In this document: positions 1-38,673 of the stretch, piece by piece
Layout: every line of letters starts with the position of its first letter
How positions within the stretch are numbered: the first letter of the stretch is position 1
UHGV virus genome: UHGV-0106931
Length of the DNA: 38,673 bases
Source of the DNA: a virus
Reading direction: 5' to 3' (one strand)
Made by a program: the position numbers and the translations under genes
The notes under the pieces: generated by a model
Told to the model about the DNA's origin: nothing
What the model saw: the letters and a program-made list of their open reading frames with translations, nothing else
The model's database searches: none

Positions 1-9
1 TTAGCAAGG

Positions 10-29
10 TTGTGTACATTTGTACACAA
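10..29. promoter_or_regulatory. Perfect palindrome TTGTGTACA-tt-TGTACACAA just upstream of rcdA; candidate TetR-family (RcdA) autoregulatory operator
   Basis: 9 bp inverted arms with 2 bp spacer, about 20 bp upstream of the rcdA start; TetR-type regulators commonly autoregulate through palindromic operators. Confidence 0.35.
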
Positions 30-49
30 TTGCAGAGAGAGGAAATGAC

Positions 50-586
50 ATGCGTCGCGCTAACGATCCGCAACGGCGAGAAAAAATTATCCAGGCCACG
101 CTGGAGGCGGTGAAACTTTATGGAATACATGCTGTTACGCACCGCAAAATTGCTACCCTTGCCGGGGTACCGTTGGGGTCGATGACCTACTATTTTTCAG
201 GAATTGATGAGTTGTTGCTGGAGGCGTTCAGCAGTTTTACTGAGATCATGTCCCGGCAATATCAGGCATTTTTTAGCGATGTTAGTGATGCTCCGGGCGC
301 ATGCCAGGCTATCACCAATATGATTTACAGCTCACAGGTTGCAACGCCGGATAACATGGAGCTGATGTACCAGCTCTACGCGCTGGCTAGCCGAAAACCG
401 CTATTAAAAACGGTAATGCAAAACTGGATGCAGCGCAGTCAGCAAACGCTCGAACAATGGTTTGAACCCGGAACCGCTCGCGCGCTTGATGCGTTTATTG
501 AGGGGATGACGCTGCATTTTGTCACCGACCGTAAGCCGCTATCACGCGAGGAGATTTTGAGGATGGTTGAGAGGGTTGCAGGGTAG
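50..586 (+). CDS. rcdA: TetR-family transcriptional regulator RcdA (YbjK)
   Basis: Translation [33 protein letters not shown]... matches E. coli RcdA as recalled; ATG at 50 chosen over the TTG at 20 in the ORF track. Confidence 0.88.
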
Positions 587-589
587 TAG

Positions 590-616
590 ATAAATTTCAG
601 GCAACAAAAAACCCAT
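590..616. repeat. attL core: 27 bp direct repeat ATAAATTTCAGGCAACAAAAAACCCAT, identical to 35833-35859
   Basis: Exact 27 bp identity at both prophage ends; starts 4 bp after the rcdA stop codon. Confidence 0.75.
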
Positions 617-736
617 TTATGTAAATGGGTTAATGGAAACAATAAGTTAGAGTAAAAACAATAAGTTGGGTTGGTGGTCAGTGGTGGTTATTACGGGGTA
701 ATGCCAACCGATGCCGCCACTTTGTCGCCACTTGTT

Positions 737-1006
737 TTACCTTAGACGCCATGGGCTCCTATCTTCAATCTGTTCGACTAACCCCTCCTCTTCTAGTTCA
801 CGCAATAGTGCAACAACCCAATATTGTTGGTTCGAACTTGTGGCTTTCCGTTTTTCTCCCCAATCGAGGCCGCTTAGACGAAATACCTCAGCTTGCTTAA
901 CGCCGTTGCCGTTTTTTTGGGCATCTGGGTGAGTTTTAAGTACGGATAAAGCCAATTCTTTGGCTCTGTTGCGCAATTCCGCTCCCTGATGCTGAAACTT
1001 ATTCAT
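737..1006 (-). CDS. Hypothetical small protein (89 aa) between attL and int; possible winged-helix-like C-terminus
   Basis: Intact ORF with ATG and upstream GGAG; no family recognised by eye; position inside the att arm is unusual for P2/186. Confidence 0.4.
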   Translation of the reverse strand: MNKFQHQGAELRNRAKELALSVLKTHPDAQKNGNGVKQAEVFRLSGLDWGEKRKATSSNQQYWVVALLRELEEEGLVEQIEDRSPWRLR

Positions 1007-1064
1007 TGATAGTGCTCCATGTGAAAAAAAAGAATATTAGCTCAACAGGGCAAAATACGCATTT

Positions 1065-2096
1065 TCAAAAACTTGCTATTGATGTTGGTAGTGTTGCCAG
1101 CGGATTAAACCGTAATGCAGTTTCCAGGTGATCCGGTGCCAGATGTGCGTAACGCATAGTCATTTTTATGTCGTGATGTCCGAGGATTTTTTGCAAAGCA
1201 AGGATATTTCCACCCGACATCATAAAATGCGCCGCAAACGTATGGCGCAGAACGTGTGTCAGTTGACCGCGAGGGAGCACGATAGACGTTTTTTCCATCA
1301 CAGATAAAAATTGAAAATAGCAGTCTGTGAAGAAATTGAACCCATCAAGCGCCACGATCTCTTCGTAAAGTTCTTTACTGATAGGGATGCTTCTGTTTTT
1401 CTTCCCCTTCGTTCTTACAAAGGTAATTCGGTATTTGGTCACCTGTGAGCGGGTAATATTTACAGCTTCACGCCAGCGTGCGCCTGTGCTTAAGCATATC
1501 TTAACTACCAGTGCCAGAATTGGGTCCTGACGTTTGCAATCAGCCAGCAATTCAACAATCTGCTCATGGGTAAGCCATGCCATCTCTTTTTCTGCGATGG
1601 TGAATTTTCGCATGTTCTCCAGTGGGTTCGGATACGACCATTCGCCCAGGCGGGATAGTTCGCTAAAAACACTACTTAGATAGCTTTGCTCCAGATTAAT
1701 GGTGATCGGGCTTGCTCCTTTCTTCCATTTCTCGCTGAAGTAGATCTCTCCTGTCAGGCGTTTATCTCGATAGTGGGCAAACATTTTAGAGGTGAGATCT
1801 GTTGCAAGGGGATTGCCCAGAGCGTCAACCATCAACAGCAATTTGTCATAGACATGCTGTCCAGCGGTTAGAGATTTACCATGTAGTTTGAACCATAGCT
1901 CAACCACGTCTTTCAGTGTTCGACGATCCACTGATTCACCAAGCCAGGGCTTTGCTTCGGTTTCTTCCATCGTGTGGCGCTCAAAAGCCAGAGCTTCGCC
2001 TTTGGTGGCGAATTGTTTACGCACACGACGCCCACTTCGGCCGGCGGGGTAACATTCGCAAAGCCATTTCCCTGTGGTGAGTTTTCGTACTGTCAT
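1065..2096 (-). CDS. int: Tyrosine site-specific integrase (P2/186 Int family)
   Basis: C-terminal catalytic signature (ARWREA, HVLRHTFA, MTMRYAHL); start placed at MTVRKL (2096) by analogy with 186 Int, alternative ATG at 2111. Confidence 0.9.
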   Translation of the reverse strand: MTVRKLTTGKWLCECYPAGRSGRRVRKQFATKGEALAFERHTMEETEAKPWLGESVDRRTLKDVVELWFKLHGKSLTAGQHVYDKLLLMVDALGNPLATDLTSKMFAHYRDKRLTGEIYFSEKWKKGASPITINLEQSYLSSVFSELSRLGEWSYPNPLENMRKFTIAEKEMAWLTHEQIVELLADCKRQDPILALVVKICLSTGARWREAVNITRSQVTKYRITFVRTKGKKNRSIPISKELYEEIVALDGFNFFTDCYFQFLSVMEKTSIVLPRGQLTHVLRHTFAAHFMMSGGNILALQKILGHHDIKMTMRYAHLAPDHLETALRFNPLATLPTSIASF

Positions 2097-2177
2097 AAAA
2101 AATGCCCTCATATCAGAGGGCTAAATTTAACTGTATGTTTGACCAGTGGTCAATGTAGGATTTGGACTTACCATACA

Positions 2178-3629
2178 TCAATCAAACGTTGTGCTAAGTT
2201 CAATTAAATCGAAATATTGATGAATTTTTAGTTCATTATTTTCAAGTCTGCGTAATGCATATCCCATCTTTAGAAAATTAACTAACGTTTCATCAGCAGT
2301 TAAATATCCCTCTAACCATTGCTCTGGTGTGTCTAAGTGGTGTGAACCAGGAGGAGCCACTTTTATCATAGTTAAAATATTCCATGCTGTTTCTATATAA
2401 TTAATAATTCCTGTGGAAATTTCTTTTTTATTATATGAATTATTATGATAGTTACCTTTATGTTGTAAATATTTTACTTGTGTAGCGGCATAGGATAAGT
2501 CAAACGATAGTTTTATCGAGGCATTGGAGACGGCAGTTGTAATTTTTTCTTTTGATTTTATCCTTGAATAAAGGTCATAATCTTTGAAGTTTAATGTAGA
2601 TAGCATTAACATTAAGTTAGGGTCAAAACTCTTCTCCGTTGTAATTAATATATCGATTAATCTTTCGTATATTTTTATAGCATCTCTCAGGCTCATACTC
2701 ATCGATTGCAAGATCGATGAGCAGTTACTTATAAATGAATTTATATCTGGAGACATTGGCATGAGTTTTTTTCTTAAACTATCAAAATCAGAAATAATAT
2801 TTTCACCAGTTTTTGTTAACAATAAATCTTGAAATTGTGGAGATGGTAACAGAAAACGACGGTCGAAAAATCTACTCAAATAATGGCTGGCGGAAAAGTC
2901 TCGGCCATATAGGACCTTTATCGAGTGCTGCAGTTGTTGCGTATCAGTAGATATTATAAATACAACACCAGGAATATTGAATATGTGTTTTGTGATTTCC
3001 AGAAGGCTGATTGAAAAATCAGGTCTGCACCTGTCAAGCTCATCAATTATTATAAATAATGGTAATTTTTTATTTATACCATCCTTTTGTTTTATATGTT
3101 TAATCCATTCGCCAATTCCGAGTTTAATTGTTTGCACTTTTTTATTTTTTTCCGCATGTATATCTAAAAGTTTTTCAGAAAGACTTTTTGATAAATTAGA
3201 AATGGAGTCTATACCTAAATGTGTCTTAACTAAGCTTTCAATTATAATTGGTGTTGCTGTTTTTAAAAGAGGGCCTATATTTTCGATGGTTTTATTAATT
3301 ACTTTTGTGAATTTATCTGATTGCTCTGTTAATTGTTCTTTAATTGAACTAAATACTGTTAATAATGGATCGTCTGAGAAATCATCTTTCCATGCGTCTA
3401 TATAAACTGTAGGGTGACTGTTTGATATAGTTTTAGCAAATCGCTTTGTAAAGTAAGTTTTACCAGCACCCCATTGTGCATTAATATTTATGACTAGGTT
3501 TGAATTTTCACCTCTGGAAGAACAAACCTCATAAAGATATTTAGCATATTTACCCCTATCTAAGGTATCTGAAGGTAAGTACTCTCCCAAATACTCATCT
3601 TCGTTATTCCATTGCCATTCAATACTCAT
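2178..3629 (-). CDS. KAP-family P-loop NTPase (483 aa), moron between cI and int
   Basis: Walker A NAQWGAGKT and Walker B-like IIIDELDRCRPDF, characteristic of KAP NTPases; markedly AT-rich versus flanking phage genes; start ATG abuts the cI stop (TAAATG). Confidence 0.72.
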   Translation of the reverse strand: MSIEWQWNNEDEYLGEYLPSDTLDRGKYAKYLYEVCSSRGENSNLVININAQWGAGKTYFTKRFAKTISNSHPTVYIDAWKDDFSDDPLLTVFSSIKEQLTEQSDKFTKVINKTIENIGPLLKTATPIIIESLVKTHLGIDSISNLSKSLSEKLLDIHAEKNKKVQTIKLGIGEWIKHIKQKDGINKKLPLFIIIDELDRCRPDFSISLLEITKHIFNIPGVVFIISTDTQQLQHSIKVLYGRDFSASHYLSRFFDRRFLLPSPQFQDLLLTKTGENIISDFDSLRKKLMPMSPDINSFISNCSSILQSMSMSLRDAIKIYERLIDILITTEKSFDPNLMLMLSTLNFKDYDLYSRIKSKEKITTAVSNASIKLSFDLSYAATQVKYLQHKGNYHNNSYNKKEISTGIINYIETAWNILTMIKVAPPGSHHLDTPEQWLEGYLTADETLVNFLKMGYALRRLENNELKIHQYFDLIELSTTFD

Positions 3630-4193
3630 TTATACCTCACTTATAACGCAATGTACTTTTGCAACAGGTTTTATATCATTAATGCCGCATTTAAATGAAA
3701 ATCCCTCTCCAGTAACCATGACTTTTTTAACTGGAATTAGATTGATTTTTTTTATGCTTAATTTTCCTTCTATTTCCACAAGCCACTGACCGTCAGAAAT
3801 AATGACATCTTCTCGATCACAAATATAAATCTGTTGATTAGCTAGTATAGCTAATGGAGATTTTGTTTTTCTCGGTAGTAAGATGGGATCAATCTTGTGT
3901 GTTCCAAGTTCGACGCTGTCTCCATTCTTTAATTCGTGCGTTTCAACATCAATTAACGTTGTTTCAGTATTCTTAATTAACTCACCTTTACCCGAGACGA
4001 GCCAATCAATTGAAATGCCGGTTTCCATCGCACATTGAAGAACCCAATCTGCGGGAAAAATATCACGCATGTAACGTGTCGCCATAGTGCTCTTTGATAC
4101 ACCTAAGTGGTCGCAGAGGGCCTGCCGGGTTGTGAACCCATATGCCTCTACCAAACGTTCAATTACTTTCTTACCACCGCTACTGAAATCCAT
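3630..4193 (-). CDS. cI: CI-type immunity repressor (186 CI-like, 187 aa)
   Basis: N-terminal HTH (TTRQALCDHLGVSKSTMATRYMRD); transcribed divergently from the apl/cII operon; GGAGG RBS. Confidence 0.75.
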   Translation of the reverse strand: MDFSSGGKKVIERLVEAYGFTTRQALCDHLGVSKSTMATRYMRDIFPADWVLQCAMETGISIDWLVSGKGELIKNTETTLIDVETHELKNGDSVELGTHKIDPILLPRKTKSPLAILANQQIYICDREDVIISDGQWLVEIEGKLSIKKINLIPVKKVMVTGEGFSFKCGINDIKPVAKVHCVISEV

Positions 4194-4338
4194 AAGTCCT
4201 CCAAAGAAATCTAAAGTTTGTTGACAGATTCCAAAAGCGATCTTAAAGTTGAGCTAGAAGAGTTCTTTTGGAGCCTTCACTACTAATCACGACAAACAAC
4301 GGCTCGCCACAAGCCATACTGATAAGGAATGTTGCCTT

Positions 4339-4542
4339 ATGACACCTAACATTTCAATTACTCTGAATACACCCCATGTCACGATCGAACGTTATAGCGA
4401 ACTGACAGGCCTTTCTATTGATACGATTAACGACATGTTGGCTGATGGCCGACTACCTCGTCATCGTCTTCGTAAAGACAAAAAACGTGAAAAGGTAATG
4501 ATTAACCTGGCTGCTCTGACTGTTGATGCTTTGTCTGCTTAA
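4339..4542 (+). CDS. apl: Apl/Cox-like excisionase/early regulator (67 aa)
   Basis: Small HTH protein (LTGLSIDTINDMLADGRLP) as first gene of the rightward early operon, opposite cI. Confidence 0.6.
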   Translation: MTPNISITLNTPHVTIERYSELTGLSIDTINDMLADGRLPRHRLRKDKKREKVMINLAALTVDALSA

Positions 4543-4605
4543 TAGATGCCTATTTCGCAAGAAGACACTGAGTTCGATTTTGCGATAAGTTCGGAGTTGA
4601 GAACC

Positions 4606-5115
4606 ATGTTTGATTACCAAGTTTCCAAACATCCACATTTTGATGAAGCCTGTCGTGCATTCGCACTGCGCCACAATCTGGTGCAACTGGCAGAACGTGC
4701 AGGCATGAATGTGCAGATTCTGCGGAACAAGCTGAACCCAGCTCAACCTCATTTATTAACCGCACCAGAAATCTGGTTGCTTACTGATCTGACTGAAGAT
4801 TCAACGTTGGTAGATGGTTTTCTGGCACAGATTCATTGTCTGCCATGTGTACCGATTAATGAGGTAGCAAAAGAGAAACTGCCGCATTACGTCATGAGCG
4901 CAACTGCAGAGATCGGGCGTGTTGCAGCAGGTGCGGTATCTGGTGATGTAAAAACTAGTGCCGGTCGTCGTGATGCTATCAGCAGCATTAACTCTGTAAC
5001 ACGACTGATGGCGCTGGCTGCTGTTTCATTGCAGGCCCGTTTACAGGCTAATCCTGCGATGGCGAGTGCAGTTGATACCGTGACTGGCCTCGGTGCTTCA
5101 TTCGGTTTGCTGTGA
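4606..5115 (+). CDS. cII: 186 CII-like lysogeny-establishment regulator
   Basis: [25 protein letters not shown]...[25 protein letters not shown] closely resembles 186 CII as recalled; start set at MFDYQ, upstream ATG at 4546 possible. Confidence 0.72.
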
Positions 5116-5122
5116 GGTGCTT

Positions 5123-5323
5123 ATGCTGACGAAAGAACCATCATTTGCATCGCTGCTGGTAAAACAAAGCCCGGCAATGCACTACGGTCACGGCTGGATC
5201 ACGGGTGAGGATGGAAAACGCTGGCATCCATGTCATTCACAAGATGAATTGCTGGCAGAACTATCTACGAAAAAACGGGGGAACAAATGGCTATTGAAGG
5301 CGCTGCGGCGACTGTTCCATTAA
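5123..5323 (+). CDS. Hypothetical early protein (about 66 aa)
   Basis: ORF in early operon; start uncertain (ATG 5123, GTG 5093 or 5117). Confidence 0.35.
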   Translation: MLTKEPSFASLLVKQSPAMHYGHGWITGEDGKRWHPCHSQDELLAELSTKKRGNKWLLKALRRLFH

Positions 5324-5628
5324 GACCCGGTGAACGCCTGAATGGACTTAATCATATTGCGGAGTTAAGGGCGAAAGTTTTTGGTTTGAATATTGAGTCA
5401 GAGCTTGAGCGGTTTATTAAAGATATGCGTGATCCACGGGATATCAATAATGAACAAAATAAACGGGCACTGGCTGCCATATTCTTTATGGCAAAAATTC
5501 CAGCTGAACGTCATAGTATCAGCATTAATGAGCTGACCACTGACGAAAAGCGGGAGTTGATTAAAGCAATGAATCATTTTCGTGCAGTGGTGAGCTTATT
5601 TCCCAGACGGCTAACCATGCCGAATTAA
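5287..5628 (+). CDS. Hypothetical early protein (113 aa)
   Basis: ATG with upstream GGGGG; overlaps the preceding ORF by 37 nt in another frame. Confidence 0.4.
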   Translation: MAIEGAAATVPLRPGERLNGLNHIAELRAKVFGLNIESELERFIKDMRDPRDINNEQNKRALAAIFFMAKIPAERHSISINELTTDEKRELIKAMNHFRAVVSLFPRRLTMPN

Positions 5629-5695
5629 CCAACTAATGAAATTAATGGCGTAAACCCGCAGGGCATCCCTTTATCTAAATTCAGGAGAATTGATT

Positions 5696-5929
5696 ATGCG
5701 TAATATTGAAACCCTCACGACTAAAACCGGACCGGATGACGCAGGGCTTAATATTTTACTGACAGAGGCTCGTCTGGAAGAACGCCGGGCAAGGGCTGAA
5801 GCAATGGCAGCTCGCCTTGATAGCCTGGCGTGCCATATCACATCCCGCCAGCTAAACCACGTCGAAGCGGCAGAACTGCTGCGTGTAACTGCTGAAGCAA
5901 TCCAGAACGAAGCGCAGGAGATCCACTAA
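5696..5929 (+). CDS. Hypothetical early protein (77 aa)
   Basis: AGGAGA RBS 7 nt upstream of ATG 5696; stop overlaps next start (TAATG). Confidence 0.5.
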   Translation: MRNIETLTTKTGPDDAGLNILLTEARLEERRARAEAMAARLDSLACHITSRQLNHVEAAELLRVTAEAIQNEAQEIH

Positions 5930-6156
5930 TGGCTGATGCAATGGATCTCGTACAGCAGCGCGTTGAAGAAGAACGCCAGCGCCATATTCGTGCTGCCCGT
6001 GCCAAAACACCGGGCGTGTCTCGCGTGCTTTGTATTGAATGTGAAGCGCCAATTCCGCCAGCACGACGCCGCGCCATTCCGGGAGTGCAGCTTTGCATTA
6101 CCTGCCAGGAAATCGCAGAGCTGAAGGGCAAACATTACAACGGAGGTGCTGTATGA
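5929..6156 (+). CDS. TraR/DksA-family C4 zinc-finger protein
   Basis: [25 protein letters not shown] is a Cys-x2-Cys...Cys-x2-Cys zinc ribbon typical of phage TraR-like proteins. Confidence 0.6.
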
Positions 6157-6455
6157 CAAGGGCAGTGCGTATCCATCAATTAAAAATTGCACCTAAGTAT
6201 TTCAACGCTGTGGTTGCAGGTCAAAAGACGGCTGAACTTCGTAAAGACGATCGTGGCTATAAAGTTGGTGATGTTCTTTCTCTTTGCGAATGGAAGCATG
6301 GCGTATTTACGGGTAGGGAATGGGCCGCTGTTATCTCTCATGTGCTTCCGGTTAATGACGTCATGGCAGTTTCAGAACAATGGGTGATGCTATCAATTCG
6401 TCCATTAACCCCATTAGAAGCTTTAGGATATGTTATTGCAGGAGGTGCTGTATGA
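6153..6455 (+). CDS. Small PUA/ASCH-like (DUF3850-type) protein
   Basis: [42 protein letters not shown] resembles ASCH/DUF3850 phage proteins (from memory); ATGA-coupled to neighbours. Confidence 0.5.
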
Positions 6456-7309
6456 GCACCATCCTGAAATGGGCGGGAAATAAAACCGCCATTATGTCCG
6501 AACTGAAAAAACATCTTCCTGCTGGCCCGCGACTGGTTGAACCTTTCGCGGGTTCCTGTGCTGTGATGATGGAAACGGATTATCCCAGCTATCTGGTTGC
6601 GGATATTAATCCTGATTTAATCAACCTCTATAAAAAGGTTGCCGCTGATTGTGAATCGTTTATATCTCGCGCCAGAGTTTTATTTGAGATCGCAAACAGG
6701 GAGGTGGCTTATTACAACATAAGGCAGGAGTTTAATTACTCAACTGAAATTACTGATTTCATGAAAGCGGTATATTTCCTGTATCTCAATCGTCACGGTT
6801 ACCGTGGTTTATGTCGCTATAACAAGAGCGGGCATTTCAACATTCCCTACGGTAATTATAAAAATCCGTATTTCCCTGAAAAAGAAATTCGCGCTTTTGC
6901 AGAAAAAGCCCAGCGAGCAACGTTTATCTGCGCCAGCTTTGATGAAACGCTGGCGATGTTGAAGGCGGGGGATGTGGTGTATTGCGATCCGCCTTATGAC
7001 GGTACGTTTTCCGGCTATCACACTGATGGTTTCACTGAAGATGACCAGTATCACCTGGCATCTGTTCTTGAACATCGATCATCAGAAGGACATCCGGTCA
7101 TTGTTTCTAACAGTGACACATCCCTGATCCGTTCGCTGTATCGCAATTTTACTCACCACTACATCAAGGCAAAACGCAGCATCGGCGTAGCAGCTGGTGA
7201 GAGTAAATCTGCAACAGAAATCATCGCTGTTTCCGGGCCACGCTGCTGGGTGGAATTTGATCCTTCGCGTGGCGTGGATAGTTCTGCTGTATACGAGGTG
7301 CGTGTATGA
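6452..7309 (+). CDS. dam: DNA adenine methyltransferase (Dam family)
   Basis: N-terminal KWAGNK and catalytic DPPY motifs; ATGA overlap with upstream gene. Confidence 0.85.
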
Positions 7310-9720
7310 GTCATGACGATATGAGCAACTCTAGCGGCTTTAACGAGGCCGCTACAGCATTTTCATGGAACGGCCCGAAAAAGGCCATTAACCCTTATCT
7401 GGACCCGGCGGAAGTTGCGCCGGAGTCTGCACTTTTAAACCTGATCACTCTGTACGCTGCCGATAATGAGCAGGAACAGCTGCGCCGCGATGCACTGAGT
7501 GAGCAGGTCTGGGAGCGTTATTTCTTTAATGAATCTCGTGATCCTGTCCAGCGCGAAATGGAGCAGGATAAGCTCATTAGCCGGGCAAAGCTGGCGCATG
7601 AACAGCAGCGTTTTAACCCGGACATGGTCATTCTGGCGGACGTCAGCGCCCAGCCCACCCATATTAGCAAGCCGCTGATGCAACGTATCGAATACTTCAG
7701 CAGCCTGGGCAGGCCAAAGGCTTATTCCCGCTATTTGCGTGAGACGATTAAGCCATGTCTGGAGCGACTGGATTGTGTACGTGACAGTCAGCTGTCTGCT
7801 TCTTTCCGTTTTATGGCAAGCCATCAAGGGCTGGAGGGCCTGCTGATCCTGCCTGAAATGAGTCAGGACCAGGTGAAACGCCTGTCCACCCTGGTAGCTG
7901 CGCATATGAGCATGTGCCTTGATGCAGCTTGTGGCGATTTGTATGCCACCGATGACGTTAAGCCAGAAGAAATCCGCAAGACATGGGAAAAGGTGGCGGC
8001 GGAAACCCTGCGTCTGGATGTCATCCCACCTGCGTTTGAGCAACTCCGTCGGAAAAGAAACCGCCGTAAACCCGTACCCTATGAACTCATTCCGGGTTCG
8101 CTGGCGCGTATGTTGTGCGCCGACTGGTGGTATCGGAAATTATGGAAGATGCGTTGCGAATGGCGGGAAGAGCAGTTGCGTGCTGTCTGCCTGGTCAGCA
8201 AAAAAGCATCTCCCTATGTCAGCTATGAAGCCGTGATGCATAAACGTGAGCAGCGCCGTAAGTCGCTGGAGTTTTTCCGTTCTCATGAACTGGTGAACGA
8301 AGACGGCGACACGCTGGACATGGAGGATGTGGTAAACGCCAGCAGCAGCAACCCTGCGCATCGCCGCAATGAGATGATGGCCTGTGTTAAAGGTCTGGAG
8401 CTTATCGCGGAAATGCGCGGTGACTGCGCCGTTTTCTACACTATCACCTGTCCGTCACGTTTCCATTCCACGCTCAACAACGGCAGACCCAACCCGACCT
8501 GGACAAATGCGACGGTAAGACAAAGCAGCGATTATCTGGTCGGCATGTTTGCTGCATTTCGTAAGGCAATGCACAAAACCGGGTTGCGCTGGTATGGCGT
8601 GCGGGTGGCTGAGCCGCACCATGACGGTACTGTGCACTGGCATCTCATGTGCTTCATGCGTAAAAAAGACCGCCGCGCCATCACTGCATTACTGCGTAAG
8701 TTTGCCATCCGTGTAGACCGCGAGGAGCTGGGCAACAACACGGGGCCACGCTTTAAGTCTGAGCTGATTAACCCGCGCAAAGGAACACCGACAAGCTACA
8801 TCGCGAAATACATCAGTAAGAACATTGACGGGCGTGGTCTGGCCGGCGAGATCAGCAAGGAAACGGGTAAATCCCTGCGTGATAACGCCGAATACGTTAA
8901 TGCCTGGGCGTCTCTGCATCGTGTTCAGCAGTTCCGCTTCTTTGGTATTCCGGGACGTCAGGCTTACCGTGAACTTCGCTTGCTGGCTGGTCAGGCGGCA
9001 AGGCAACAGGGTGACAAAAAAGCAGGTGCGCCGATACTGGATGACCCGCGCCTTGATGCCATCCTGGCTGCTGCTGATGCTGGTTGTTTTGCCACCTACA
9101 TCATGAAGCAGGGCGGCGTACTGGTTCCCCGTAAATATCACCTTATCAGAACCGCTTATGAAATCAACGAAGAGCCGACCGCCTATGGCGATCACGGCAT
9201 TCGTATTTATGGCATCTGGTCACCCATTGCAGAGGGCAAGATCTGCACTCATGCAGTGAAGTGGAAAATGGTTCGTAAGGCCGTTGACGTTCAGGAGGCG
9301 GAAGCCGACCAGGGCGCTTGCGCCCCTTGGACTCGTGGCAATAACTGTCCCCTTGCTGAAAATTTGAACCAACATGAGAAAGATGAATCAGCAGATGGGG
9401 ATACCAGAACGGACATTACCTGCATGGATGACAAGGAATTGCACGATTACCTGCACAGTATGAGCAAAAAAGAGCGCCGGGAACTGGCAGCAAGATTGCG
9501 CCTGGTTAAACCGAAACGGCGTAAAGACTACAAACAGCGAATTACAGAGTATCAGCGTCAGCAGCTCGTCTATGAACTGAAGTCCAGAGGATTTGATGGC
9601 AGCGAGAAAGAGGTCGATTTGCTCCTTTGCGGTGGCAGTATTCCGTCAGGAGCAGGCCTGCGTATCTTCTATCGGAACCAGCGTTTGCAGGAAGATGATA
9701 AGTGGCGGAACCTGTATTAA
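7306..9720 (+). CDS. A: Replication initiation endonuclease gpA (rolling-circle, P2/186 A family)
   Basis: 804 aa protein following the early operon in the P2 gene A position; HxH-containing region (TVHWHLMCF) consistent with a HUH-type nickase. Confidence 0.82.
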
Positions 9721-9812
9721 TCACGCGGGTTAACAATTCGTGCTCTTAATAATACCAGGCATATCAGGCTGATGAACGTAAAAAAACGTTTTACATCAGT
9801 AAGATTATTATA

Positions 9813-9832
9813 TACTGTAAATATAAACAGTG
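9813..9832. promoter_or_regulatory. LexA (SOS) box TACTGTAAATATAAACAGTG overlapping a sigma70-like promoter
   Basis: Perfect CTGT-N8-ACAG with AT-rich spacer; TTTACA (9790-9795) and TATACT (9811-9816) hexamers; lies 42 bp upstream of the ATG at 9874. Confidence 0.6.
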
Positions 9833-9873
9833 GTTATATGTACAGTATTGCGTATGGTGTTATAGGAGGAAAG

Positions 9874-10062
9874 ATGCAGGACTATTTTTTGGAGTCTTTG
9901 AAGCTCCAGCGCATTGATTTTTTTCTTAAGCTTGTAGCGGCTAGTGAGTGTAGTGATGAAGAGAAGGGGCTAGCTCTGCAGTGGGTTTCTGAATTGACTG
10001 ATGAGTTGATGGCGAAAATTCGAAGCCATGAATACAGTAGGTCGATGGATGTAATCAGTTGA
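9874..10062 (+). CDS. Small SOS-controlled protein (62 aa); candidate Tum-like antirepressor
   Basis: AGGAGG RBS 5 nt before ATG; downstream of the LexA box; position matches 186 tum (between A and cos). The longer ORF from 9772 would contain the operator. Confidence 0.4.
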   Translation: MQDYFLESLKLQRIDFFLKLVAASECSDEEKGLALQWVSELTDELMAKIRSHEYSRSMDVIS

Positions 10063-10095
10063 GCTTGTTTCGTTAGGACTTGATAAGGGAACCGA

Positions 10096-10116
10096 AAAGG
10101 GGCATTAAGCCCCTTT
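10096..10116. terminator. Bidirectional hairpin between the convergent small ORF and the lipoprotein gene
   Basis: AAAGGGGC-attaa-GCCCCTTT stem-loop. Confidence 0.45.
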
Positions 10117-10129
10117 CTCATAAGTTGAT

Positions 10130-10429
10130 TTAGTTGTTACCCAAAGAGCCGGCCATGGCTGCATATTTAATTTCTTCGCTGGGTATTTCAGGATGTAGTT
10201 GAATTTGCCTGATGATATAGCCAGGAACTTCTTCACTCCACAGTTTCGCCGCGTCCTTACAGACCTTATACGCGAAGTCTCTATTCTCAAAGGCATAGGA
10301 TTTTCCGTATGCATATTGCTGACAGGCATGAACATAAGCTCCGAAGTCGCCGTCTTTATCTGGCAAAGCACATCCAGCTAAGGCTATGATGATTGCTACT
10401 AACGTAAAGGAGAAAGTTATACGTTTCAT
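10130..10429 (-). CDS. Small secreted lipoprotein (99 aa)
   Basis: Signal peptide with lipobox (LVAIIIALAGC); AT-rich moron region. Confidence 0.6.
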   Translation of the reverse strand: MKRITFSFTLVAIIIALAGCALPDKDGDFGAYVHACQQYAYGKSYAFENRDFAYKVCKDAAKLWSEEVPGYIIRQIQLHPEIPSEEIKYAAMAGSLGNN

Positions 10430-10537
10430 GGTCTCTTTCTAAGCGTTTAGCATTATTTAACTAAGGGGTATCTGCCGTGATTTGGTAGTCCCTGATATAT
10501 ATTCTCAGGGACTATGCTGAAGTAGCTTTAATTTTGA

Positions 10538-11344
10538 TTATTTAGAAAGGTACTTATCTCTAAGTTGATTCAGTCTGTCAGCATCGCGTTCTGAAAACTC
10601 GGCGTCACCATAGATCGATTTCCCATCTGCGTCTTCAAGGCCAATGACTGTGACGGTAAATATAGCATCAGCCGGAACTTTAAGTTTTCCCCAATCAGAG
10701 TATCTATTAGGGGCTAATTTCCAGTTGGCTTTCTCACCTGGTTCCAGACCTCCAGAAATTTTATAGTTGAAGACGTCAGAGAACCAAGGGACGCTTCTTC
10801 CTGGGCTGGCAATAACTCCTTTGAAGAATACTCTGGCAACCGCTTTGTCTGTTCCGTTTTCAACGCTAATATCCAGAATTGGCTGATCATTGCCGTAATC
10901 CTCTTTCTGGAAATAAAAACGGGAACGTTCGACCTTGAAGGCTTTCATTTTTTCCGCAGCCTGTGTTGCAGAGGTTTGTTTGGCTTCCAGTTCTTTTATT
11001 TCTTGCAGAGCCTGTTCTTTCTCTCTCTTCTCACGCTCAAGGCGAATAGTTTGTGCGTAATTTATAACCTCATCACCAGTTTTACCTTCCAACGCTGACT
11101 TAATTTTTGTTTCGTAGACGTCCCCAGAAGACGTTCCAGCCTGCATTAGCTCTCTCATGTTGATTTGGCTAAAGGCAACGACTTTAACTGCATCATCAAA
11201 CTGAGCTTTTTTATCTGCAGGTAAGGACTCTCTTACTTTTTGAATGGACTCTTTCATCGACTGATCGCTTGATGCATCGATCTTCGGTTTGTCACAAGCA
11301 GTAAGCAGCAGAGCAAAAGCAATTACGCCAGTTAATTTCTTCAT
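10538..11344 (-). CDS. Lipoprotein (268 aa) with central charged coiled-coil-like segment
   Basis: MKKLTGVIAFALLLTAC lipobox signal peptide; start taken at the internal ATG (11344) that begins the signal peptide. Confidence 0.6.
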   Translation of the reverse strand: MKKLTGVIAFALLLTACDKPKIDASSDQSMKESIQKVRESLPADKKAQFDDAVKVVAFSQINMRELMQAGTSSGDVYETKIKSALEGKTGDEVINYAQTIRLEREKREKEQALQEIKELEAKQTSATQAAEKMKAFKVERSRFYFQKEDYGNDQPILDISVENGTDKAVARVFFKGVIASPGRSVPWFSDVFNYKISGGLEPGEKANWKLAPNRYSDWGKLKVPADAIFTVTVIGLEDADGKSIYGDAEFSERDADRLNQLRDKYLSK

Positions 11345-11540
11345 ATCCCTATCCCAATCGTAAAAAAACAAGGCTAATCCTAACAGGATTAGCGGGCATG
11401 ACAAACTCATAGCCATATAGGTGTGCTGTATAAATTAGCGGGATGAGAAAGCCTGCACAGACCCTCATGTTGAAACTTGATTTTAGCTCAAAAGAGCTGA
11501 CACTAAATAACTGCGCGGAATAATGCTCCACTTTCGGTTA

Positions 11541-11561
11541 GCCCTTGGCCCTTGGCCCTTG
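11541..11561. repeat. Tandem repeat (GCCCTTG)x3
   Basis: Three exact tandem heptamers in the non-coding region left of cos. Confidence 0.6.
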
Positions 11562-11872
11562 CTGGGTAAGGCGTGGGGCCGTTTTCTTCGCCTGATCCTG
11601 CTGTATCTGGCCTACAGTAGGTTGTCCTTACGCGACATGCCACATGTCAGTAAACGGCAGGTGTAGCAGTATTAGACGCAGCTATTTAGTGTGTATTAAG
11701 CTGGCTCATATTTATGACTGGTTTCAAGGTTTGACCGATTTTCATGTCATGCATGTCTATGCTGCATGAGTTCGCATGATCGTTTGAGGATCGGTTTGGC
11801 TAAGACATGCCAGAACTGGCGGGCTTTTGCTCATGTCATGCAGGTGCATGAAAACTACTACATAAAGCGGGC

Positions 11873-11891
11873 AGGCGTGGCGGGGATACGA
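11873..11891. other. Probable cos site (cohesive-end region)
   Basis: GGCGTGGCGGGGATACGAG followed by CGCGCGCT resembles the P2/186 cohesive-end sequence as recalled (GGCGAGGCGGGGAAAGCAC TGCGCGCT); exact cut positions not determinable here. Confidence 0.5.
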
Positions 11892-11980
11892 GCGCGCGCT
11901 CACCACAATTAGCAAGCTTGCTTATAGGGTTGTTCAGTAATAAATTAACATCCTAATTTCTATACTTTTAAGGTTAGTTC

Positions 11981-12676
11981 ATGGCTTGCAGTAGGGGAAA
12001 AGCTTCTCCAAACGCTAATACAGTTAGACGGCTTTTTGCCAGCTCAGGTGGCTTTTGCCAAAATCCACAATGCTTGCAACCTTTGTTTGTTGATGCTGGC
12101 GACAAAAATATAACAATTGGAGAACTTGCTCACATTTTTAGTGCCATTGATAATGGACCTAGAACCAATGCTGATCTAACTGATGAGCAGAGAGGTCATT
12201 TTGACAACATTATTCTTCTATGTGCTAATTGCCATACGACAATTGATAAGGCAGAGGAACATTTTACTGATGAAATTATCCGTTCTTGGAAAAACGGCCA
12301 TATTGATAAAATAAATGCAACCTTTGGTGTTAAAACATATGACAATCGAGAATCTGTTAGACAGGAGTTAGAAAAATACTTCAGAGAAAACAATACCATT
12401 TTTGTAACATATGGACCAACCCAAGAGAACAGCGTTGACCCTGAAAATCCAAATGCAGAAGTATGGTTAAGAAAAGTACAATCTCATATCTTACCCAACA
12501 ATAGAAAAGTACAGCGACTGGTTGAACAAAACTATCACCTCATGAGTGAAGATGAGAAGAATGTTTTTTCAAAGCTTTGTGTTCATATAGATGACTTTGA
12601 ATCAAAACATTTGGGCTTAACCGATGCTAATGGTAGTAGGTTTCCAGAAGCTGCATCTGAACTATTTATAGGATGA
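11981..12676 (+). CDS. HNH-motif nuclease-like protein (231 aa), cassette gene 1
   Basis: C-x2-C (CQNPQC), conserved His (ELAHIF), Asn, and CANCH arranged as in HNH endonucleases; AT-rich; stop overlaps next start. Confidence 0.65.
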   Translation: MACSRGKASPNANTVRRLFASSGGFCQNPQCLQPLFVDAGDKNITIGELAHIFSAIDNGPRTNADLTDEQRGHFDNIILLCANCHTTIDKAEEHFTDEIIRSWKNGHIDKINATFGVKTYDNRESVRQELEKYFRENNTIFVTYGPTQENSVDPENPNAEVWLRKVQSHILPNNRKVQRLVEQNYHLMSEDEKNVFSKLCVHIDDFESKHLGLTDANGSRFPEAASELFIG

Positions 12677-13332
12677 ATCCAATGAGCATAAATGCGAGTG
12701 AAGGCTATATTTCATGGATGGCAGGAAAATTACAAGAAAATAAATGTGTCGAAAATATAGAGGTGATAGGTGATGGTACTTTAGTGATTAATACTACACA
12801 GGGTGACACCTATTTGATCGGGGCAATCAATACTGGCCGGATAACATGTCCTGAGATAAATGAATACCTAGACAATAAAAAAATTGATTTTCTATCAGTC
12901 AAGGGAGGTGTTGAATTTATCTCTGGTGATGCAATGAGATTACTAGAACAAAAGAAAATAGGAGTGGGTTCATTTGGGCATATTGCATCTTCTTTAAGAG
13001 CTAATAATCCGCTTGAGCATCTTGATAAAGAGCATTTGTTTATAAATAGAGTGTTCAATCAACATTCACATGTAAGCTCTGTAGAGCGAGAAACCAACAA
13101 AAAATATAGACTTAAAAGACGTGGCTTGGCGGACTTAGTTATTATCGCTGCGAATGATTATGATATGACAGCGGGTTCTGTAAGAGATGCGATAGGGTTG
13201 CATGGCAATTGTGATGTTGTTTTTTCCTCCAATCCTAATGGACGATTGACGACTCAGGCAAAAGAGGCTGCTCAAAGTATCGGGGTGGAGCTTTACAAGT
13301 TGGGTGATTTATTACGAAGAATTTCACGGTAG
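12673..13332 (+). CDS. Hypothetical protein (219 aa), cassette gene 2
   Basis: ATGA-coupled to gene 1; no domain confidently recognised; a weak Rx6H (RANNPLEH) is noted only as a possibility. Confidence 0.6.
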   Translation: MNPMSINASEGYISWMAGKLQENKCVENIEVIGDGTLVINTTQGDTYLIGAINTGRITCPEINEYLDNKKIDFLSVKGGVEFISGDAMRLLEQKKIGVGSFGHIASSLRANNPLEHLDKEHLFINRVFNQHSHVSSVERETNKKYRLKRRGLADLVIIAANDYDMTAGSVRDAIGLHGNCDVVFSSNPNGRLTTQAKEAAQSIGVELYKLGDLLRRISR

Positions 13333-13649
13333 TGAATTTTAAACATACGATTGAATCGATCTGTGATGTTATTATCCATCATAGTTTATATATGGTGGAT
13401 GTATATGTATTTGGGTCAGCATTAAAGAGTTTTTGCGATGCAAATGATATTGATATGCTTGTGATAGGTGATTGTGTCGATGGTTTATTATTGAAGCGAA
13501 AGCTGCGGGAGCTTGATTTATTTGTTCCTGTTCATATTATTACAATGACGCATTCAGAAGAGTATGAACTGGGATTTATTAAGTCTGTTGGCACTTCTCT
13601 GCTTGTTGTTGATAAAAGCGTTAAGATCAATTTTGTATGTGGTATATAA
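13332..13649 (+). CDS. Minimal nucleotidyltransferase-like protein (about 105 aa), cassette gene 3
   Basis: FGS-x9-DID (YVFGSALKSFCDANDIDMLV) fits the Pol-beta-type NTase motif; GTG start overlapping the upstream stop (TAGTG), alternative ATG at 13392. Confidence 0.5.
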   Translation: MNFKHTIESICDVIIHHSLYMVDVYVFGSALKSFCDANDIDMLVIGDCVDGLLLKRKLRELDLFVPVHIITMTHSEEYELGFIKSVGTSLLVVDKSVKINFVCGI

Positions 13650-13660
13650 CGGGTGGCAAT

Positions 13661-13698
13661 AAGCCTCTTCTTTGGATGGGTTTCTAAAGAAGAGGCTT
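13661..13698. terminator. Bidirectional hairpin between the cassette and portal gene Q
   Basis: 13 bp perfect stem AAGCCTCTTCTTT / AAAGAAGAGGCTT with 12 nt loop. Confidence 0.5.
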
Positions 13699-13701
13699 TA
13701 A

Positions 13702-14730
13702 TTACAAGGAGTAATCTTGGAATTTTATTACGTCATCATGTAGCCAATTGTTCACCTCTCTAATTCGTTGTTGAAGAGGCTTTAATTCATTACGTACAAA
13801 AACCGTGGATGCCTTCTCCACATCCCCAAACCCGCCAACATTATTCGGCATGATACCCATCATTTGTGGAGGCACGCGGTGTGCCGCCATCATGTCATCC
13901 CGGCTCACGTTCTTGATGTTCAGAAATTCATCCTTTGCCGCGACTTCTGACAACGGGATAATCTGAAGACCATCCTTTTTGCCGTTAGGTGAGTACATAA
14001 ACAGGTTGCGGAAGTTGCCTGGACCTTTGGCGCTTTTCATTGCGTTGCGGAGGTTGTTCACATCCTCCTGGTTCTGCGCAGCATCGGTCATGTACATGAT
14101 GAAGCCAGCATGACTGCCGTTAATGTAATACTTTCGGCGGAACAGCGTGGCGGACTCGTTGAGCAGGGCTGACGGAATGGCAGAAAGATAACCGGGCAGG
14201 CCGTAGATCTCCTGGTTGATGTCCGGTTCCATCAGATGAAAGATGCTGCCTTTCGTGAACTGATACGGCTGGGTTGTCATACCGTATTGCACAAACCAGT
14301 AGGTATCCAGGTCTAATCCGCGTCGGGTGTATTTTGCCAGCGCAGGTTCAAGGGCGATCACTTCACCGAAGCGGTTCGTGCGTTTCTCCAGATAGGCGTT
14401 GCCAAATACCAGATAGTCCTGCACAAAACGCGAAAAAGCCTGCTGGCTGAGCAGAGGATGAGGGATATAGGTACTGGTCAGAATGTTGCACTTTACTGCA
14501 ATCGGGGAACTGTGATGCACGGCGGCGCGGAAGGTGCGAGCCAGACCGTCGAAACTCACTGGCGGCTCATACCAGCGATCTGTCTGTACGCATTGCACAT
14601 AGTCCAGCAGTTCGCGGCGGTCAAGTACAGGAACGGGATCACCGAAGCTGAATGCTTCGGCTGAAGTCTGGCTTTTATGCTGGATCTGATTCGTCGCCGC
14701 AGTGCGGTTTTTCTTACTCTTTCCCATCAA
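13702..14730 (-). CDS. Q: Portal protein gpQ
   Basis: 342 aa in P2 Q position, overlapping the terminase gene; sequence consistent with P2 Q as recalled. Confidence 0.88.
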   Translation of the reverse strand: MMGKSKKNRTAATNQIQHKSQTSAEAFSFGDPVPVLDRRELLDYVQCVQTDRWYEPPVSFDGLARTFRAAVHHSSPIAVKCNILTSTYIPHPLLSQQAFSRFVQDYLVFGNAYLEKRTNRFGEVIALEPALAKYTRRGLDLDTYWFVQYGMTTQPYQFTKGSIFHLMEPDINQEIYGLPGYLSAIPSALLNESATLFRRKYYINGSHAGFIMYMTDAAQNQEDVNNLRNAMKSAKGPGNFRNLFMYSPNGKKDGLQIIPLSEVAAKDEFLNIKNVSRDDMMAAHRVPPQMMGIMPNNVGGFGDVEKASTVFVRNELKPLQQRIREVNNWLHDDVIKFQDYSL

Positions 14731-16493
14731 AAAATCTCCACAATATTGCTGGTATTGGCGGACTCGCCCTGCAGCGGTTCGTTAAACAGTGCGTGCATCG
14801 TTGCCCAGGCCAGATCGGCGTGGCTGGCTTCTTCGCTGCGGCTGGCTTCATAGGTTGGGCGGTTGCCACTGGCGGTGGTTGCGCGACGGATTGCCATGAA
14901 TGACTGCGCAATGTCGGTGTGTCCGGCGTCAAACTCCAGACGGCGGTGGCTGATAATGTCGTAGGCCTTGAGTACCAGGGCGTTTTTAACGTTGGGGTTG
15001 TAGACAAACTCCCGGACGGCAGGAAAAAACGCTTTCACGTTCTCGTAAACCCCGTGACCAACGCCGGTTGAGTCGATACCGATATAGGTCACGTTGTACT
15101 GTTCGGTCAGTTTTTTGATGGCGTCAGCCTGGGCGCGGAAGTCCATTCCGCGCCACTGGTGACGCTCAAGAATGCGGAACTTACCGCCCGGCACGGCTGG
15201 CGGCGCCACCACCACGCATCCGGCGCTGTCGCCGTTCTGCGTACCTTTCGCCGGGTCATACCCGATCCACACTTCGCGCCAGCCAAACGGGCGCAGGGCC
15301 AGTGCATGAAAGTCGGTCCAGACTTCCCAACTGTCCACCATGCACGCCTGCAGCTCGCTGAGTGGGAACACAGACGCGAGATCGTCCACGAACTCACACA
15401 TCAGCAGGTTCTGGTATTCGTCCGGGCTGTACTCCATGCGCAACTGGTCGAGGTCGAACAGGTTACAGCCGCCGCGCACCGCATCTTCCACAGTGACTAT
15501 CTGGCGGTACTGTCCGTCTGCGCACAGCAGGCCGGGGGCCAGATTGCTGTGGGACAGGTCGATGTCCACCTTATCGGCTTTGTTGCGCCCTCGGTTGAAC
15601 AGCGCACCGGACCAGAACGGATAAGCACTGTGTGTCAGGCTGGATGGCGTGGAAAAATAGGTTTGTCGCCATTTTTTGTGAATAGCCATACCGGAAGCCA
15701 CTTTGCGCAGCTCCTGGAATTTCGGTATCCAGAAATATTCATCCAGATACAGGTTGCCGTGGTAACTCTGGGCCGTGCGGGCATTGGTGCCGAGGAAGTA
15801 CAGCGTGGCCCCGTTAGGAAGCACCATCGGATCGCCTTTCAGCTCCACCTCCACTTCTTTGGCGAAGTCGATGATGTACTGCTTAAAGACGTGGGCCTGA
15901 GCCTTGCTGGCGGAAAGGAAAATCTGGTTACGCCCGGTTAGCAGGGCGTCAATCAGGGCTTCACGGGCAAAATAGAAGGTCGCGCCGATCTGGCGTGACT
16001 TCAGCAGGTTGCGGATGCGGTTGGTTTTTCCGGCTTCCCACCAGTGGCGCTGGTAGTTGAACATGGAGGAATGGAAGATTTCTTCCAGCTTCTCAATCTG
16101 TTCATCGGTGAAAACGTTCTTTTCCGGCTGACGGCGCGGGCCTTTGTTGCGGTTGGCGACGTTAGGGTTTAAGTCGGCTTCGTTGCCGCCATTGTTAAAC
16201 TTGCCGATCCGCGCATGGCGCTCCGACTGGCGCGCCAGCAGGTCAATCTCTTTGAAATCTTTCCCTTCTTTGTGCTCCTTCATAATGAGCTGGCAGTAGC
16301 GTGCGGCGGTGGTGAGCTGCATCTGATCCAGCGGCCCATAGTCACCCCACTTGTCGCGTTTTTTCCAGCTGTGAACGGTTGCAACTTTCTCGCCCAGCAT
16401 TTCAGCAATGCGGGCTACGCGGTATCCCTGAAAGTACAGCAGCATGGCCTGCCGACGGGGATCGAGATCTGCGGGTGTCAGTGTGGTGTTCAT
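14727..16493 (-). CDS. P: Terminase large (ATPase) subunit gpP
   Basis: 588 aa, P2 P-like; Walker A-like region KSRQIGATF; position and length. Confidence 0.88.
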   Translation of the reverse strand: MNTTLTPADLDPRRQAMLLYFQGYRVARIAEMLGEKVATVHSWKKRDKWGDYGPLDQMQLTTAARYCQLIMKEHKEGKDFKEIDLLARQSERHARIGKFNNGGNEADLNPNVANRNKGPRRQPEKNVFTDEQIEKLEEIFHSSMFNYQRHWWEAGKTNRIRNLLKSRQIGATFYFAREALIDALLTGRNQIFLSASKAQAHVFKQYIIDFAKEVEVELKGDPMVLPNGATLYFLGTNARTAQSYHGNLYLDEYFWIPKFQELRKVASGMAIHKKWRQTYFSTPSSLTHSAYPFWSGALFNRGRNKADKVDIDLSHSNLAPGLLCADGQYRQIVTVEDAVRGGCNLFDLDQLRMEYSPDEYQNLLMCEFVDDLASVFPLSELQACMVDSWEVWTDFHALALRPFGWREVWIGYDPAKGTQNGDSAGCVVVAPPAVPGGKFRILERHQWRGMDFRAQADAIKKLTEQYNVTYIGIDSTGVGHGVYENVKAFFPAVREFVYNPNVKNALVLKAYDIISHRRLEFDAGHTDIAQSFMAIRRATTASGNRPTYEASRSEEASHADLAWATMHALFNEPLQGESANTSNIVEIF

Positions 16494-16538
16494 GGCACAA
16501 ACCTACAGCCTTGAATGAAGGCTTTCCCCGCCTGCGGT

Positions 16539-16556
16539 TTGTGTGGTTGTCGGTAC
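16539..16556. promoter_or_regulatory. Ogr-type late promoter dyad TGT-N12-ACA in the divergent P/O region
   Basis: TGTGTGGTTGTCGGTACA in the 142 bp gap between divergent P and O. Confidence 0.5.
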
Positions 16557-16635
16557 AAATACCGCGCATTGTTTCACTGCCCCCATCACCGCAACCATAA
16601 GGCTCCAGTAAGTTTTTTCTAACGGAGCACGGCTC

Positions 16636-17469
16636 ATGACAGTGAAAGCAAAGCGTTTTCGCATCGGGGTGGAAGGTGCCACCACCGACGGACGCGAAAT
16701 CCAGCGTGAATGGCTGGAACAGATGGCAGCCAGCTACAACCCGGCGGTGTATACCGCGCTGATTAACCTTGAGCACATCAAGTCTTATCTGCCGGACAGC
16801 ACTTTTAACCGCTACGGCAAGGTGACGGCGCTGTTTGCTGAAGAAATCACGGAAGGTCCGCTGGCAGGCAAGATGGCGCTGTATGCCGACGTTGAGCCAA
16901 CGGAGTCCCTGGTGGAACTGGTGAAAAAAGGCCAGAAATTATTCACCTCTATGGAAGTCAGCCCGAAGTTCGCTGATACGGGCAAAGCCTATCTGGTCGG
17001 CCTGGCTGCCACTGATGACCCTGCCAGTCTGGGTACGGAAATGCTGACATTCAGCGCCAGTGCAGCCCATAACCCGCTGGCAAACCGCAAGCAGAATCCT
17101 GCCAATCTCTTTACCGCTGCAGAGGAAACGGTGATCGAACTGGAAGAAATCCAGGACGACAAACCGTCCCTGTTTGCCCGCGTCACGGCGCTGTTTACCA
17201 AAAAAGAGCAGTCCGATGACGCCCGGTTCTCTGATGTGCATAAGGCCGTGGAGCTGGTCGCCACTGAGCAGCAGAACCTGAGCGCACGCACCGAAAAATC
17301 CCTGTCTGAGCAGGAAGAACGCCTGTCTGAGCTGGAGACTGCCCTGCAGGCACAGCAAACCGCCTTTAACGAACTGGTGGACAAGCTGAGTCATGAAGAC
17401 AGTCGCCAGGACTACCGCCAGCGTGCAACAGGCGGTAACGCCCCCGCTGACACTCTGACCAATTGCTGA
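16636..17469 (+). CDS. O: Capsid scaffolding protein gpO
   Basis: P2 O-like sequence, gene order. Confidence 0.85.
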   Translation: MTVKAKRFRIGVEGATTDGREIQREWLEQMAASYNPAVYTALINLEHIKSYLPDSTFNRYGKVTALFAEEITEGPLAGKMALYADVEPTESLVELVKKGQKLFTSMEVSPKFADTGKAYLVGLAATDDPASLGTEMLTFSASAAHNPLANRKQNPANLFTAAEETVIELEEIQDDKPSLFARVTALFTKKEQSDDARFSDVHKAVELVATEQQNLSARTEKSLSEQEERLSELETALQAQQTAFNELVDKLSHEDSRQDYRQRATGGNAPADTLTNC

Positions 17470-17485
17470 TGGAGCACAAAACCCG

Positions 17486-18544
17486 ATGAAGAAGAATACC
17501 CGCTTTGCTTTTAACGCTTACCTGCAGCAGCTGGCGCGTCTGAACGGTGTGGCAGTTGAAGAACTGTCCAGCAAGTTCACCGTGGAGCCGTCTGTGCAGC
17601 AGACGCTGGAAGACCAGATCCAGCAGTCCGCCGCTTTCCTGACGCTGATTAACGTCACGCCAGTGACTGAGCAGTCCGGTCAGCTGCTGGGGCTGGGAGT
17701 TGGCAGCACCATTGCCGGAACCACTGACACCGCCGCGAAAGAGCGTGAACCTGTCGATCCGACGCTGATGGTCGATGTGGAATATAAATGCGAGCAGACC
17801 AACTTTGACACGGTGCTGACCTACGCGAAGCTGGACCTGTGGGCGAAGTTTCAGGATTTCCAGGTGCGCATCCGTGACGCCATCGTGAAACGTCAGGCTC
17901 TGGACCGCATCATGATCGGCTTTAACGGCGTGAAGCGTGCGAAAACCTCCAACCGTAGCGAAAACCCGCTGCTACAGGATGTGAACAAAGGCTGGCTGCA
18001 GAAAATCCGTGAAGATGCACCGGATCACGTCATGGGCAGCACCACCACGGGCGGTGAAACCACACCGGGTGCGGTGAAAGTCGGGAAAGGTGGCGAATAT
18101 GCCAACCTGGACGCCGTGGTGATGGATGCCGTCAATGAGCTTATCGATGTGGTCTACCAGGACGATGACGATCTGGTGGTGATTTGCGGTCGTGAACTGC
18201 TGTCTGACAAGTATTTCCCGCTGGTCAACAAAGAGCAGGAAAACAGTGAAAAACTGGCTGCCGATATGATCATCAGTCAGAAACGCATGGGTGGCCTGCA
18301 GGCCGTGCGTGCGCCGTTCTTCCCGCCGAATGCACTGCTGATCACCCGTCTGGATAACCTGTCCATCTACTGGCAGGAAGACACCCGCCGCCGCTCAGTT
18401 ATCGACAACCCGAAACGTGACCGGATTGAAAACTTTGAATCCGTTAACGAAGCCTATGTGGTTGAGGACTACCGCTGCGCCGCACTGGTGGAAAACATCC
18501 AGATTGGCGACTTCAGCGCCGCAGCAGCAGAAACCGGAGCGTAA
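17486..18544 (+). CDS. N: Major capsid protein gpN
   Basis: Strong similarity to P2 N as recalled (RFAFNAYL..., SIYWQEDTRRR...). Confidence 0.9.
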   Translation: MKKNTRFAFNAYLQQLARLNGVAVEELSSKFTVEPSVQQTLEDQIQQSAAFLTLINVTPVTEQSGQLLGLGVGSTIAGTTDTAAKEREPVDPTLMVDVEYKCEQTNFDTVLTYAKLDLWAKFQDFQVRIRDAIVKRQALDRIMIGFNGVKRAKTSNRSENPLLQDVNKGWLQKIREDAPDHVMGSTTTGGETTPGAVKVGKGGEYANLDAVVMDAVNELIDVVYQDDDDLVVICGRELLSDKYFPLVNKEQENSEKLAADMIISQKRMGGLQAVRAPFFPPNALLITRLDNLSIYWQEDTRRRSVIDNPKRDRIENFESVNEAYVVEDYRCAALVENIQIGDFSAAAAETGA

Positions 18545-18547
18545 TTC

Positions 18548-19198
18548 ATGAGCCTGAGTCCCGCACGGCAGCATCGCCTGCGCGTTCAGGCTGAACAGGC
18601 CGCCCGCGAGGGCGGCAGCGTTCGCCACGCGTCGGGCTATGACCTGATGCTGCTGCAACTGGCGGAAGACCGCCGCCGTCTCAAGGGCGTTCAGTCCACG
18701 GTCAAAAAAGCGGAAATCAAGGTGGAGCTGCTGCCGAAGTACGCCGCCTGGGCGGAGGGTGTCCTGGCTGCCGGAGGCGCTCAACAGGATGACGTGCTGA
18801 TGTACGTGATGCTGTGGCGCATTGATGCCGGAGATTATGCCGGGGCGCTGGAGATCGGGCGTCACGCCCTGCGTCATGGCTGGGTGATGCCGTTAGGTAA
18901 CCGCAACGTGCAGACCGTGCTGGCAGAGGAAATGGCAGATGCAGCCCAGAGCGCAATGCTTGCCGCCACCGGCTTTGATGCCGATCTGTTGCTGCAGACC
19001 CTGGAGCTGACAGACGGTATGGATATGCCGGACCAGTCACGGGCGCGTCTGCATAAAGCGATTGGCGCTGTCCTGAGTGAAAGCAATCCGGCGTCTGCCC
19101 TTAATCATCTCAACCATGCGTTACAGCTCGATCCCCGCTGTGGCGTGAAAAAAGACAAACAGCAGCTGGAGCGCAGACTGCGCAATGACAGCCGCTGA
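18548..19198 (+). CDS. M: Terminase small/endonuclease subunit gpM
   Basis: P2 M-like (VMLWRIDAGDYAGALEI...), gene order. Confidence 0.85.
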   Translation: MSLSPARQHRLRVQAEQAAREGGSVRHASGYDLMLLQLAEDRRRLKGVQSTVKKAEIKVELLPKYAAWAEGVLAAGGAQQDDVLMYVMLWRIDAGDYAGALEIGRHALRHGWVMPLGNRNVQTVLAEEMADAAQSAMLAATGFDADLLLQTLELTDGMDMPDQSRARLHKAIGAVLSESNPASALNHLNHALQLDPRCGVKKDKQQLERRLRNDSR

Positions 19199-19293
19199 CA
19201 GAACGTGCCCCCGCGCACGGGCGGCACGGGGTGGCGAAAGGCACTGCCACATCAAAACCCCGTCCACCGCCCTCTATTTCAGGAGAAAGCAGC

Positions 19294-19758
19294 ATGAAGT
19301 TTGTTGCGCCAGAACAGGCACCGGAACAGGCGGAAATCATCAGGAATACGCCGTTCTGGCCTGATGTGGACCTGTCGGAGTTTCGCAGTGTGATGCGCAC
19401 TGACGGCACGGTGACGCAGCCGCGTTTAAAACAGGTTGCCCTGTCGGCAATTTCGGAGGTCAACGCAGAGCTGTATGAGTTTCGCAGACGCCAGCAGATG
19501 CTGGGGTATGCCTCGCTGGCAGAAGTCCCGGCGGAACAACTGGACGGCAAAAGCGAGCGCATTCAGCACTATTTCAACGCGGTTTACTGCTGGGCACGCG
19601 CCATGCTCAACGAACGTTACCAGGACTATGACGCCACGGCATCCGGTGCGAAGCGAGGCGAGGAACTGGCGGAAGCAAGCGGTGATTTATGGCGTGACGC
19701 CCGCTGGGCCATCAGCCGGGTGCAGGATGCGCCGCACTGCACAGTGGAGCTTATCTGA
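19294..19758 (+). CDS. L: Head completion/stabilisation protein gpL
   Basis: Start at MKFVAPEQ with AGGAGA RBS; gene order. Confidence 0.8.
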   Translation: MKFVAPEQAPEQAEIIRNTPFWPDVDLSEFRSVMRTDGTVTQPRLKQVALSAISEVNAELYEFRRRQQMLGYASLAEVPAEQLDGKSERIQHYFNAVYCWARAMLNERYQDYDATASGAKRGEELAEASGDLWRDARWAISRVQDAPHCTVELI

Positions 19759-19961
19759 TGAAAGTGCGTGCGCATCAGTATGACACGGTGGACGCACTTT
19801 GCTGGCGTCATTACGGGCGCACGCAGGGTGTCACGGAGCAGGTACTGAAGGCAAATCCGGGGCTTGCCGAATACGGCCCCTTTTTACCTCACGGGCTGCA
19901 GGTGGAGCTGCCGGACATTCCGACAACCACCACCGTGCAGACCGTCCAGCTATGGGACTGA
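19758..19961 (+). CDS. X: Tail protein X
   Basis: 67 aa, similar to P2 X as recalled (PGLAEYGPFLPHGLQVELPD). Confidence 0.8.
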   Translation: MKVRAHQYDTVDALCWRHYGRTQGVTEQVLKANPGLAEYGPFLPHGLQVELPDIPTTTTVQTVQLWD

Positions 19962-19964
19962 ATT

Positions 19965-20180
19965 ATGACGCTTGAGCGAATCAGCGCCTTTATCACGTAT
20001 TGCATCGCCGTCGTGCTGGCCTGGCTGGGCGATTTGTCCATCAAGGATGCCTCAACGCTGGGCGGCCTGATGATCGGTGTGCTGATGCTGGCTATCAACT
20101 GGTACTACAAACACAAAGCCTACCAGCTTCTGCGCGACGGGCAGATCTCGCGGGAGGACTATGAATCCATCAATCGTTAA
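19965..20180 (+). CDS. Putative holin
   Basis: 71 aa, two hydrophobic segments and charged C-terminus, immediately upstream of the endolysin gene. Confidence 0.65.
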   Translation: MTLERISAFITYCIAVVLAWLGDLSIKDASTLGGLMIGVLMLAINWYYKHKAYQLLRDGQISREDYESINR

Positions 20181-20673
20181 ACGCTGCCTTGTCGGGGCCG
20201 TGCTGGCTATTGCTGCCACGCTGCCGGGTTTTCAGCAGCTTCACACCTCCGTGGAAGGGCTGAAACTGATTGCCGATTACGAAGGTTGTCGTCTGCAGCC
20301 GTATCAGTGCAGCGCGGGTGTCTGGACCGACGGCATTGGTAATACGTCGGGCGTCATTCCCGGCAAAACCATTACGGAGCGACAGGCAGCAGAAGGGCTG
20401 ATCTCCAACGTGCTGCGTGTGGAGCGGGCGCTGGAAAGGTGTGTGAAGCAACAGCCGCCGCAGAAGGTGTATGACGCTGCGGTGTCGTTTGCCTTCAACG
20501 TGGGTACGGGCAATGCCTGCAGTTCCACGCTGGTGAAATTGCTCAATCAGCGGCGCTGGGCGGATGCGTGCCGACAGTTGCCGCGCTGGGTGTATGTAAA
20601 AGGTGTGTTTAATCAGGGGCTGGATAACCGCCGTGCGCGGGAGATGGCCTGGTGCTTACAGGGAGCAAACTGA
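20161..20673 (+). CDS. K: Endolysin (lysozyme, gpK-like) with N-terminal signal-anchor
   Basis: P2 K-like lysozyme with hydrophobic N-terminus (SAR-type). Confidence 0.85.
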   Translation: MNPSIVKRCLVGAVLAIAATLPGFQQLHTSVEGLKLIADYEGCRLQPYQCSAGVWTDGIGNTSGVIPGKTITERQAAEGLISNVLRVERALERCVKQQPPQKVYDAAVSFAFNVGTGNACSSTLVKLLNQRRWADACRQLPRWVYVKGVFNQGLDNRRAREMAWCLQGAN

Positions 20674-20674
20674 A

Positions 20675-21052
20675 ATGAAAAAGAAAGTAATCAGCGGGCT
20701 GTTTCTGATGTTATGGATAGCGCTGTTAATCGCCGCAATGGTGTATCCGCAGGGGATTTTTCCGGTACTGGCAGCATCTGGTGTCTGGGTAGCCTGTCTG
20801 CTGACATGGGCAGTAATTCCGGTATCACTGGCTGCGTTAATTAAGAACGGCCCGCTCTGGCAGGAGTTGAGGGCATCTTTGCTGAAGACAATTACCCGAA
20901 AAGAAAACGTATTTATCAGCTGGATGATGCGATTGCTGATTGTCGTCAGTCTCGCCTGGACGGGGTGGGCTCTTACCCTGGTCTTTTATCTACTGACCGT
21001 TATTGCCTTCTGGAACACCCGTAATCAGATGGCGCAACAGGTAGCAGCATGA
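20675..21052 (+). CDS. lysA: Lysis accessory membrane protein (LysA-like)
   Basis: Multi-pass hydrophobic 125 aa protein in P2 lysA position. Confidence 0.55.
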   Translation: MKKKVISGLFLMLWIALLIAAMVYPQGIFPVLAASGVWVACLLTWAVIPVSLAALIKNGPLWQELRASLLKTITRKENVFISWMMRLLIVVSLAWTGWALTLVFYLLTVIAFWNTRNQMAQQVAA

Positions 21053-21477
21053 ACCGGTTGCTGCTGGTTGTGCTGGCGTTATTACTGGCGGCGCTGGGCT
21101 GGCAGACGTGGCGGCTGGCTGATGCCAGCCAGACCATCAGCACGCAGGCAGATGAGCTGCAGAGCAAAAGCCAGGCACTGGCAAAGAGCAACAGCCAGCT
21201 TATCAGCCTGTCCATTCTGACAGAAACCAACAACCGGGAGCAGGCGCGACTCTATGCCGACGCAGAACAGACCAGCGCACTACTGAGACAACGACAACAC
21301 CGGATTGAGGAACTGAAACGTGAGAACGAGGATTTACGCCGCTGGGCTGATACTCCTTTGCCTGCTGACATTATCCGGCTGCGGGAACGCCCCACACTCA
21401 CCGGAGGTGCAGCTTACCGTCAGTGGTTGTCCGCGAGTGACGCCGTGTCGGCTGGGGCAGGCAGCGCCGCGCACTAA
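21049..21477 (+). CDS. lysB: Rz-like i-spanin (LysB-like)
   Basis: N-terminal TM helix then coiled-coil periplasmic domain. Confidence 0.6.
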   Translation: MNRLLLVVLALLLAALGWQTWRLADASQTISTQADELQSKSQALAKSNSQLISLSILTETNNREQARLYADAEQTSALLRQRQHRIEELKRENEDLRRWADTPLPADIIRLRERPTLTGGAAYRQWLSASDAVSAGAGSAAH

Positions 21478-21610
21478 CGGTGACCTGAACGCGTTGCTGG
21501 ATGAAACGGAGGCCGCCTGGGCGGTCTGTGCAGACAAAGTGGACATGATTATTGCGTGTCAGGAGCGAAACAGTGAACAAACCACAATCCCTGCGCCACG
21601 CCCTCAATAA
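21320..21610 (+). CDS. lysC: Rz1-like o-spanin lipoprotein (LysC-like), overlapping lysB in another frame
   Basis: Lipobox LLTLSGC; overlapping frame arrangement typical of Rz/Rz1. Confidence 0.5.
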   Translation: MRTRIYAAGLILLCLLTLSGCGNAPHSPEVQLTVSGCPRVTPCRLGQAAPRTNGDLNALLDETEAAWAVCADKVDMIIACQERNSEQTTIPAPRPQ

Positions 21611-22004
21611 AGCGGTGCCTTATGTCCGCAATAACCCGGACAAACTGCATCTGTTTGTGGATAACGGTTCGCTGGTTGCCACGGGGGCCAGCTCCATGTC
21701 ATGGGAGTACCGCTACACCCTGAACGTGGTGATAGAGGATTTCAGCGGCGACCAGAATCTGCTGATGGCCCCGGTTTTACTGTGGCTTCGGGATAACCAG
21801 CCCGATGCCATCAATAACCCGGCGTTACGGGAAAAGCTATTCACCTTTGATGTGGATATTTTGCGCAACGATGTCTGTGATATCAGCCTTAACCTGCAAC
21901 TGACGGAACGTGTGCTGGTCAGCACTGACGGCAGTGTGTCGAGCGTTGAAGCTGTAGCAGAACCCGATGAACCTGAAGAAATGTGGACGGTGAAACGTGG
22001 CTGA
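21573..22004 (+). CDS. R: Tail completion protein gpR
   Basis: P2 R-like (KPQSLRHAL...FVDNGS); GTG start with AGGAG RBS, TTG at 21552 also possible. Confidence 0.75.
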   Translation: MNKPQSLRHALNKAVPYVRNNPDKLHLFVDNGSLVATGASSMSWEYRYTLNVVIEDFSGDQNLLMAPVLLWLRDNQPDAINNPALREKLFTFDVDILRNDVCDISLNLQLTERVLVSTDGSVSSVEAVAEPDEPEEMWTVKRG

Positions 22005-22443
22005 ACTGCAGAAGGTGGACGACTGGCTGAGTGCCTTGCTGGCGAATCTGGAACCAGCCACGAGAAGCCGCATGATGCGCCAGCTGGCGCAGGAACTGCG
22101 CCGGACACAGCAGCAGAATATCAGGATGCAGCGCAATCCAGATGGCAGCAGTTATGAACCGCGCAGGGTAACAGCACGCAGCAAGAAGGGGCGCATCAAA
22201 CGTCAGATGTTTGCAAAGCTGCGCACCACAAAATACCTGAAAACTGCCGCCAGCGCCGACTCTGCCAGCGTACAGTTTGAAGGCAAGGTGCAGCGTATTG
22301 CCCGTGTTCACCATTACGGCCTGCGTGATCGCGTCAGTCGCAAAGGACCGGAGGTCCGTTACGCAGAGCGCCGCCTGCTGGGTGTAAATGATGATGTTGA
22401 GGCAATGACCCGCGACATGATTCTGCAATGGCTGGCGGGGTGA
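21997..22443 (+). CDS. S: Tail completion protein gpS
   Basis: P2 S position and size; GTG start overlapping R stop. Confidence 0.72.
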   Translation: MAELQKVDDWLSALLANLEPATRSRMMRQLAQELRRTQQQNIRMQRNPDGSSYEPRRVTARSKKGRIKRQMFAKLRTTKYLKTAASADSASVQFEGKVQRIARVHHYGLRDRVSRKGPEVRYAERRLLGVNDDVEAMTRDMILQWLAG

Positions 22444-22447
22444 TCTT

Positions 22448-22465
22448 TGTATCAGCACTGATACA
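22448..22465. promoter_or_regulatory. Ogr-type late promoter dyad TGT-N12-ACA upstream of V
   Basis: TGTATCAGCACTGATACA (itself palindromic) in the S-V gap. Confidence 0.55.
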
Positions 22466-22511
22466 AGTTGCAGCACTGCCGCCTTTCTTCCCCTGATGGC
22501 AACCTTTCCCT

Positions 22512-23090
22512 ATGAACGCACAATTAACCGAAATCATGCGCCTTATCACCAACCTGATCCGCACAGGGGTAGTCACCGAAGTGGACAGGGAAAACTGGCT
22601 TTGCCGGGTGAAAACGGGCGAGCTTGAAACCAACTGGATCAGCTGGCTGACGCTGCGTGCCGGGAATGCCCGCACATGGTGGCGACCATCGGAAGGTGAG
22701 CAGGTGGTGCTGCTGAGTCTGGGCGGCAATCTGGAAACCGCCTTTGCGTTACCCGCCATCTATTCGAATCAGTTCGCGCCACCGTCGACGTCGGCGGACG
22801 CCTGCGTGACAGAACATCCTGACGGTGGCTGGTTTGAATACGAACCCGCCACCGGGCGCTGGTATGTCAGGGGCATCAAATCAATGGTCATTGAGGCCGC
22901 TGACAACATCACCATGAAAACCAGTGAGTTTGTACTGGAGGCTGACCACACGCGCATTAACAGCGAAGTGGTGATCAATGGTGGCGTTACCCAGGGCGGC
23001 GGAGCGATGAGTTCTAACGGGATCGTGGTTGATGCGCATCAGCATACTGGCGTCCTGAAAGGCGGCGATACAACCGGAGGCCCGGTATGA
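22512..23090 (+). CDS. V: Baseplate spike/assembly protein gpV
   Basis: P2 V-like, gene order. Confidence 0.85.
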   Translation: MNAQLTEIMRLITNLIRTGVVTEVDRENWLCRVKTGELETNWISWLTLRAGNARTWWRPSEGEQVVLLSLGGNLETAFALPAIYSNQFAPPSTSADACVTEHPDGGWFEYEPATGRWYVRGIKSMVIEAADNITMKTSEFVLEADHTRINSEVVINGGVTQGGGAMSSNGIVVDAHQHTGVLKGGDTTGGPV

Positions 23091-23446
23091 CGCTTTATAG
23101 CGGGATGAACAATACCAGCGGCAAAGTCATTACTGATATTGATCATCTGCGCCAGTCGGTGCGGGACATTCTGCTGACACCGCAGGGTAGCCGTATTGCC
23201 CGCCGGGAATATGGTTCCCTGCTGTCGGCACTGATAGATCAGCCACAAAATCCGGCATTACGCCTGCAGGTCATGTCGGCAGTGTATGTGGCGCTGAGTC
23301 GCTGGGAGCCACGGTTGACGCTGGATTCCATCACCATCAACAGCAATTTTGACGGTTCAATGGTGGTGGAGCTGACCGGGCGGCGGAATAACGGTGTGCC
23401 TGTGTCCCTTTCCGTATCAACAGGAGCAGAGAATGGCAGTGATTGA
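23087..23446 (+). CDS. W: Baseplate protein gpW (gp25-like)
   Basis: P2 W-like, ATGA overlap with V. Confidence 0.85.
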   Translation: MTLYSGMNNTSGKVITDIDHLRQSVRDILLTPQGSRIARREYGSLLSALIDQPQNPALRLQVMSAVYVALSRWEPRLTLDSITINSNFDGSMVVELTGRRNNGVPVSLSVSTGAENGSD

Positions 23447-24341
23447 CCTTTCGCAGTTGCCTGCACCGCAGATTGTGGATGTGCCGGACTTTGAGACGCT
23501 GCTTGCCGAACGCAAGGCAGAATTTGTGGCGCTTCATCCGAAAGATGAGCAGGAAGCAGTGATCCGCACGCTGGAACTGGAATCTGAACCCGCCACTAAA
23601 TTGTTGCAGGAGAACGCTTACCGTGAGTTGCTTCTGCGCCAGCGCATTAACGAAGCCGCGCAGGCGGTGATGGTGGCTTACGCGATGGGCGGCGATCTTG
23701 ACCAGCTCGCTGCCAACTACAACGTGACACGCCTGACGGTGACGCCTGCTGATAATGATGCTGTGCCGCCCGTTGCAGCTGTGATGGAAAGCGATGAAGC
23801 GTTGCGCCTGCGTGTGCCTGCAGCCTTTGAAGGGCTTTCTGTTGCGGGGCCAACTGCAGCTTATGAATTTCATGCCCGAAGCGCCGACGGTCGGGTGGCG
23901 GATGCCAGTGCAACCAGCCCGGCACCTGCAGAGGTGGTGCTGACTGTCCTTAGCCGCGAAGGCGATGGAACTGCAGAAAAAGACCTGCTGGACGTGGTGG
24001 AAAAAGCTCTGAACAGTGAGAACGTCCGCCCGGTGGCTGACCGTCTTACGGTTCGCAGCGCAGAAATCATCCCGTATCGCGTGGAAGCCACCATTTTTCT
24101 CTATCCGGGACCGGAAGCAGAGCCGGTAATGGCAGCGGCAAAAGCCAGTCTGCAGAAGTACATTGCCAGCCAGACGAGGCTTGGTCGGGATATTCGCCGT
24201 AGCGCCATCTTTGCTGCTCTGCATGTTGAGGGTGTTCAACGTGTGGAACTGGCTTCTCCGCTGGCGGATGTGGTCCTGAACAAAACACAGGCGGCATCAT
24301 GTACGCAGTGGAGCGTAACCAACGGAGGAACGGATGAATAG
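23433..24341 (+). CDS. J: Baseplate protein gpJ
   Basis: Start at MAVIDLSQ with AGGAG RBS; P2 J-like. Confidence 0.85.
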   Translation: MAVIDLSQLPAPQIVDVPDFETLLAERKAEFVALHPKDEQEAVIRTLELESEPATKLLQENAYRELLLRQRINEAAQAVMVAYAMGGDLDQLAANYNVTRLTVTPADNDAVPPVAAVMESDEALRLRVPAAFEGLSVAGPTAAYEFHARSADGRVADASATSPAPAEVVLTVLSREGDGTAEKDLLDVVEKALNSENVRPVADRLTVRSAEIIPYRVEATIFLYPGPEAEPVMAAAKASLQKYIASQTRLGRDIRRSAIFAALHVEGVQRVELASPLADVVLNKTQAASCTQWSVTNGGTDE

Positions 24342-24939
24342 TCTGCTGCCACCGGGTTCAACTTCACTGGAGCGCCGACTGGCGCAAACCTGTAGCGGGA
24401 TTTCTGATTTGCAGGTGCCGCTGCGTGACTTGTGGAATCCGGCTACCTGTCCGGTCAGCTTCCTGCCTTATCTCGCCTGGGCGTTCTCTGTGGATCGCTG
24501 GGACGAGGGCTGGACAGAAAGCGTCAAACGCCAGGTAGTGAAGGATGCTTTTTATATTCATCAGCATAAAGGAACCACCAGTGCCGTGCGGCGGGTGGTG
24601 GAACCGTTCGGATTCCTGATCCGCATTATTGAGTGGTGGCAGACCGGAGAAACACCGGGCACGTTTCGCCTGGATATCGGCGTGCAGGACCAGGGCATCA
24701 CTGAAGATACCTATCTGGAACTTGAGCGACTGATAAGCGATGCCAAACCATGTAGCCGCCACATGATCGGCATGTCCATCAATCTGCAGACCAGCGGCCC
24801 GCATTGGGTGGGAGCCGCCAGCTATCTTGGCGAAGAAATCACGATCTATCCGTATATCAACGAAACGATTATTTCCGGTGGCACCGCGCATGAAGGCGGG
24901 GCGGTCCATGTTATTGACACAATGAGAGTGAATCCATGA
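24334..24939 (+). CDS. I: Baseplate/tail protein gpI
   Basis: P2 I position, overlaps J and H. Confidence 0.8.
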   Translation: MNSLLPPGSTSLERRLAQTCSGISDLQVPLRDLWNPATCPVSFLPYLAWAFSVDRWDEGWTESVKRQVVKDAFYIHQHKGTTSAVRRVVEPFGFLIRIIEWWQTGETPGTFRLDIGVQDQGITEDTYLELERLISDAKPCSRHMIGMSINLQTSGPHWVGAASYLGEEITIYPYINETIISGGTAHEGGAVHVIDTMRVNP

Positions 24940-26441
24940 GCACAAAATTTTATACCCTGCTGACGGATATTGGCGCGGCGAAACTTGCCAGCGCCGCCGC
25001 GCTCGGTGTGCCGCTAAAAATTACCCATATGGCGGTGGGCGATGGCGGTGGAGTATTGCCAACGCCGGACGCAAAGCAGACGGCACTGGTAAATGAGAAA
25101 CGCCGGGCTGCGCTGAATATGCTTTATATCGACCCGCAGAACAGCAGCCAGATTATTGCCGAACAGGTGATCCCTGAAAACGAGGGCGGTTGGTGGATAC
25201 GTGAAGTGGGCTTGTTTGATGAGTCCGGGGCATTGATTGCCGTGGGCAACTGCCCGGAAAGCTATAAGCCGCAACTGGCTGAAGGTAGCGGGCGCACTCA
25301 GACCGTGCGCATGGTGCTGATTACCAGCAGCACGGACAATATCACCCTGAAAATCGACCCTGCTGTAGTGCTGGCAACCCGCAAGTATGTGGATGACAAG
25401 GCACTGGAGCTGAAGGTGTACGCGGATGATCAGATGGCAAAACATCTTGCCGCACCGGACCCGCATTCACAGTACGCGCCAAAAGCCAGCCCGACATTTA
25501 CCGGAACCCCCAAAGCGCCAACGCCAGCGGCGGGGAATAATACCACGCAGGTTGCGACCACTGCGTTTGTACAGGCGGCACTGACGGCCCTTATTAATGG
25601 TGCGCCAGCCACGCTGGACACGCTGAAAGAAATAGCCGCAGCCATTAACAATGATCCGAATTTCAGTACCACCATTAACAATGCGCTGGCACTTAAAGCA
25701 CCGTTGTCGAGTCCGGCACTCACCGGAACGCCAACAGCCCCCACGGCGGCGCAGTCGGTCAACAATACACAGATTGCCACTACGGCTTTTGTGAAATCGG
25801 CGATTGCAGGAATGGTGGGTTCTGCACCTGCTGCACTGGATACACTGAACGAACTGGCGGCGGCACTGGGGAATGATCCGAACTTTGCCACGACAATGCT
25901 TAATGCGCTGGCAGGTAAACAACCGCTGGACAATACGCTTACCAATTTGAGTGGAAAGGATGTAGCTGGTCTTCTCACATACCTTGGTTTGGGAGAAGGT
26001 GCTCCAGCTATTGGCGTTCCGTTCTTCTGGCCGTCCGCTGCAATGCCAAATACTGTAATCGACAGCTGGTCCGGCATGGTGTTTTTGAAGTTCAACGGCG
26101 CGAAATTCTCTGCCACTGATTACCCTGTTCTGGCAAAAGTGTTTCCTTCGCTGGTATTACCTGAAGCCCGCGGTGATTTCATTCGTATCTGGGATGACGG
26201 GCGAGGTGCAGACGGTGGTCGCGAATTATTAAGCTGGCAGGAAGCTACAAACTTTTCTCAGTTTGCCGGGAATGTAGGCGGAGGTGCGGGGCACGCAATT
26301 AACTTTCATGATGGCATCGCCGGAAATCAGCCAGGATTTTCACGATTTAATTTCACCAGTAACTCTGTGGGTGATGGTGTGAATTTTGTTGCTGTCAGAC
26401 CGCGCAATATTGCATTTAACTTTCTGGTGAGGGCTAAATAA
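24936..26441 (+). CDS. H: Tail fibre protein gpH (constant N-terminus, invertible C-terminal part)
   Basis: 501 aa with repeated fibre motifs (TQVATTAFV / TQIATTAFV); invertase crossover site inside the gene at 25973-25998. Confidence 0.85.
   Translation: MSTKFYTLLTDIGAAKLASAAALGVPLKITHMAVGDGGGVLPTPDAKQTALVNEKRRAALNMLYIDPQNSSQIIAEQVIPENEGGWWIREVGLFDESGALIAVGNCPESYKPQLAEGSGRTQTVRMVLITSSTDNITLKIDPAVVLATRKYVDDKALELKVYADDQMAKHLAAPDPHSQYAPKASPTFTGTPKAPTPAAGNNTTQVATTAFVQAALTALINGAPATLDTLKEIAAAINNDPNFSTTINNALALKAPLSSPALTGTPTAPTAAQSVNNTQIATTAFVKSAIAGMVGSAPAALDTLNELAAALGNDPNFATTMLNALAGKQPLDNTLTNLSGKDVAGLLTYLGLGEGAPAIGVPFFWPSAAMPNTVIDSWSGMVFLKFNGAKFSATDYPVLAKVFPSLVLPEARGDFIRIWDDGRGADGGRELLSWQEATNFSQFAGNVGGGAGHAINFHDGIAGNQPGFSRFNFTSNSVGDGVNFVAVRPRNIAFNFLVRAK
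25973..25998. repeat. Left crossover site (gix/hix-like) of invertible tail-fibre segment
   Basis: TTCTCACATACCTTGGTTTGGGAGAA matches the reverse complement of 27832-27857 at 22 of 26 positions. Confidence 0.55.
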
Positions 26442-27034
26442 TGAAACCTGTTTTTGATAAAAATGGGCTGGCTACAGTGCCGGGCGATATGCGTTGTTTT
26501 TATTATGATGCTGAAACATCTGAGTATACGGGCTGGTCTGATGAATATATTAATACTGGCGTAAGTATGCCCGCCTGTTCCACTGGTATTGACCCTGGCG
26601 AAAACATTCCGGGAAGAGTGGCAGTATTTACAGGTAAGGGATGGAGCCATGAAGAAGACCATCGCAATGAGACTGTTTACTCAATCGAAAATGGTGCTGC
26701 TGTTACAGTGGATTATATCGGTGCCATCAAAAACGGTTATGTCACGCTTTCACCGTTAACGCCATATGATAAATGGGATGGTGAGAAATGGGTGACAGAT
26801 ACTGAGGCACAACACGGTGCCGCAGTAGAAGCGGCAGAAGCACAGCGCCAGTATCTGATTGATGCTGCAATGGCTTCCATCAGTCTGATTCAGTTGAAAT
26901 TACAGGCCGGACGGAAGTTGACGCCGGCAGAAACAACCCGACTTAACGCCGTGCTGGATTACATTGACGCGGTGACGGCAACAGATACCAGCACAGCGCC
27001 GGACGTCATCTGGCCTGGACTGCCGGAGGCGTAG
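26441..27034 (+). CDS. G: Tail fibre assembly protein (Tfa, gpG-like), current orientation
   Basis: Follows H; Tfa-like size and composition. Confidence 0.75.
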   Translation: MKPVFDKNGLATVPGDMRCFYYDAETSEYTGWSDEYINTGVSMPACSTGIDPGENIPGRVAVFTGKGWSHEEDHRNETVYSIENGAAVTVDYIGAIKNGYVTLSPLTPYDKWDGEKWVTDTEAQHGAAVEAAEAQRQYLIDAAMASISLIQLKLQAGRKLTPAETTRLNAVLDYIDAVTATDTSTAPDVIWPGLPEA

Positions 27035-27449
27035 GCCATTCAATATCGGGTGCTGTTGAAGTATCAACACGCATCAGCAGCACACGGTATTTCTTCCATT
27101 GGGTGAGAGTTGAAGTTTCTTCATCAGTTGCGATACCAGCATCAACAGCATCCTGACGCCAGGATATTTCACTGTCAGCTTTTGCACGAAATGTGGCTTT
27201 CATGTTTTCTGCATCTGATATTTTCTGTTCTGGTGAAAGCGGCGGCTCATCAACCCATGCAAGGGTCCCTGAAACCATTCCCAGCATTTTTCCTGTTGGC
27301 TTATTTCCCCCATTAAATCTGACAGCATCCTCATCGCTGATTTCAATACCATCCTGCGGCCATGTCCCCTCCTTGATATAACTTTCATATAGCGCTGCGT
27401 TGTAGATTGCATTTTCGGACGGGCTGTAAACACTTTTAACTTTATTCAT
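27006..27449 (-). CDS. Alternative tail fibre assembly protein (Tfa'), opposite orientation
   Basis: C-terminus (TSTAPDIEWPTPP) mirrors plus-strand Tfa (TSTAPDVIWPGLP); convergent arrangement typical of invertible fibre cassettes. Confidence 0.7.
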   Translation of the reverse strand: MNKVKSVYSPSENAIYNAALYESYIKEGTWPQDGIEISDEDAVRFNGGNKPTGKMLGMVSGTLAWVDEPPLSPEQKISDAENMKATFRAKADSEISWRQDAVDAGIATDEETSTLTQWKKYRVLLMRVDTSTAPDIEWPTPPAVQAR

Positions 27450-27453
27450 TCTG

Positions 27454-27857
27454 TTATCTCCCTTTCGCTATATAGCAAAGATTAAACCCACCGGCGCCTG
27501 ACATACGGGCTGTAAAACCCGTTCTTGAAGTACCAGTTGAGTTAACTCCATAAGCAGGCATGGTTGTTGGAGAAAGCAGAGACTCCTGGATATCTGCCAT
27601 TGTCAGTGTAATTGATTCGACCCGCGCGGGGAAAGGTAGCGGGAAAACAACATTCGTCCCTGTCTGTCCAACGGGGAAACCGAAAATACCCCATTGTGTA
27701 ATTACCCCATCCGGCCCCTTACTCCATCCAGATTTACTATTCGGCCAGTTTGCTGCTCCAGAATACCCCGTTGTAAAACTACTCATATCTGGTACTTGCC
27801 CGGTATCCGTTCCGACGTTCCTCGTTGCCGCTTCTCCCAAACCAACGTTTATGAAAA
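27454..27857 (-). CDS. Alternative tail-fibre C-terminal segment (no own start; fused to H after inversion)
   Basis: Open frame runs into the right crossover site; residues VGLGEAAT parallel LGLGEGAP in H; the N-terminal extension in the ORF track is likely not translated. Confidence 0.5.
27832..27857. repeat. Right crossover site (gix/hix-like), inverted relative to 25973-25998
   Basis: See left site. Confidence 0.55.
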
Positions 27858-27912
27858 TGCAGAGGTAACAGCTAACTGGCATCATCTCCGGTTTTTATTC
27901 AGGGGGATGCTC

Positions 27913-28479
27913 ATGCTTATTGGCTATGTACGCGTGTCAACAAATGACCAGAACACCGATTTGCAACGTAATGCACTGAACTGCGCGGGATGTGAGCGGA
28001 TTTTTGAGGACAAAATCAGTGGCACTAAGTCCGACAGACCGGGGCTTAAAAAACTGCTCAGGACACTATCGGCAGGTGACACACTGGTTGTCTGGAAGCT
28101 GGACAGGTTGGGGCGCAGTATGCGGCATCTTGTTACGCTGATAGAGGAGTTGCGCCAGCGTGGTGTGAATTTCCGAAGCCTGACTGACAGTATTGATACA
28201 AGTACCCCAATGGGCCGTTTCTTTTTTCATGTCATGGGTGCCCTGGCTGAAATGGAACGCGAACTGATAGTTGAACGTACCAGGGCGGGGCTGGCTGCAG
28301 CTCGTGCTAAAGGCAGAGTAGGTGGACGCCGTCCTAAGTTGACCACCGAACAGTGGGCACAGATTGGACGTTTACTCGAGTCTGGAGAATCAAGACAGCG
28401 TATTGCACTGATTTTTGATGTAGGCGTTTCTACCATTTATAAAAAATTTCCGGCAAATAAGAGCAATGAATCCCCCTGA
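27913..28479 (+). CDS. Serine recombinase DNA invertase (Gin/Hin/Pin/Cin family)
   Basis: MLIGYVRVSTNDQNTDLQ N-terminus with catalytic Ser, C-terminal HTH; AGGGGG RBS. Confidence 0.9.
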   Translation: MLIGYVRVSTNDQNTDLQRNALNCAGCERIFEDKISGTKSDRPGLKKLLRTLSAGDTLVVWKLDRLGRSMRHLVTLIEELRQRGVNFRSLTDSIDTSTPMGRFFFHVMGALAEMERELIVERTRAGLAAARAKGRVGGRRPKLTTEQWAQIGRLLESGESRQRIALIFDVGVSTIYKKFPANKSNESP

Positions 28480-28527
28480 ATCAGCATTATTTTGATTATC
28501 CCTGCAAGTAGACAAATACCGTCATTT

Positions 28528-28545
28528 TGTGTGAATAACGGTACA
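28528..28545. promoter_or_regulatory. Ogr-type late promoter dyad TGT-N12-ACA upstream of FI
   Basis: TGTGTGAATAACGGTACA about 75 bp upstream of the FI start. Confidence 0.55.
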
Positions 28546-28621
28546 ACTGCGCTTAGCTGTTTGTCAGGCACAATCACTTCAACATAGGGCGAAGCCTAAT
28601 CCAATCAGGAGGTTCGCCACT

Positions 28622-29794
28622 ATGGCTCAGGATTACCACCACGGGGTGCGCGTTGTTGAAGTCAACGAAGGTACCCGATCCATTACCACGGTGAGCACCG
28701 CCATCGTGGGCATGGTCTGCACGGGCGATGATGCCGATGCAAAAATGTTTCCTCTTAATAAACCCGTGCTGATCACTGATGTGCTGACTGCCAGCGGTAA
28801 AGCGGGTGAGTCCGGCACGCTGGCCCGTTCGCTGGATGCCATCTCTGACCAGGCAAAACCCGTGACCGTTGTTGTGCGTGTGCCGCAGGGTGAAACGGAA
28901 GAAGAAACCACGACCAATATCATCGGCGCAGTGACTGCTGAAGGTAAAAAAACAGGCATGAAAGCCCTGTTATCTGCCCAGACACAGCTCGGCGTTAAAC
29001 CGCGCATTCTCGGCGTGCCGGGTCACGATAACAAAGCCGTTGCGACTGAGTTGCTGAGTGTGGCGCAAAGCCTGCGTGGGTTTGCCTACCTGTCAGCGTA
29101 TGGCTGCAAGACGGTACAGGAGGCGATCACTTACCGTGAAAACTTCAGCCAGCGCGAAGGAATGCTGATCTGGCCTGACTTTACTGGCTGGGACACGGTG
29201 CTGAATGCCGAAGCAACGGCATATGCCACCGCCCGTGCGCTTGGTCTGCGTGCCAAAATTGATGAGCAGACCGGGTGGCACAAAAGCCTGTCCAACGTGG
29301 GCGTGAACGGTGTCACCGGAATTTCTGCAGATGTGTTCTGGGATCTGCAGGACCCGGCAACCGATGCAGGTCTGCTGAACCAGAACGACGTCACCACGCT
29401 TGTGCGTAAAGACGGTTTCCGCTTCTGGGGTTCCCGCTGCCTGAGTGATGACCCGCTCTTTGCCTTCGAAAACTACACCCGCACGGCGCAGGTGCTGATG
29501 GACACGATGGCAGAAGCACACATGTGGGCGGTGGATAAACCGCTTAACCCGTCGCTGGCGCGCGACATTATCGAGGGTATCCGCGCCAAAATGCGCAGCC
29601 TGGTCAGTCAGGGCTATCTCATTGGTGGTGATTGCTGGCTGGATGAGTCGGTGAACGACAAAGACACGCTGAAAGCCGGAAAACTCACCATCGACTACGA
29701 CTACACGCCAGTGCCGCCACTTGAAAACCTGATGCTGCGTCAGCGCATCACCGATCAGTACCTGGTGAATTTCGCCAGCCAGGTCAGCGCGTAA
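28622..29794 (+). CDS. FI: Tail sheath protein FI
   Basis: 390 aa, P2 FI-like, gene order. Confidence 0.9.
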
Positions 29795-29803
29795 GGGGAC
29801 AAC

Positions 29804-30319
29804 ATGGCTTTACCACGCAAATTAAAACACCTGAACCTGTTTAACGACGGGAACAACTGGCAGGGGATCGTTGAGTCGCTGACGCTGCCGAAATTTACCC
29901 GCAAATATGAGAAGTATCGCGGCGGCGGAATGCCGGGTGCGGTGGATGTGGATCTGGGGCTTGATGACAGTGCGCTGGACACAGAATTTTCCATTGGTGG
30001 TACTGAATTGCTGTTGTTTAAACAGATGGGTAAAGCCACGGTGGATGGCATCCAGCTGCGCTTTACCGGCTCTATTCAGCGTGACGATACCGGGGAAGTG
30101 CAGGCCGTGGAGCTTGTCGTGCGTGGACGTCACAAAGAAGTGGATTCCGGCGAGTGGAAGACGGGCGAAAGCAACACCACCAAAGTGACCAGTACCAACA
30201 GCTACGCGAAGCTGACCATCAATGGTGAGGTGCTCTATGAAGTGGACCTTATCAACATGGTGGAAATTGTGGACGGTGTGGACCTGATGGAAGCGCACCG
30301 CAACGCCCTCGGCCTCTGA
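29804..30319 (+). CDS. FII: Tail tube protein FII
   Basis: 171 aa, P2 FII-like. Confidence 0.9.
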   Translation: MALPRKLKHLNLFNDGNNWQGIVESLTLPKFTRKYEKYRGGGMPGAVDVDLGLDDSALDTEFSIGGTELLLFKQMGKATVDGIQLRFTGSIQRDDTGEVQAVELVVRGRHKEVDSGEWKTGESNTTKVTSTNSYAKLTINGEVLYEVDLINMVEIVDGVDLMEAHRNALGL

Positions 30320-30373
30320 TATATCTGAACGGCGCGGGATACCGCGCCAGAACCCAATTGACAGGACAGCAAA

Positions 30374-30676
30374 ATGAGCGATAAGCAGACTGAAAAGACC
30401 ATTCAACTGGATACCCCCATCAAGCGCGGTAAAACAGAAATCACCGAAATTGTGCTGCGTAAACCGCAGTCCGGTGCGCTGCGCGGTACACGCCTGCAGG
30501 CCATTATGGATATGGATGTAAACGCGATGATGACCGTGATCCCCCGCATCTCCAGTCCGGCACTGACTGCACAGGAAATTGCAGAGATGGACCCGGCAGA
30601 TCTCACTGCCATGTCGGTTGAGGTTGTCACTTTTTTGTTGAAGAAGTCGGTGCTTGCCGGTTTACCGACAGCCTGA
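30374..30676 (+). CDS. E: Tail assembly chaperone gpE
   Basis: 100 aa; contains slippery TTTTTTG near its 3' end. Confidence 0.75.
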   Translation: MSDKQTEKTIQLDTPIKRGKTEITEIVLRKPQSGALRGTRLQAIMDMDVNAMMTVIPRISSPALTAQEIAEMDPADLTAMSVEVVTFLLKKSVLAGLPTA

Positions 30677-30810
30677 CGGTTGACGATCTGGTGGCAGATA
30701 TCGCCACCATTTTTCACTGGCCGCCATCCGTTACTGACGTTATGCCGCTGACCGAAGTGCTGGAATGGCGGTATAAAGCGATTCAGAGAAGCGGGGCCAA
30801 CGATGAGTGA
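30374..30810 (+). CDS. E': gpE+E' fusion produced by programmed -1 frameshift at TTTTTTG (30631-30637)
   Basis: The -1 frame stays open from the slippery site to TGA at 30808-30810, overlapping the T start, as in P2 E/E'. Confidence 0.55.
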
Positions 30811-33800
30811 TAACAACCTGCGTCTGCAGGTCATTCTTAATGCGGTTGACAAGCTCACCCGCCCATTTCGATCTGCGCAGGCCAGTTCAAGAGAACTGGC
30901 TGCTGCTGTCAAAAAATCCCGCGATGCAATAAAGCAGCTTGATCAGGCCGGGAGCAGTTTGGACAGCTTCCGAAAGCTGCAGGCAGAAAATCAGAAATTA
31001 GGCGACAGGCTGAACTATGCCCGCCAGCGTGCAAATTTGCTCAGTCAGGAACTGGGAGCGATGGGGCCGCCTTCGCAACGTCAGGTTGTTGCTCTGGGCC
31101 GTCAACGGCTGGCTGTTCAGCGCCTGGAAGAACGCCAGAAAAAGCTGCAGCAGCAGACGGCGCTTGTGCGTGCTGAACTGTACCGGGCGGGAATTTCTGC
31201 GAAAGACGATGCGGGAGCAACTGCCCGTTTAGCCCGTGAAACATCACGTTATAACCAGGAACTTTCGAAACAGGAGGCGCGGCTGAAGCGACTGGGGGAA
31301 GCTCAGCGCAGGATGAATGCAGCGCGTGCCAGTTATGCCCGTTCGCTGGAGGTGCGTGATCGTATTGCAGGTGCCGGAGCCACCACCACGGCTGCAGGGC
31401 TGGCAATGGGTGCGCCAGTGATGGCGGCAGTAAAAAGCTATACCAGCATGGAAGATGCCATGAAAGGTGTGGCAAAGCAGGTCAATGGTCTGCGTGACGA
31501 TAATGGCAACCGCACTGCGCGTTTTTATGAAATGCAGGATGCCATCAAGGCTGCCAGCGAACAGCTGCCGATGGAAAACGGTGCGGTGGACTTCGCTGCA
31601 CTGGTTGAAGGTGGGGCGCGCATGAACGTCGCAAACCCTGACGACAGCTGGGAAGACCAGAAACGTGATCTGCTGGCCTTCGCCAGCACGGCAGCAAAGG
31701 CGGCAACAGCCTTTGAGCTGCCAGCGGATGAACTGTCAGAAAGTCTGGGGAAAATCGCCCAGCTCTACAAAATCCCTACCCGCAATATTGAACAGCTCGG
31801 TGATGCGCTGAACTATCTGGATGATAACGCCATGTCGAAAGGGGCAGACATCATTGATGTCATGCAACGCCTGGGCGGTGTGGCTGATCGTCTGGATTAT
31901 CGTAAAGCGGCGGCACTGGGTTCCACCTTTCTGACACTGGGCGCTGCGCCGGAGGTTGCAGCCAGTGCAGCAAACGCGATGGTGCGTGAATTGTCCATTG
32001 CCACCATGCAAAGCAAGAGTTTCTTTGAAGGGATGAATCTGCTGAAACTCAATCCTGAAGTGATTGAAAAGCAGATGACGAAGGATGCGATGGGAACCAT
32101 CCAGCGCGTGCTGGAGAAGGTAAACGCGCTGCCGCAGGACAAGCGCCTGTCTGCCATGACTATGTTGTTTGGTAAAGAGTTTGGCGATGACGCGGCGAAA
32201 CTGGCAAACAACCTTCCGGAACTGCAGCGCCAGCTAAAACTGACAGCGGGCAATGATGCGCTCGGTTCCATGCAGAAAGAATCCGACATCAACAAAGACT
32301 CACTTTCCGCTCAGTGGTTGCTGGTCAAAACCGGAGCGCAGAACACCTTCAGCAGCCTGGGCGAAACGCTGCGCCAGCCGCTGATGGATATTCTGTACAC
32401 GGTGAAAAGCATCACGGGGGCGTTGCGCCGCTGGGTGGAAGCTAACCCGGAACTGACAGGCACACTGATGAAAGTAGCGGCTGTTGTGGCTGCGGTTACC
32501 GTAGGCCTCGGCGCCTTAGCGGTGGCGCTGGCTGCAGTGCTGGGGCCGCTGGCAGTCATCCGTCTGGGATTCTCTGTGCTGGGTATCAAAACGTTACCTT
32601 CCGTTACGGCAGCAGTAACACGAACCAGCAGCGCGTTGTCCTGGCTGGCTGGCGCTCCACTGGCAGTGCTGCGACGCGGGCTTGCTTCATCGGGTAACGC
32701 AGCGGGTTTACTTACTGCGCCGTTGTCGTCTTTGCGCCGTACGGCATCACTGACTGGAAATGTCCTGAAAACTGTAGCAGGTGCGCCGGTTGCACTATTG
32801 CGGTCTGGATTATCCGCTTTACGTGCTGTTGCTGTGATGTTTATGAATCCTCTGGCGGTACTGCGCGGTGGACTGGCTGCCGCAGGTGCGGTGCTTCGTG
32901 TGCTTGCATCTGGTCCGCTGGCGATGCTGCGCGTTGCCCTGTATGCCATATCTGGTCTGTTAGGTGCTCTGCTCAGTCCGATAGGTCTTGTGGTTACTGC
33001 ACTGGCGGGCGTGGCGCTGGTTGTCTGGAAATACTGGCAACCCATCACCGCATTTCTCGGTGGCGTGGTGGAAGGATTCAAAGCGGCGGCAGGTCCCATC
33101 AGTGCTGCATTCGAACCACTTAAGCCTGTGTTTCAGTGGATTGGCGACAAAGTACAGGCGCTGTGGGGCTGGTTTACTGATCTGCTGACGCCCGTTAAGT
33201 CGACCTCTGCCGAACTGCAGAGTGCAGCGGCAATGGGGCGGCGATTCGGAGAGGCACTGGCGGAAGGGCTGAATATGGTCATGCATCCGCTGGACTCCCT
33301 GAAATCCGGCGTTTCCTGGTTGCTGGAGAAACTTGGCATTGTCAGTAAAGAGGCCGCAAAGGCAAAACTGCCGGAAAGCGTGACGCGTCAGCAACCTGCG
33401 ACGGTGAATGCAGACGGTAAAGTGATGATGCCATCGGGTGGTTTTCCGTCATGGGGATATGGCTTTGCGGGGATGTATGACAGCGGCGGGTATATCCCGC
33501 GCGGGCAGTTTGGCATCGTCGGTGAAAACGGGCCGGAAGTTGTTAACGGCCCGGCAAATGTGACCAGCCGGAGAAATACAGCTGCACTGGCTGCCGTTGT
33601 TGCCGGAATGATGGGCGTTGTTGCCGCGCCAGCAGAGCTTCCACCGTTGCACCCTTTGGCACTTCCCGCGAAAGGTGGAGAAGCAATTGTGAGTCGCGCA
33701 GCCACTGTGCCGCTCGTTCAACGGATTGAGGCACCGACGCAGATCATCATTCAGACGCAGCCAGGACAAAGTGCGCAGGATATTGCGCGGGAGGTGGCAC

Positions 33801-33880
33801 GCCAGCTTGATGAACGTGAACGCAGGCTGAAGGCAAAAGCCAGGAGTAACTACAGCGATCAGGGGGGATACGACGCATGA
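30803..33880 (+). CDS. T: Tail tape measure protein gpT
   Basis: 1025 aa, coiled-coil N-terminus, Ala/Gly-rich hydrophobic repeats. Confidence 0.9.
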   Translation: MSDNNLRLQVILNAVDKLTRPFRSAQASSRELAAAVKKSRDAIKQLDQAGSSLDSFRKLQAENQKLGDRLNYARQRANLLSQELGAMGPPSQRQVVALGRQRLAVQRLEERQKKLQQQTALVRAELYRAGISAKDDAGATARLARETSRYNQELSKQEARLKRLGEAQRRMNAARASYARSLEVRDRIAGAGATTTAAGLAMGAPVMAAVKSYTSMEDAMKGVAKQVNGLRDDNGNRTARFYEMQDAIKAASEQLPMENGAVDFAALVEGGARMNVANPDDSWEDQKRDLLAFASTAAKAATAFELPADELSESLGKIAQLYKIPTRNIEQLGDALNYLDDNAMSKGADIIDVMQRLGGVADRLDYRKAAALGSTFLTLGAAPEVAASAANAMVRELSIATMQSKSFFEGMNLLKLNPEVIEKQMTKDAMGTIQRVLEKVNALPQDKRLSAMTMLFGKEFGDDAAKLANNLPELQRQLKLTAGNDALGSMQKESDINKDSLSAQWLLVKTGAQNTFSSLGETLRQPLMDILYTVKSITGALRRWVEANPELTGTLMKVAAVVAAVTVGLGALAVALAAVLGPLAVIRLGFSVLGIKTLPSVTAAVTRTSSALSWLAGAPLAVLRRGLASSGNAAGLLTAPLSSLRRTASLTGNVLKTVAGAPVALLRSGLSALRAVAVMFMNPLAVLRGGLAAAGAVLRVLASGPLAMLRVALYAISGLLGALLSPIGLVVTALAGVALVVWKYWQPITAFLGGVVEGFKAAAGPISAAFEPLKPVFQWIGDKVQALWGWFTDLLTPVKSTSAELQSAAAMGRRFGEALAEGLNMVMHPLDSLKSGVSWLLEKLGIVSKEAAKAKLPESVTRQQPATVNADGKVMMPSGGFPSWGYGFAGMYDSGGYIPRGQFGIVGENGPEVVNGPANVTSRRNTAALAAVVAGMMGVVAAPAELPPLHPLALPAKGGEAIVSRAATVPLVQRIEAPTQIIIQTQPGQSAQDIAREVARQLDERERRLKAKARSNYSDQGGYDA

Positions 33881-34362
33881 TGATGGTGCTGGGATTGTAC
33901 GTGTTTATGCTGCGCACCGTTCCGTATCAGGAACTGCAGTATCAACGCAGCTGGCGACATGCGGCAAACAGTCGGGTAAACCGACGTCCGTCCACGCAGT
34001 TTCTGGGACCGGAAAACGACATGCTGACGCTTTCCGGTGTTCTTATGCCGGAAATAACAGGCGGCAGGCTGTCGTTGCTGGCACTGGAGCAGATGGCAGA
34101 ACAGGGGAAAGCATGGCCCCTGATTGAAGGCAGCGGCACGATTTACGGCATGTATGTGATTGAGGGACTGAATCAGACTAAAACGGAGTTTTTCCGCGAC
34201 GGTATGCCGCGCCGGATTGAGTTCACCCTGTCGCTCAAACGAGTGGATGAATCTCTGTCCGATATGTTCGGTGATCTCAGTGCGCAACTGAATAATCTGC
34301 AGGACACGGCAACGTCTGCCTTAAGCGATATCAGTAAAACGGTGGGAGGGCTGCTGTCGTGA
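33877..34362 (+). CDS. U: Tail protein gpU
   Basis: P2 U position and size. Confidence 0.85.
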   Translation: MMMVLGLYVFMLRTVPYQELQYQRSWRHAANSRVNRRPSTQFLGPENDMLTLSGVLMPEITGGRLSLLALEQMAEQGKAWPLIEGSGTIYGMYVIEGLNQTKTEFFRDGMPRRIEFTLSLKRVDESLSDMFGDLSAQLNNLQDTATSALSDISKTVGGLLS

Positions 34363-35459
34363 ATTTCAGCTCTGAACTGCTTAACAAAGGCAACAAAACT
34401 CCCGCATTCAGCATCAGTATTGAGGGCAGGGATATCACCACTGTGCTGGATAACCGCCTGATGAGTTTGACGCTGACGGATAACCGGGGCTTTGAAGCGG
34501 ACCAGCTTGATCTGGAGCTGGATGACGCTGACGGAAAAATCGTGCTGCCGCGCCGTGGTGCGGTTATTACGCTGGCGCTGGGCTGGAAGGGGCAGCCGCT
34601 TTTCCCGAAAGGGGCATTCACAGTGGACGAGATTGAACACACTGGCGCACCGGACCGCCTGACTATCCGGGCGCGAAGTGCTGATTTTCGGGAAACGCTG
34701 AATACCCGCCGTGAAAAATCGTGGCATAAGACCACCGTCGGGGAAGTGGTGAAGGAAATAGCCGCACGGCACAAGCTGAAGATGGCACTGGGTAAAGATC
34801 TGTCGGATAAGCCTGTGGAGCATATAGACCAGACTAATGAGAGTGACGGCAGTTTTCTGATGCGGCTGGCGCGCCAGTACGGTGCTATTGCGTCGGTGAA
34901 AAATGGCAATCTGTTATTCATCCGGCAGGGACAGGGTAAAAGCGCCAGCGGTAAACCACTGCCGGTGATCACTATCACACGTAAGGACGGCGACAGTCAC
35001 CGCTTTACCCTGGCAGATCGCGGAGCCTATACGGGCGTAATTGCCAGCTGGTTGCATACCCGCGAACCCACGAAGAAAGAAAGCACTACGGTGAAGCGTA
35101 AGCGCAGGACTAAGAAGCAGAAGAAAGAGCCGGAAGCGAAGCAGGGCGATTACCTGGTGGGTACGGATGAAAACGTGCTGGTACTTAATCGCACTTATGC
35201 CAACCGGAGCAACGCCGAACGAGCGGCGAAAATGCAGTGGGAACGCCTGCAACGTGGAGTTGCGTCATTCTCGCTACAACTGGCGGAAGGGCGGGCAGAT
35301 CTCTACACGGAAATGCCAGTGAAAGTCAGTGGCTTTAAACAGCCGATAGATGATGCGGAATGGACCATTACGACTCTGACGCATACCGTCAGCCCGGATA
35401 ACGGTTTTACGACCAGTCTGGAGCTTGAAGTGAGGATTGATGATTTCGAAATGGAATGA
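34359..35459 (+). CDS. D: Tail protein gpD (late control gene D)
   Basis: 366 aa, P2 D-like, precedes ogr. Confidence 0.88.
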   Translation: MNFSSELLNKGNKTPAFSISIEGRDITTVLDNRLMSLTLTDNRGFEADQLDLELDDADGKIVLPRRGAVITLALGWKGQPLFPKGAFTVDEIEHTGAPDRLTIRARSADFRETLNTRREKSWHKTTVGEVVKEIAARHKLKMALGKDLSDKPVEHIDQTNESDGSFLMRLARQYGAIASVKNGNLLFIRQGQGKSASGKPLPVITITRKDGDSHRFTLADRGAYTGVIASWLHTREPTKKESTTVKRKRRTKKQKKEPEAKQGDYLVGTDENVLVLNRTYANRSNAERAAKMQWERLQRGVASFSLQLAEGRADLYTEMPVKVSGFKQPIDDAEWTITTLTHTVSPDNGFTTSLELEVRIDDFEME

Positions 35460-35549
35460 TTCTTCGCAATGGAGAACTTTTAAGTTTGCAAAATGGAATA
35501 ATGCGGTATCATTATTGTGAATTTAGCAAAAATGGGGAGAACTCGAAAA

Positions 35550-35768
35550 ATGATGATTTGCCCACTGTGTGGAAGTGTCGCCCATACTCGCAGCAGTTTT
35601 CAGGTATCTTCATTGACCAAAGAGCGTTACAACCAGTGCCAGAACATTAACTGCAGTCATACTTTTGTTACCCATGAAACTTTTGTTCGTTCGATTGCAA
35701 CGCCAAAAGAGTCAAATCCGGTTCAGCCGCATCCAATGAAATCAGGACAGGTGGCGCTCTCTCTTTGA
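35550..35768 (+). CDS. ogr: Ogr zinc-finger late-gene transcription activator
   Basis: CPLCGSVAHTRSS...YNQCQNINCSHTF matches the P2 Ogr C2C2 finger as recalled; start at MMICPL with GGGGAGA RBS. Confidence 0.85.
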   Translation: MMICPLCGSVAHTRSSFQVSSLTKERYNQCQNINCSHTFVTHETFVRSIATPKESNPVQPHPMKSGQVALSL

Positions 35769-35832
35769 CGCTGCCGCCATTTTGTCGCCATCGTTAAAAA
35801 ACAGTGCTTCTAACATCATGATTTTAAAAGGC

Positions 35833-35859
35833 ATAAATTTCAGGCAACAAAAAACCCAT
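35833..35859. repeat. attR core, identical to attL 590-616
   Basis: Exact 27 bp direct repeat. Confidence 0.75.
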
Positions 35860-35891
35860 CAACCTTGAACCGAAATGGCGGGGTTGATGGG
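35855..35891 (-). terminator. Probable rho-independent terminator of ybjL, overlapping attR
   Basis: Stem CCCATCAACC / GGTTGATGGG followed on the minus strand by a U-run (plus-strand A6 at 35849-35854). Confidence 0.45.
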
Positions 35892-36003
35892 CTCCACAAA
35901 ATGGGGACATCAAAGAAAAGCAGTGGCACTAATTAAGACTGATGCCCTGCGGAAAAGTTCTGCGGTTGTGCAAAAAAATTTCATTTTCAGGGCAACTTCA
36001 GTT

Positions 36004-37689
36004 TTATCCTAATCCTGGCCATACCATGACGATGATTGTCCCTGCCAGCGTCAGCAGGACGTTGGCGATTGCGTAGGTGCCCGCATAGCCCAGCGCCGGG
36101 ATGTTACTGCGAGCTGTATCACTGATGATCTCCATTGCCGGCGCGCAGGTGCGTGCGCCCATCATTGCGCCGAACAACAGTGCGCGGTTCATTCGCAATA
36201 CATAAGCACCGAACAAGAAACAGATAACCACGGGCACCAGACTGACAATCAATCCGGCAATCAACATTTGACCGCCAATTGCGCCCAGGCCGTTATTAAT
36301 ACCGCTACCGGCGCTCAGACCAACGCCTGCCATAAACACCATCAAGCCGAACTCCTTCACCATGCTTAATGCACCCTGCGGAATGTAACCGAAGGTCGGG
36401 TGGTTCGCGCGCATAAAGCCCAGCATGATTCCGGCGAATAACAACCCGGCAGCGTTCCCCATGCCGAAACTGAATGTGCTGAACTGGAAGGTGATCATCC
36501 CGATCATCAGCCCAATAACAAAGAAGGCGCAGAATGCCAGCAAGTCAGTGACCTGGCTGTGAATCGAGATAAAGCCGATGCGATCGGCGATGGTTTTTAC
36601 GCGACGGGCATCGCCGCTGACTTGTAAAACGTCACCTTTGTTAAGCACGACGTTGTCATCAATCGGCATCTCAATCTGGCTACGAATGACGCGGTTAAGG
36701 AAGCAACCGTGATCGGTCAACTTCAGTTGTGCCAAGCGTTTGCCAACAGCGTTATGGTTTTTAACGACCACTTCTTCAGTGACGATACGCATGTCGAGAA
36801 GGTCACGATCGAAAACTTCTTTGCCATTACGGAAACTGGGATCGAGTCGGGCGTGGGCGTCAGGATAGCCTACCAACGCTATTTCATCGCCCATTTGTAG
36901 TACGGCATCACCGTCTGGATTTGCCAGAATCCCGTTACGCCGAATACGTTCAATGTAACAGCCAGTTTGTCGATAAATACCCAGTTCACGCAGATTTTTG
37001 CCGTCGGTCCAGGCCACCAGCTCCGGGCCGACGCGGTAGGCCCGGATCACCGGTAAATAAACCTTACGGTTGGCATCAGTGTCCAGGCCACGTTCGCGGG
37101 CGATTTGCTGGGCGCTGGTCTGTAAGTCCTGATGCTGCAATTTCGGCAAGTAACGCGCACCAACAATCAAACTCACCAGACCGATTAAATAGGTTAAGGC
37201 ATACCCGAGGCTCAGATTATCCAGTGCCAGTGAGAGCTGCCTGCTTTCCATGCCGGAATGACGCAGTGTATCGCCAGCACCGACCAGAACCGGTGTTGAC
37301 GTCATAGAGCCTGCTAACATACCGGCCGTCAGGCCAATATCCCAGCCAAACAGCTTACCTAACCCTAAGGCGATCACCAGCGCACTGCCAACCATCACCA
37401 GTGCTAACATTAGGTAATTTTTCCCATCGCGAAAAAAAATGGAAAAAAAGTTCGGTCCGGCTTCGACCCCGACGCAGAAAATAAACAGCATAAAGCCAAG
37501 ATTAAGCGCGTCGGTGTTAATGCTGAAATGTTGTTGGCCTAATAACAGCGATACGACTAAAACGCCAATGGAATTACCCAGTTGGATCGAACCAAGTCGT
37601 AACTTTCCGAGACATAGCCCAAGCGCGAGGACCACAAATAATAACAGAATGTAATTCCCATTTAACAATTCGGCGACGTTTATATTCAC
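36004..37689 (-). CDS. ybjL: Putative transport protein YbjL (AAE-family membrane transporter)
   Basis: 561 aa multi-pass membrane protein matching E. coli YbjL as recalled. Confidence 0.9.
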
Positions 37690-37958
37690 GGAGGCTAACT
37701 TCTTGTTTACTAGTAAGCTGTTGAAAGAAATGGTAATTTACGATAATGTTTTTTACCAGAATTCAGGGCGCAGATTCATTCAGCGCACCTAAACGATAGT
37801 AAAGTAACAATATATTTTACTAGTGTAATCACATTAGGTATCAACGGCTATATGAATTGCGTTGGCCTATATTAGCATGGAATGCGAAGCGGCTTTATCT
37901 TACTGAACGCCACACTGGCGAAAAATGTGTTCGATAGACGCAGTGTCAGGAGGAACGA

Positions 37959-38336
37959 GTGAAACATAAACAACGTTGGGCGGGGGCAATCTGCTGTTTT
38001 GTCCTCTTCATTGTGGTGTGCCTTTTTCTGGCAACGCACATGAAAGGCGCTTTTCGGGCTGCCGGGCATCCTGAAATCGGCTTGCTGTTTTTCATTCTTC
38101 CTGGAGCAGTTGCCAGCTTTTTTTCACAGCGTAGAGAAGTCCTGAAACCTCTGTTTGGCGCAATGCTGGCGGCACCCTGTTCAATGCTTATTATGCGGCT
38201 GTTTTTTTCACCGACGCGCTCATTCTGGCAAGAGCTGGCATGGTTATTAAGTGCGGTGTTCTGGTGTGCGCTGGGGGCACTGTGTTTCTTATTTATCAGT
38301 AGTTTGTTTAAACCACAGCACAGAAAAAATCAGTAA
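37959..38336 (+). CDS. ybjM: Inner membrane protein YbjM
   Basis: 125 aa hydrophobic protein; GTG start with AGGAGG RBS; matches E. coli YbjM as recalled. Confidence 0.85.
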   Translation: MKHKQRWAGAICCFVLFIVVCLFLATHMKGAFRAAGHPEIGLLFFILPGAVASFFSQRREVLKPLFGAMLAAPCSMLIMRLFFSPTRSFWQELAWLLSAVFWCALGALCFLFISSLFKPQHRKNQ

Positions 38337-38365
38337 AGCCCTCAACGTGAGGGCTTGTCAGACGA

Positions 38366-38623
38366 TCAGGCGTCCAGATTCTCTTTCACCCATGCAGCAA
38401 AATCGGTATAGCCGCCGATATGTTGCTGATCGACAAAAATCTGCGGCACGGTTTCTACGGGTTTACCTGCCTTTTGTTGTAGATCTTCTTTAGTGATCCC
38501 TTCCGCACGAATATCAACATACTGATACTGAAAATCATCGCGTTCATTGCTCAATTTCTCAGCCAGATCTTTTGCACGCACACAGTAAGGGCAACCCGGA
38601 CGACCAAAAATAACGGTTTGCAT
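38366..38623 (-). CDS. grxA: Glutaredoxin 1
   Basis: MQTVIFGRPGCPYCVRAKDLAEK... with CPYC active site; start at the internal ATG preceded by AGGAGA. Confidence 0.92.
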   Translation of the reverse strand: MQTVIFGRPGCPYCVRAKDLAEKLSNERDDFQYQYVDIRAEGITKEDLQQKAGKPVETVPQIFVDQQHIGGYTDFAAWVKENLDA

Positions 38624-38673
38624 TATTTCTCTCCTCATAGATTTATGCCTGTAATGATCACGCTAAAATGTAT

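Follow-up and report, generated by a model that had tools for sequence, protein, structure and literature searches.

A KAP-family P-loop NTPase as candidate defence cargo of a variable slot between cI and int in a 186-type prophage

The window analysed here is the whole 38,673-nucleotide stretch of virus genome UHGV-0106931; the features discussed are collected in Table 1. Between a 186-type CI repressor gene and a P2/186-type tyrosine integrase gene, and on the strand of both, as an earlier note had read from the letters, lies an open reading frame (ORF) of 483 aa. Its product matches the Pfam profile PF07693 (KAP_NTPase) with E=1.2e-37 and 130.2 bits against a curated gathering score of 20, which bears out the KAP assignment of that note; the match aligns to profile positions 1-228 of 293. 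RefSeq labels the protein (WP_160187117.1) 'KAP family P-loop NTPase fold protein'. The top match across all libraries is the PADLOC model PDLC04959 (PDC-S20) with 5e-84, and PHROG 8614, a group listed with unknown function, matches at 1.4e-64. Full-length homologues occur in many Enterobacterales, the family comprising 1677 representative clusters at E<=1e-30. Homologues of KAP show pN values of 0.19-0.30 at pS values of 0.75-0.81, where synonymous sites are saturated, and the protein is under strong purifying selection across genera. The Pfam match, the homologues and the comparison of pN with pS confirm at the level of sequence that the ORF is a gene and not a chance reading frame. With a GC content of 31.1% (GC3 24%), where int has 46.7% and the window as a whole 50.6%, it is as strongly AT-rich as had been noticed.

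Table 1. Features at the cI-int region of the prophage, with positions in the window.
Feature	Position	Strand	Remarks
rcdA	20-586		prophage integrated beside rcdA
89-aa ORF	737..1006	-	second small variable slot, from int to prophage end; RefSeq WP_001032044.1, hypothetical
Tyrosine integrase gene (int), P2/186 type	1065..2111	-	Pfam Int_N and Phage_integrase; RefSeq start equivalent to 2096
Conserved non-coding block	2097..2177	-	between cargo stop and int ATG; 45 unique upstream sequences with different cargos
GC-rich hairpin GCCCTC-TGATAT-GAGGGC with T-run	2104..2121	-	directly before int start; terminator-like match
LexA-box-like palindrome	2131..2146	.	CTGG-N8-ACAG here, CTGT-N8-ACAG in most relatives; centre ~50 nt 5' of int ATG
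Exchangeable AT-rich cassette	2163..3981 (approx.)	-	cI C-terminal domain (codons ~71 to 187) and KAP gene
KAP-family P-loop NTPase gene	2178..3629	-	483 aa, ATG start (ORF list); PADLOC candidate family PDC-S20; PHROG 8614
KAP C-terminal region	2181..2846	-	aa 262-483; helical lid-like part, then family-specific alpha/beta module
KAP NTPase core	2838..3557	-	aa 25-264; Pfam match
KAP Walker B	3015..3053	-	aa 193-205
KAP helical insertion inside NTPase core	~aa 88-180	-	between Walker A and Walker B; AF2 model
KAP Walker A / P-loop	3456..3482	-	aa 50-58
186-type CI repressor gene (cI)	3630..4193	-	187 aa; Phage_CI_repr 3.5e-30 and Phage_CI_C 7.3e-24 (Pfam)

Both nucleotide-binding motifs quoted earlier are present. 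The Walker A motif NAQWGAGKT departs from the canonical GxxxxGK[ST] by an alanine at the first glycine; W53, G54, G56 and K57 are invariant among 40 homologues and T58 is conserved in >=90% of them. The Walker B motif, IIIDELDRCRPDF with the core IIIDELDRCRP, is invariant from I195 to P203 in 40/40 homologues, including D196/E197. Equally unchanged in this set are T228-D229-T230, a candidate sensor-1, as well as R253 and R315. The sequence is that of a soluble KAP ATPase of the AAA+/STAND-like kind, its catalytic set intact.

In the AF2 model (pLDDT 80.5), the insertion between the two Walker motifs is formed by helices 88-103, 105-123, 125-137 and 143-180, with a pLDDT below 50 at 123-137. 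It stands where classical KAP proteins have transmembrane helices and is predicted as long soluble helices. Transmembrane helices in the NTPase domain are typical of the first-described prokaryotic KAP members and are not universal. No transmembrane segment was found in the KAP protein, the highest Kyte-Doolittle mean over 19 residues being 1.39 and thus under the threshold of ~1.6, in agreement with the earlier impression that transmembrane insertions are not obvious. The invariant R315 is carried by the lid-like part of the C-terminal region, the conserved tail of which reads YFDLIELSTTFD. Neither Pfam nor the AF2 model revealed a recognisable effector fold or domain, be it a nuclease, TIR, protease or transmembrane effector. 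A Foldseek search with the model gave RADAR RdrA (1.3e-7), ORC/Cdc6 and BrxC as best PDB matches, the TM-scores to RdrA being low (~0.4); a profile search of the PDB sequences with the family alignment returned 0 matches at E<=1.

The cI/KAP junction reads GAGGTATAAATG. As stated from the letters, the TAA stop codon of cI is directly followed by the ATG of KAP (TAAATG), and the GAGG Shine-Dalgarno sequence of KAP lies within the 3' end of cI. From this junction and the lack of a strong terminator alone, we infer that KAP would be constitutively co-transcribed with cI; a promoter scan found no consensus pL promoter. The homology to other prophages ends at ~3982 on the cI side and at ~2162 on the int side, and these breaks, together with the GC profile, define the bounds of an exchangeable cassette that reaches into cI. 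Across loci, the N-terminal domain of cI is 75-91% identical, whereas the C-terminal domain is only ~30% identical, or 70-72% where the cargo is a close KAP. The 76 loci form a single N-terminal cluster and at least 15 C-terminal clusters. In most loci the type of the C-terminal domain follows the type of cargo; one C-terminal cluster is nevertheless paired with 7 different cargo arrangements, and locus L070 has a 70%-identical KAP beside a different C-terminal domain. Hence, KAP is positioned between cI and int as the earlier note described, but not as a simple insertion, since the swapped cassette takes in the cI C-terminal domain.

On the same strand, 66-81 nt separate the KAP stop codon from the int start that follows it. 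The conserved block upstream of int contains an inverted repeat (ATGTATG..CATACAT), a -35-like TTGACC, a palindrome resembling a LexA box, a -10-like TTAAAT and a GC hairpin; a promoter-like site, TTGACC-18-TAAATT, lies at 2153..2124. The core of the LexA-box-like palindrome is exact in 29 of the 45 unique upstream sequences and one mismatch away in another 15; its distance to int is fixed, and it is missing only where the cI-int gap measures 10 nt. Within the window alone the LexA-type pattern is not enriched (15 matches versus 14 expected with one mismatch), and the case for it is therefore made by its conserved position across loci. The 3' arm of the hairpin before int includes a GAGG Shine-Dalgarno-like sequence. 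Among relatives the hairpin changes one-sidedly, from G-C to G-U, with no compensatory double changes, and RNAalifold gives -2.28 kcal/mol with 0 compensatory pairs; a proven RNA structure is not claimed here. The invariant ACTG..CAGT fits better with a DNA site than with an RNA structure. As the conserved promoter-like and LexA-box-like block and the hairpin stand in between, int is probably not merely the next cistron after the cargo.

In phage 186 (U32222), a one-base overlap joins cI (22433-23011) to int (21423-22433) and leaves no room for a gene between them, so that the layout given in the earlier note, with int directly after cI, is correct. Related prophages differ widely at this junction. 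From IMG/VR, cI loci with both cI and int matches were collected (80 loci fetched), and at least 26 cargo arrangements were found, one of them empty, with cI-int gaps from 10 to 4534 bp. Conservation is seen in the flanks, with the N-terminal domain of cI on one side and the block before int on the other, and nearly all cargo ORFs are co-oriented with cI and int. KAP is not fixed at this position, being absent from 186 and replaced elsewhere by unrelated genes, as befits the accessory gene the earlier note took it for. The cargos include several KAP lineages, among them two PDC-S20 subfamilies, homologues of PD-Lambda-1 and PD-T4-2, PDC-M11 (A/B) and many unknowns. A PD-Lambda-1 homologue occupies the slot of phage vB_EcoM-813R9 (3e-120), PD-Lambda-1 is found in the slot in 2/8 evenly sampled E. 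coli genomes, and locus L078 carries homologues of PD-T4-2 A and B (2e-55 and 1.6e-8). In other prophages the cI-int slot holds KAPs of 443-449 aa that are described by a second PDC-S20 sub-model, PDLC04956. In E. coli the slot is most often filled by a 63-aa protein whose role is unknown, and a defence annotation is lacking for many cargos.

PD-Lambda-1 and PD-T4-2 were recovered by selection against lytic T4 and lambda-vir (PMC9519451). With conserved flanks, variable co-oriented content and validated defence systems among its cargos, the slot can be described as a defence hotspot. A defence hotspot between cI and int was reported in K139-like Vibrio phages (Rousset 2022, PMC9122126), and further hotspot reports have appeared (10.1101/2024.10.15.618418; 10.64898/2026.02.27.708500). 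The int type is present in ~20% of complete E. coli genomes and a KAP in only ~27 of those; the KAP gene itself is rare, with ~12 of the ~1109 E. coli genomes that have this int type. Contexts of KAP were drawn from contigs encoding homologues and from a scan based on cI, as back-translated KAP peptides found no relatives in IMG/VR. Homologues with 36-69% identity lie in a cI-KAP-int arrangement in E. coli W (WFL_RS04625, 69%), Leclercia, Kosakonia, Enterobacter and Serratia, while others, in Vibrio cholerae and Ewingella, are lone genes without cI or int. No partner gene of KAP is conserved across these contexts.

Among catalogued systems, PDC-S20 is the closest: residues 20-411 of KAP align to positions 18-413 of 464 of PDLC04959, and both are soluble single-gene products of equal length class, although the last ~70 residues of KAP fall outside the profile match. 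PDC-S20 is a computational candidate only. The searched literature reports no phenotype or experimental test for it, and Vassallo 2022 (PMC9519451) does not mention KAP. The comparison with PifA, which excludes T7 from cells with the F plasmid, holds for the NTPase domain (PADLOC match 6e-14), the carriage by a mobile element and the single-gene organisation, but not beyond the NTPase core: the alignment pairs only residues 28-269 with positions 24-261 of the 720-position model, and KAP has nothing that corresponds to the C-terminal two thirds of PifA. PifA is moreover membrane-associated, in contrast to the KAP protein with its lack of transmembrane segments. Membership in the PifA system was rejected, there being no full-length similarity. 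The same applies to Qat, where the PADLOC match to QatA (1e-9) covers the NTPase core only, the NCBIfam QatA model gives 37.6 bits where 600 are required, and the only neighbours of KAP are cI and int, not qatB, qatC and qatD.

RdrA of RADAR shares with the KAP model an AAA+ core akin to that of ORC/Cdc6, a helical bundle inserted between the two Walker motifs and a C-terminal lobe that is rich in alpha-helix and has no known homologues; in RdrA the insertion, at the corresponding position, consists of four helices, and the C-terminal lobe is a helical orphan (PMC9994260). RdrA is, however, much larger (~800-850 aa), forms heptamers and acts with the deaminase RdrB, for which KAP has no similar neighbour. 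RADAR membership was rejected, as no RdrA model of PADLOC matched at E<=0.1 and no deaminase is adjacent, and the likeness is at the level of the fold only. Reve, an E. coli single-gene KAP/AAA defence protein from P4-satellite hotspots, lowers the EOP of Drexlerviridae down to ~1e-6 (10.64898/2026.02.27.708500). It carries Pfam KAP_NTPase and AAA_22 signatures and has the ORC ATPase module as Foldseek top matches, which makes it similar to KAP at the level of domain annotation; both belong to the P2/P4 system as hotspot cargo, Reve being encoded by the satellite and KAP by the helper prophage. EF_KAP, a defence protein of Enterococcus reported together with metagenomic KAP defence proteins, requires Walker B for defence (PMC12632615). 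By description it resembles KAP in that the KAP NTPase domain is followed by a C-terminal few hundred residues without known domain; it differs by two N-terminal transmembrane helices, its Firmicutes host and its place beside serine recombinases. Guilt by association is imperfect, and the validated KAP defence proteins differ from this KAP, which speaks against reading it as a defence gene. The location itself has a precedent in glo of K139, an exclusion gene according to the record annotation, which also lies between cI and int on the lysogenic strand of a P2-related phage. The products of glo (periplasmic), of PD-Lambda-1 (DUF4041-T5orf172) and of the two-gene, DUF262-like PD-T4-2, the latter two with demonstrated defence (PMC9519451), are all unrelated to KAP and hence support the role of the slot, not the mechanism of KAP.

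Taken together, we favour, with a probability of roughly 0.6, the reading that KAP is accessory cargo ('moron') of a dedicated, fast-turnover slot 3' of cI, most likely shielding the lysogen from other phages. KAP is plausible as a prophage defence gene, one more member of a candidate family that has been catalogued before, in a hotspot of known type. The idea that KAP sits in the position of an exclusion gene was strengthened by the PD-Lambda-1 and PD-T4-2 homologues in the slot, by K139 glo and the K139-like hotspot (PMC9122126), and by the PDC-S20 match. KAP would be made in every lysogen from the lysogenic pL transcript, and the conserved hairpin with the separate, LexA-box-bearing promoter-like block would uncouple int from it. 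The variable C-terminal module may then recognise a phage product, upon which the ATPase could switch or oligomerise, possibly into a ring with the helical insertion as its crown; this step is proposed from the likeness to RdrA and ORC/Cdc6, from the Walker B dependence of EF_KAP, and from PifA. In the weakest step, active KAP would act directly, by remodelling or sequestering a phage or host component or by burning NTP, which would halt the infection and might abort the cell. Direct action is suggested by the lack of any nuclease, TIR, protease or transmembrane effector, but with neither an effector domain nor a partner gene the blocking or killing itself is a guess.

The shielding could also be directed at other mobile elements, such as P4-like satellites, competing temperate phages from the prophage's own family or plasmids entering the cell, with the prophage benefiting first. 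KAP does reside in a P2/186-type prophage, relatives of which are exploited by P4 satellites (PMC9122126), and the co-transfer of a new cI C-terminal domain with the cassette suggests competition between prophages. We nevertheless regard such targets as unlikely, as the validated cargos of the slot came from selections against lytic phages (PMC9519451) and Reve, the only tested E. coli single-gene KAP, blocks lytic Drexlerviridae.

Two further explanations dispense with defence. If KAP served the life cycle of the prophage, by modulating CI oligomers, Int or excision, or the lysis-lysogeny switch, its travelling with a matching cI C-terminal domain would be explained; the abutting start codon, the tracking of cargo type by the C-terminal domain in most loci and the predicted fold, which resembles the DNA-binding ORC/Cdc6 proteins, are in line with such a role. 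It becomes very improbable in view of 186 and many relatives, which do without KAP, of the unrelated proteins, known defence genes included, that occupy the same position, of the single C-terminal cluster with its 7 cargo arrangements and the exchanged domain in L070, and of close homologues that are lone chromosomal genes. That KAP is instead a hitch-hiking or selfish passenger useful to neither host nor phage, or an unrelated cellular NTPase (for example in signalling or stress), kept only by linkage to the immunity region, would agree with its rarity among E. coli genomes with this int type and with its lack of a known phenotype or an effector domain. However, the strongly purifying selection seen across genera even though synonymous sites are saturated, the invariant catalytic residues, the independent recurrence of several KAP lineages in the slot, the large number of representative clusters and the presence of the family in a candidate set derived from defence islands make a mere passenger quite unlikely.

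Returning to KAP as a defence cargo, the finding is not unexpected to specialists, since PADLOC already lists the family as a candidate and this type of hotspot has been reported. KAP NTPases were reportedly proposed as conflict proteins twenty years ago. To our knowledge, only a handful have a phenotype (PifA, Tmn, QatA, EF_KAP and Reve) and none a mechanism. The present family is small, soluble and effector-less, with at least two recurrent sublineages in one defined slot; its small soluble format, a well-defined slot in ~20% of E. coli and the copy in E. coli W make it tractable for asking how a bare KAP ATPase stops a phage. The cassette boundary inside cI and the conserved LexA-box-like block before int suggest a way in which temperate phages may keep cargo expressed in lysogens and yet insulate the expression of the integrase. 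A bolder and, in our estimate, doubtful extension is that soluble effector-less KAP ATPases constitute a mechanistically new stand-alone class, in which an RdrA/ORC-like ring neutralises a phage component directly and needs no nuclease, NADase or membrane effector, and that the slot is a true cassette of repressor C-terminal domain and defence gene, with int under an SOS (LexA) promoter. If so, a single module would tie together defence repertoire, repressor oligomer type and induction circuitry.

In nucleotide sequence, the integrase gene is ~95% identical to those of Klebsiella phage 4LV2017 and Escherichia phage vB_EcoM-813R9. A small gene with an SOS box after gene A showed no BLAST similarity to 186 Tum. 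The 89-aa ORF beyond int gave no Pfam, PADLOC or PHROG match and no similarity to 186 orf69; in other genomes its slot is either empty or filled with other genes.

The gene between cI and int encodes a KAP-family NTPase (Pfam KAP_NTPase, 1.2e-37; 130 bits against a cutoff of 20), in agreement with the earlier note, and both nucleotide-binding motifs named there are present in its 483-residue product. In the PADLOC library the protein matches PDC-S20, a family of single-gene phage defence candidates, over nearly its full length (5e-84), and PifA (6e-14, positions 24-261 of the 720-position model) and QatA (1e-9) in the NTPase core only. An identity as QatA was rejected, as the NCBIfam QatA model gave 37.6 bits against a cutoff of 600. 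PHROGs assigns the protein to family 8614, of unknown function. A prophage of E. coli JNE151685 that adjoins rcdA is 99.9% identical to the window, and there the gene carries the annotation 'KAP family P-loop NTPase fold protein'.

Coordinates of the KAP gene, its neighbours and the putative regulatory elements
Feature	Position	Strand	Description
int	1065-2111	minus	P2/186-type tyrosine integrase (Pfam); downstream of KAP gene
Conserved non-coding block	2097-2177	minus	~80 nt, between cargo stop and int
Block element 1			inverted repeat ATGTATG..CATACAT, just after cargo stop
Block element 2			TTGACC, -35-like hexamer
Block element 3	-48 to -50 from int ATG		palindrome CTGT-N8-ACAG, LexA-box-like
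Block element 4			TTAAAT, -10-like hexamer
Block element 5	2104-2121		GC hairpin and T-run, terminator-like; 3' arm includes GAGG before int ATG; hairpin overlaps int Shine-Dalgarno
KAP gene	2178-3629	minus	KAP-family NTPase, 483 aa, ATG start
Walker A	aa 50-58		NAQWGAGKT
Walker B	aa 193-205		IIIDELDRCRPDF
cI	3630-4193	minus	186-type CI repressor (Pfam Phage_CI_repr and Phage_CI_C); upstream of KAP gene
LexA box	9813-9832		TACTGTAAATATAAACAGTG, near-consensus; precedes small ORF just after replication gene A
Small ORF	about 9874-10062	plus	~62 aa, GGAGG ribosome-binding site

The gene shares the strand of cI and int, and its ATG directly abuts the TAA stop of cI, with a GAGG Shine-Dalgarno sequence within the cI 3' end. 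In phage 186, the overlap of cI and int is a single base, which bears out the layout given in the note. The described AT-richness was likewise confirmed (31.1% GC and a GC3 of 24%, compared with 50.6% GC for the whole window), as was the lack of obvious transmembrane insertions: the highest-scoring 19-residue Kyte-Doolittle window reaches only 1.39, so the protein has no transmembrane segment. Full-length homologues with 36-70% identity occur in Escherichia, Enterobacter, Citrobacter, Leclercia, Kosakonia, Serratia and others. At E<=1e-30, an exhaustive HMMER scan gave 1677 representative clusters, the majority of which align over about residues 1-360 only, so that the last ~120 residues form the variable part. 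Invariant across 40 aligned homologues are the P-loop (T58 in at least 90%), DELDRCRP, T228-D229-T230, R253 and R315. The gene is under purifying selection, since the non-synonymous difference to three orthologues is 0.19-0.30 while synonymous sites are saturated (0.75-0.81).

The AF2 model (pLDDT 80.5) combines an AAA+-like core with a helical lid and an alpha/beta module at the C-terminus; between Walker A and Walker B, four helices are inserted (residues 88-180). Classical KAP proteins, in contrast, carry transmembrane helices at the site of this insertion. In a Foldseek search of the PDB, the RADAR ATPase RdrA ranked first (1.3e-7), followed by ORC/Cdc6 and BrxC, with TM-scores of ~0.4. 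In RdrA, a four-helix insertion at the corresponding position forms the crown of the heptamer, and the C-terminal lobe is helical and orphan (PMC9994260).

The KAP gene is not fixed at the cI-int junction, as related prophages carry different genes there. Among prophages that occupy the same rcdA site and whose integrases are ~95% identical, E. coli W has a 69% identical KAP, LD91-1 a different KAP of 443 residues, S56 a 63-residue ORF, and phage vB_EcoM-813R9 a 558-residue DUF4041/T5orf172 protein, which has a 3e-120 match to PD-Lambda-1, a validated defence protein. Scanning IMG/VR with cI gave 80 loci, a sample biased toward KAP-linked repressors because the ranking followed resemblance to the query cI set. 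In these loci, cI and int lie 10 to 4534 bp apart, with 26 arrangements tabulated, one of them empty, and nearly all cargo ORFs share the orientation of cI and int. Representative cargos are two PDC-S20 sub-families, PD-T4-2 A and B, PDC-M11A/B, a weak TIR-like match and several unannotated families, such as coiled-coil membrane proteins of ~320 residues. The latter, a recurrent family (~312-338 residues; loci L089, L075, L064, L072, L056 and L050, cargo clusters c3, c5, c6, c19, c35 and c40), have a long N-terminal coiled coil, a C-terminal half with hydrophobic segments, and a conserved C-terminal end, ...RKDRQHAL.FG..FLQIYG; the five clusters searched against PADLOC (c3, c5, c6, c35 and c40) had no match, nor did the single cluster searched against Pfam.

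The int 5' end with its upstream block is found in 1109 of 5426 complete E. coli genomes, of which 12 carry the 483-residue and 15 the 443-residue KAP type. Eight evenly spread genomes contained the 63-residue ORF (5/8), a PD-Lambda-1-like gene (2/8) or a 314-residue unknown (1/8). The 63-residue protein, the commonest E. coli cargo (locus L006, 4418-4609; L097-L101; 33 IMG/VR loci; cluster c0), has a signal-peptide-like N-terminus and several cysteines (MLGKVFFVVLSCSLLL...), and matched nothing in Pfam or PADLOC. Two assemblies labelled 'DH5alpha' (NZ_CP026085.1 and NZ_CM135829.1; 4.83 Mb) have at this locus a cI-KAP prophage of the E. coli W type; as this is unexpected in a K-12 derivative, it suggests strain mislabelling.

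Nucleotide alignments with prophages that carry other cargos break off at ~2162 on the int side and at ~3982 within cI, where the HTH domain ends. Across loci, the N-terminal domains of CI share 75-91% identity; the C-terminal oligomerisation domains share ~30%, or 70-72% where the cargo is the close KAP, and among 76 loci they fall into 15-16 clusters, compared with a single N-terminal cluster (60% identity). As the C-terminal part is both variable and, like the cargo, AT-rich, the hotspot boundary lies inside the repressor gene. The KAP gene is positioned between cI and int as described, but a simple insertion does not account for it, since the exchanged cassette includes the cI C-terminal domain. 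New cargo usually brings a new C-terminal domain, a pairing that obligate cooperation between cI and KAP could also produce. However, the C-terminal type follows the cargo type in most cases but with exceptions: seven arrangements share a single C-terminal cluster, and a KAP of 70% identity stands beside a C-terminal domain of another type. We read the tracking as physical linkage in an exchangeable AT-rich cassette and not as such cooperation. The order cI-KAP-int recurs with KAP homologues of 36-66% identity in Leclercia, Kosakonia, Enterobacter and Serratia, while others stand by themselves in Vibrio cholerae or adjoin a small HTH gene in Ewingella; such standing alone or in differing contexts argues for an autonomous single-gene function.

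The block upstream of int is common to every cargo-bearing locus (L001, L003, L005, L006 and ~70 IMG/VR loci). Its palindrome, which keeps a fixed distance from the int ATG, shows no mismatch in 29 of the 45 unique upstream sequences and a single one in 15, the window (CTGG) among them; it is missing only where the cI-int distance is 10 nt. We infer, rather than conclude, that the int promoter may be LexA-controlled and the cI-cargo transcript attenuated before int, because RNAalifold detected no compensatory changes for the hairpin and the LexA-type pattern alone is not enriched within the window. The block thus composed suggests SOS-controlled transcription of int and its insulation from the cI-cargo transcript. 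The LexA box and small ORF after gene A occupy the position of 186 p95-tum, which makes SOS circuitry in this phage plausible; the ORF, which has no BLAST similarity to Tum, is possibly an SOS-controlled antirepressor.

As far as computation reaches, these results support the proposed exclusion or defence cargo, and we put the probability of a defence role at roughly 0.6. The gene is best assigned to a family already catalogued as candidate single-gene KAP defence proteins, and its slot to a known type of prophage hotspot. The Vibrio phage K139 is annotated with the exclusion gene glo between cI and int, in the lysogenic operon, and a cI-int defence hotspot was reported in K139-like Vibrio prophages (Rousset 2022, PMC9122126). 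A third P2 hotspot adjoins CI (iLund4u preprint, 10.1101/2024.10.15.618418), and the integrase-primase interval holds 8% of P2 defence systems (2026 preprint, 10.64898/2026.02.27.708500). Reve, a validated single-gene KAP/AAA protein from P4 satellites, is active against Drexlerviridae (10.64898/2026.02.27.708500), and KAP proteins from Enterococcus and gut metagenomes provide Walker-B-dependent defence (PMC12632615). Our literature search found no mention of PDC-S20. As a mechanism we favour a sensor-switch ATPase that would oligomerise on a phage cue and act without a classical effector, details in which our confidence is much lower than in the defence role. The finding will not surprise specialists; the gene offers a compact, tractable way into KAP-mediated immunity, with a homologue in E. 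coli W.

Two further loci were observed. A second AT-rich island (~36% GC; 11981-13332, plus) lies in the classical P2 old/tin hotspot, flanked by gene A (7306-9720) and the portal gene (13702-14730). It is probably a second candidate defence locus, since the ORF at 11981-12676 matches PADLOC PDC-M68A (2.3e-29) and HNH-endonuclease effector models; the adjoining ORF 12673-13332 had no matches. Between int and rcdA, a hypothetical 89-residue ORF (737-1006, minus), not similar to 186 orf69, marks a second variable mini-slot at the prophage end, which in other E. coli genomes is empty or holds a 110-residue hypothetical protein or a Panacea-domain protein with a partner.

Follow-up and report, generated by a model that had tools for sequence, protein, structure and literature searches.

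The question raised by this locus is why a phage of enteric bacteria carries a DNA adenine methyltransferase gene of its own, when E. coli, Salmonella and Klebsiella are Dam+ and Enterobacterales hosts have both Dam and MutH. The stretch of DNA analysed (hereafter the window; 38,673 nucleotides, virus genome UHGV-0106931) is a complete P2/186-like prophage, and the gene, here called dam, is located in its early lytic operon region. A sequence-only reading made earlier had described a Dam-type methyltransferase with a DPPY motif at positions 6452-7309, and had offered self-methylation against restriction, control of replication or packaging, and altered methylation of the lysogenic host as possible roles.

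The dam ORF coincides exactly with those positions, is intact and encodes a protein of 285 aa (858-bp CDS), with the ATG at 6452-6454 and the TGA stop codon at 7307-7309. A longer reading of 309 aa, starting at 6380, was ruled out, since the 858-bp CDS is the one called by PGAP in an E. coli chromosome with 99.9% identity. The deduced protein matched Pfam PF02086 (MethyltransfD12) with E=1e-76 (258.5 bits, cutoff 22), its residues 7-244 aligning with profile positions 1-253 of 253, and it passed the NCBIfam model TIGR00571 'dam' with 323.3 bits (cutoff 114.85). Crystal structures of the E. coli Dam protein (EcoDam) were matched with E=1.5e-73, the identity with PDB 2G1P being 46% over 269 aligned residues. 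Judged by these comparisons, membership in the D12/Dam family is far beyond chance, and the earlier identification of the gene is confirmed. The host-Dam equivalog NF008152, in contrast, was not reached (288.5 bits versus a cutoff of 441), which indicates that the protein belongs to a paralogous phage clade and is not the orthologue of the chromosomal dam. The top PADLOC match was 'orphan methyltransferase' (1.2e-111), and type II methyltransferase models were matched as well. Structure prediction from an alignment of 22 sequences yielded an unusable model (mean pLDDT 48.6), because the homologues in the alignment were all at least 71% identical.

The motifs of the family are intact in the phage protein. 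The AdoMet motif I (FxGxG) was found as F32-A-G34-S-C36, which aligns with F35/G37/G39 of EcoDam, and the acidic residue that ends strand 2 (D51) corresponds to EcoDam D54. Residues K9, W10, F35, G37, D54, R95, R116, Y119, L122, R124, N126, N132, P134, Y138 and D181-P-P-Y184 of EcoDam are all kept. This includes the residues for GATC recognition (K6, Y117, L120, R122, P132 and Y136 in the phage numbering), the roles of R124, L122/P134, Y119, K9/Y138 and N120 of EcoDam having been described previously, with N120 making base contacts (PMC4417163). Three positions are changed with regard to EcoDam, N120 to R118, R137 to N135 and G39 to C36, and the new residues are invariant or nearly so across the phage clade (C36 is invariant). 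R118 and N135 sit at DNA-facing positions, whereas C36 is part of the AdoMet-binding motif I, the last Gly of which is likewise missing from T4 Dam. In addition, a C-terminal extension of ~20 residues, missing from EcoDam, is conserved in the phage clade, and five residues are deleted after DPPY as compared with EcoDam. From residue conservation, GATC composition (see below) and the title of a 1990 report on a close relative, we infer that the enzyme is GATC-specific; N6-methylation of the adenine in GATC is its predicted activity. As a side observation, the GAT-CCG codons inside the stretch coding for DPPY themselves make a GATC site.

Table 1. Features of the dam region of the window.
Feature	Position	Strand	Evidence or description
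Early lytic promoter candidate TTGACA-17-TAAAGT	4221..4249	+	Consensus scan, 10/12 matches
TraR/DksA-type C4 zinc-finger gene	5929..6156	+	PF01258 3.1e-11; TIGR02419 above cutoff
DUF3850/ASCH-domain gene	6153..6455	+	PF12961 1.1e-23
dam Shine-Dalgarno GGAGG	6441..6445	+	Sequence; within 15-nt junction GGAGGTGCTGTATGA
dam	6452..7309	+	Orphan D12-class (alpha-group) N6-adenine DNA methyltransferase, predicted GATC-specific
DPPY catalytic motif IV codons (residues 179-182)	6986..6997	+	Sequence; aligns with EcoDam D181-Y184
Replication gene A (rolling-circle initiator endonuclease)	7306..9720	+	Phage_GPA PF05840 4.8e-127
Ori-like sequence GGCGCTTGCGCCCCTTGGACTCGTGGCAATAACTGT inside gene A	9313..9348	+	Matches P2 and 186 nick-site region

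As shown in Table 1, dam belongs to a row of genes on the plus strand linked by ATGA overlaps, in the order TraR-like zinc finger, DUF3850/ASCH, dam and gene A. The zinc-finger gene, a homologue of P2 orf82 and of the zinc-finger gene of phage 186, marks the left edge of the variable slot occupied by dam. The DUF3850/ASCH gene overlaps the start of dam (ATGA at 6452-6455), to which it is translationally coupled, and the 15-nt junction that contains the dam Shine-Dalgarno sequence occurs again at 6142-6156. This gene is an optional cassette; it is missing in RE-2010, Fels-2 and 813R9 and present in P2 and Wphi, both of which lack dam. A reader-writer pair formed by the ASCH/DUF3850 protein and Dam was rejected, the former being found at 4 of 32 dam+ and 5 of 48 dam- loci (Fisher p=1.0; n=80). 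At the other end, the ATG of gene A (7306-7308) overlaps the dam stop codon. According to the record of phage 186, the ORF before A apparently has to be translated to its end for A to be translated, and CI represses pR. The syntenic order repressor, cox/apl, cII, fil, further genes, zinc finger, slot and A was found in the window, and its early operon is arranged as in RE-2010, 813R9, Fels-2, 186 and P2. The position in the early operon just before gene A, as given in the sequence-only reading, was thus corroborated.

The promoter candidate is flanked by the CI repressor gene, with repressor domains encoded at 3630-4193, and by the cox/apl-like gene. By analogy with phage 186 it was assigned the role of pR, and transcription of the dam operon is presumably driven from it. 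A GATC site (4239-4242) lies one base 5' of its -10 hexamer. Terminator-like matches in the operon were not in excess (8 versus 7.1 expected from shuffled sequence). The ori-like site was mapped via the gpA alignment from the P2 nick site (29892) and the 186 ori (28576). It contains neither a GATC nor a GATC cluster, the closest sites being those at 9190 and 9240, and a control of replication or packaging by methylation is therefore not supported. No restriction endonuclease gene is adjacent to dam, its neighbours being the TraR-like, DUF3850 and gpA genes, in agreement with the earlier description. The only nearby nuclease-like gene encodes an HNH protein (11981-12676) and is found 4.7 kb downstream, in the A-Q cargo hotspot. 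It was rejected as the cognate nuclease on account of this distance and of its matches to CBASS/PDC-M68A effector models and not to type II ones.

Genes of this kind are already known and very common, and there is nothing new in the gene itself. Among 5,426 complete genomes of E. coli, ~1,244 contained DNA of the dam module, the known hosts of the clade are E. coli, Salmonella and Klebsiella, and Dam-family genes are widespread among phages, with 473 phage records. A protein listed at NCBI as 'retron EC67 DNA adenine methylase', after that of Retron-Ec67 (phiR67), has 285 aa and is 97% identical to the window protein. A later paper places retron Ec67 in a 34-kb element with a Dam methylase ORF. 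In contrast to that element, the window prophage lacks a retron, and its A-Q cargo is the HNH-effector cassette. To go by the titles of two older reports, the retron element is said to encode 'Dam methylase functions' (that of Hsu, Inouye and Inouye from 1990), and retrons Ec67 and Ec86 reportedly reside in a 186-related prophage (that of Dodd and Egan from 1996). Nucleotide identity to the window dam was 97.4% for gp10 of RE-2010 and 96.5% for gp07 of Klebsiella phage 4LV2017, and the product of Fels-2 STM2730 showed 73% protein identity. In these Felsduovirus-type phages (Fels-2, Salmonella RE-2010, 4LV2017 and Escherichia vB_EcoM-813R9) dam is likewise directly upstream of gene A and overlaps it. 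There the TraR-like gene is followed by dam, whereas the window adds the DUF3850/ASCH gene flanked by the repeated 15-nt junction.

More distant enzymes were also compared. EcoDam (PDB 2G1P/4GOL/4RTJ) has the fold family, motif order, contact residues and catalytic residues in common with the window protein, but it is chromosomal, whereas the window dam is phage-borne and belongs to a paralogous clade. T4 Dam (PDB 1YFJ; E=4e-18) and DpnM, the methylase of DpnII (2DPM; E=1.3e-33), belong to the same D12 family and are much more distant in sequence. T4 Dam is, like the window enzyme, an orphan Dam encoded by a phage. DpnM is part of a restriction-modification system, whereas the window enzyme has no partner nuclease. 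The small Dam (PF05869) of the P2-like Haemophilus phage HP1 is, like that of the window, a phage Dam encoded near the replication gene. However, it belongs to an unrelated family (173 aa), is an analogue and not a homologue, and is encoded downstream of rep in HP1. M.EcoMIV of E. coli ST131 EC958, reported as 'prophage Dam homolog, not transcribed' (PMC4659465), is a different protein of 254 aa from a Mu-like prophage, and that report was accordingly not counted as evidence for silencing of the window dam.

The result added here is the link between dam carriage and GATC content. The GATC O/E was 0.73-0.79 in five P2-like phages carrying Dam and 0.13-0.23 in P2, 186, PSP3 and Wphi, all of them without dam. 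GATC content differs four- to six-fold between classical P2-like genomes with and without their own Dam, and the genome-wide shift is of ~90 GATC sites per genome. In a set of 58 prophages, taken from different species of Enterobacterales, the median GATC O/E was 0.85 with dam and 0.49 without it (Mann-Whitney p=1.3e-6), and after grouping into 80%-identity clusters the medians were 0.83 and 0.50 (p=1.4e-4). On the terminase tree, six independent contrasts all pointed in the same direction, with higher GATC O/E in the dam+ lineage. One Dam+ locus (L086, O/E 0.81) branches within the GATC-depleted P2/186 clade, beside a locus with an O/E of 0.20 (L068). When the 136 tetramer classes were ranked by their difference with dam carriage, GATC came first. 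Four of the classes in ranks 2-6 (GATA, GACC, CATC and AATC) are one-base neighbours of GATC that shift the opposite way, as expected from GATC avoidance alone. Dam+ lineages still remain somewhat below 1 (median 0.85). Pseudomonas phage phiCTX, the host of which is not known to have Dam or MutH, showed no depletion (GATC O/E 1.06).

Several dam-less loci of the Enterobacterales were not depleted. One of them (L075, O/E 0.92) lacks this dam but carries a Dam of the HP1 type, and HP1 itself has a GATC O/E of 0.63, so that carriers of this other Dam (HP1 and L075) are without strong depletion. No other Dam family was found within 10 kb on each side of the remaining non-depleted dam-less loci. 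These loci are close kin of Dam+ phages, and recent loss of dam is their likeliest history. In two clusters of close prophages the dam- members share the GATC O/E of the dam+ members (0.74-0.95), which indicates that the link is visible only over longer evolutionary time and could derive in part from shared ancestry or recent gene loss. An explicit statement of this link for P2-like phages was not found in the literature searched, although novelty is not thereby proven. It has been described that GATC is counter-selected in enterobacteriophages, that phage DNA is under-methylated and that MutH cuts unmethylated sites (PMC5014478), and the paper in question cites McClelland 1984 and Deschavanne & Radman 1991 for the idea of counter-selection by MutH.

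On the whole, we consider it probable that dam encodes an active, GATC-specific orphan Dam that is made together with gpA in lytic growth and shields the GATC sites of replicating phage DNA. Its place in the early lytic operon and its translational coupling to gene A would cause the methylase to appear as rolling-circle replication starts, and in the CI-repressed lysogen the gene would be silent; this timing is suggested by the 186 annotation and by the promoter-like site at 4221-4249. The phage Dam would outpace the host Dam, which is limited, in methylating the GATC sites of new phage DNA, and phage genomes would thereby be kept from staying un- or hemi-methylated. The protection would be directed mainly against the MutH endonuclease of mismatch repair, and SeqA or GATC-cutting restriction enzymes of the next host would possibly be countered too. 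MutH is named here as the proposed selective agent, while composition by its nature cannot separate it from other GATC-reading agents. Dam+ lineages would then tolerate a near-normal GATC density, whereas dam-less P2-like lineages would have purged their GATC sites instead. The specificity probably coincides with that of the host Dam; the compositional signature nevertheless speaks against functional redundancy of the two enzymes for the phage.

The same mechanism of self-methylation would operate in classical anti-restriction, in which progeny are pre-methylated against DpnII/MboI/Sau3AI-type enzymes or other methylation-reading defences of the next host. The enzyme is a phage orphan methyltransferase whose best PADLOC matches are orphan and type II methyltransferase models, and a loss of GATC avoidance with dam is also expected on escape from a GATC-cutting enzyme. 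Nevertheless, the hosts of the clade are themselves Dam+, so that GATC-cutters blocked by Dam should be rare among them and host methylation already protects in part. Moreover, no GATC-cutting restriction enzyme is encoded in the window, and in our sample strong depletion was seen only in Dam-less Enterobacterales phages and not in phiCTX. Of the proposal of anti-restriction by self-methylation, the second half is the best supported of all, given the loss of GATC avoidance with dam and the first rank of GATC among tetramers. Foreign restriction-modification, on the other hand, is an unlikely target, since in hosts that methylate GATC, nucleases or binders of un- or hemi-methylated GATC are more natural ones. 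A broader protection through methylation beyond GATC seems very improbable. R118, N135 and C36, fixed or nearly so in the clade and two of them DNA-facing, would be compatible with a relaxed or different specificity, as would the conserved C-terminal tail of ~20 residues without a counterpart in EcoDam, and N120 of EcoDam does contact bases. However, the tetramer scan singled out GATC, the next classes being its mutational neighbours with the opposite direction, and the phage protein retains counterparts of all six residues R124, L122, P134, Y119, K9 and Y138.

Methylation of particular GATC sites, such as the one beside the early -10 hexamer, might instead tune the lysis-lysogeny decision, initiation of replication or late transcription, for which P1, Mu mom and IS10 provide precedents. 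A GATC is found 0-1 nt 5' of the predicted early -10 in the window, Fels-2, RE-2010, 813R9 and PSP3, and in P2 a GATC overlaps operator O1, while the immunity regions of these phages differ. Since the promoter GATC is also present in the dam-less P2 and PSP3, it would, if functional, be served by the host Dam, and carriage of dam would be left unexplained. Together with the GATC-free ori-like site and a genome-wide shift of ~90 sites that is unlike the effect of a few regulatory ones, this makes such self-regulation improbable as the reason for the gene. Least probable of all is lysogenic conversion, by which dam expressed from the prophage would change the methylation and gene expression of the host in a way that favours the lysogen. 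The wide spread of the module in E. coli (1,244 of the 5,426 complete genomes) would be in keeping with it, and deletion of a prophage dam, possibly a different one, in Salmonella Derby was reported to lower epithelial adhesion (PMC9453062), but the effect was modest and was read out as adhesion, not as methylation. The predicted target is, besides, that of the host Dam, which already methylates >98% of GATC in the related bacterium Serratia, and the place of dam, behind a promoter under CI control within the early lytic operon, is not one of the moron hotspots in which genes for lysogenic conversion are found. The altered methylation of a lysogenic host that had been envisaged is thus not supported, this operon being CI-repressed in the 186 model.

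Returning to the shielding of replicating phage DNA, a wider proposition can be made, to which we give somewhat less than even credence. Enterobacterales P2-like phages may have two alternative answers to GATC pressure, either purging the sites, as in P2, 186, PSP3 and Wphi, or carrying Dam in the slot before gene A; gain of dam may suffice for recovery of GATC, as L086 suggests, and the C-terminal tail and the coupling to gpA might bring the methylase to the rolling-circle replisome. No description of such a split within the family was found in the searchable literature.

The gene is an ordinary one, and the value of the locus lies in the comparison of close P2-like relatives with and without their own Dam. 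The old hypothesis that Dam and MutH select against GATC in enterobacteriophages is turned by the P2-like family into a direct test. The locus also calls for caution when prophage methylases are read as factors of 'epigenetic conversion', since position and target argue here for a self-directed role in the lytic cycle.

The sequence-only reading had described a Dam-like methyltransferase with a DPPY motif at 6452-7309, and this description was confirmed, as were all its other checkable points. A GGAGG sequence was read six bases upstream of the ATG, and an 858-bp dam CDS is called by PGAP in NZ_AP027258, a 99.9% identical E. coli chromosome; a 309-aa reading from position 6380, taken from a mechanical ORF list, was rejected against this call. 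The product covered the whole Pfam MethyltransfD12 profile (E=1e-76), scored 323 bits with the NCBIfam Dam subfamily model TIGR00571 (cutoff 115) and matched the crystal structures of the E. coli chromosomal Dam (EcoDam; 2G1P, 4GOL and 4RTJ) with E about 1.5e-73, DPPY occupying residues 179-182. The host-Dam equivalog model NF008152 was not reached (288 bits vs 441), which indicates that the gene is a phage paralogue of dam.

Global alignment with EcoDam gave 46% identity. Residues K9, W10, D54, R95, R116, N126, N132, Y138 and D181-P-P-Y184 (EcoDam numbering) were conserved, together with F35 and G37 of motif I and with Y119, L122, P134 and R124. In EcoDam, Y119 is the intercalating residue, L122 and P134 act at the third base pair and R124 makes the guanine contact that is established first; the roles of N120, K9 and Y138 are described in the same work (PMC4417163). 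The phage protein differs from EcoDam in three substitutions (N120 to R118, R137 to N135 and G39 to C36) and in a five-residue deletion after DPPY. Since R118 and C36 were invariant, and N135 nearly so, in an alignment of 22 relatives from many Enterobacterales genera, these substitutions are characters of the clade and not damage. These relatives also have in common some 20 additional C-terminal residues (W266, G268, D270, G274, D276, V283) that EcoDam lacks; in more distant prophage Dams the extension is missing, their alignments stopping near residue 260.

The gene was already known and is an ordinary representative of the phage Dam family, as its near-identical named relatives show. Annotated DNA adenine methylase genes of Salmonella phage RE-2010, Klebsiella phage 4LV2017 and many Klebsiella prophages share 96-97% DNA identity with it, the surrounding 2.1 kb is present in 1,244 of 5,426 complete E. 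coli genomes, and the identical protein occurs on 60 NCBI contigs. Identity was 97% with the protein called "retron EC67 DNA adenine methylase" in NCBI and 73% with Fels-2 STM2730, in whose record the retron similarity is cited as well. According to a later paper citing the original work, retron Ec67 sits in a 34-kb element with a Dam methylase ORF, and Dodd & Egan 1996, by its title, assigns retrons Ec67 and Ec86 to a prophage related to 186. M.EcoMIV, the prophage Dam of ST131, was discarded as a candidate for the same gene; it is a different one, in a Mu-like prophage. The exact protein is filed in a 90%-identity cluster whose representative is an 804-aa replication endonuclease. This database artefact, which calls for caution in reading cluster names, probably arises from fused or read-through Dam-A gene calls (e.g. 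proteins P0053 and P0057). In three E. coli proteins of 456-496 aa (P0008, P0009 and P0074) this type of Dam is fused with a Phage_GPD (late control D) domain; they appear to be relics of prophages whose dam and gene D were brought together by a large internal deletion.

The window is E. coli chromosome with a complete P2/186-like prophage adjoining rcdA. A P2-like prophage with a Dam methylase, phi-b0847, has been named in CFT073 (PMC3573123), and its name suggests that it occupies the same site. Gene order, together with ATGA overlaps at the DUF3850 stop/dam start and the dam stop/A start, bore out the early-operon place just before A (see table).

Features of the dam region (window coordinates unless a locus is named)
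Feature	Position	Strand	Remarks
Integrase	1065-2111	-	
KAP-NTPase defence-type gene	2178-3629	-	between integrase and CI genes
CI repressor, 186 type	3630-4193	-	
Promoter-like site TTGACA-17-TAAAGT	4221-4249		strong; between CI and first rightward gene
Promoter GATC	4239-4242		5' of predicted -10 of early lytic promoter
cox/apl-like, cII, fil, DUF5347, DUF2732 (orf80 type) genes		+	in this order
TraR/DksA zinc-finger gene	5929-6156	+	after DUF2732 gene
DUF3850/ASCH gene	6153-6455	+	directly before dam
dam	6452-7309	+	285 codons; ATG at 6452, TGA 7307-7309
C-terminal extension of Dam	7235-7306	+	residues 262-285; conserved in phage clade at at least 62% identity
Replication gene A	7306-9720	+	directly after dam
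Cargo genes, then portal and terminase genes			beyond A
HNH protein, CBASS/PDC-M68A effector-like	11981-12676	+	A-Q cargo hotspot, 4.7 kb downstream of dam
219-aa protein	12673-13332	+	middle gene of A-Q cargo cassette
105-aa protein	13332-13649	+	weak nucleotidyltransferase matches, below Pfam cutoffs
PAPS-reductase-domain protein (186 orf84)	L005 (phage 186) 25743-26747		directly before A in place of dam

The 186 genome annotation has CI repressing the corresponding promoter, pR, and notes that translation of A appears to need translation to the end of the preceding ORF. If the window prophage follows this pattern, dam is expected to be expressed early in the lytic cycle and translated jointly with gpA, with no expression in the lysogen. 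No restriction enzyme gene adjoins dam, as had been read from the sequence, its neighbours being the DUF3850 gene and A, and the best PADLOC match of its product was the "orphan methyltransferase" model. The HNH gene was considered as a type II endonuclease and rejected, its matches being to CBASS-type and PDC-M68A HNH effector models. With the two overlapping ORFs that follow, it forms a three-gene cassette that, judged from these matches, is probably an anti-phage system. For the KAP-family P-loop NTPase, PADLOC gave a match to PDC-S20, a candidate defence system (E=5e-84), and weaker ones to PifA and QatA; its gene marks a second place in the prophage where defence-type cargo is carried.

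P2-like phages differ in what they carry from the zinc-finger gene to A. P2 and Wphi have DUF5405 there, and 186 has DUF5405 together with an RNase T-like exonuclease and a PAPS-reductase-like protein. In Fels-2, RE-2010 and 813R9, which lack the DUF3850 cassette, dam is the only gene at this place; the window has both DUF3850 and dam, and some prophages have no gene here. An identical 15-nt junction, GGAGGTGCTGTATGA, which comprises a Shine-Dalgarno sequence and the ATGA overlap, flanks the DUF3850 cassette on both sides (6142-6156 and 6441-6455), and the dam/A junction (7295-7309), GAGGTGCGTGTATGA, is a near-copy of it. Such coupling junctions may be where early-operon cassettes are swapped. 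Carriage of dam and of DUF3850 showed no association in 80 loci. A PAPS-reductase protein also precedes A in three further loci (L025, L073 and L079), and its carriage had no consistent relation to GATC content, the observed/expected ratio (O/E) running from 0.13 (186) to 0.84 (L025).

GATC content was expressed as O/E against a maximal-order Markov expectation, over whole genomes for the classical phages. The dam carriers (window prophage, 813R9, Fels-2, 4LV2017 and RE-2010) had O/E 0.73-0.79 and 86-117 GATC sites, or 110-117 if only the four complete genomes are counted (813R9 was represented by a 25-kb region), whereas P2, 186, PSP3 and Wphi, without dam, had 14-30 sites and O/E 0.13-0.23. 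The wider sample comprised 80 gpA-encoding loci from 80 genome records, mostly of different Enterobacterales species, in which D12 dam was scored by tblastn and GATC measured over the conserved genes A, Q, P, O, N and M. D12 dam was found in 32 loci, always 0-1.7 kb upstream of A. Among loci with at least 4 kb of core, median O/E was 0.85 with dam (n=27, range 0.56-1.28) and 0.49 without (n=31, range 0.08-0.95; Mann-Whitney p=1.3e-6); no Dam+ locus fell below 0.56, and 13 Dam- loci fell below 0.45. The gap was seen in gene A and in late genes alike. GATC ranked first of 136 reverse-complement tetramer classes for this difference, and four of the next five (GATA, GACC, CATC and AATC) are one mutation away from it and more frequent in sequences poor in GATC. 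For the classical genomes the difference was 1.97 log2 units in GATC and 0.71 in the class ranked second.

Relatedness was taken into account by clustering at 80% nucleotide identity (30 clusters): median O/E was 0.83 for the 18 purely Dam+ clusters and 0.50 for the 10 purely Dam- ones (p=1.4e-4). A neighbour-joining tree of the large terminase gave six separate Dam+/Dam- contrasts, all in the same direction. The clearest was a Dam+ locus (L086, 0.81) nested in the GATC-poor P2/186 clade, where its neighbours are L068 (0.20) and L064 (0.50); A and late genes were both affected. Two mixed-state clusters of very close relatives showed no difference (0.71-1.06 vs 0.74-0.95), which indicates that the relation is not immediate and fits recent loss with compositional lag. 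The outgroup phiCTX, whose Pseudomonas host we take to lack Dam and MutH, had O/E 1.06. HP1, which carries a small Dam (PF05869) unrelated to that of the window, had 0.63 and K139 0.58; one locus without window-type dam (L075, 0.92) has an HP1-type Dam.

P2-like phages replicate by gpA-initiated rolling circle. GATC counter-selection in enterobacteriophages is an old observation (McClelland 1984), attributed by Deschavanne & Radman (1991) to methyl-directed mismatch repair, MutH being held to cleave under-methylated phage DNA at its unmethylated GATC sites (both as cited in PMC5014478, which gives experimental evidence for poor methylation of phiX174 DNA). Made together with gpA, the phage Dam would keep replicating phage DNA methylated and would so remove the pressure against GATC. 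We hold this explanation to be reasonably probable, as gene position, coupling to A, predicted specificity and the compositional split all fit it. The selective agent could be MutH, SeqA or GATC-cutting restriction enzymes of the next host. Classical anti-restriction would be the same mechanism with a different enemy, and is less natural because the hosts are Dam+ themselves; of the anti-restriction by self-methylation first proposed, the self-methylation is the better supported part. Relaxed specificity of the phage Dam, conceivable from the sequence, found no support in the tetramer scan.

In the window, Fels-2 (L006), RE-2010 (L010), 813R9 (L002) and PSP3 (L007), a GATC stands 0-1 nt before the -10 predicted for the early promoter, a hint that dam may regulate the phage's own programme. 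These phages differ in their immunity regions, and the site is kept even where a whole genome has only about 25 GATC sites. In P2 (L004) the switch-region GATC overlaps the repressor operator O1; the 186 switch region has no such promoter GATC. Dam-sensitive control of the phage switch is possible on sequence grounds, but the promoter GATC is also found in phages without dam, so that carriage of dam is not explained, and the ori-like site holds no GATC, which speaks against the control of replication that the sequence-only reading had offered. Its suggestion of altered host methylation in a lysogen fared no better: one paper describes a modest adhesion phenotype in Salmonella Derby (PMC9453062), but lysogenic conversion is unlikely given the early lytic position of the gene and a predicted target redundant with that of host Dam. 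The observation was thus confirmed and its interpretation partly supported. No statement that P2-like phages avoid GATC according to whether they carry dam was found in the searchable literature. This relation between dam and GATC follows an established idea and is a tidy, testable by-product of the analysis.

Follow-up and report, generated by a model that had tools for sequence, protein, structure and literature searches.

Known SOS-induced antirepressors of 186-like and other prophages

A described relative of the locus studied here is found in phage 186, where induction proceeds through the LexA-regulated p95-tum (PMC7708051). The 186 Tum protein binds the CI repressor and blocks its binding to DNA (186 record; PMC7708051). 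In the 186 record p95, a LexA site and tum are annotated after gene A, and the statement of the initial annotation of our locus that LexA-repressed tum induces 186 from the equivalent position agrees both with this record and with the literature (PMC7708051). Tum of 186 is 146 aa long, as the initial annotation had stated, and its C-terminal half is a fused DinI-like part. The tum genes of Fels-2 and PSP3 are each interrupted by a stop codon, which separates an upstream half from a DinI half (Lemire et al. 2011; PMC3121763). The upstream half of PSP3 carries antirepressor activity according to a personal communication that is cited second-hand (PMC3121763). The PSP3 record lists a 60-aa TumA, described as 'similar to 5' end 186 tum; UV induction of prophage', together with a DinI-like TumB. 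The primary paper on Fels-2 tum is that of Bunny et al. 2002. In Salmonella TA100, the mutagen MX was reported to induce the Fels-2 operon STM2726-STM2727-STM2728 along with other operons; the best transcript rose 14.8-fold (p 2.8e-5) and all transcripts changed in the same direction (PMC2225428). Our search of the literature found no experiment on the exact protein described below or on Fels-2 STM2728 alone, and a text search for TumA/TumB returned no relevant papers.

A comparable control logic is described for GfoA/GftA of the Gifsy prophages and AntC of N15, which are LexA-repressed small antirepressors that bind non-cleavable repressors and are often found in one operon with a dinI homologue (PMC3121763). 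Compared by description, our locus resembles these systems in its control logic but differs from them in that they act on another repressor family and have the reversed gene order, with dinI first (PMC3121763).

The DNA analysed here is a stretch of 38,673 nucleotides, the virus genome UHGV-0106931, which we refer to as the window. We consider it highly probable that positions 9780-10062 of the window hold a prophage SOS operon reduced to one gene, in which a LexA-repressed TumA acts on a 186-type CI repressor. The system itself is already known from 186, PSP3 and Fels-2, and the gene has been left unnamed in the databases. Minor details that appear to be new are a colicin-type double operator, a natural form of the module that lacks tumB, and a TumA that is uncoupled from CI divergence; these would add modestly to the 186 induction model.

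Prophage context of the locus

The window is a 186/Fels-2-type (Peduoviridae) prophage. Its integrase gene (1065-2111) and the gene for a 186-type CI repressor (3630-4193), the presumed target of TumA, are located on the minus strand, and the genes for CII (CP76; 4546-5115) and the 804-aa replication protein A (7306-9720) are located on the plus strand. The CI repressor matches Phage_CI_repr (3.5e-30) and Phage_CI_C (7.3e-24) and aligns with the CI proteins of 186, Fels-2 and other phages, while a Pfam search of this CI gave no match to the Peptidase_S24 domain. Therefore, by analogy with 186, an antirepressor is expected to be needed. As in 186, which has the same type of CI, the SOS promoter and its gene follow directly after replication gene A. 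The initial annotation had proposed that this region is the prophage SOS-induction switch, a proposal that is probably correct given that a LexA operator lies over the promoter of a small gene after gene A and that the prophage encodes a 186-type CI with no S24 match.

Promoter, ribosome-binding site and primary LexA operator

The top-scoring LexA-type site of the window (box 1, unstranded) was found at 9813-9832 and reads TACTGTAAATATAAACAGTG, in agreement with the CTGT-N8-ACAG operator that had been annotated at these coordinates. The description of this box as perfect holds for the eight core bases and does not hold for the full 20-mer, where 17/20 positions are identical to the E. coli consensus TACTGTATATATATACAGTA; an equal match was observed in 0/100 shuffles. 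The 38.7-kb window contains two CTGT-N8-ACAG cores, where 0.4 would be expected. LexA motif scoring, which had been suggested as a check, ranked box 1 first among about 38,650 window positions with a score of 24.0, and none of 11.6 million simulated positions reached this score. The weight matrix was derived from 26 E. coli LexA sites that were compiled by hand and not taken from a database; these training sites have a median score of 20.1 and a minimum of 12.7, and box 1 exceeds the median.

The -35 hexamer TTTACA is read directly at 9790-9795 on the plus strand and belongs to a p95-like promoter. The probable -10 hexamer is TACTGT (9813-9818, plus strand), which is separated from it by a 17-nt spacer and doubles as the left arm of box 1. 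An alternative -10 hexamer, TATACT (9811-9816, plus strand), would leave a spacer of 15 nt. In an alignment of 24 loci anchored on the LexA box, a TTyACA-like hexamer was observed to be conserved 17 +/- 1 nt 5' of TACTGT, whereas the two bases that complete TATACT were not conserved across these loci. Furthermore, the 186 record annotates p95 with TTCACA as its -35 and TACTGT as its -10. On these grounds, we read the promoter as TTTACA-17 nt-TACTGT, an arrangement shared with 186 p95, in which the left arm TACTGT of the LexA box likewise forms the -10 and a TTyACA -35 is located 17-18 nt upstream. The initial annotation had placed the operator over TATACT; this hexamer is indeed present and overlapped, but it is TACTGT that forms the conserved -10. 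Box 1 overlies the -10 whichever of the two hexamers is chosen.

Both promoter hexamers are weak. A generic promoter and terminator scan of 9600-10500 called nothing, and the missing promoter call is explained by TACTGT matching TATAAT at only 3/6 positions and by the 15-nt spacer of TATACT. An A-tract on the plus strand (9780-9786) adjoins the -35 hexamer upstream; most homologous loci of the alignment have 5-7 consecutive A residues 3-4 nt 5' of the TTyACA hexamer, and the tract is possibly an UP-like element. The Shine-Dalgarno sequence AGGAGG is located at 9864-9869 (plus strand), 4 nt ahead of the ATG at 9874, so that the annotated TTTACA and AGGAGG-ATG elements on the two sides of the operator were both recovered. 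Most of these loci have a GGAGG-type motif at the equivalent position.

The position of the start codon decides whether the operator lies in front of the gene or within it. The reading frame is open from an upstream ATG at 9772, and the resulting long form has been adopted in several records of phages and in many automated annotations; it is a 96-aa ORF that in some records carries the 'levan regulatory' label and would have the LexA box inside its coding region. We rejected this ORF as the real gene and regard it as extremely improbable. Family members of many genera start at an M-x-D motif and the extension falls outside the conserved alignment, while its extra 34 codons overlie the conserved -35, -10 and LexA boxes. 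The AGGAGG is appropriately placed for the ATG at 9874, RefSeq annotates the 62-aa form, and in other clades the box is found just 36-41 nt before the start codon.

A second LexA box and the colicin-type double operator

A feature absent from the initial annotation is a second LexA box (box 2, unstranded) that overlaps box 1 at 9828-9847 and reads CAGTGGTTATATGTACAGTA. Its matrix score of 15.1 ranks third in the window and is not unusual among the training sites' own scores, within whose range it falls; 0.06 sites of this quality would be expected in a window. The cores of the two boxes share one base, G 9830, and together the boxes form an 18+18-nt palindrome at 9812-9848. The inner half-site of box 2 is poor, with GTGG in place of CTGT. 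The +15 register of box 2 was nevertheless observed to be kept, with differing spacer bases, in loci from Escherichia, Salmonella, Enterobacter and Leclercia. The operator of Fels-2 is identical to ours with the double box included. Other clades, together with 186 and PSP3, have a single LexA box that is closer to the start codon, and the two overlapping boxes therefore set the locus apart from 186.

Two LexA boxes with cores that overlap by about one base characterize the operators of the colicin type, and the boxes at 9813-9832 and 9828-9847 are arranged in this way. A 50-nt query made from the operator matched 1110 plasmids, most of them mobilizable. The two plasmids that were inspected are small ColRNAI plasmids in which the match lies just 5' of an operon for a cloacin/colicin-type bacteriocin, immunity and lysis. 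In the cloacin/colicin operator of one ColRNAI plasmid, box 2 is identical to ours at 20/20 positions and box 1 at 17/20. The likeness to the colicin/cloacin operons thus includes two 20-bp boxes with one base common to both cores, and in both cases the controlled gene would commit the cell to lysis. Unlike the plasmid operator, where by our own reading of the sequence the promoter hexamers are located upstream of the boxes, the left box here overlaps the -10. At two overlapping SOS boxes, two LexA dimers are bound, repression is very tight and a small fraction of cells express the operon; the colicin literature describes the binding of the two dimers as cooperative and the induction as tight and late (PMC2994835). 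By analogy, the double operator of the prophage would give a tight, late, colicin-like induction.

The 62-aa protein as a homologue of the antirepressor half of Tum

The tumA-type gene (9874-10062, plus strand) encodes a protein of 62 aa, MQDYFLESLKLQRIDFFLKLVAASECSDEEKGLALQWVSELTDELMAKIRSHEYSRSMDVIS, which is homologous to the antirepressor (N-terminal) part of 186 Tum and stands on its own. The initial annotation correctly described the ORF as much shorter than 186 Tum and suggested that it may therefore represent a different antirepressor class. On the evidence of sequence profiles, we identify it instead as the antirepressor half of Tum standing alone, and not as a new class. The difference in length is due to the DinI-like half, which in this lineage has a gene of its own.

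The comparison with Tum, which had been listed as a check, was carried out with a family alignment of 28 sequences (consensus MxDLFxESxxLQRIxLxxRLVAxxxCSxxDKELALxWxxELT). Using hhalign, the family profile gave a gapless alignment with 186 Tum in which residues 3-46 of the one correspond to residues 3-46 of the other (probability 95%, E-value 3e-8). The two proteins also meet in the PHROG families. The 62-aa protein matches phrog_698 (1e-37), phrog_8554 (1.6e-8) and phrog_1993 (2e-3), and 186 Tum matches the same three families in the opposite order, phrog_1993 (1e-22), phrog_8554 (1e-11) and phrog_698 (2.4e-5, positions 7-44 to 7-44). TumA of PSP3 matches phrog_1993 at 3e-32 and so belongs to another PHROG than the protein studied here (1993 against 698); its direct match to the family profile is weak (E 0.0035, probability 9%). 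In pairwise comparison the 62-aa protein and 186 Tum are about 20% identical, and BLASTP gave no alignment between them. Given the null BLASTP result and the weak match of PSP3 TumA, profiles are the basis of the homology to Tum. A full-library HMMER search returned short proteins only and no DinI-fused form, and the link to Tum is therefore invisible to single-sequence searches.

These null results would also be expected if the protein belonged to an antirepressor class that has no relation to Tum and were found at the place of tum by coincidence. Searches of Pfam and PADLOC, and of PDB sequences with the family profile, likewise gave no family for the ORF, and PHROG 698 carries the label 'unknown function'. 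The gapless profile alignment and the reciprocal PHROG matches in the same register argue against such a coincidence, the gene order and promoter architecture are those of 186 and PSP3, and the Fels-2 gene has already been treated as the upstream half of tum (PMC3121763). An unrelated class is thus highly improbable.

Other properties of the protein are in keeping with a genuine, conserved gene product. Its gene is the same as STM2728 of Fels-2, whose product is 95% identical, and is the counterpart of PSP3 tumA. Relative to Enterobacter, 26 synonymous and 9 nonsynonymous codon changes were counted, mainly at third positions, and this predominance of synonymous changes points to a real gene under purifying selection. 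The AlphaFold2 model is a two-helix hairpin (H2-23 and H28-61) with a pLDDT of 86.5; a Foldseek search of this model against the PDB gave generic helical hairpins only, all with E-values of about 0.9 or higher, and the fold is thus uninformative.

Distribution of the module and the missing tumB

The promoter and ORF are 92-94% identical at the DNA level in Fels-2 and in many P2-like phages of Klebsiella, Escherichia and Salmonella, and the TumA protein is 90-100% identical in these phages. In every such phage the DNA similarity stops at the tumA stop codon (window position 10063). The module was found in 1105/5426 complete E. coli genomes (about 20%), B-strain derivatives included. At the species level we collected 28 Enterobacterales loci with protein identities down to 40%. 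All 28 belong to P2/186-like prophages and have the tumA-type gene flanked by gpA on one side and by the portal-side cargo on the other; in 25 of them a LexA box with a score of at least 18 is found about 70 nt or less upstream. Of the three loci with no strong box, one is on a truncated contig, one has an insertion and one has a box that lacks 1 nt through a deletion. Conservation of the ORF in related prophages, on which the initial reading had been made to depend, is therefore observed together with conservation of its operator.

The names under which the gene is recorded do not reflect this distribution. The PHROG 698 label aside, other records call the product 'hypothetical' or a 'levan regulatory (domain) protein', and some (for example L002, 2550-2840, and P0065) call the 96-aa ORF, which runs through its own promoter and operator. 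The 'levan regulatory' and 'unknown function' labels look like annotation artefacts. In E. coli and in the P2-like phages of Salmonella and Klebsiella, 'TumA-type SOS antirepressor' would be a suitable annotation of the gene.

In Fels-2, PSP3 and C41(DE3), a dinI-like tumB begins about 3-10 nt past tumA. The window has no such gene: no similarity to DinI/TumB was detected within 600 nt downstream of tumA, and across the whole window all E-values were above 0.2. Homologues of 186 orf97, which 186 carries downstream, and of STM2726 were likewise absent from the window. The module is accompanied by tumB in 1083 (about 96%) of the approximately 1125 E. coli genomes in which it was counted, and the tumA junction of the window is common to only 20/5426 E. 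coli genomes. However, 21/28 of the related loci also have no DinI gene downstream, and a stand-alone TumA is therefore a normal state in the family. The loss of tumB would change only the modulation of the SOS signal and not antirepression.

The loss of tumB could also be taken as a sign that the module is an inert relic, intact in sequence but carried by a prophage that cannot be induced or present as a copy that is not expressed. P2-like prophages of E. coli are often defective, and the copy in C41(DE3) has a broken cII and a broken A. In the window, by contrast, int, cI, cII and the 804-aa gene A are full-length, tumA is under purifying selection and the operator is identical to that of the inducible Fels-2. 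Many family members are also naturally devoid of a DinI gene. We therefore consider a relic very unlikely and the prophage probably inducible by DNA damage.

Proposed induction mechanism

By analogy with 186, the locus is predicted to work as follows. In an undamaged cell, LexA would occupy the double operator, with box 1 covering the -10 and box 2 covering the expected transcription start, and this occupancy of both boxes would keep the TTTACA-17 nt-TACTGT promoter off. Upon DNA damage, active RecA would lead to the self-cleavage of LexA, the promoter would fire and the 62-aa TumA would be made. In the manner of PSP3 TumA and of the N-terminal half of Tum in 186, TumA would then bind the non-cleavable CI (3630-4193) and stop its DNA binding. 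With CI off the DNA, the lytic promoter would be released.

The step for which another reading has to be weighed is the binding of TumA to the CI of this prophage, which we consider to be the probable one. The gene might instead be SOS-controlled with a product that does not act on CI and serves another damage-response job, directed at RecA, cell division or another phage, while the prophage is induced by other means. Many LexA-controlled prophage genes are accessory, and a near-invariant TumA beside a varying CI would also fit a conserved host target. On the other hand, the protein is homologous to that part of Tum which, according to the 186 record, inhibits DNA binding by CI. The CI of this prophage has no match to a self-cleavage domain, no other antirepressor candidate and no DinI/Tum homologue was found in the window, and the type of TumA follows the type of the CI N-terminal domain. 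A target other than CI is thus unlikely, and CI is retained as the target in what follows.

TumA constancy and CI divergence

TumA was observed to be 90-100% identical in prophages where CI is only 40-46% identical to the CI of the window (loci L001, L007, L008, L037 and L039-L042). Such a near-invariant TumA beside a variable CI would not be expected of a specific binder, except if the contact were made to the conserved N-terminal domain. When the two domains of CI were compared separately with those of the window, the N-terminal domain was found to be 64-73% identical in prophages that have this type of TumA, as against 36% in 186, whereas the C-terminal domain was 24-36% identical in these prophages and 33% in 186. 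TumA and the CI N-terminal domain thus vary together in type, and 186 also has a divergent Tum; the covariation signal, drawn from six comparisons, is weak. Since the N-terminal domain of CI alone is conserved, these comparisons suggest that TumA contacts CI through this domain.

More speculatively, the TumA of this clade might be a broad-range antirepressor that works across immunity types through the CI N-terminal domain, with the double operator causing it to fire late and in few cells and with a further LexA-type box upstream of int (2129-2148) tying excision to the same signal. We put this forward as a tentative idea that is less likely than not to hold. If it were true, TumA from one damaged cell could switch on several Fels-2-like prophages together.

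Flanking genes and other sequence elements

A GC-rich hairpin, AAAGGGGC-attaa-GCCCCTTT (10096-10116, unstranded), is located between tumA and a convergent gene for a 99-aa protein. It is a perfect 8-bp inverted repeat and is present in the minimum-free-energy fold. The stronger T-run is found on the minus strand, and the terminator scan made no call here; the hairpin is probably a two-way terminator. An Rfam scan of 9400-10700 gave no RNA family. The place of tumB is taken by convergent minus-strand genes (10130-11416) that encode the 99-aa protein (phrog_7666) and a DUF6694 lipoprotein.

The interval from tumA to the portal gene also holds three plus-strand cargo genes (11981-13649), in the order HNH-type nuclease, 219-aa protein and 105-aa protein. 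The nuclease (231 aa) matches PADLOC PDC-M68A at 2e-29 and also resembles HNH effector domains. The 219-aa protein gave no matches, and the 105-aa protein has a weak similarity to nucleotidyltransferases. This cargo is probably an anti-phage defence island in a known P2 hotspot. The probable inducibility of the prophage by DNA damage bears on the mobility of the adjoining defence and cargo genes.

In addition, a gene for a KAP-family NTPase (2178-3629, minus strand; 483 aa with a P-loop; Pfam 9e-38; phrog_8614) is inserted into the interval from cI to int, which is empty in 186 and Fels-2. In related prophages, DUF4041 or other P-loop genes are found there, and the interval looks like a variable cargo/defence slot.

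The LexA-type box at 2129-2148 (context 2085-2178) is located on the minus strand, reads CACTGGTCAAACATACAGTT and scores 18.2, with 0.01 such sites expected per window. It lies within the 66-nt gap that leads from the KAP NTPase gene to int. On the minus strand, the segment in front of int consists of TTGACC, 17 nt that contain the box, TTAAAT, and a hairpin (GCCCTC/GAGGGC) with TTTTTT, followed by the int ATG. This stretch may serve as a promoter of int under SOS control. The box and the hairpin are kept in two other E. coli prophages that have different cargo upstream of int, and the segment upstream of int matches about 1100 E. coli genomes.

Follow-up and report, generated by a model that had tools for sequence, protein, structure and literature searches.

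Of the layers of phage resistance that Gram-negative bacteria possess, exclusion at the envelope is, to our knowledge, the one least charted, and the exclusion proteins that are understood amount to a handful (Cor, Llp, Rtp45, gp15, SieA and Imm/Sp), each of narrow range. Lambda Bor and plasmid TraT are lipoproteins of mobile elements that alter the envelope of their carrier, with serum resistance or surface exclusion in conjugation as the outcome. A moron, in the sense of Juhala and Hendrix, is an added unit that is independently transcribed, has its own promoter and terminator, and is expressed from the repressed prophage. Llp of T5, Cor of phi80, N15 and HK022, and Rtp45 of Rtp are phage lipoproteins of a few kDa located in the inner leaflet of the outer membrane, where they attach, from the periplasmic side, to the receptor that the phage itself uses, FhuA or LptDE (PMC9586334, PMC12685063). 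Gene 15 of HK97 is a moron in the tail-module slot between the tail-assembly-chaperone gene (TAC) and the tape-measure gene (TMP), and its product mediates superinfection exclusion by blocking genome injection (PMC3594210). Ltp, from Streptococcus thermophilus phage TP-J34, has a helical functional domain that a spacer connects to a lipid anchor. Exposed at the outer face of the cytoplasmic membrane, Ltp targets the tape-measure protein and stops the injection of DNA; scattered homologues occur in both bacteria and phages (PMC3952083).

The window analysed here is the whole 38,673-nucleotide stretch of virus genome UHGV-0106931, a P2-like E. coli prophage. The initial annotation had described two minus-strand lipoprotein genes, and both ORFs were recovered: LipS (10130..10429, 99 aa, RefSeq WP_001580534, from the ORF list), with lipobox LAGC, and LipL (10538..11344, stop codon included, 268 aa, RefSeq WP_001580535), with lipobox LTAC. 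The strings it quoted, LVAIIIALAGC, AFALLLTAC and EREKREKEQALQEIKELEAKQ (LipL residues 103-123), are all present. The two genes sit between the P2 gpA replication endonuclease gene (7306..9720, plus strand, identified by its ORF and RefSeq name), which forms the left border, and portal gene Q (13702..14730), the right-hand flank of the A-Q slot. Since this gpA-Q locus is where P2 carries old and tin (PMC9122126), the earlier placement in the tin/old slot held. AT-richness was likewise confirmed, with a GC content of 42.9% for LipL and 43.3% for LipS, compared to 53.3% for gpA and 54.8% for the portal/terminase genes. P2-like phages, Fels-2 included, share 92-94% DNA identity with the window, but only up to position ~10063, and the closely related LR-29-1 prophage has a 100%-identical copy of the cassette region. 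The same cassette (at least 95% identity) adjoins at least 11 different portal-side cargos. We conclude that LipL and LipS form a self-contained moron cassette of ~1.3 kb at the edge of the P2 A-Q hotspot that is nearer to gpA: it is inserted between the conserved neighbours gpA and Q, its base composition lies about 10 GC points under that of the core genes, and predicted promoter-like and terminator-like signals bound it. The initial proposal of a moron in this hotspot is supported.

This pair is already present in the P2-hotspot survey of Rousset et al. 2022 as "system #103", whose protein 2 is identical to LipS and whose protein 1 is a 292-aa form of LipL with one residue different (PMC9122126, Table S5B). 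It was counted at 31 of 18,150 P2 A-Q loci, was flagged "signal peptide: protein 1 and 2", and was catalogued only, outside the set of systems whose cloning and testing the paper describes (PMC9122126). The Pfam labels given there, LPAM_1 and Lysis_col, reflect the signal peptides alone. The listing makes no mention of DUF6694, of the wider family or of where its members lie. We rejected the 292-aa start, at 11416, as an annotation artefact, because the homologues and the RefSeq protein begin at MKK and because a conserved promoter-like element falls inside the extension.

The cassette is ordered as promoter-like element, LipL, hairpin, LipS and terminator, all on the minus strand. The promoter-like element (11377..11404), predicted by consensus scan, combines a -35 box TTGTCA, a 16-nt spacer and an extended -10 box TGtTAGGAT. 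An inverted repeat (GCTAATCCT/AGGATTAGC), after which comes a T-run, overlaps the element; the hairpin of this promoter region is not significant alone (z -1.3). Between LipL and LipS, RNA folding predicted a hairpin (10486..10514) whose 10-bp stem closes a 9-nt loop and which lacks a U-tract, at -17.7 kcal/mol (z -5.0, with none of 200 shuffles as good). After LipS comes an intrinsic-terminator-like hairpin (10087..10117), AAAGGGGC-UUAAU-GCCCCUUU followed by UUCGGUU, at -15.1 kcal/mol (z -2.5); it is common to the cassette and to a small convergent ORF (9874..10062, plus strand) placed tail to tail with it. A related cassette, with 76%/74% amino acid identity and an identical 108-nt spacer, is found in Citrobacter/Enterobacter phage-plasmids. 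It has kept the promoter motif TTGTC[AC]-N16-TGTTAGGAT and the GTCCCTGAGA arm of the intergenic hairpin, and its homology begins ~70 nt upstream of the LipL ATG and stops exactly at the terminator-like hairpin.

Both genes are real and under strong purifying selection (dN/dS 0.06-0.13), with values of 0.064 and 0.093 for LipL, and 0.079 and 0.134 for LipS. The LipS frame is 74-84% conserved, versus ~35% for the frame that overlaps it. In two LipL loci (L111 and L112), both from draft assemblies, the apparent frameshifts go back to 1-nt indels at G4/A5 homopolymers; as these are probably sequencing errors, they were not counted as LipL decay.

The same hotspot contains, outside the cassette and on the portal side, a three-gene HNH operon (11981..13649, plus strand), encoding in order an HNH protein of 231 aa, a 219-aa protein and a 105-aa NTase-like protein. 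It matches CBASS-type HNH effector models and, at E 2e-29, PADLOC PDC-M68A, has weak Pfam matches to HNH_2 and Polbeta, has a GC content of 36.8%, and is present without the lipoproteins at other P2 loci. Judged by these matches, the operon, which the initial annotation had missed, is a more conventional candidate defence cargo than the lipoproteins.

The N-terminus of LipL (11294..11344, residues 1-17, MKKLTGVIAFALLLTA followed by C, read directly from the sequence) has a K/R n-region, a hydrophobic core and the canonical lipobox LTAC, with C17 as the predicted lipid-bearing cysteine, and the lipobox is retained in 135 of 137 full-length homologues. Residues 7-101 match Pfam PF20404 (E 3.5e-22) with 79.2 bits, the gathering cut-off being 24.3, the identical RefSeq protein is named "DUF6694 family lipoprotein", and a match to phrog_7468 was also found (E 7e-161, PHROGs). 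With the PF20404 match and the lipobox cysteine, the two marks of membership, LipL belongs to the DUF6694 family of lipoproteins. No housekeeping lipoprotein of known function, an outcome that the initial annotation had set against a defence role, was found among its homologues, DUF6694 being the sole family match. Over Pfam, NCBIfam, PHROGs and PADLOC together, LipL and LipS gave only DUF6694 and two PHROGs of unknown function, and PADLOC-DB v2 returned 0 families for either at E≤0.1. Neither DUF6694, PF20404, the PHROG identifiers nor the RefSeq accessions are mentioned in any paper that we found.

The AF2 model of LipL places one charged helix at residues 90-133 (10946..11077, pLDDT ~90) and a beta-sandwich at residues 136-237 (10634..10939), in agreement with the charged middle and distinct C-terminal domain noted at first for the larger protein; a further charged helix, residues 252-265 (10550..10591), follows the head. 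The overall architecture is that of a lipid anchor, a short tether, a small helical base, a charged helix of ~45 residues and a beta-sandwich head. Only the charged helix has received lineage-specific insertions (+22, +22 and +36 aa; 18-aa repeats); it behaves as a stalk of variable length, and the head is the most conserved part of the protein. Fold searches of PDB and BFVD with LipL gave generic matches only, sugar- or lipid-binding sandwiches among them. The residue at +2 of the lipid cysteine is Asp in enterics, Gly in Pseudomonas and Ser in Alcanivorax. According to the Lol-avoidance rule, Asp at +2 directs a lipoprotein to the outer face of the cytoplasmic membrane. As this residue varies, membrane sorting is not conserved in the family, so that a single geometric mechanism is uncertain.

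Compared to the described systems, LipL resembles each only in part. The family link to Cor- or Llp-type proteins suggested initially was not upheld: LipL matches Cor (phi80, N15, HK022; phrog_1119) over residues 1-20 only, that is, over the signal peptide (E 0.054), and LipS gave no match. LipL is moreover far larger than Llp, Cor and Rtp45, and is conserved across phyla with differing receptors, which argues against a masking of one specific receptor in the manner of Cor and Llp. With Ltp it shares the anchor-spacer-helical layout, and the Asp at +2 of the enteric proteins predicts the same membrane face; it differs by the additional beta-sandwich head, no sequence or fold match between the two was detected, and Ltp belongs to a Gram-positive host, with its gene in the lysogeny module. 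The genomic slot of HK97 gene 15 is common to most of the LipL loci adjacent to a tape-measure gene (TMP), and both proteins have bacterial homologues outside prophages. However, gp15 belongs to the YebO family, is small and sits in the inner membrane by a transmembrane helix, whereas LipL has no YebO homology and, in the present window, does not lie in the tail operon.

LipS begins with MKRITFSFTLVAIIIALAG followed by C, with a K/R n-region, a hydrophobic core and the lipobox LAGC; the signal peptide covers residues 1-19, C20 is the predicted lipidated cysteine, and the mature protein is of ~9 kDa. In the alignment of all its homologues the lipobox is present and its Cys invariant, as are Cys36, Cys57 and a DKDGD motif. 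The +2 residue of LipS itself is Ala, of the outer-membrane type. LipS matches phrog_7666 (E 1e-64, PHROGs) and has no Pfam match, PF20404 included, for which reason a Sel1-like repeat unit was dropped as a candidate. Its profile found 0 matches at E≤10 among all PDB chain sequences, and its AF2 model, four helices of low confidence (pLDDT 63.6), was too poor for a fold search. LipS fits the Llp, Cor and Rtp45 class by its small size, its lipobox, the outer-membrane type of its +2 residue and its pair of invariant cysteines; an intramolecular disulfide is a mark of Llp and Rtp45. LipS is unlike the class in that there is no sequence similarity (tblastn with mature LipS found no match at E≤10 in T5, phi80, N15, HK022 or Rtp-type genomes), in that it is predicted, from a poor model, to be helical, and in that Llp and Rtp45 adjoin a receptor-binding-protein gene, while LipS has neither such a gene nor a tail-fibre gene beside it, in P2 or in phage-plasmids. 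LipS is an orphan and was found only in enterobacterial P2-like prophages and in phage-plasmids of ~110 kb, where the mature protein is 84% identical and the signal peptide diverges. An exhaustive profile search gave only 3 true clusters among 1.84 billion representatives; two weak extra matches (P0136 and P0137) were translated tandem-repeat junk.

LipL is distributed far more widely. A scan of 185,579 species genomes confirmed 118 relatives, 40-55% identical, in Proteobacteria, Bacteroidota, Acidobacteriota and Planctomycetota, and this patchy distribution across phyla fits a mobile cargo. Tail modules accounted for 49 loci, grouped into 28 LipL clusters at 90% identity, and most of these clusters come from the 45 loci of lambda-like prophages where LipL adjoins TMP. 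It is placed immediately upstream of TMP, of either of two families, in 37 of these loci, a TAC gene being identified further upstream in only some of them; it lies between TMP and gpM in 7, and one ORF further upstream in the remaining one. In 48 of 48 tail-module loci its GC content is below that of the flanks. Homologues were also seen in the K-I slot of Pseudomonas phage PseuP_222, next to the integrase of Marinobacter phage AS1 and, in E. coli phage PHB10, behind TMP. Phages have captured LipL independently, in at least six phage slots. Beyond phages, Alcanivorax islands read integrase ... WYL(BrxR-like), LipL, BrxA-BrxB-BrxC, with a type I REase in place of the BREX genes in some of them, and other immediate neighbours of LipL are AriA, PD-Lambda-1, a type I MTase, PDC-S23 and PDC-S05; this defence association is qualitative, has no genome-wide control, and its eight WYL neighbours come from one genus.

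Going by genomic context only, we tentatively favour superinfection exclusion at the envelope as the best-supported role of the cassette. For LipL, the recurrence beside TMP genes, in the slot of HK97 gp15, and at the edges of defence slots suggests such a role, as does, for the cassette, its place in the defence hotspot that holds old and tin in P2. The prophage would express LipL and LipS, and both would counter phages at the level of the envelope, from within the periplasm. The head of LipL would be projected away from the membrane and bind either the tail/tape-measure apparatus as it enters or some conserved component of the envelope, thereby blocking envelope penetration or genome delivery, and not adsorption to a particular receptor. 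LipS may act as Llp, Cor and Rtp45 do, on an enterobacterial outer-membrane component, and the two proteins would work independently or additively, not as an obligate pair. Against exclusion, neither protein has a detected similarity, in sequence or in fold, to known exclusion or defence proteins, and among the LipL homologues of species-representative genomes 69 of 78 are outside tail modules. The qualitative nature of the defence association, the variable +2 residue and the dispensability of LipL also count against it.

By analogy with lambda Bor and TraT, lipoprotein morons can serve host fitness instead. The cassette would then change the envelope of the lysogen, for serum or complement resistance, stress tolerance, adhesion or virulence, and have no direct effect on phages. 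Such lipoprotein morons exist (Bor is cited in PMC3594210), and the P2 hotspots carry cytolethal distending toxin and partition systems as well (PMC9122126). Several LipL homologues stand alone among housekeeping genes, at rplS in Pectobacterium and at ldhA/ydbH in Enterobacter, and small E. coli plasmids carry LipL by itself, with IS elements next to it. All this would suit a fitness gene, as would the sugar- or lipid-binding sandwiches among the fold matches, which fit general envelope binding. We nevertheless consider this explanation unlikely: the family occurs in marine, soil and sulfate-reducing bacteria, for which virulence towards animal hosts is irrelevant, repeated insertion beside TMP genes and at BREX/RM edges is not what it predicts, and neither LipL nor LipS has homology to Bor or TraT (Pfam, PHROGs).

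The position of LipL inside late tail operons also fits a role in the lytic cycle. It is in the same orientation as TMP in all 45 adjacent loci, with a mostly short gap (median ~56 nt), and might thus be produced late, from the tail operon, either to stop progeny from re-adsorbing to, or injecting into, cells undergoing lysis and their debris, or to tune the breakdown of the envelope at that stage. Protection of progeny is indeed a second role of T5 Llp, and the rationale has been described for Llp and Rtp45 (PMC9586334, PMC12685063). For the present cassette such a role is improbable, as it lies outside any late operon, with promoter-like and terminator signals of its own; the LR-29-1 prophage already has a complete lysis set (holin, lysozyme, Rz-like LysB and Rz1-like LysC), and many LipL homologues are wholly outside phages. 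An o-spanin is a small proline-rich outer-membrane lipoprotein from the lysis cassette with an i-spanin as its partner, and a unimolecular spanin combines a lipoprotein signal with a membrane helix at the C-terminus. A spanin was also considered and rejected, given that the cassette is far from the lysis genes and that the C-terminus of LipL (SERDADRLNQLRDKYLSK) is charged and not membrane-spanning. LipL has no hydrophobic segment apart from the signal peptide; lacking a C-terminal membrane segment, it is not a unimolecular spanin.

The listing of the pair as one "system" by Rousset et al. implies that LipL and LipS work only together. Their order, orientation and 108-nt spacer are kept in two phage types despite the 76%/74% identity, and LipS always comes behind another lipoprotein gene, which in phage-plasmids is either LipL or an unrelated Cys-rich gene, LipX, 10 nt upstream. 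Against an obligate pair, LipL was without LipS in 128 of 128 fetched loci under 70% identity, where no other conserved partner gene adjoins it (unrelated secreted proteins are encoded next to it in about 10 loci), LipS is without LipL in about 200 Klebsiella phage-plasmids, and LipL alone was transferred to plasmids. A strict two-component system is therefore quite improbable, and the two genes look like unrelated, independently moving modules rather than a fixed pair, a point that had escaped the initial annotation.

Finally, it is very improbable that LipL is an ordinary cellular periplasmic lipoprotein carried passively, with LipS a decaying orphan, for although some chromosomal LipL copies are stand-alone and IS1 interrupts LipL in two complete E. 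coli genomes, meaning that the gene is dispensable for the prophage, both genes are under strong purifying selection inside phages, LipL has been captured independently into at least six phage slots, and LipS occurs in 215 PLSDB records, all of them phage-plasmids, and nowhere outside phage elements.

The exclusion reading can be widened to the whole family, in a form that we regard as doubtful. DUF6694 lipoproteins would be an unrecognised class of envelope anti-phage proteins spanning phyla, and LipS a second, enterobacteria-specific exclusion factor. The stalk would present the conserved head in the periplasm, where it may bind a universal envelope component, for instance peptidoglycan, or alternatively the tape-measure/tail-tip complex as it comes in, and many unrelated tailed phages would be kept from delivering their genomes. 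If true, this would explain why phages insert LipL beside their own TMP gene, why it is found at the edges of defence hotspots, and how its sequence came to be conserved from phylum to phylum. If LipL and LipS are fitness morons instead, they would set a limit on the "guilt by hotspot" annotation of P2 loci. LipL and LipS are not detected by current defence finders, and such genes, residing in prophages and in common Klebsiella phage-plasmids, could limit host ranges in phage therapy. Adjacent to TMP in temperate phages of many genera, and present also at BREX/RM loci and P2 hotspots, the LipL family would be a useful lead, which could reveal how genome delivery across the periplasm can be blocked, and which conserved feature of the envelope tailed phages need.

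The window is an E. coli prophage of the P2 family. Positions 9700-11700, 2 kb around the cassette, are 100% identical to E. coli LR-29-1, whose prophage is integrated between ybjL and rcdA; the left flank gene of the window is of the TetR family, as is rcdA. The cassette is flanked by the gpA replication endonuclease gene (7306..9720) and the portal gene Q (13702..14730). The initial annotation had described here two AT-rich lipoprotein genes on the minus strand, and both ORFs, together with every sequence string it cited, were found: LipL (268 aa, 10538..11344, minus strand) and LipS (99 aa, 10130..10429, minus strand) each have a basic n-region at the N-terminus, followed by a hydrophobic core and a lipobox, LLTA/C at C17 for LipL and ALAG/C at C20 for LipS. 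Their GC contents are 42.9% and 43.3%, respectively, compared to 53-55% for gpA and Q/P. Two other gene models were discarded. A 292-aa ORF starting at 11416 is an over-extended LipL, because RefSeq and the homologues begin at MKK and a conserved promoter-like element falls within the extra codons. An 88-aa ORF overlapping LipS in another frame (10105..10371, minus strand) is ∼35% conserved in the phage-plasmid copies, against 74-84% for LipS, and is therefore not a gene.

A promoter-like element matching the consensus (-35 TTGTCA, extended -10 TGtTAGGAT) lies 5′ of LipL, a strong hairpin without U-tract (-17.7 kcal/mol, z -5.0) is located in the LipL-LipS spacer, and a terminator-like GC stem followed by a U-run (-15.1 kcal/mol, z -2.5) is found 3′ of LipS. 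The same two genes are present in a 145-kb viral contig and in a non-mobilizable IncFIB plasmid of Citrobacter (105.9 kb). The latter, carrying dnaE, gp32-like, exonuclease and RecA genes, is a phage-plasmid of the SSU5-like type. Both elements keep the gene order and the 108-nt spacer, with 76%/74% protein identity, and DNA homology between window and phage-plasmid starts ∼70 nt 5′ of the LipL ATG, spans the promoter-like element and stops at the terminator. Megablast against 50,697 phage records gave matches at the gpA end and a small ORF only (query positions 1-364), so the cassette is cargo and not P2 backbone. It is also rare, being present in 20 of 5,426 complete E. coli genomes. The exact pair has been catalogued as ‘system #103’, function not given, in 31 of 18,150 P2 hotspot loci, with signal peptides marked in protein 1 and protein 2 (Rousset et al. 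2022, PMC9122126). In two complete genomes, E. coli ECONIH4 (NZ_CP026399.1) and CAVP776 (NZ_CM176338.1; matches H29/H30), IS1 interrupts the LipL gene, meaning that LipL is dispensable for prophage maintenance, and LipL alone is found on three small E. coli plasmids, beside IS1, IS5 and transposase fragments. With its bounding promoter-like and terminator-like signals, low GC and horizontal movement, as read from these sequences, the cassette deserves the moron status first proposed for it.

Further features were seen in the window. The hotspot that holds the cassette also has, on its portal side, a very AT-rich three-gene operon (11981..13649, plus strand, 36.8% GC). Its first gene codes for an HNH protein with matches to PADLOC candidate PDC-M68A and to the N-domains of CBASS-type HNH effectors, searches with the 219-aa protein gave no match, and the 105-aa protein has weak nucleotidyltransferase (Polbeta) similarity. 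This operon, which other P2 loci carry in the absence of the lipoprotein genes, is probably conventional defence cargo. Between integrase and CI repressor lies a gene for a 483-aa KAP-family P-loop NTPase (2178..3629, minus strand, 29-35% GC), with a match to PADLOC candidate PDC-S20 (E 5e-84) and weaker ones to PifA and QatA; the otherwise matching LR-29-1 prophage is devoid of it, which makes this a second cargo site. Finally, Caudo_TAP tail-fibre-assembly and gp53-like tail-fibre C-terminal ORFs are in opposite orientation at ∼27006..28479, and in the LR-29-1 annotation this ORF pair adjoins a ‘recombinase family protein’ gene. The arrangement resembles that of invertible host-range segments such as Mu Gin / P1 Cin.

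LipL residues 7-101 correspond to the Pfam family DUF6694 (79.2 bits, cut-off 24.3), and the protein belongs to phrog_7468, function unassigned in PHROGs. PADLOC and NCBIfam searches gave nothing useful for LipL, and a literature search found no paper mentioning DUF6694. An AF2 model built on a 40-sequence alignment (pLDDT 85.8) places a disordered tether after the lipid anchor, then a small helical base (residues 27-85), a single long charged helix (90-133), a six-strand beta-sandwich (136-237) and a final charged helix (252-265). The majority of invariant residues fall within the sandwich (SRF, SPGRSVPW, F.Y.I.GG.EP.E, LAPN..S.WG, P.DA.FTV). Insertions in three independent lineages (+22, +22 and +36 aa) all map to the long helix: two loci, L091 and L164, have the 22-aa ones, and in a metagenomic homologue, P0061, three tandem 18-aa repeats (EARERQQALDEIKELEQK-like) add 36 residues. 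The helix thus behaves like a length-adjustable stalk bearing a constrained head, and the model shows LipL with this predicted stalk-and-head architecture. An Asp at position +2 signals inner-membrane retention by the established Lol-avoidance rule. Enteric copies have Asp there, Pseudomonas copies Gly and Alcanivorax copies Ser, so LipL localisation may differ among hosts.

A pattern scan in which each of 185,579 species was represented by a single genome confirmed 118 LipL relatives with 40-55% identity, in Gamma-, Beta- and Deltaproteobacteria, Bacteroidota, Acidobacteriota and Planctomycetota, and IMG/VR yielded 67 viral loci. Such patchy spread combined with high sequence conservation is typical of mobile cargo. 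Neighbours of 143 LipL loci were clustered, and clusters named by Pfam. LipL adjoins the tape-measure gene, co-oriented, in 45 loci; these account for most of the 28 clusters (90% LipL identity) into which the 49 tail-module loci fall. It is immediately upstream of the tape-measure gene in 37 loci, involving two different tape-measure families, and comes there behind the tail-tube and assembly-chaperone genes where such genes were recognised; in 7 loci it lies between tape measure and gpM. LipL GC was below that of the flanking sequence in all 48 tail-module loci compared (48.8% vs 58.4%). Other phages carry LipL elsewhere: in the K/I slot (Pseudomonas phage PseuP_222), at a site separating head from tail genes (a P. 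aeruginosa phage), next to the integrase (Marinobacter phage AS1) and behind the tape-measure gene (E. coli phage PHB10). The P2 A-Q hotspot and the replication module of phage-plasmids are further slots. We conclude that temperate phages recurrently captured LipL beside tape-measure genes.

The chaperone/tape-measure slot is common to LipL and to HK97 gene 15, which was the earliest moron to be described and whose product is an inner-membrane protein blocking genome injection by superinfecting phages (PMC3594210). The mechanism considered for LipL is modelled on gp15 and on Ltp, a Gram-positive lipoprotein whose target is the tape measure (PMC3952083): LipL would act on a conserved periplasmic component or on incoming tail/tape-measure machinery. 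Its conservation across phyla argues against the masking of one particular receptor and favours such targets. Alternatively, LipL could be a lytic-cycle helper, as suggested by its co-orientation within late operons. Another rival to exclusion is a Bor/TraT-like fitness moron.

Among species genomes, only 9 of 78 LipL loci are in tail modules. Several non-tail loci are stand-alone, adjoining housekeeping genes. PADLOC families found next to LipL in the 69 non-tail loci were WYL (8 cases), BrxA (2), AriA (2), and PD-Lambda-1, type I MTase, PDC-S23 and PDC-S05 as further immediate neighbours. In four integrase-bearing islands of Alcanivorax/Alloalcanivorax (L074, L038, L029 and L037; LipL at ∼6000..6800), a divergent WYL gene (BrxR-like), LipL and a defence system follow each other. 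The defence system is BrxA-BrxB-BrxC in three islands, with two BrxA subtypes, and a type I restriction enzyme plus an RmuC-like protein in L037, while the WYL-LipL pair is constant. The P2 locus is mirrored here: the cassette (at least 95% identity) stays beside gpA, with at least 11 different portal-side cargos. LipL thus tends to lie at the constant border of defence slots with varying content, a suggestive but uncontrolled association, all eight WYL cases being from one genus.

LipS is an orphan: a word-based search gave 14 clusters, in Enterobacteriaceae only, and a profile search run exhaustively over 1.84 billion representatives gave 3 true clusters; two more profile matches were discarded as spurious repeat ORFs. 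It is present in 215 PLSDB records, ∼200 of which are ∼110-kb non-mobilizable Klebsiella plasmids, i.e. phage-plasmids, where it is located in the replication module. In these elements LipS is preceded, at a distance of 10 nt, by the gene for LipX, an unrelated lipoprotein of 139-144 aa that is rich in Cys (MIKKTLITGMSFIMVG/C); LipX lies at 5571..5990 in L011 and 5556..5990 in L015 (Klebsiella and Buttiauxella phage-plasmids). LipL fills this position in Citrobacter/Enterobacter elements and in P2, so that the ‘lipoprotein + LipS’ layout is conserved with its first partner swapped. That LipL and LipS form an obligate pair fits poorly with LipL being found without LipS in all more distant loci fetched and on the small plasmids; the two are separable modules, and their families are independent.

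The initial annotation had also proposed superinfection exclusion of the Cor/Llp type, but neither protein could be placed in the Cor or Llp families. Similarity of LipS to Llp, Cor or Rtp45 was looked for and none was found. By its sequence features LipS would fit their class (PMC9586334, PMC12685063): it has Ala at +2 (outer-membrane type), a mature part of ∼9 kDa and two invariant cysteines. Its predicted-structure model was poor.

The weakest rival, a neutral hitch-hiker, has to face the constraint on both genes. The LipL lipobox is retained in 135 of 137 full-length homologues, and Cys20, Cys36 and Cys57 of LipS are invariant. Nei-Gojobori dN/dS for LipL was 0.064 against the phage-plasmid copy and 0.093 against the Citrobacter P2-like copy, and 0.079 and 0.134 for LipS, whose signal peptide tolerates change (pN 0.52) and whose mature part is conserved (pN 0.083). 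Judging from these substitution patterns, LipL and LipS are real, constrained, functional lipoprotein genes.

Superinfection exclusion is a plausible function, with new contextual support. We infer that LipL and LipS may be envelope-level exclusion factors, an anti-phage role having somewhat less than an even chance, and any specific exclusion mechanism being more doubtful still. The DUF6694 family being broad, a positive result would matter beyond P2.

Follow-up and report, generated by a model that had tools for sequence, protein, structure and literature searches.

A mobile three-gene cassette pairs a Cap5/SPARHA-type HNH protein with a minimal nucleotidyltransferase in a P2-like prophage defence hotspot

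Prophages of the P2 type carry interchangeable cargo genes, and the A-to-Q interval of P2-like phages is a published anti-phage hotspot in which the cassettes tested are anti-phage (PMC9122126), as the initial annotation of the DNA studied here had stated. In the genome UHGV-0106931 (38,673 nucleotides (nt), analysed over its whole length and referred to below as the window), we describe a three-gene cassette from this hotspot for which the databases and literature that we searched contain no counterpart among named or tested defence systems. With moderate confidence, we regard it as a self-contained, mobile, three-component anti-phage or abortive-infection moron of the cos–Q slot, in which an HNH nuclease would be gated by a minimal nucleotidyltransferase (MNT) and by a third protein with a degenerate restriction-endonuclease-like (REase) fold. 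We infer this function from genomic context and domain logic.

An AT-rich cassette between cos and portal gene Q

The cassette lies in a P2-like Escherichia coli prophage, flanked by a cos-like site and portal gene Q, and comprises three tightly packed, co-directional genes on the plus strand, in the arrangement first described: gene 1 (11981–12676; 231 amino acids (aa)), an HNH nuclease with a helical C-terminal domain (CTD); gene 2 (12673–13332; 219 aa, or 216 aa if counted from 12682), with two REase-like units; and gene 3 (13332–13649; 105 aa, GTG start), a minimal nucleotidyltransferase of the Polbeta superfamily. The low GC content noted at the outset is pronounced, at 36.8% for the cassette (gene 1, 0.372; gene 2, 0.380; gene 3, 0.333), whereas the flanking genes have 51–57% (portal gene Q, 0.507; gene A, 0.533; terminase, 0.571) and the whole window 0.506. 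In E. coli ATCC 8739, a locus of 99.9% identity carries RefSeq annotations for replication endonuclease A, the cassette, portal, terminase, GPO scaffold and P2 capsid in that order, confirming the P2-like context; RefSeq describes the cassette proteins themselves only as hypothetical. A scan for sigma-70-like promoters directly upstream of gene 1 returned nothing convincing, and the window contains no tRNA genes.

Genes 2 and 3 meet, as proposed, at a TAGTG junction, which we checked in the sequence. The ATGA overlap at 12673 that the initial annotation read as the start of gene 2 is possible, but ATG 12682 is the more likely start because it is the RefSeq call, 95% of the family begin at Met4 and the Shine–Dalgarno spacing is better. 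Whichever start applies, the gap between genes 1 and 2 is at most 5 nt.

On the left, the Q-side cargo slot is bounded by the cos-like site GGCGTGGCGGGGATACGAG (11873–11891), which lies outside the module. The canonical P2 cos sequence, as queried, had no match within 3 mismatches, and the cos-like site differs from it by more than 3; the site nevertheless has exactly the cos sequence found in the P2-like prophage clone from E. coli E1114 (Table S2A of Rousset et al.). On the right, a hairpin (13661–13698) separates gene 3 from the convergent portal gene Q (13702–14730, minus strand). It has a perfect 16-bp stem (dG −27.3 kcal/mol, z = −5.9; none of 200 shuffles folds equally well) and is likely to end transcription of the cassette, of the late operon or of both. 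The hairpin is as strong as had been claimed, but its reading as a bidirectional terminator is only plausible, because the consensus terminator scan did not pick it up and the T-tract on either strand is weak.

Domain composition of the three proteins

Characterised HNH relatives of the Cap5/SPARHA type are silent until sensor-driven oligomerisation builds composite active sites, after which they degrade DNA indiscriminately, and the Cap5-type HNH is normally under the control of a nucleotide second messenger. By sequence and structure comparison, residues ~10–115 of gene 1 form an HNH domain of this type, with a zinc finger (C26/C31/C81/C84) and predicted catalytic residues H51/N76/H85; the HNH motif spotted in the initial annotation (C26..C31, H51, N76 and C81-x2-C84-H85) is invariant in 48 gene 1 homologues. 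This comparison places gene 1 in the Cap5/SPARHA clade of immune effector DNases, which oligomerisation switches on (PMC12738770; see also PMC8568899). We predict that gene 1 is the effector of the module. Homology to the Cap5/SPARHA effectors ends at about residue 115–125, PADLOC HNH-SAVED models align to residues ~5–125 only, and none of the 48 gene 1 family members has a SAVED match in Pfam. The CTD (~120–231) is instead helical and family-specific: it matches only generic helical bundles and carries its own motifs (YGP144-146, NPE153-155, W162, PNN172-174, H202 and H210), with Tyr144 conserved in at least 90% of the family.

Gene 3 is, judging from its motifs and profile matches, a minimal Polbeta nucleotidyltransferase that appears catalytically intact. 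The G28-S29-x9-D39-I-D41 signature, recognized from the start, is invariant in 77 homologues, and F27-G28-S29, D39, D41 and E76 are each invariant or nearly so; the third catalytic position (68) is His in the window copy and Asp in about half of the family. Compared with MNTs in the PDB, the family profile finds AF0614 (5e-6), HI0073 (1e-4) and MntA (2e-3). Pfam Polbeta is matched by 39 of 46 family members and NTP_transf_2 by 37 of 46, the window copy alone falling under the Pfam gathering cut-offs.

Gene 2 contains two homologous REase-like α/β units, an internal duplication in which the core fold is present. The earlier statement that it has no nameable domain holds for both the protein and its wider family (289 representative clusters), neither of which matches a Pfam or PADLOC family. 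Foldseek against the PDB returned nothing significant, and sequence comparison likewise; the ligand-activated nucleases Can2, Card1 and VC1899 are also among the proteins that the fold search returns. Among 132 sequences, conservation stays below 80% at every acidic or lysine position and the D...(D/E)xK triad is not conserved. Because this catalytic triad is not conserved, we rejected the reading of gene 2 as an active nuclease. The conserved set consists of W15, G99, F123, Q130, H131, V134, R149, Y163, R171, N187 and P188. Its core is Q130-H131, Y163 and N187-P188, with His131 and Tyr163 near-invariant (Y163 at 99%), and three-gene forms additionally keep R149 and R171, which are lost in fusion proteins. 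Gene 2 is predicted to be an adaptor, a sensor or a modification target.

A mobile operon across about 10 phyla

Linkage of the three genes is obligate. Of 80 genome loci, spread over about 10 phyla, 77 have the trio as a conserved operon and the remaining three lie at contig ends. In 8 genomes all three parts are fused into one protein of ~465 aa; Halomonas halodenitrificans DSM 735 has such a natural fusion, at 4992–6389 of its locus. Some lineages have gene 2 reduced to its C-terminal half. The conserved operon, these half-length forms and the three-part fusions are new here. No methyltransferase or other self-protection gene and no membrane protein belongs to the conserved unit.

The module is also horizontally mobile. 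It is carried by prophages, defence islands and the P2 hotspot, and by a few plasmids and megaplasmids, in places beside other toxin–antitoxin genes such as HipA; across the ~10 phyla, it is found in chromosomal islands without packaging genes nearby. Defence-island neighbours are seen at some loci, counted as raw neighbour occurrence, and many of the genes flanking module loci are housekeeping genes. Of 5,426 complete E. coli genomes, 14 carry the cassette; the P2-type segment next to it has matches in 1,263 genomes. Swapping of cassettes in this slot, which the initial annotation had suggested looking for, is directly visible: near-identical prophages fill the same slot with other cassettes, and ours alternates with a 3HP-like system on near-identical backbones. 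Among 50,697 deposited phage genomes, megablast and tblastn found no homologues of the cassette.

Proposed mechanism and alternatives

The three proteins probably assemble into a single complex. In the mechanism that we favour, gene 1 would be the effector DNase, with a private helical domain and two obligate partners where its characterised relatives have SAVED or APAZ/Argonaute sensors. On the model of type VII toxin–antitoxin systems, the MNT would use an NTP to nucleotidylylate a conserved tyrosine, and may do so by AMPylation; Tyr163 of gene 2, together with the invariant His131, is the preferred target and Tyr144 of gene 1 the alternative. The modification would keep the HNH nuclease off, and infection would perturb the modified state, releasing the nuclease to assemble and cut DNA; these are the target, direction and trigger of the reaction that we infer. 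We counted against this explanation His68 of gene 3, the negative promoter scan, the housekeeping flanks and the lack of homologues in phage genomes, and against the MNT–tyrosine step the absence of HEPN and the generic helical-bundle matches of the gene 1 CTD.

The same partners could instead communicate through a nucleotide signal. The MNT would make a small nucleotide or short oligonucleotide, constitutively or on infection, that gene 2 senses to switch the HNH nuclease on or off. Such an arrangement can be likened to CBASS or to Hailong, in which the nucleotidyltransferase HalB makes inhibitory oligo-dA, and gene 2 would functionally replace SAVED. The second-messenger control normal for Cap5-type HNH domains, the return of Can2, Card1 and VC1899 by the gene 2 fold search, the invariant nucleotidyltransferase core and a weak match (8e-5) of 1 of 46 gene 3 relatives to the PADLOC oligonucleotide-cyclase model are all consistent with it. 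We nevertheless consider it unlikely: gene 3 is an MNT-class protein of ~100 aa and not a CD-NTase, the match of its family to HalB is not significant (E 0.74), Pfam and PADLOC searches detected no SAVED, CARF or other known sensor domain in the module, and fusion of nucleotidyltransferase and ‘sensor’ in a single chain makes a diffusible signal less necessary. Quite improbable, in our view, is a plain toxin–antitoxin or addiction module, with HNH (or gene 2) as toxin and MNT as antitoxin, that stabilises the prophage or island and does not exclude phages. MNTs are well known as antitoxins, the best PDB matches include MntA and HI0073, and the operon is tightly coupled, mobile and found on a few plasmids and megaplasmids and next to toxin–antitoxin genes; yet the cassettes tested from its slot are anti-phage (PMC9122126), it alternates there with a 3HP-like defence system, it has defence-island neighbours, and its effector clade is so far known solely from immune systems. 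Toxin–antitoxin and defence roles are not mutually exclusive.

The other two readings concern nucleic-acid processing. If gene 2 were a DNA-specificity or end-recognition subunit for the HNH nuclease, with the nucleotidyltransferase modifying nucleic acid (for example, by 3′ tailing) to mark self or non-self, the system would be restriction-like. The conserved unit, however, has no methyltransferase or other self-protection gene; gene 2 conserves a His/Tyr pair and not a basic DNA-binding surface, R149 and R171 being lost in the fusions; and, to our knowledge, enzymes of MNT size lack a nucleic-acid-binding domain. We regard this reading as very unlikely. A nuclease that benefits the phage itself is suggested by the position of the cassette next to cos and the portal and terminase genes: HNH proteins of the HK97 gp74 type are encoded beside terminase and portal genes and help terminase, and gene 1 might similarly aid terminase at cos or in packaging, or be a homing endonuclease. 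This is strongly disfavoured and close to negligible, given the rarity of the cassette (14 of 5,426 E. coli genomes, as opposed to 1,263 for the adjoining P2-type segment), the other cassettes held by the slot in near-identical prophages, the islands of ~10 phyla in which the trio occurs without packaging genes, the lack of homologues in deposited phage genomes, the Cap5-type HNH and a GC content foreign to the backbone. We rejected a packaging-HNH role on distribution.

Returning to the gated-nuclease mechanism that we favour, a bolder form of it would be a new class of immune switch in which the MNT covalently nucleotidylylates a His/Tyr site on gene 2 or on the gene 1 CTD, licensing or restraining HNH assembly. 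We put this forward tentatively, as possible but doubtful. If true, type VII toxin–antitoxin chemistry would have been rewired onto a DNA-degrading immune effector, conserved over a range that takes in both E. coli prophages and cyanobacteria, with a natural single-chain version besides. An anti-phage role, if confirmed, would make the cassette a widespread compact (~1.7 kb) defence system that PADLOC v2.0.0 misses and RefSeq labels as hypothetical proteins only, extend the controllers of Cap5/SPARHA HNH nucleases beyond cyclic-nucleotide sensors and Argonautes, give the orphan family of gene 2 a function and offer a test of MNT-type nucleotidylylation as a general gate on immune nucleases. 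The natural three-in-one fusions lend themselves unusually well to structural and biochemical work, and for the hotspot that houses the E. coli copy, cloning and phage-panel assays are already established.

Comparison with known systems

The initial annotation could not match the combination to a named system, and none in PADLOC v2.0.0 or in the set tested by Rousset et al. corresponds to the trio. Rousset et al. catalogued the cassette proteins as ‘hypothetical’; the cassette is not among their tested systems, and N-terminal peptides of its proteins are absent from their supplementary tables of tested systems. The ‘hp+hp+hp’ system (3HP), which protects against P1 (Rousset et al. 2022; PMC9122126), is also a three-gene hypothetical cassette in the cos–Q slot, but it consists of unrelated E1114 proteins of 333, ~360 and 227 aa; we rejected an identity of the two because sequences and sizes differ. 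No description of an HNH module with an MNT or other nucleotidyltransferase was found in the literature searched, including by accession. A BREX survey and the NILS69 HNH study were considered as prior descriptions and rejected, as the proteins are unrelated.

Several systems share one component with the module. Protein A of PDC-M68 is the best PADLOC match of gene 1 (E 2e-29), but the match covers profile positions 8–110 of 253, that is, the HNH domain only; genes 2 and 3 and their wider families do not match any PDC-M68 model, and neither a mention nor the composition of PDC-M68 was found in the literature searched. The Shedu SduA model likewise matches only the N-terminal HNH of gene 1 (positions 19–125 of 326), with no DUF4263 match in Pfam. 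For Hailong, the non-significant HalB match is accompanied by the absence of a HalA-type membrane protein from the conserved unit, and, unlike HK97 gp74-like packaging HNH proteins, the cassette is not a conserved part of the packaging module, being swapped on the same backbone. Gene 2 shares the PD-(D/E)xK or Mrr-like fold of AF1548, NucS/EndoMS and the Can2/Card1 nuclease domains, without a conserved D...(D/E)xK triad.

Two further groups resemble the module. The gene 1 HNH domain belongs, by sequence and structure, to the same clade as those of Cap5 (HNH-SAVED) and SPARHA HNH-APAZ, with intact catalytic and zinc sites. The module differs from CBASS and SPARHA in having no SAVED, APAZ, CD-NTase or Argonaute, and the gene 1 CTD and partners are unrelated; no cGAS/DncV-like CD-NTase occurs in the operon, gene 3 matching only Polbeta and NTP_transf_2 in Pfam. 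The initial annotation had also likened the cassette to HEPN/MNT and AbiE modules, a comparison that stands as an analogy. AbiE combines a DUF1814-type AbiEii nucleotidyltransferase (~250–300 aa) with an AbiEi winged helix–turn–helix antitoxin, and the module has neither; no cassette protein matches the PADLOC AbiE models, gene 3 being too small and of the MNT class. In type VII HEPN–MNT systems (HepT–MntA and HI0074–HI0073), a tightly packed operon likewise combines an MNT of ~100 aa with a nuclease, and the gene 3 family has its best solved relatives in MntA, HI0073 and AF0614. There, however, the nuclease is a HEPN RNase and not an HNH DNase (the cassette proteins show neither a detectable four-helix HEPN domain nor an R-x4-6-H motif), and the module has a third, obligatory REase-fold component and a gene order with the nuclease first and the MNT last. 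The MntA antitoxin AMPylates a tyrosine of HepT; by analogy, Y163 of gene 2 and Y144 of gene 1 are candidate acceptor tyrosines for the MNT described here.

A compact operon in a P2 phage defence hotspot

ORF calling recovered all three + strand genes of the cassette where the initial annotation had placed them: gene 1 (11981–12676; 231 amino acids (aa)), gene 2 (12673–13332; 219 aa) and gene 3 (13332–13649; 105 aa, GTG start). The G+C content of the cassette (36.8%) is, as had been noted, lower than that of portal gene Q (50.7%), the terminase gene (57.1%) and replication gene A (53.3%). Either start of gene 2 leaves the genes closely spaced, but the proposed ATGA overlap at 12673 is less likely: RefSeq annotates gene 2 from ATG 12682, 5 nt past the gene 1 stop, and 95% of homologues begin at Met4, which makes this start the more probable one. 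A strong hairpin (13661–13698; stem of 16 bp without mismatch, −27.3 kcal/mol, z = −5.9) separates gene 3 from the convergent portal gene; the bidirectional terminator role suggested for it earlier is a prediction. The cos-like sequence at 11873–11891 agrees exactly with the cos region of a second P2-like prophage, which Rousset et al. cloned; a search there with an approximate canonical P2 cos sequence gave no match within 3 mismatches.

The window equals the sequence in Escherichia coli strain LR-29-1, and 14 of 5,426 complete E. coli genomes carry the 1.8-kb segment at 99.8% identity or more. In ATCC 8739, CI, CII, Fil, Dam, a replication endonuclease and DinI are annotated upstream of three ‘hypothetical proteins’, followed by the portal, terminase, GPO scaffold and P2 capsid of a P2-like prophage. 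This gpA–gpQ interval is the hotspot that holds old/tin and other anti-phage systems (Rousset et al., PMC9122126), which bears out the initial placement of the cassette. The same catalogue enters the three proteins only as ‘hypothetical’ (PMC9122126), and they are absent from the systems cloned by Rousset et al., according to their tables. Identity with the validated ‘hp+hp+hp’ (3HP) trio was rejected, as 3HP consists of different proteins.

A survey for cassette swapping found other trios in the cos–Q slot of prophages with the same backbone and A-side cargo (that is, between gene A and cos). E. coli ZH48 (L097, 6795–9638) carries a diverged 3HP homologue there (37% and 24% identity to hp1 and hp3), which directly shows the cassette being exchanged for a validated defence system. 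E. coli C 236-04A (L098, 6853–9071) carries an unrelated, unannotated trio of 368, 139 and 221 aa.

Another E. coli assembly (L006, 5001–6631; Logan SRR34304847) has, in the same P2 slot, a diverged second version of all three genes, with gene 1 69% identical, next to a DUF4145 (HEPN-clan) gene; the module has thus diversified within the species. The A-side of the window (10538–11416 and 10130–10429, both − strand; about 42% GC) encodes a DUF6694-family lipoprotein (Pfam, 4e-22) and a second small lipoprotein-like ORF. This segment is full-length in 20 complete E. coli genomes, with an IS1 insertion in some, and assorts independently of the Q-side cassette.

The trio is conserved as one unit across phyla

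Using gene 1 as the only bait, we retrieved 80 loci from one-genome-per-species bacterial collections, spanning Proteobacteria, Bacteroidota, Actinomycetota, Cyanobacteria, Chloroflexota, Planctomycetota, Gemmatimonadota, Acidobacteriota, Omnitrophota and Leptospira. When six-frame ORFs were scanned with HMMs, 77 of the 80 had a gene 2 homologue directly 3′ of gene 1 and then a gene 3 homologue; the other three run into contig edges. The distance matrices of the three proteins are strongly correlated (r 0.78–0.88), with the effector more conserved (mean identity 45%) than its partners (27%). Three architectures recur: the canonical trio of about 231, 215 and 100 aa; a form in which gene 2 is cut down to its C-terminal unit (about 130 aa); and, in eight genomes, a single polypeptide of about 465 aa that joins gene 1, the gene 2 C-terminal unit and the nucleotidyltransferase (NTase). 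There are also two partial fusions. The fusions retain the HNH catalytic and zinc set, the NTase set and gene 2 H131 and Y163, and are without gene 2 R149 and R171.

In all eight triple fusions (L073, L074, L075, L079–L082 and L084; ORF starts about 4971–4998), gene 1 E48 is replaced by N together with K90 by E, positions that are invariant in 48 aligned homologues; from this pattern, they may be a covarying pair at an HNH–HNH interface. A Lentzea kentuckyensis locus (L078, 1630–5645) may be an expanded variant, having immediately upstream a 917-aa ORF with a second gene 1-like HNH region (aa 36–127) and, under naive first-start ORF calling, an apparent N-terminal extension of about 190 aa on its gene 1 homologue. 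The short gene 2 forms correspond to the C-terminal half of the family profile, apart from one in a Desulfocapsa MAG (L066, 1560–1949), which aligns to the N-terminal half.

The neighbourhoods are varied. The Pseudomonas copy is in a prophage and adjoins an S24 repressor, the Chromobacterium copy is flanked by a Lamassu system and an Mrr-nSTAND3 gene, and an Alteromonas copy sits in a variable island with HipA. At least 12 of the 135 nearest flanking ORFs match defence models at E ≤ 1e-10 (LmuB/LmuC, SduA, AbiEii, ShosA, mad3, RmrA, and PDC and HEC candidates), 4 are integrases and many others are housekeeping genes; as raw counts, these figures support a defence role qualitatively. The module is also carried by seven IMG/VR contigs and a few plasmids, and nucleotide and translated searches of deposited phage genomes did not find it.

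A predicted HNH effector with an orphan partner and a minimal nucleotidyltransferase

The HNH assignment of gene 1 was confirmed by profile and structure-database matches. Among PADLOC models, residues ~5–125 match the candidate PDC-M68A best (2e-29), then CBASS HNH-SAVED effectors (1e-22), and they also match the HNH head present in some Shedu proteins. The best PDB sequence matches are the SPARHA short-Argonaute HNH effector (9om4, 1.7e-9; PMC12738770) and Cap5 (5e-7). All 48 homologues keep C26, C31, H51, N76, C81, C84 and H85. In Cap5 and SPARHA, oligomerization activates the HNH domain, which then cuts DNA non-specifically (PMC12738770). Residues ~120–231 make up a helical bundle whose own motifs (YGP, NPE, W, PNN and H..D.E..H) are strongly conserved. 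For this part we found no Pfam family or informative structural neighbour, and the full-length 231-aa architecture is kept at 45–50% identity across phyla.

Gene 2 was initially described as having no nameable domain, and neither the window protein nor 80 diverse relatives had a sequence match in Pfam, NCBIfam, PADLOC or the PDB. An exhaustive profile search gathered 289 representative clusters, nearly all of them stand-alone proteins of 205–225 aa. The confident AF2 model (pLDDT 92.5) has two αβ3αβ units, and the two halves are homologous to each other (HHalign 98.8%). The D...(D/E)xK triad is not conserved in the family; W15, G99, Q130-H131, R149, Y163 (99%), R171 and N187-P188 are near-invariant, and the His/Tyr pair is the sole universally retained feature.

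The identification of gene 3 as a minimal NTase is secure at the family level. The window protein alone is sub-threshold for Pfam Polbeta/NTP_transf_2; 39 of 46 family members match Polbeta, and the family profile finds the minimal NTases AF0614, HI0073 and 2rff and the type VII antitoxin MntA. Across 77 sequences, F-G-S, D39 and D41 are invariant and E76 is near-invariant. At position 68, the third catalytic position, the window has His, as do 34 of 77 relatives, and another 40 have Asp. By its conserved core, gene 3 looks like an active enzyme of this class.

A putative immune or abortive-infection module

The findings are most simply read as a mobile immune or abortive-infection module of three components, in which a Cap5/SPARHA-type HNH DNase (gene 1) would be the effector layer, and a catalytically degenerate REase-fold protein (gene 2) and an active minimal NTase (gene 3) would form the control layer; the steps beyond domain identity and linkage we infer. 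How the module is distributed contradicts a function in packaging or homing that would serve the prophage, and the genes did not prove to be conserved P2-family packaging genes.

The best-known minimal NTases of this length act as antitoxins, AMPylating a tyrosine on the partner toxin. Because gene 2 universally keeps its His/Tyr pair, we favour, by analogy, a nucleotidylylation switch that would control the module. The main alternative is that the NTase synthesizes a ligand, as in CBASS or Hailong, and a pure addiction role is also conceivable.

Comparison with known systems

The combination matches no named system in PADLOC v2.0.0, Pfam, NCBIfam, PHROGs, the PDB or a literature collection of 8 million papers, where it is neither described nor tested, a very recent naming being possible. 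The module shares its HNH head with PDC-M68A, with CBASS Cap5, but has no CD-NTase or SAVED domain, and with SPARHA, but has no Argonaute or APAZ; it shares its NTase class with HEPN–MNT, but has no HEPN protein, and it is unrelated to 3HP. By their defining features, it thus falls outside CBASS Cap5, SPARHA and HEPN–MNT. We therefore regard it as a candidate defence system that combines a known effector type, a known enzyme class and an orphan family, and that merits attention as a widespread, compact and readily testable module with natural single-chain forms.

What the first reader, a model, noticed from the sequence alone, without database searches (positions are those of the whole stretch)
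25973..28479. Invertible tail-fibre segment with Gin/Hin-type invertase (host-range switch)
Seen in sequence: a serine invertase gene (27913-28479) sits next to a segment bounded by inverted 26 bp sites (25973-25998 and 27832-27857; 22 of 26 match). The segment contains the variable 3' end of H plus tfa on one strand, and an alternative fibre C-terminus plus tfa' on the other. Established: the same architecture as Mu G, P1 C and e14 Pin segments. P2 itself lacks it and carries Z/fun at this position.
Basis: partly seen in the sequence, partly recalled or inferred. Interest (0 to 1): 0.4.

Follow-up and report, generated by a model that had tools for sequence, protein, structure and literature searches.

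The report
Pin-type invertible tail-fibre switch, P2-like prophage
This is an ordinary, already well-known kind of phage host-range switch: a small DNA invertase flips a 1.86-kb segment so that a P2-like prophage of Escherichia makes its tail fibre with one of two alternative tips.

Summary
Two 26-bp imperfect dyad sites (25972-25997 and 27832-27857, 22/26 complementary, the same asymmetric TT/AA core in inverted orientation) bracket a 1858-bp segment. The segment carries the 3' end of tail-fibre gene H plus tfa on the + strand, and a promoterless alternative 3' end plus tfa' on the - strand. An intact 188-aa serine invertase gene (27913-28479) lies 55 bp beyond the right site. It is 85% identical to PinE of e14, 78% to Cin and 74% to Gin, with every catalytic and Fis-contact residue checked conserved. 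The right site is 26/26 identical to the e14 site beside pinE. Inversion in silico gives an in-frame 479-aa fibre that is 478/479 identical to the annotated fibre of a sibling prophage in E. coli ESBL 15. Two other E. coli strains carry the same prophage with 100% identical flanks and the segment (99.8% identical) inverted exactly at these sites. Flipping of P2-like prophage segments in culture has been published (PMC4272514). Active flipping of this particular copy, Fis dependence and the receptors remain inferred. Nothing here is new in kind, so interest is low.

The parts
24936..26441 (+). Tail-fibre gene H as now assembled (501 aa). Residues 1-350 (24936-25985) are the constant part; residues 351-354 (GLGE) are encoded by the inner half-site; residues 355-501 are variable tip Sv.
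   Evidence: ORF and translation. PF12571 phage tail-collar fibre N-terminal domain, E 2.5e-65. The tip is 41% identical to e14 StfE and 94% to the side tail fibre tip of lambdoid phage mEp043.
25972..25997 (.). Left crossover site TTCTCACATACC-TT-GGTTTGGGAGAA, inside H and in frame; core dinucleotide at 25984-25985.
   Evidence: Homology with sibling prophages breaks at 25998-26000. The identical site occurs in ESBL 15, phage 500465-1 and S1-CAM-01-A.
25986..27843 (.). Invertible segment, 1858 bp between the two core dinucleotides.
   Evidence: In-silico inversion. Natural inversion of the homologous segment between MSB1_9D and 1008S13.
26441..27034 (+). tfa, tail-fibre assembly chaperone for tip Sv (197 aa); expressed in the present orientation.
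   Evidence: PF02413, E 6.7e-25. 62.5% identical to e14 TfaE.
27006..27449 (-). tfa', chaperone for the alternative tip (147 aa); silent in the present orientation. Its 3' end overlaps tfa by 29 nt, convergently.
   Evidence: PF02413, E 9.8e-33. 145/147 identical to the expressed tfa of ESBL 15.
27454..27843 (-). Sv', a promoterless alternative 3' end of H (GLGE plus 125 variable residues plus stop).
   Evidence: PF21882 gp53-like_C, E 1.9e-10. In frame after inversion, giving a 479-aa H' that is 478/479 identical to the ESBL 15 fibre.
27832..27857 (.). Right crossover site TTCTCCCAAACC-AA-CGTTTATGAAAA; core dinucleotide at 27844-27845.
   Evidence: 26/26 identical to the e14 site beside pinE. 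Homology with siblings resumes at 27827-27831.
27913..28479 (+). Serine DNA invertase gene (188 aa), outside the segment and therefore expressed in both orientations.
   Evidence: Pfam Resolvase plus HTH_7. Gin structures 3UJ3/4M6F match at E 2e-93 over residues 1-184. 85.3% identical to PinE, 78.5% to Cin, 73.9% to Gin. Key residues conserved.
27934..27997 (+). Putative Fis-dependent recombinational enhancer in the 5' coding part of the invertase gene. It holds two G-N13-C 15-mers: GTGTCAACAAATGAC (27934-27948) and GCGCGGGATGTGAGC (27983-27997).
   Evidence: The same two positions carry G-N13-C 15-mers in pinE and gin; cin keeps only the second (its first ends in A). The first lies 96.5 bp from the crossover centre, against about 100 bp in the hin system (PMC3798978). 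Inferred: Fis binding was not tested, and coding constraint also explains the conservation.

Best explanation
The region is a functional Din-family (Pin/Cin/Gin/Hin-type) site-specific inversion switch in the tail-fibre operon of a P2/186-like prophage. The prophage is integrated between rcdA and ybjL of an Escherichia chromosome. Proposed mechanism, taken from the known family: invertase dimers bind the two 26-bp sites. With host Fis bound to an enhancer in the 5' end of the invertase gene, they form an invertasome on supercoiled DNA. Ser9 cuts both strands at the central TT/AA dinucleotide of each site. One pair of subunits rotates 180 degrees and the ends are rejoined, inverting 25986-27843. 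Only the cassette joined to the constant part of H (residues 1-350), downstream of the late V-operon promoter, is expressed. In the orientation sequenced here, that is a 501-aa fibre with a StfE/mEp043-Stf-like tip plus a TfaE-like chaperone. After flipping, it is a 479-aa fibre with a gp53-like tip plus its own chaperone. A lysogen population would therefore release virions with two adsorption specificities, a form of bet-hedging on host range. Shown here: the sites, reading frames, intact genes, conserved residues, and both orientations among near-identical prophages. Inferred: flipping of this very copy, Fis dependence, and that the two tips bind different receptors.
For: Sites: two 26-bp imperfect dyads with the same asymmetric core in inverted orientation. 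The right site is 26/26 identical to the e14 site beside pinE. The left differs from the e14 left site at 3 of 26 positions, all in the outer half. Enzyme: full length, 85% identical to PinE and 74-78% to Gin and Cin. Conserved residues are Y5, R7, S9, D33, R42, D64, R65 and R68. Also conserved are the invertase-specific basic helix-B residues K46, K47, R50 and the Fis-contact residues Q150, R153, L154 (criteria from PMC3798978). Frame: in-silico inversion gives an uninterrupted 479-aa H' followed 4 nt later by tfa'. Natural counterparts: (1) H' is 478/479 identical to the annotated fibre of the sibling prophage at the same chromosomal locus in E. coli ESBL 15, and the flipped 800-nt junction matches at 99.9%. 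(2) E. coli MSB1_9D and 1008S13 have 100% identical flanks (2599 and 2320 bp). Their 1928-bp segment is 99.84% identical but inverted, with breakpoints at the homologous sites, and their invertase is 98.9% identical to the window's. (3) Among complete E. coli genomes the Sv' cassette is joined to the invertase side in 16 and to H in 5. (4) A 1860-bp draft contig of Escherichia sp. MOD1-EC7003 has the end of the H constant part on both ends of the segment, the signature of mixed orientations in the reads. Published experiments: e14 and two P2-like prophage loci of EPEC E2348/69 flip in culture, shown by paired-end sequencing and PCR (PMC4272514). The EPEC locus at 2.98 Mb has a right site 1 nt different from the window's and an invertase about 80% identical.
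Against: Only one orientation exists in the window itself, and no reads are available, so activity of this copy is not shown. The left outer half-site reads CATACC rather than the AAAACC of the e14 and gix sites; however, the siblings that did invert share this deviation. No sigma-70-like promoter was found upstream of the invertase. The two enhancer 15-mers lie in coding sequence, so their conservation may reflect protein constraint. Their centre-to-centre spacing is 49 bp by my count, against the 48 bp I recall for hin. The second has a G+C-rich centre, which is unfavourable for Fis. The receptors of both tips are unknown.
Confidence: 0.93

Rival explanations
1. A frozen remnant: the architecture derives from an inversion system, but this copy no longer flips. 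The cause could be too little invertase, the two private substitutions in the enzyme, or the imperfect left site. On this reading the minus-strand cassette is a silent fossil.
For: No promoter-like site was found upstream of the invertase. The window enzyme differs from its closest relatives at S156 (relatives have A) and K175 (relatives have R). Only one orientation is seen in the window.
Against: K175 is the residue found in Gin and Cin, and position 156 is variable in the family. All catalytic and Fis-contact residues are intact. Exactly the same left and right sites occur in ESBL 15, where the cassette is in the other orientation. The silent Sv' and tfa' are intact, 125/126 and 145/147 identical to expressed copies; a long-dead cassette would be expected to decay. 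Weak promoters are normal for these invertases (established knowledge).
Confidence: 0.05
2. The orientation differences among strains arose by rare homologous recombination or horizontal cassette replacement, not by invertase-catalysed flipping. On this reading the invertase mainly serves another target in trans.
For: The cassettes are mosaic: homology with different relatives breaks at 25998-26000, 26753 and 27827-27831. The same tips occur in lambdoid and e14-like elements. Din invertases are known to cross-complement (established knowledge).
Against: MSB1_9D and 1008S13 differ by a clean inversion whose breakpoints fall within the 18-bp overlaps at the sites, with 100% identical flanks. A 15-nt shared core is too short for efficient RecA recombination. 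Published experiments show rapid flipping of homologous loci within single colonies (PMC4272514).
Confidence: 0.015
3. The inverted repeat is a chance match, and the opposite-strand genes are merely a second, independently expressed fibre module.
For: Window-wide, about 0.2 pairs of 22/26 are expected by chance.
Against: None of 60 shuffles of the local 5.5 kb reached 22/26. The right site is 26/26 identical to the e14 site. Both sites coincide with homology breakpoints. Sv' has no N-terminal fibre part of its own and fuses in frame only through the site.
Confidence: 0.005

Closest known systems
P segment and PinE invertase of the defective prophage e14 (E. coli K-12)
   Same: Same layout: fibre constant part, site, Sv-tfa, then tfa'-Sv', site, invertase. 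The right site is 26/26 identical and the left 23/26. The core dinucleotide is TT. The invertase is 85.3% identical. Tfa is 62.5% identical to TfaE and Sv 41% to StfE. e14 flips to about 50:50 in culture (PMC4272514).
   Different: e14 is a lambdoid remnant with a decayed fibre gene (stfE is a pseudogene). Here the host element is a complete P2/186-like prophage with an intact H. The second tip (gp53-like) is unrelated to e14 StfP.
Invertible segments of P2-like prophages in EPEC E2348/69 (Goldberg et al. 2014, PMC4272514)
   Same: P2-type tail gene context with the invertase between the fibre module and the sheath gene. At the 2.98-Mb locus, the site beside the invertase differs by 1 nt and the segment is about 1.9 kb. 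Flipping was shown by sequencing and PCR.
   Different: The invertases are only about 80-83% identical. The 1.89-Mb locus has three long (215-bp) repeats and four states, whereas the window has two short sites and two states.
Sibling Peduoviridae prophages and phages: E. coli ESBL 15, MSB1_9D, 1008S13, and Escherichia phage 500465-1 (Wadgaonvirus)
   Same: 97-99% nucleotide identity in the flanks and 98-99% identical invertase. The left site is identical or 1 nt different, as is the right site. The gene is annotated 'DNA invertase' in phage 500465-1 and 'recombinase family protein' in the RefSeq genomes. ESBL 15 sits in the same rcdA-ybjL locus.
   Different: The cassette pairing differs. The window combines the Sv/tfa 5' module of S1-CAM-01-A with the Sv'/tfa' module of MSB1_9D and ESBL 15. 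No complete E. coli genome covers more than 83% of 24900-28650 collinearly.
Mu G segment/Gin and P1 C segment/Cin
   Same: Same principle and gene order. The invertase is 74% (Gin) and 78.5% (Cin) identical. Sites are 26-bp dyads. In Mu the invertase gene lies just outside the right site, with the same spacing of about 96 bp from the crossover to the first conserved 15-mer.
   Different: The gix core is TC and its half-sites differ. The Mu and P1 segments are 3-4 kb, and their variable fibre parts show no detectable similarity to the window's tips; only the Tfa C-terminal domains align. In P1, cin lies on the other side of the segment, upstream of the fibre gene.
Phage P2 itself
   Same: Same tail gene order (V W J I H G ... 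FI FII E T U D ogr) and a TGT-N12-ACA late-promoter motif upstream of FI.
   Different: P2 has a single H-G pair and carries fun(Z), on the opposite strand, where the window has the second cassette and the invertase.

Membership tests
Din-family (Hin/Gin/Cin/Pin) Fis-dependent DNA invertase system | Small serine recombinase of about 185-195 aa: N-terminal resolvase catalytic domain plus C-terminal helix-turn-helix. | tested here: met
   188 aa. PF00239 covers residues 3-135 (E 2.7e-53) and PF02796 covers 138-181 (E 4.7e-15). Aligns end to end with Gin structures 3UJ3/4M6F, E 2e-93.
Din-family (Hin/Gin/Cin/Pin) Fis-dependent DNA invertase system | Catalytic serine nucleophile and active-site Arg/Asp residues. 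| tested here: met
   Y5, R7, S9, D33, R42, D64, R65 and R68 are identical to Gin, Cin and PinE.
Din-family (Hin/Gin/Cin/Pin) Fis-dependent DNA invertase system | Residues peculiar to Fis/enhancer-dependent invertases: basic helix-B residues (Hin 47, 48, 51) and helix-1 residues of the DNA-binding domain (Hin Q151, R154, L155), as listed in PMC3798978. | tested here: met
   K46, K47, R50 and Q150, R153, L154 in Gin numbering, which is Hin numbering minus 1. H106 is wild type, not the Fis-independent Tyr variant.
Din-family (Hin/Gin/Cin/Pin) Fis-dependent DNA invertase system | Two 26-bp imperfect dyad sites (12+2+12) in inverted orientation, with the same non-palindromic central dinucleotide. 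| tested here: met
   TTCTCACATACC-TT-GGTTTGGGAGAA and, as reverse complement, TTTTCATAAACG-TT-GGTTTGGGAGAA. The right site is identical to the e14 site. No third full site exists in the window.
Din-family (Hin/Gin/Cin/Pin) Fis-dependent DNA invertase system | Recombinational enhancer in cis with two Fis sites, about 100 bp from one crossover site. | tested here: inconclusive
   Two G-N13-C 15-mers lie at 27934-27948 and 27983-27997, at the same gene positions as in pinE and gin; cin keeps only the second. The first is 96.5 bp from the crossover centre. They lie in coding sequence, and Fis binding cannot be tested here.
Din-family (Hin/Gin/Cin/Pin) Fis-dependent DNA invertase system | The segment is actually found in both orientations. 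| tested here: met
   Met for near-identical sibling elements and experimentally for homologous loci (PMC4272514). Not testable for this very DNA molecule without reads.
Invertible tail-fibre (host-range) segment of the Mu G / P1 C / e14 P type | The crossover site lies inside the fibre gene, so a constant N-terminal part is fused in frame to either of two C-terminal parts, each followed by its own assembly chaperone gene. | tested here: met
   H is 501 aa and H' 479 aa; both are open, and each is followed by a PF02413 gene.
Invertible tail-fibre (host-range) segment of the Mu G / P1 C / e14 P type | The two tips confer different adsorption specificities. | not testable with these tools
   The tips are unrelated in sequence: a StfE-like tip against a gp53-like_C tip. 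The receptors are unknown.
P2-like prophage (Peduoviridae) | P2-type late gene order, with baseplate V-W-J-I, fibre H, sheath FI, tube FII, E/E', T, U, D and ogr. | tested here: met
   Pfam Tail_P2_I and sheath domains. The window is collinear at 95-98% with the annotated ESBL 15 prophage, which has a P2-family capsid, GpE, late control D, Ogr/Delta, and CI/CII/Fil of the 186 type. The closest phage record is classed in Peduoviridae, genus Wadgaonvirus.

The most novel reading that the evidence does not exclude
The crossover sites may also serve as junctions for exchanging fibre-tip cassettes between different resident prophages (P2-like, e14-like, lambdoid). That would explain why homology between elements starts and stops exactly at the sites. 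This prophage has in that way acquired a pairing not seen collinearly in 5,426 complete E. coli genomes. One member of the pair is a gp53-like tip that is at most 48% identical to anything in 50,697 sequenced phage records, so it may recognise an uncharacterised receptor.
Probability: 0.25. Interest if true: 0.3.

Novelty: already known. Interest (0 to 1): 0.1.

Why it matters
It matters little as a discovery. The practical point concerns annotation and phenotype prediction. The prophage encodes two fibre tips, but only one is expressed at a time, and which one depends on the orientation captured in an assembly. Host-range predictions from a single assembly are therefore incomplete. Pipelines also mislabel the silent cassette as a standalone 'gp53-like domain-containing protein'. 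Because the segment flips, it can break or scramble short-read assemblies, as in the 1860-bp MOD1-EC7003 contig.

Tried and rejected
A third crossover site (a shufflon-like multi-inversion, as in one EPEC P2-like prophage): half-site and full-site scans found only the two sites. The extra 2-mismatch half-sites at 854 and 15040 are within chance expectation (5 found against 3.1 expected) and lack a dyad partner. A promoter for the invertase: the consensus scan found none on the + strand between 27857 and 27913. A conserved TGGCATnAT...TTTTA block shared with e14 and Mu was seen but not interpreted. NCBIfam has no specific model for the invertase or the fibre parts; only sub-threshold hits to other serine recombinases were returned. 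The second inverted repeat, 26845-26874 / 27130-27159 (70%), was rejected as a site because it merely reflects the homologous C-terminal domains of tfa and tfa' on opposite strands. Literature: Johnson's review, the e14 paper and the Fels-2 Fin paper are not held. Term searches for gix/cix/hix/pix and for Peduoviridae with invertase returned nothing useful. Statements on the enhancer location in gin, cin and hin and on Fels-2/SopE-phi therefore rest on my own knowledge plus the reference list in PMC3798978. hix sites were not fetched, since no Salmonella collection is available. The source genome was not identified: the one exact-match scan of genome contigs returned only a related draft contig.
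Full report
OBSERVATION. The region 24000-29500 contains one outstanding inverted repeat, with arms at 25972-25998 and 27831-27857 (23/27 complementary, 1832 nt apart). In the canonical 26-bp register the two sites are as follows:
- 25972-25997: TTCTCACATACC-TT-GGTTTGGGAGAA
- 27832-27857: TTCTCCCAAACC-AA-CGTTTATGAAAA, whose reverse complement is TTTTCATAAACG-TT-GGTTTGGGAGAA

They match at 22/26. The inner half-sites are identical, the outer half-sites differ at four positions, and the non-palindromic core dinucleotide is the same once the sites are read in inverted orientation. None of 60 shuffles of the 5.5-kb region reached 22/26. The analytic expectation is 0.004 pairs locally and 0.22 in the whole window.

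GENES.
- H, 24936-26441 (+): 501 aa, with a PF12571 N-terminal domain.
- tfa, 26441-27034 (+): PF02413.
- tfa', 27006-27449 (-): PF02413.
- Alternative fibre tip, 27454-27843 (-): PF21882 gp53-like_C. As an ORF it runs 14 codons past the site, to 27885.
- Serine recombinase, 27913-28479 (+): 188 aa, Resolvase plus HTH_7 domains.
- Tail sheath gene FI, from 28622.

The window as a whole is a P2/186-like prophage lying between rcdA and ybjL. It is collinear at 95-98% with an annotated prophage at the same locus in E. coli ESBL 15.

FRAME TEST. I exchanged the segment at the core dinucleotides (25984/85 and 27844/45) in silico. This joins H codon 350 to the minus-strand cassette in frame. The result is a 479-aa protein, followed 4 nt later by the ATG of tfa'. 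In both orientations residues 351-354 (GLGE) are encoded by the inner half-site.

THE ENZYME. The protein aligns over residues 1-184 with the Gin structures 3UJ3 and 4M6F (E 2e-93). It is 85.3% identical to PinE of e14, 78.5% to Cin of P1 and 73.9% to Gin of Mu, all taken from records fetched here.
- The catalytic residues Y5, R7, S9, D33, R42, D64, R65 and R68 are conserved.
- McLean et al. (PMC3798978) identify residues specific to Fis/enhancer-dependent invertases: basic helix-B residues Hin 47, 48 and 51, and Hin Q151, R154 and L155. These correspond to K46, K47, R50, Q150, R153 and L154 here, and all are conserved.
- H106 is wild type.

THE SITES COMPARED. Scanning Mu, P1 and e14 with a relaxed dyad pattern recovered gixL and gixR, one full cix site (CAATCCTAAACC-TT-GGTTTAAGAGAA, beside cin) and the two e14 sites. 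The window's right site is 26/26 identical to the e14 site beside pinE. Its left site differs from the e14 left site (CTCTCGAAAACC-TT-GGTTTGGGAGAA) at three outer-half positions. The system is therefore of the pix type. No third site exists in the window.

ENHANCER (INFERRED). Gene positions 22-36 and 71-85 correspond to window 27934-27948 (GTGTCAACAAATGAC) and 27983-27997 (GCGCGGGATGTGAGC). Both are G-N13-C 15-mers, and they sit at the same aligned positions in pinE and gin. In cin only the second is kept; the first ends in A. The first is centred 96.5 bp from the crossover centre. [quoted passage not shown] That the gin enhancer lies within the invertase gene is the title claim of Kahmann et al. 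1985, cited in PMC3798978. Because the sequence is coding, its conservation is not independent proof, so I score this feature inconclusive.

BOTH ORIENTATIONS IN NATURE.
1. The 800-nt in-silico flipped junction occurs contiguously at 99.9% identity in E. coli ESBL 15 and at 96.8-98.5% in four more complete genomes. The ESBL 15 fibre is 478/479 identical to the predicted H', and its tfa is 145/147 identical to the window's silent tfa'.
2. Homology between the window and six sibling loci breaks at 25998-26000 and resumes at 27827-27831, that is, at the sites. In ESBL 15 and 1008S13, window 26753-27857 aligns in reverse orientation directly abutting the H constant part.
3. E. coli MSB1_9D and 1008S13 carry the same prophage. 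Their flanks of 2599 and 2320 bp are 100% identical. The 1928-bp middle is 99.84% identical but inverted, with 18-bp overlaps at the sites. Their invertase is 98.9% identical to the window's.
4. Among complete E. coli genomes, the Sv' cassette abuts the invertase in 16 and H in 5.
5. A 1860-bp draft contig of Escherichia sp. MOD1-EC7003 consists of such a segment with 63-bp perfect terminal inverted repeats. Each repeat is made of the end of the H constant part plus the outer half-site. That can arise only if reads joined H to both ends of the segment.

PUBLISHED EXPERIMENTS. Goldberg et al. 2014 (PMC4272514) showed, by paired-end sequencing and PCR, that several loci coexist in both orientations within clonal cultures. 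These were e14 in K-12, a Mu prophage, and two P2-like prophage loci in EPEC E2348/69. I fetched both EPEC loci. The one at 2.98 Mb has the same layout as the window. Its invertase-proximal site differs by 1 nt from the window's, and its invertase is about 80% identical.

MOSAICISM. The window's segment is a mosaic of modules found in different relatives.
- 25999-26752 (Sv plus the 5' part of tfa) matches S1-CAM-01-A in the same orientation.
- 26753-27857 matches MSB1_9D, ESBL 15 and 1008S13.
- No complete E. coli genome covers more than 83% of 24900-28650 collinearly.
- The Sv tip is 94% identical to the side tail fibre tip of lambdoid phage mEp043. Nucleotide homology starts exactly at 25973, within a relic site-like sequence in that phage.
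- The Sv' tip is at most 48% identical to any of 50,697 phage records, but is common in E. coli prophages, some beside pinE-annotated genes.

This modular exchange at the constant/variable boundary is, to my knowledge, what Sandmeier, Iida and Arber described for Min and Cin in the early 1990s. I could not retrieve those papers.

COMPARISON WITH P2. In NC_001895, fun(Z) lies on the minus strand between the V-operon terminator and the pF promoter, and no invertase is annotated. The window keeps a TGT-N12-ACA dyad (28528-28545) upstream of FI, as expected for an Ogr-activated late promoter.

VERDICT. Its closest relative is the e14 Pin system rather than Gin or Hin. The mechanism is the standard Din-invertase inversion. 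Shown here are the sites, frames, intact genes, conserved functional residues and natural occurrence of both orientations in near-identical elements. Inferred are activity of this very copy, Fis dependence and the receptor difference. The system is already known in kind and in this phage lineage: it is annotated 'DNA invertase' in Escherichia phage 500465-1. Novelty: already known. Interest: 0.1.

Noticed in passing
window 28528-28545: TGTGTGAATAACGGTACA, a TGT-N12-ACA dyad about 77 nt upstream of the sheath gene ATG (28622). It fits the Ogr/Delta activator site of the P2 pF late promoter, which is annotated at the equivalent place in P2.
   Followed up: partly
window 27454-27885 (-); L003 4037-4372, L004 4115-4447, L012 5116-5508: RefSeq annotates the silent alternative fibre 3' cassette as a standalone 'gp53-like domain-containing protein'. 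The ORF merely runs a few codons past the crossover site and has no fibre N-terminus of its own, so this is an annotation artefact of invertible segments.
   Followed up: partly
L014 (NZ_PTRE01000296.1, Escherichia sp. MOD1-EC7003) 1-1860: A draft contig that is essentially one invertible segment, with 63-bp perfect terminal inverted repeats made of the end of the H constant part plus the outer half-site on both ends. This is an assembly signature of mixed orientations in the sequenced culture. Its Sv side is 96.4% identical to window 25935-27200.
   Followed up: partly
L015 (phage mEp043) about 2480-2512, against window 25973 onward: The side tail fibre gene of a lambdoid phage with no invertase annotated in the 5.4 kb fetched around it contains a relic site-like sequence, GCTCGCACAAACCTTGGTTTGGGAGAA. 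Its 91% nucleotide homology to the window starts exactly there, so the crossover site marks a module boundary shared across unrelated phage types.
   Followed up: partly
window 27858-27912 (alignment A1 columns 27-81): Conserved blocks TGGCATnAT and TTTTA lie between the right crossover site and the invertase start codon in the window, e14 and Mu, although the rest of the spacer has diverged. They could be promoter or regulatory elements. The consensus promoter scan found nothing there.
   Followed up: no
window about 25500-25945 (H residues about 190-336): The constant part of H contains two tandem copies of a roughly 74-aa unit (...TGTP.AP...NNTQ.ATTAFV...GAPA.LDTL.E.AAA..NDPNF.TT..NALA), a typical fibre shaft repeat.
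   Followed up: no
window 26753: A recurrent mosaic breakpoint lies inside tfa, at the start of the conserved C-terminal Caudo_TAP part. Upstream the window matches S1-CAM-01-A; downstream it matches MSB1_9D, ESBL 15 and others. The chaperone gene is itself a recombinant.
   Followed up: partly
window 1-667 and about 35700-38673: The window ends match rcdA and the ybjL-ybjM-grxA chromosomal genes at about 96-98% identity to E. coli ESBL 15. The prophage therefore occupies the same integration locus as its ESBL 15 sibling. The early and immunity region (about 700-4600 and 10000-13800) is largely different.
   Followed up: no
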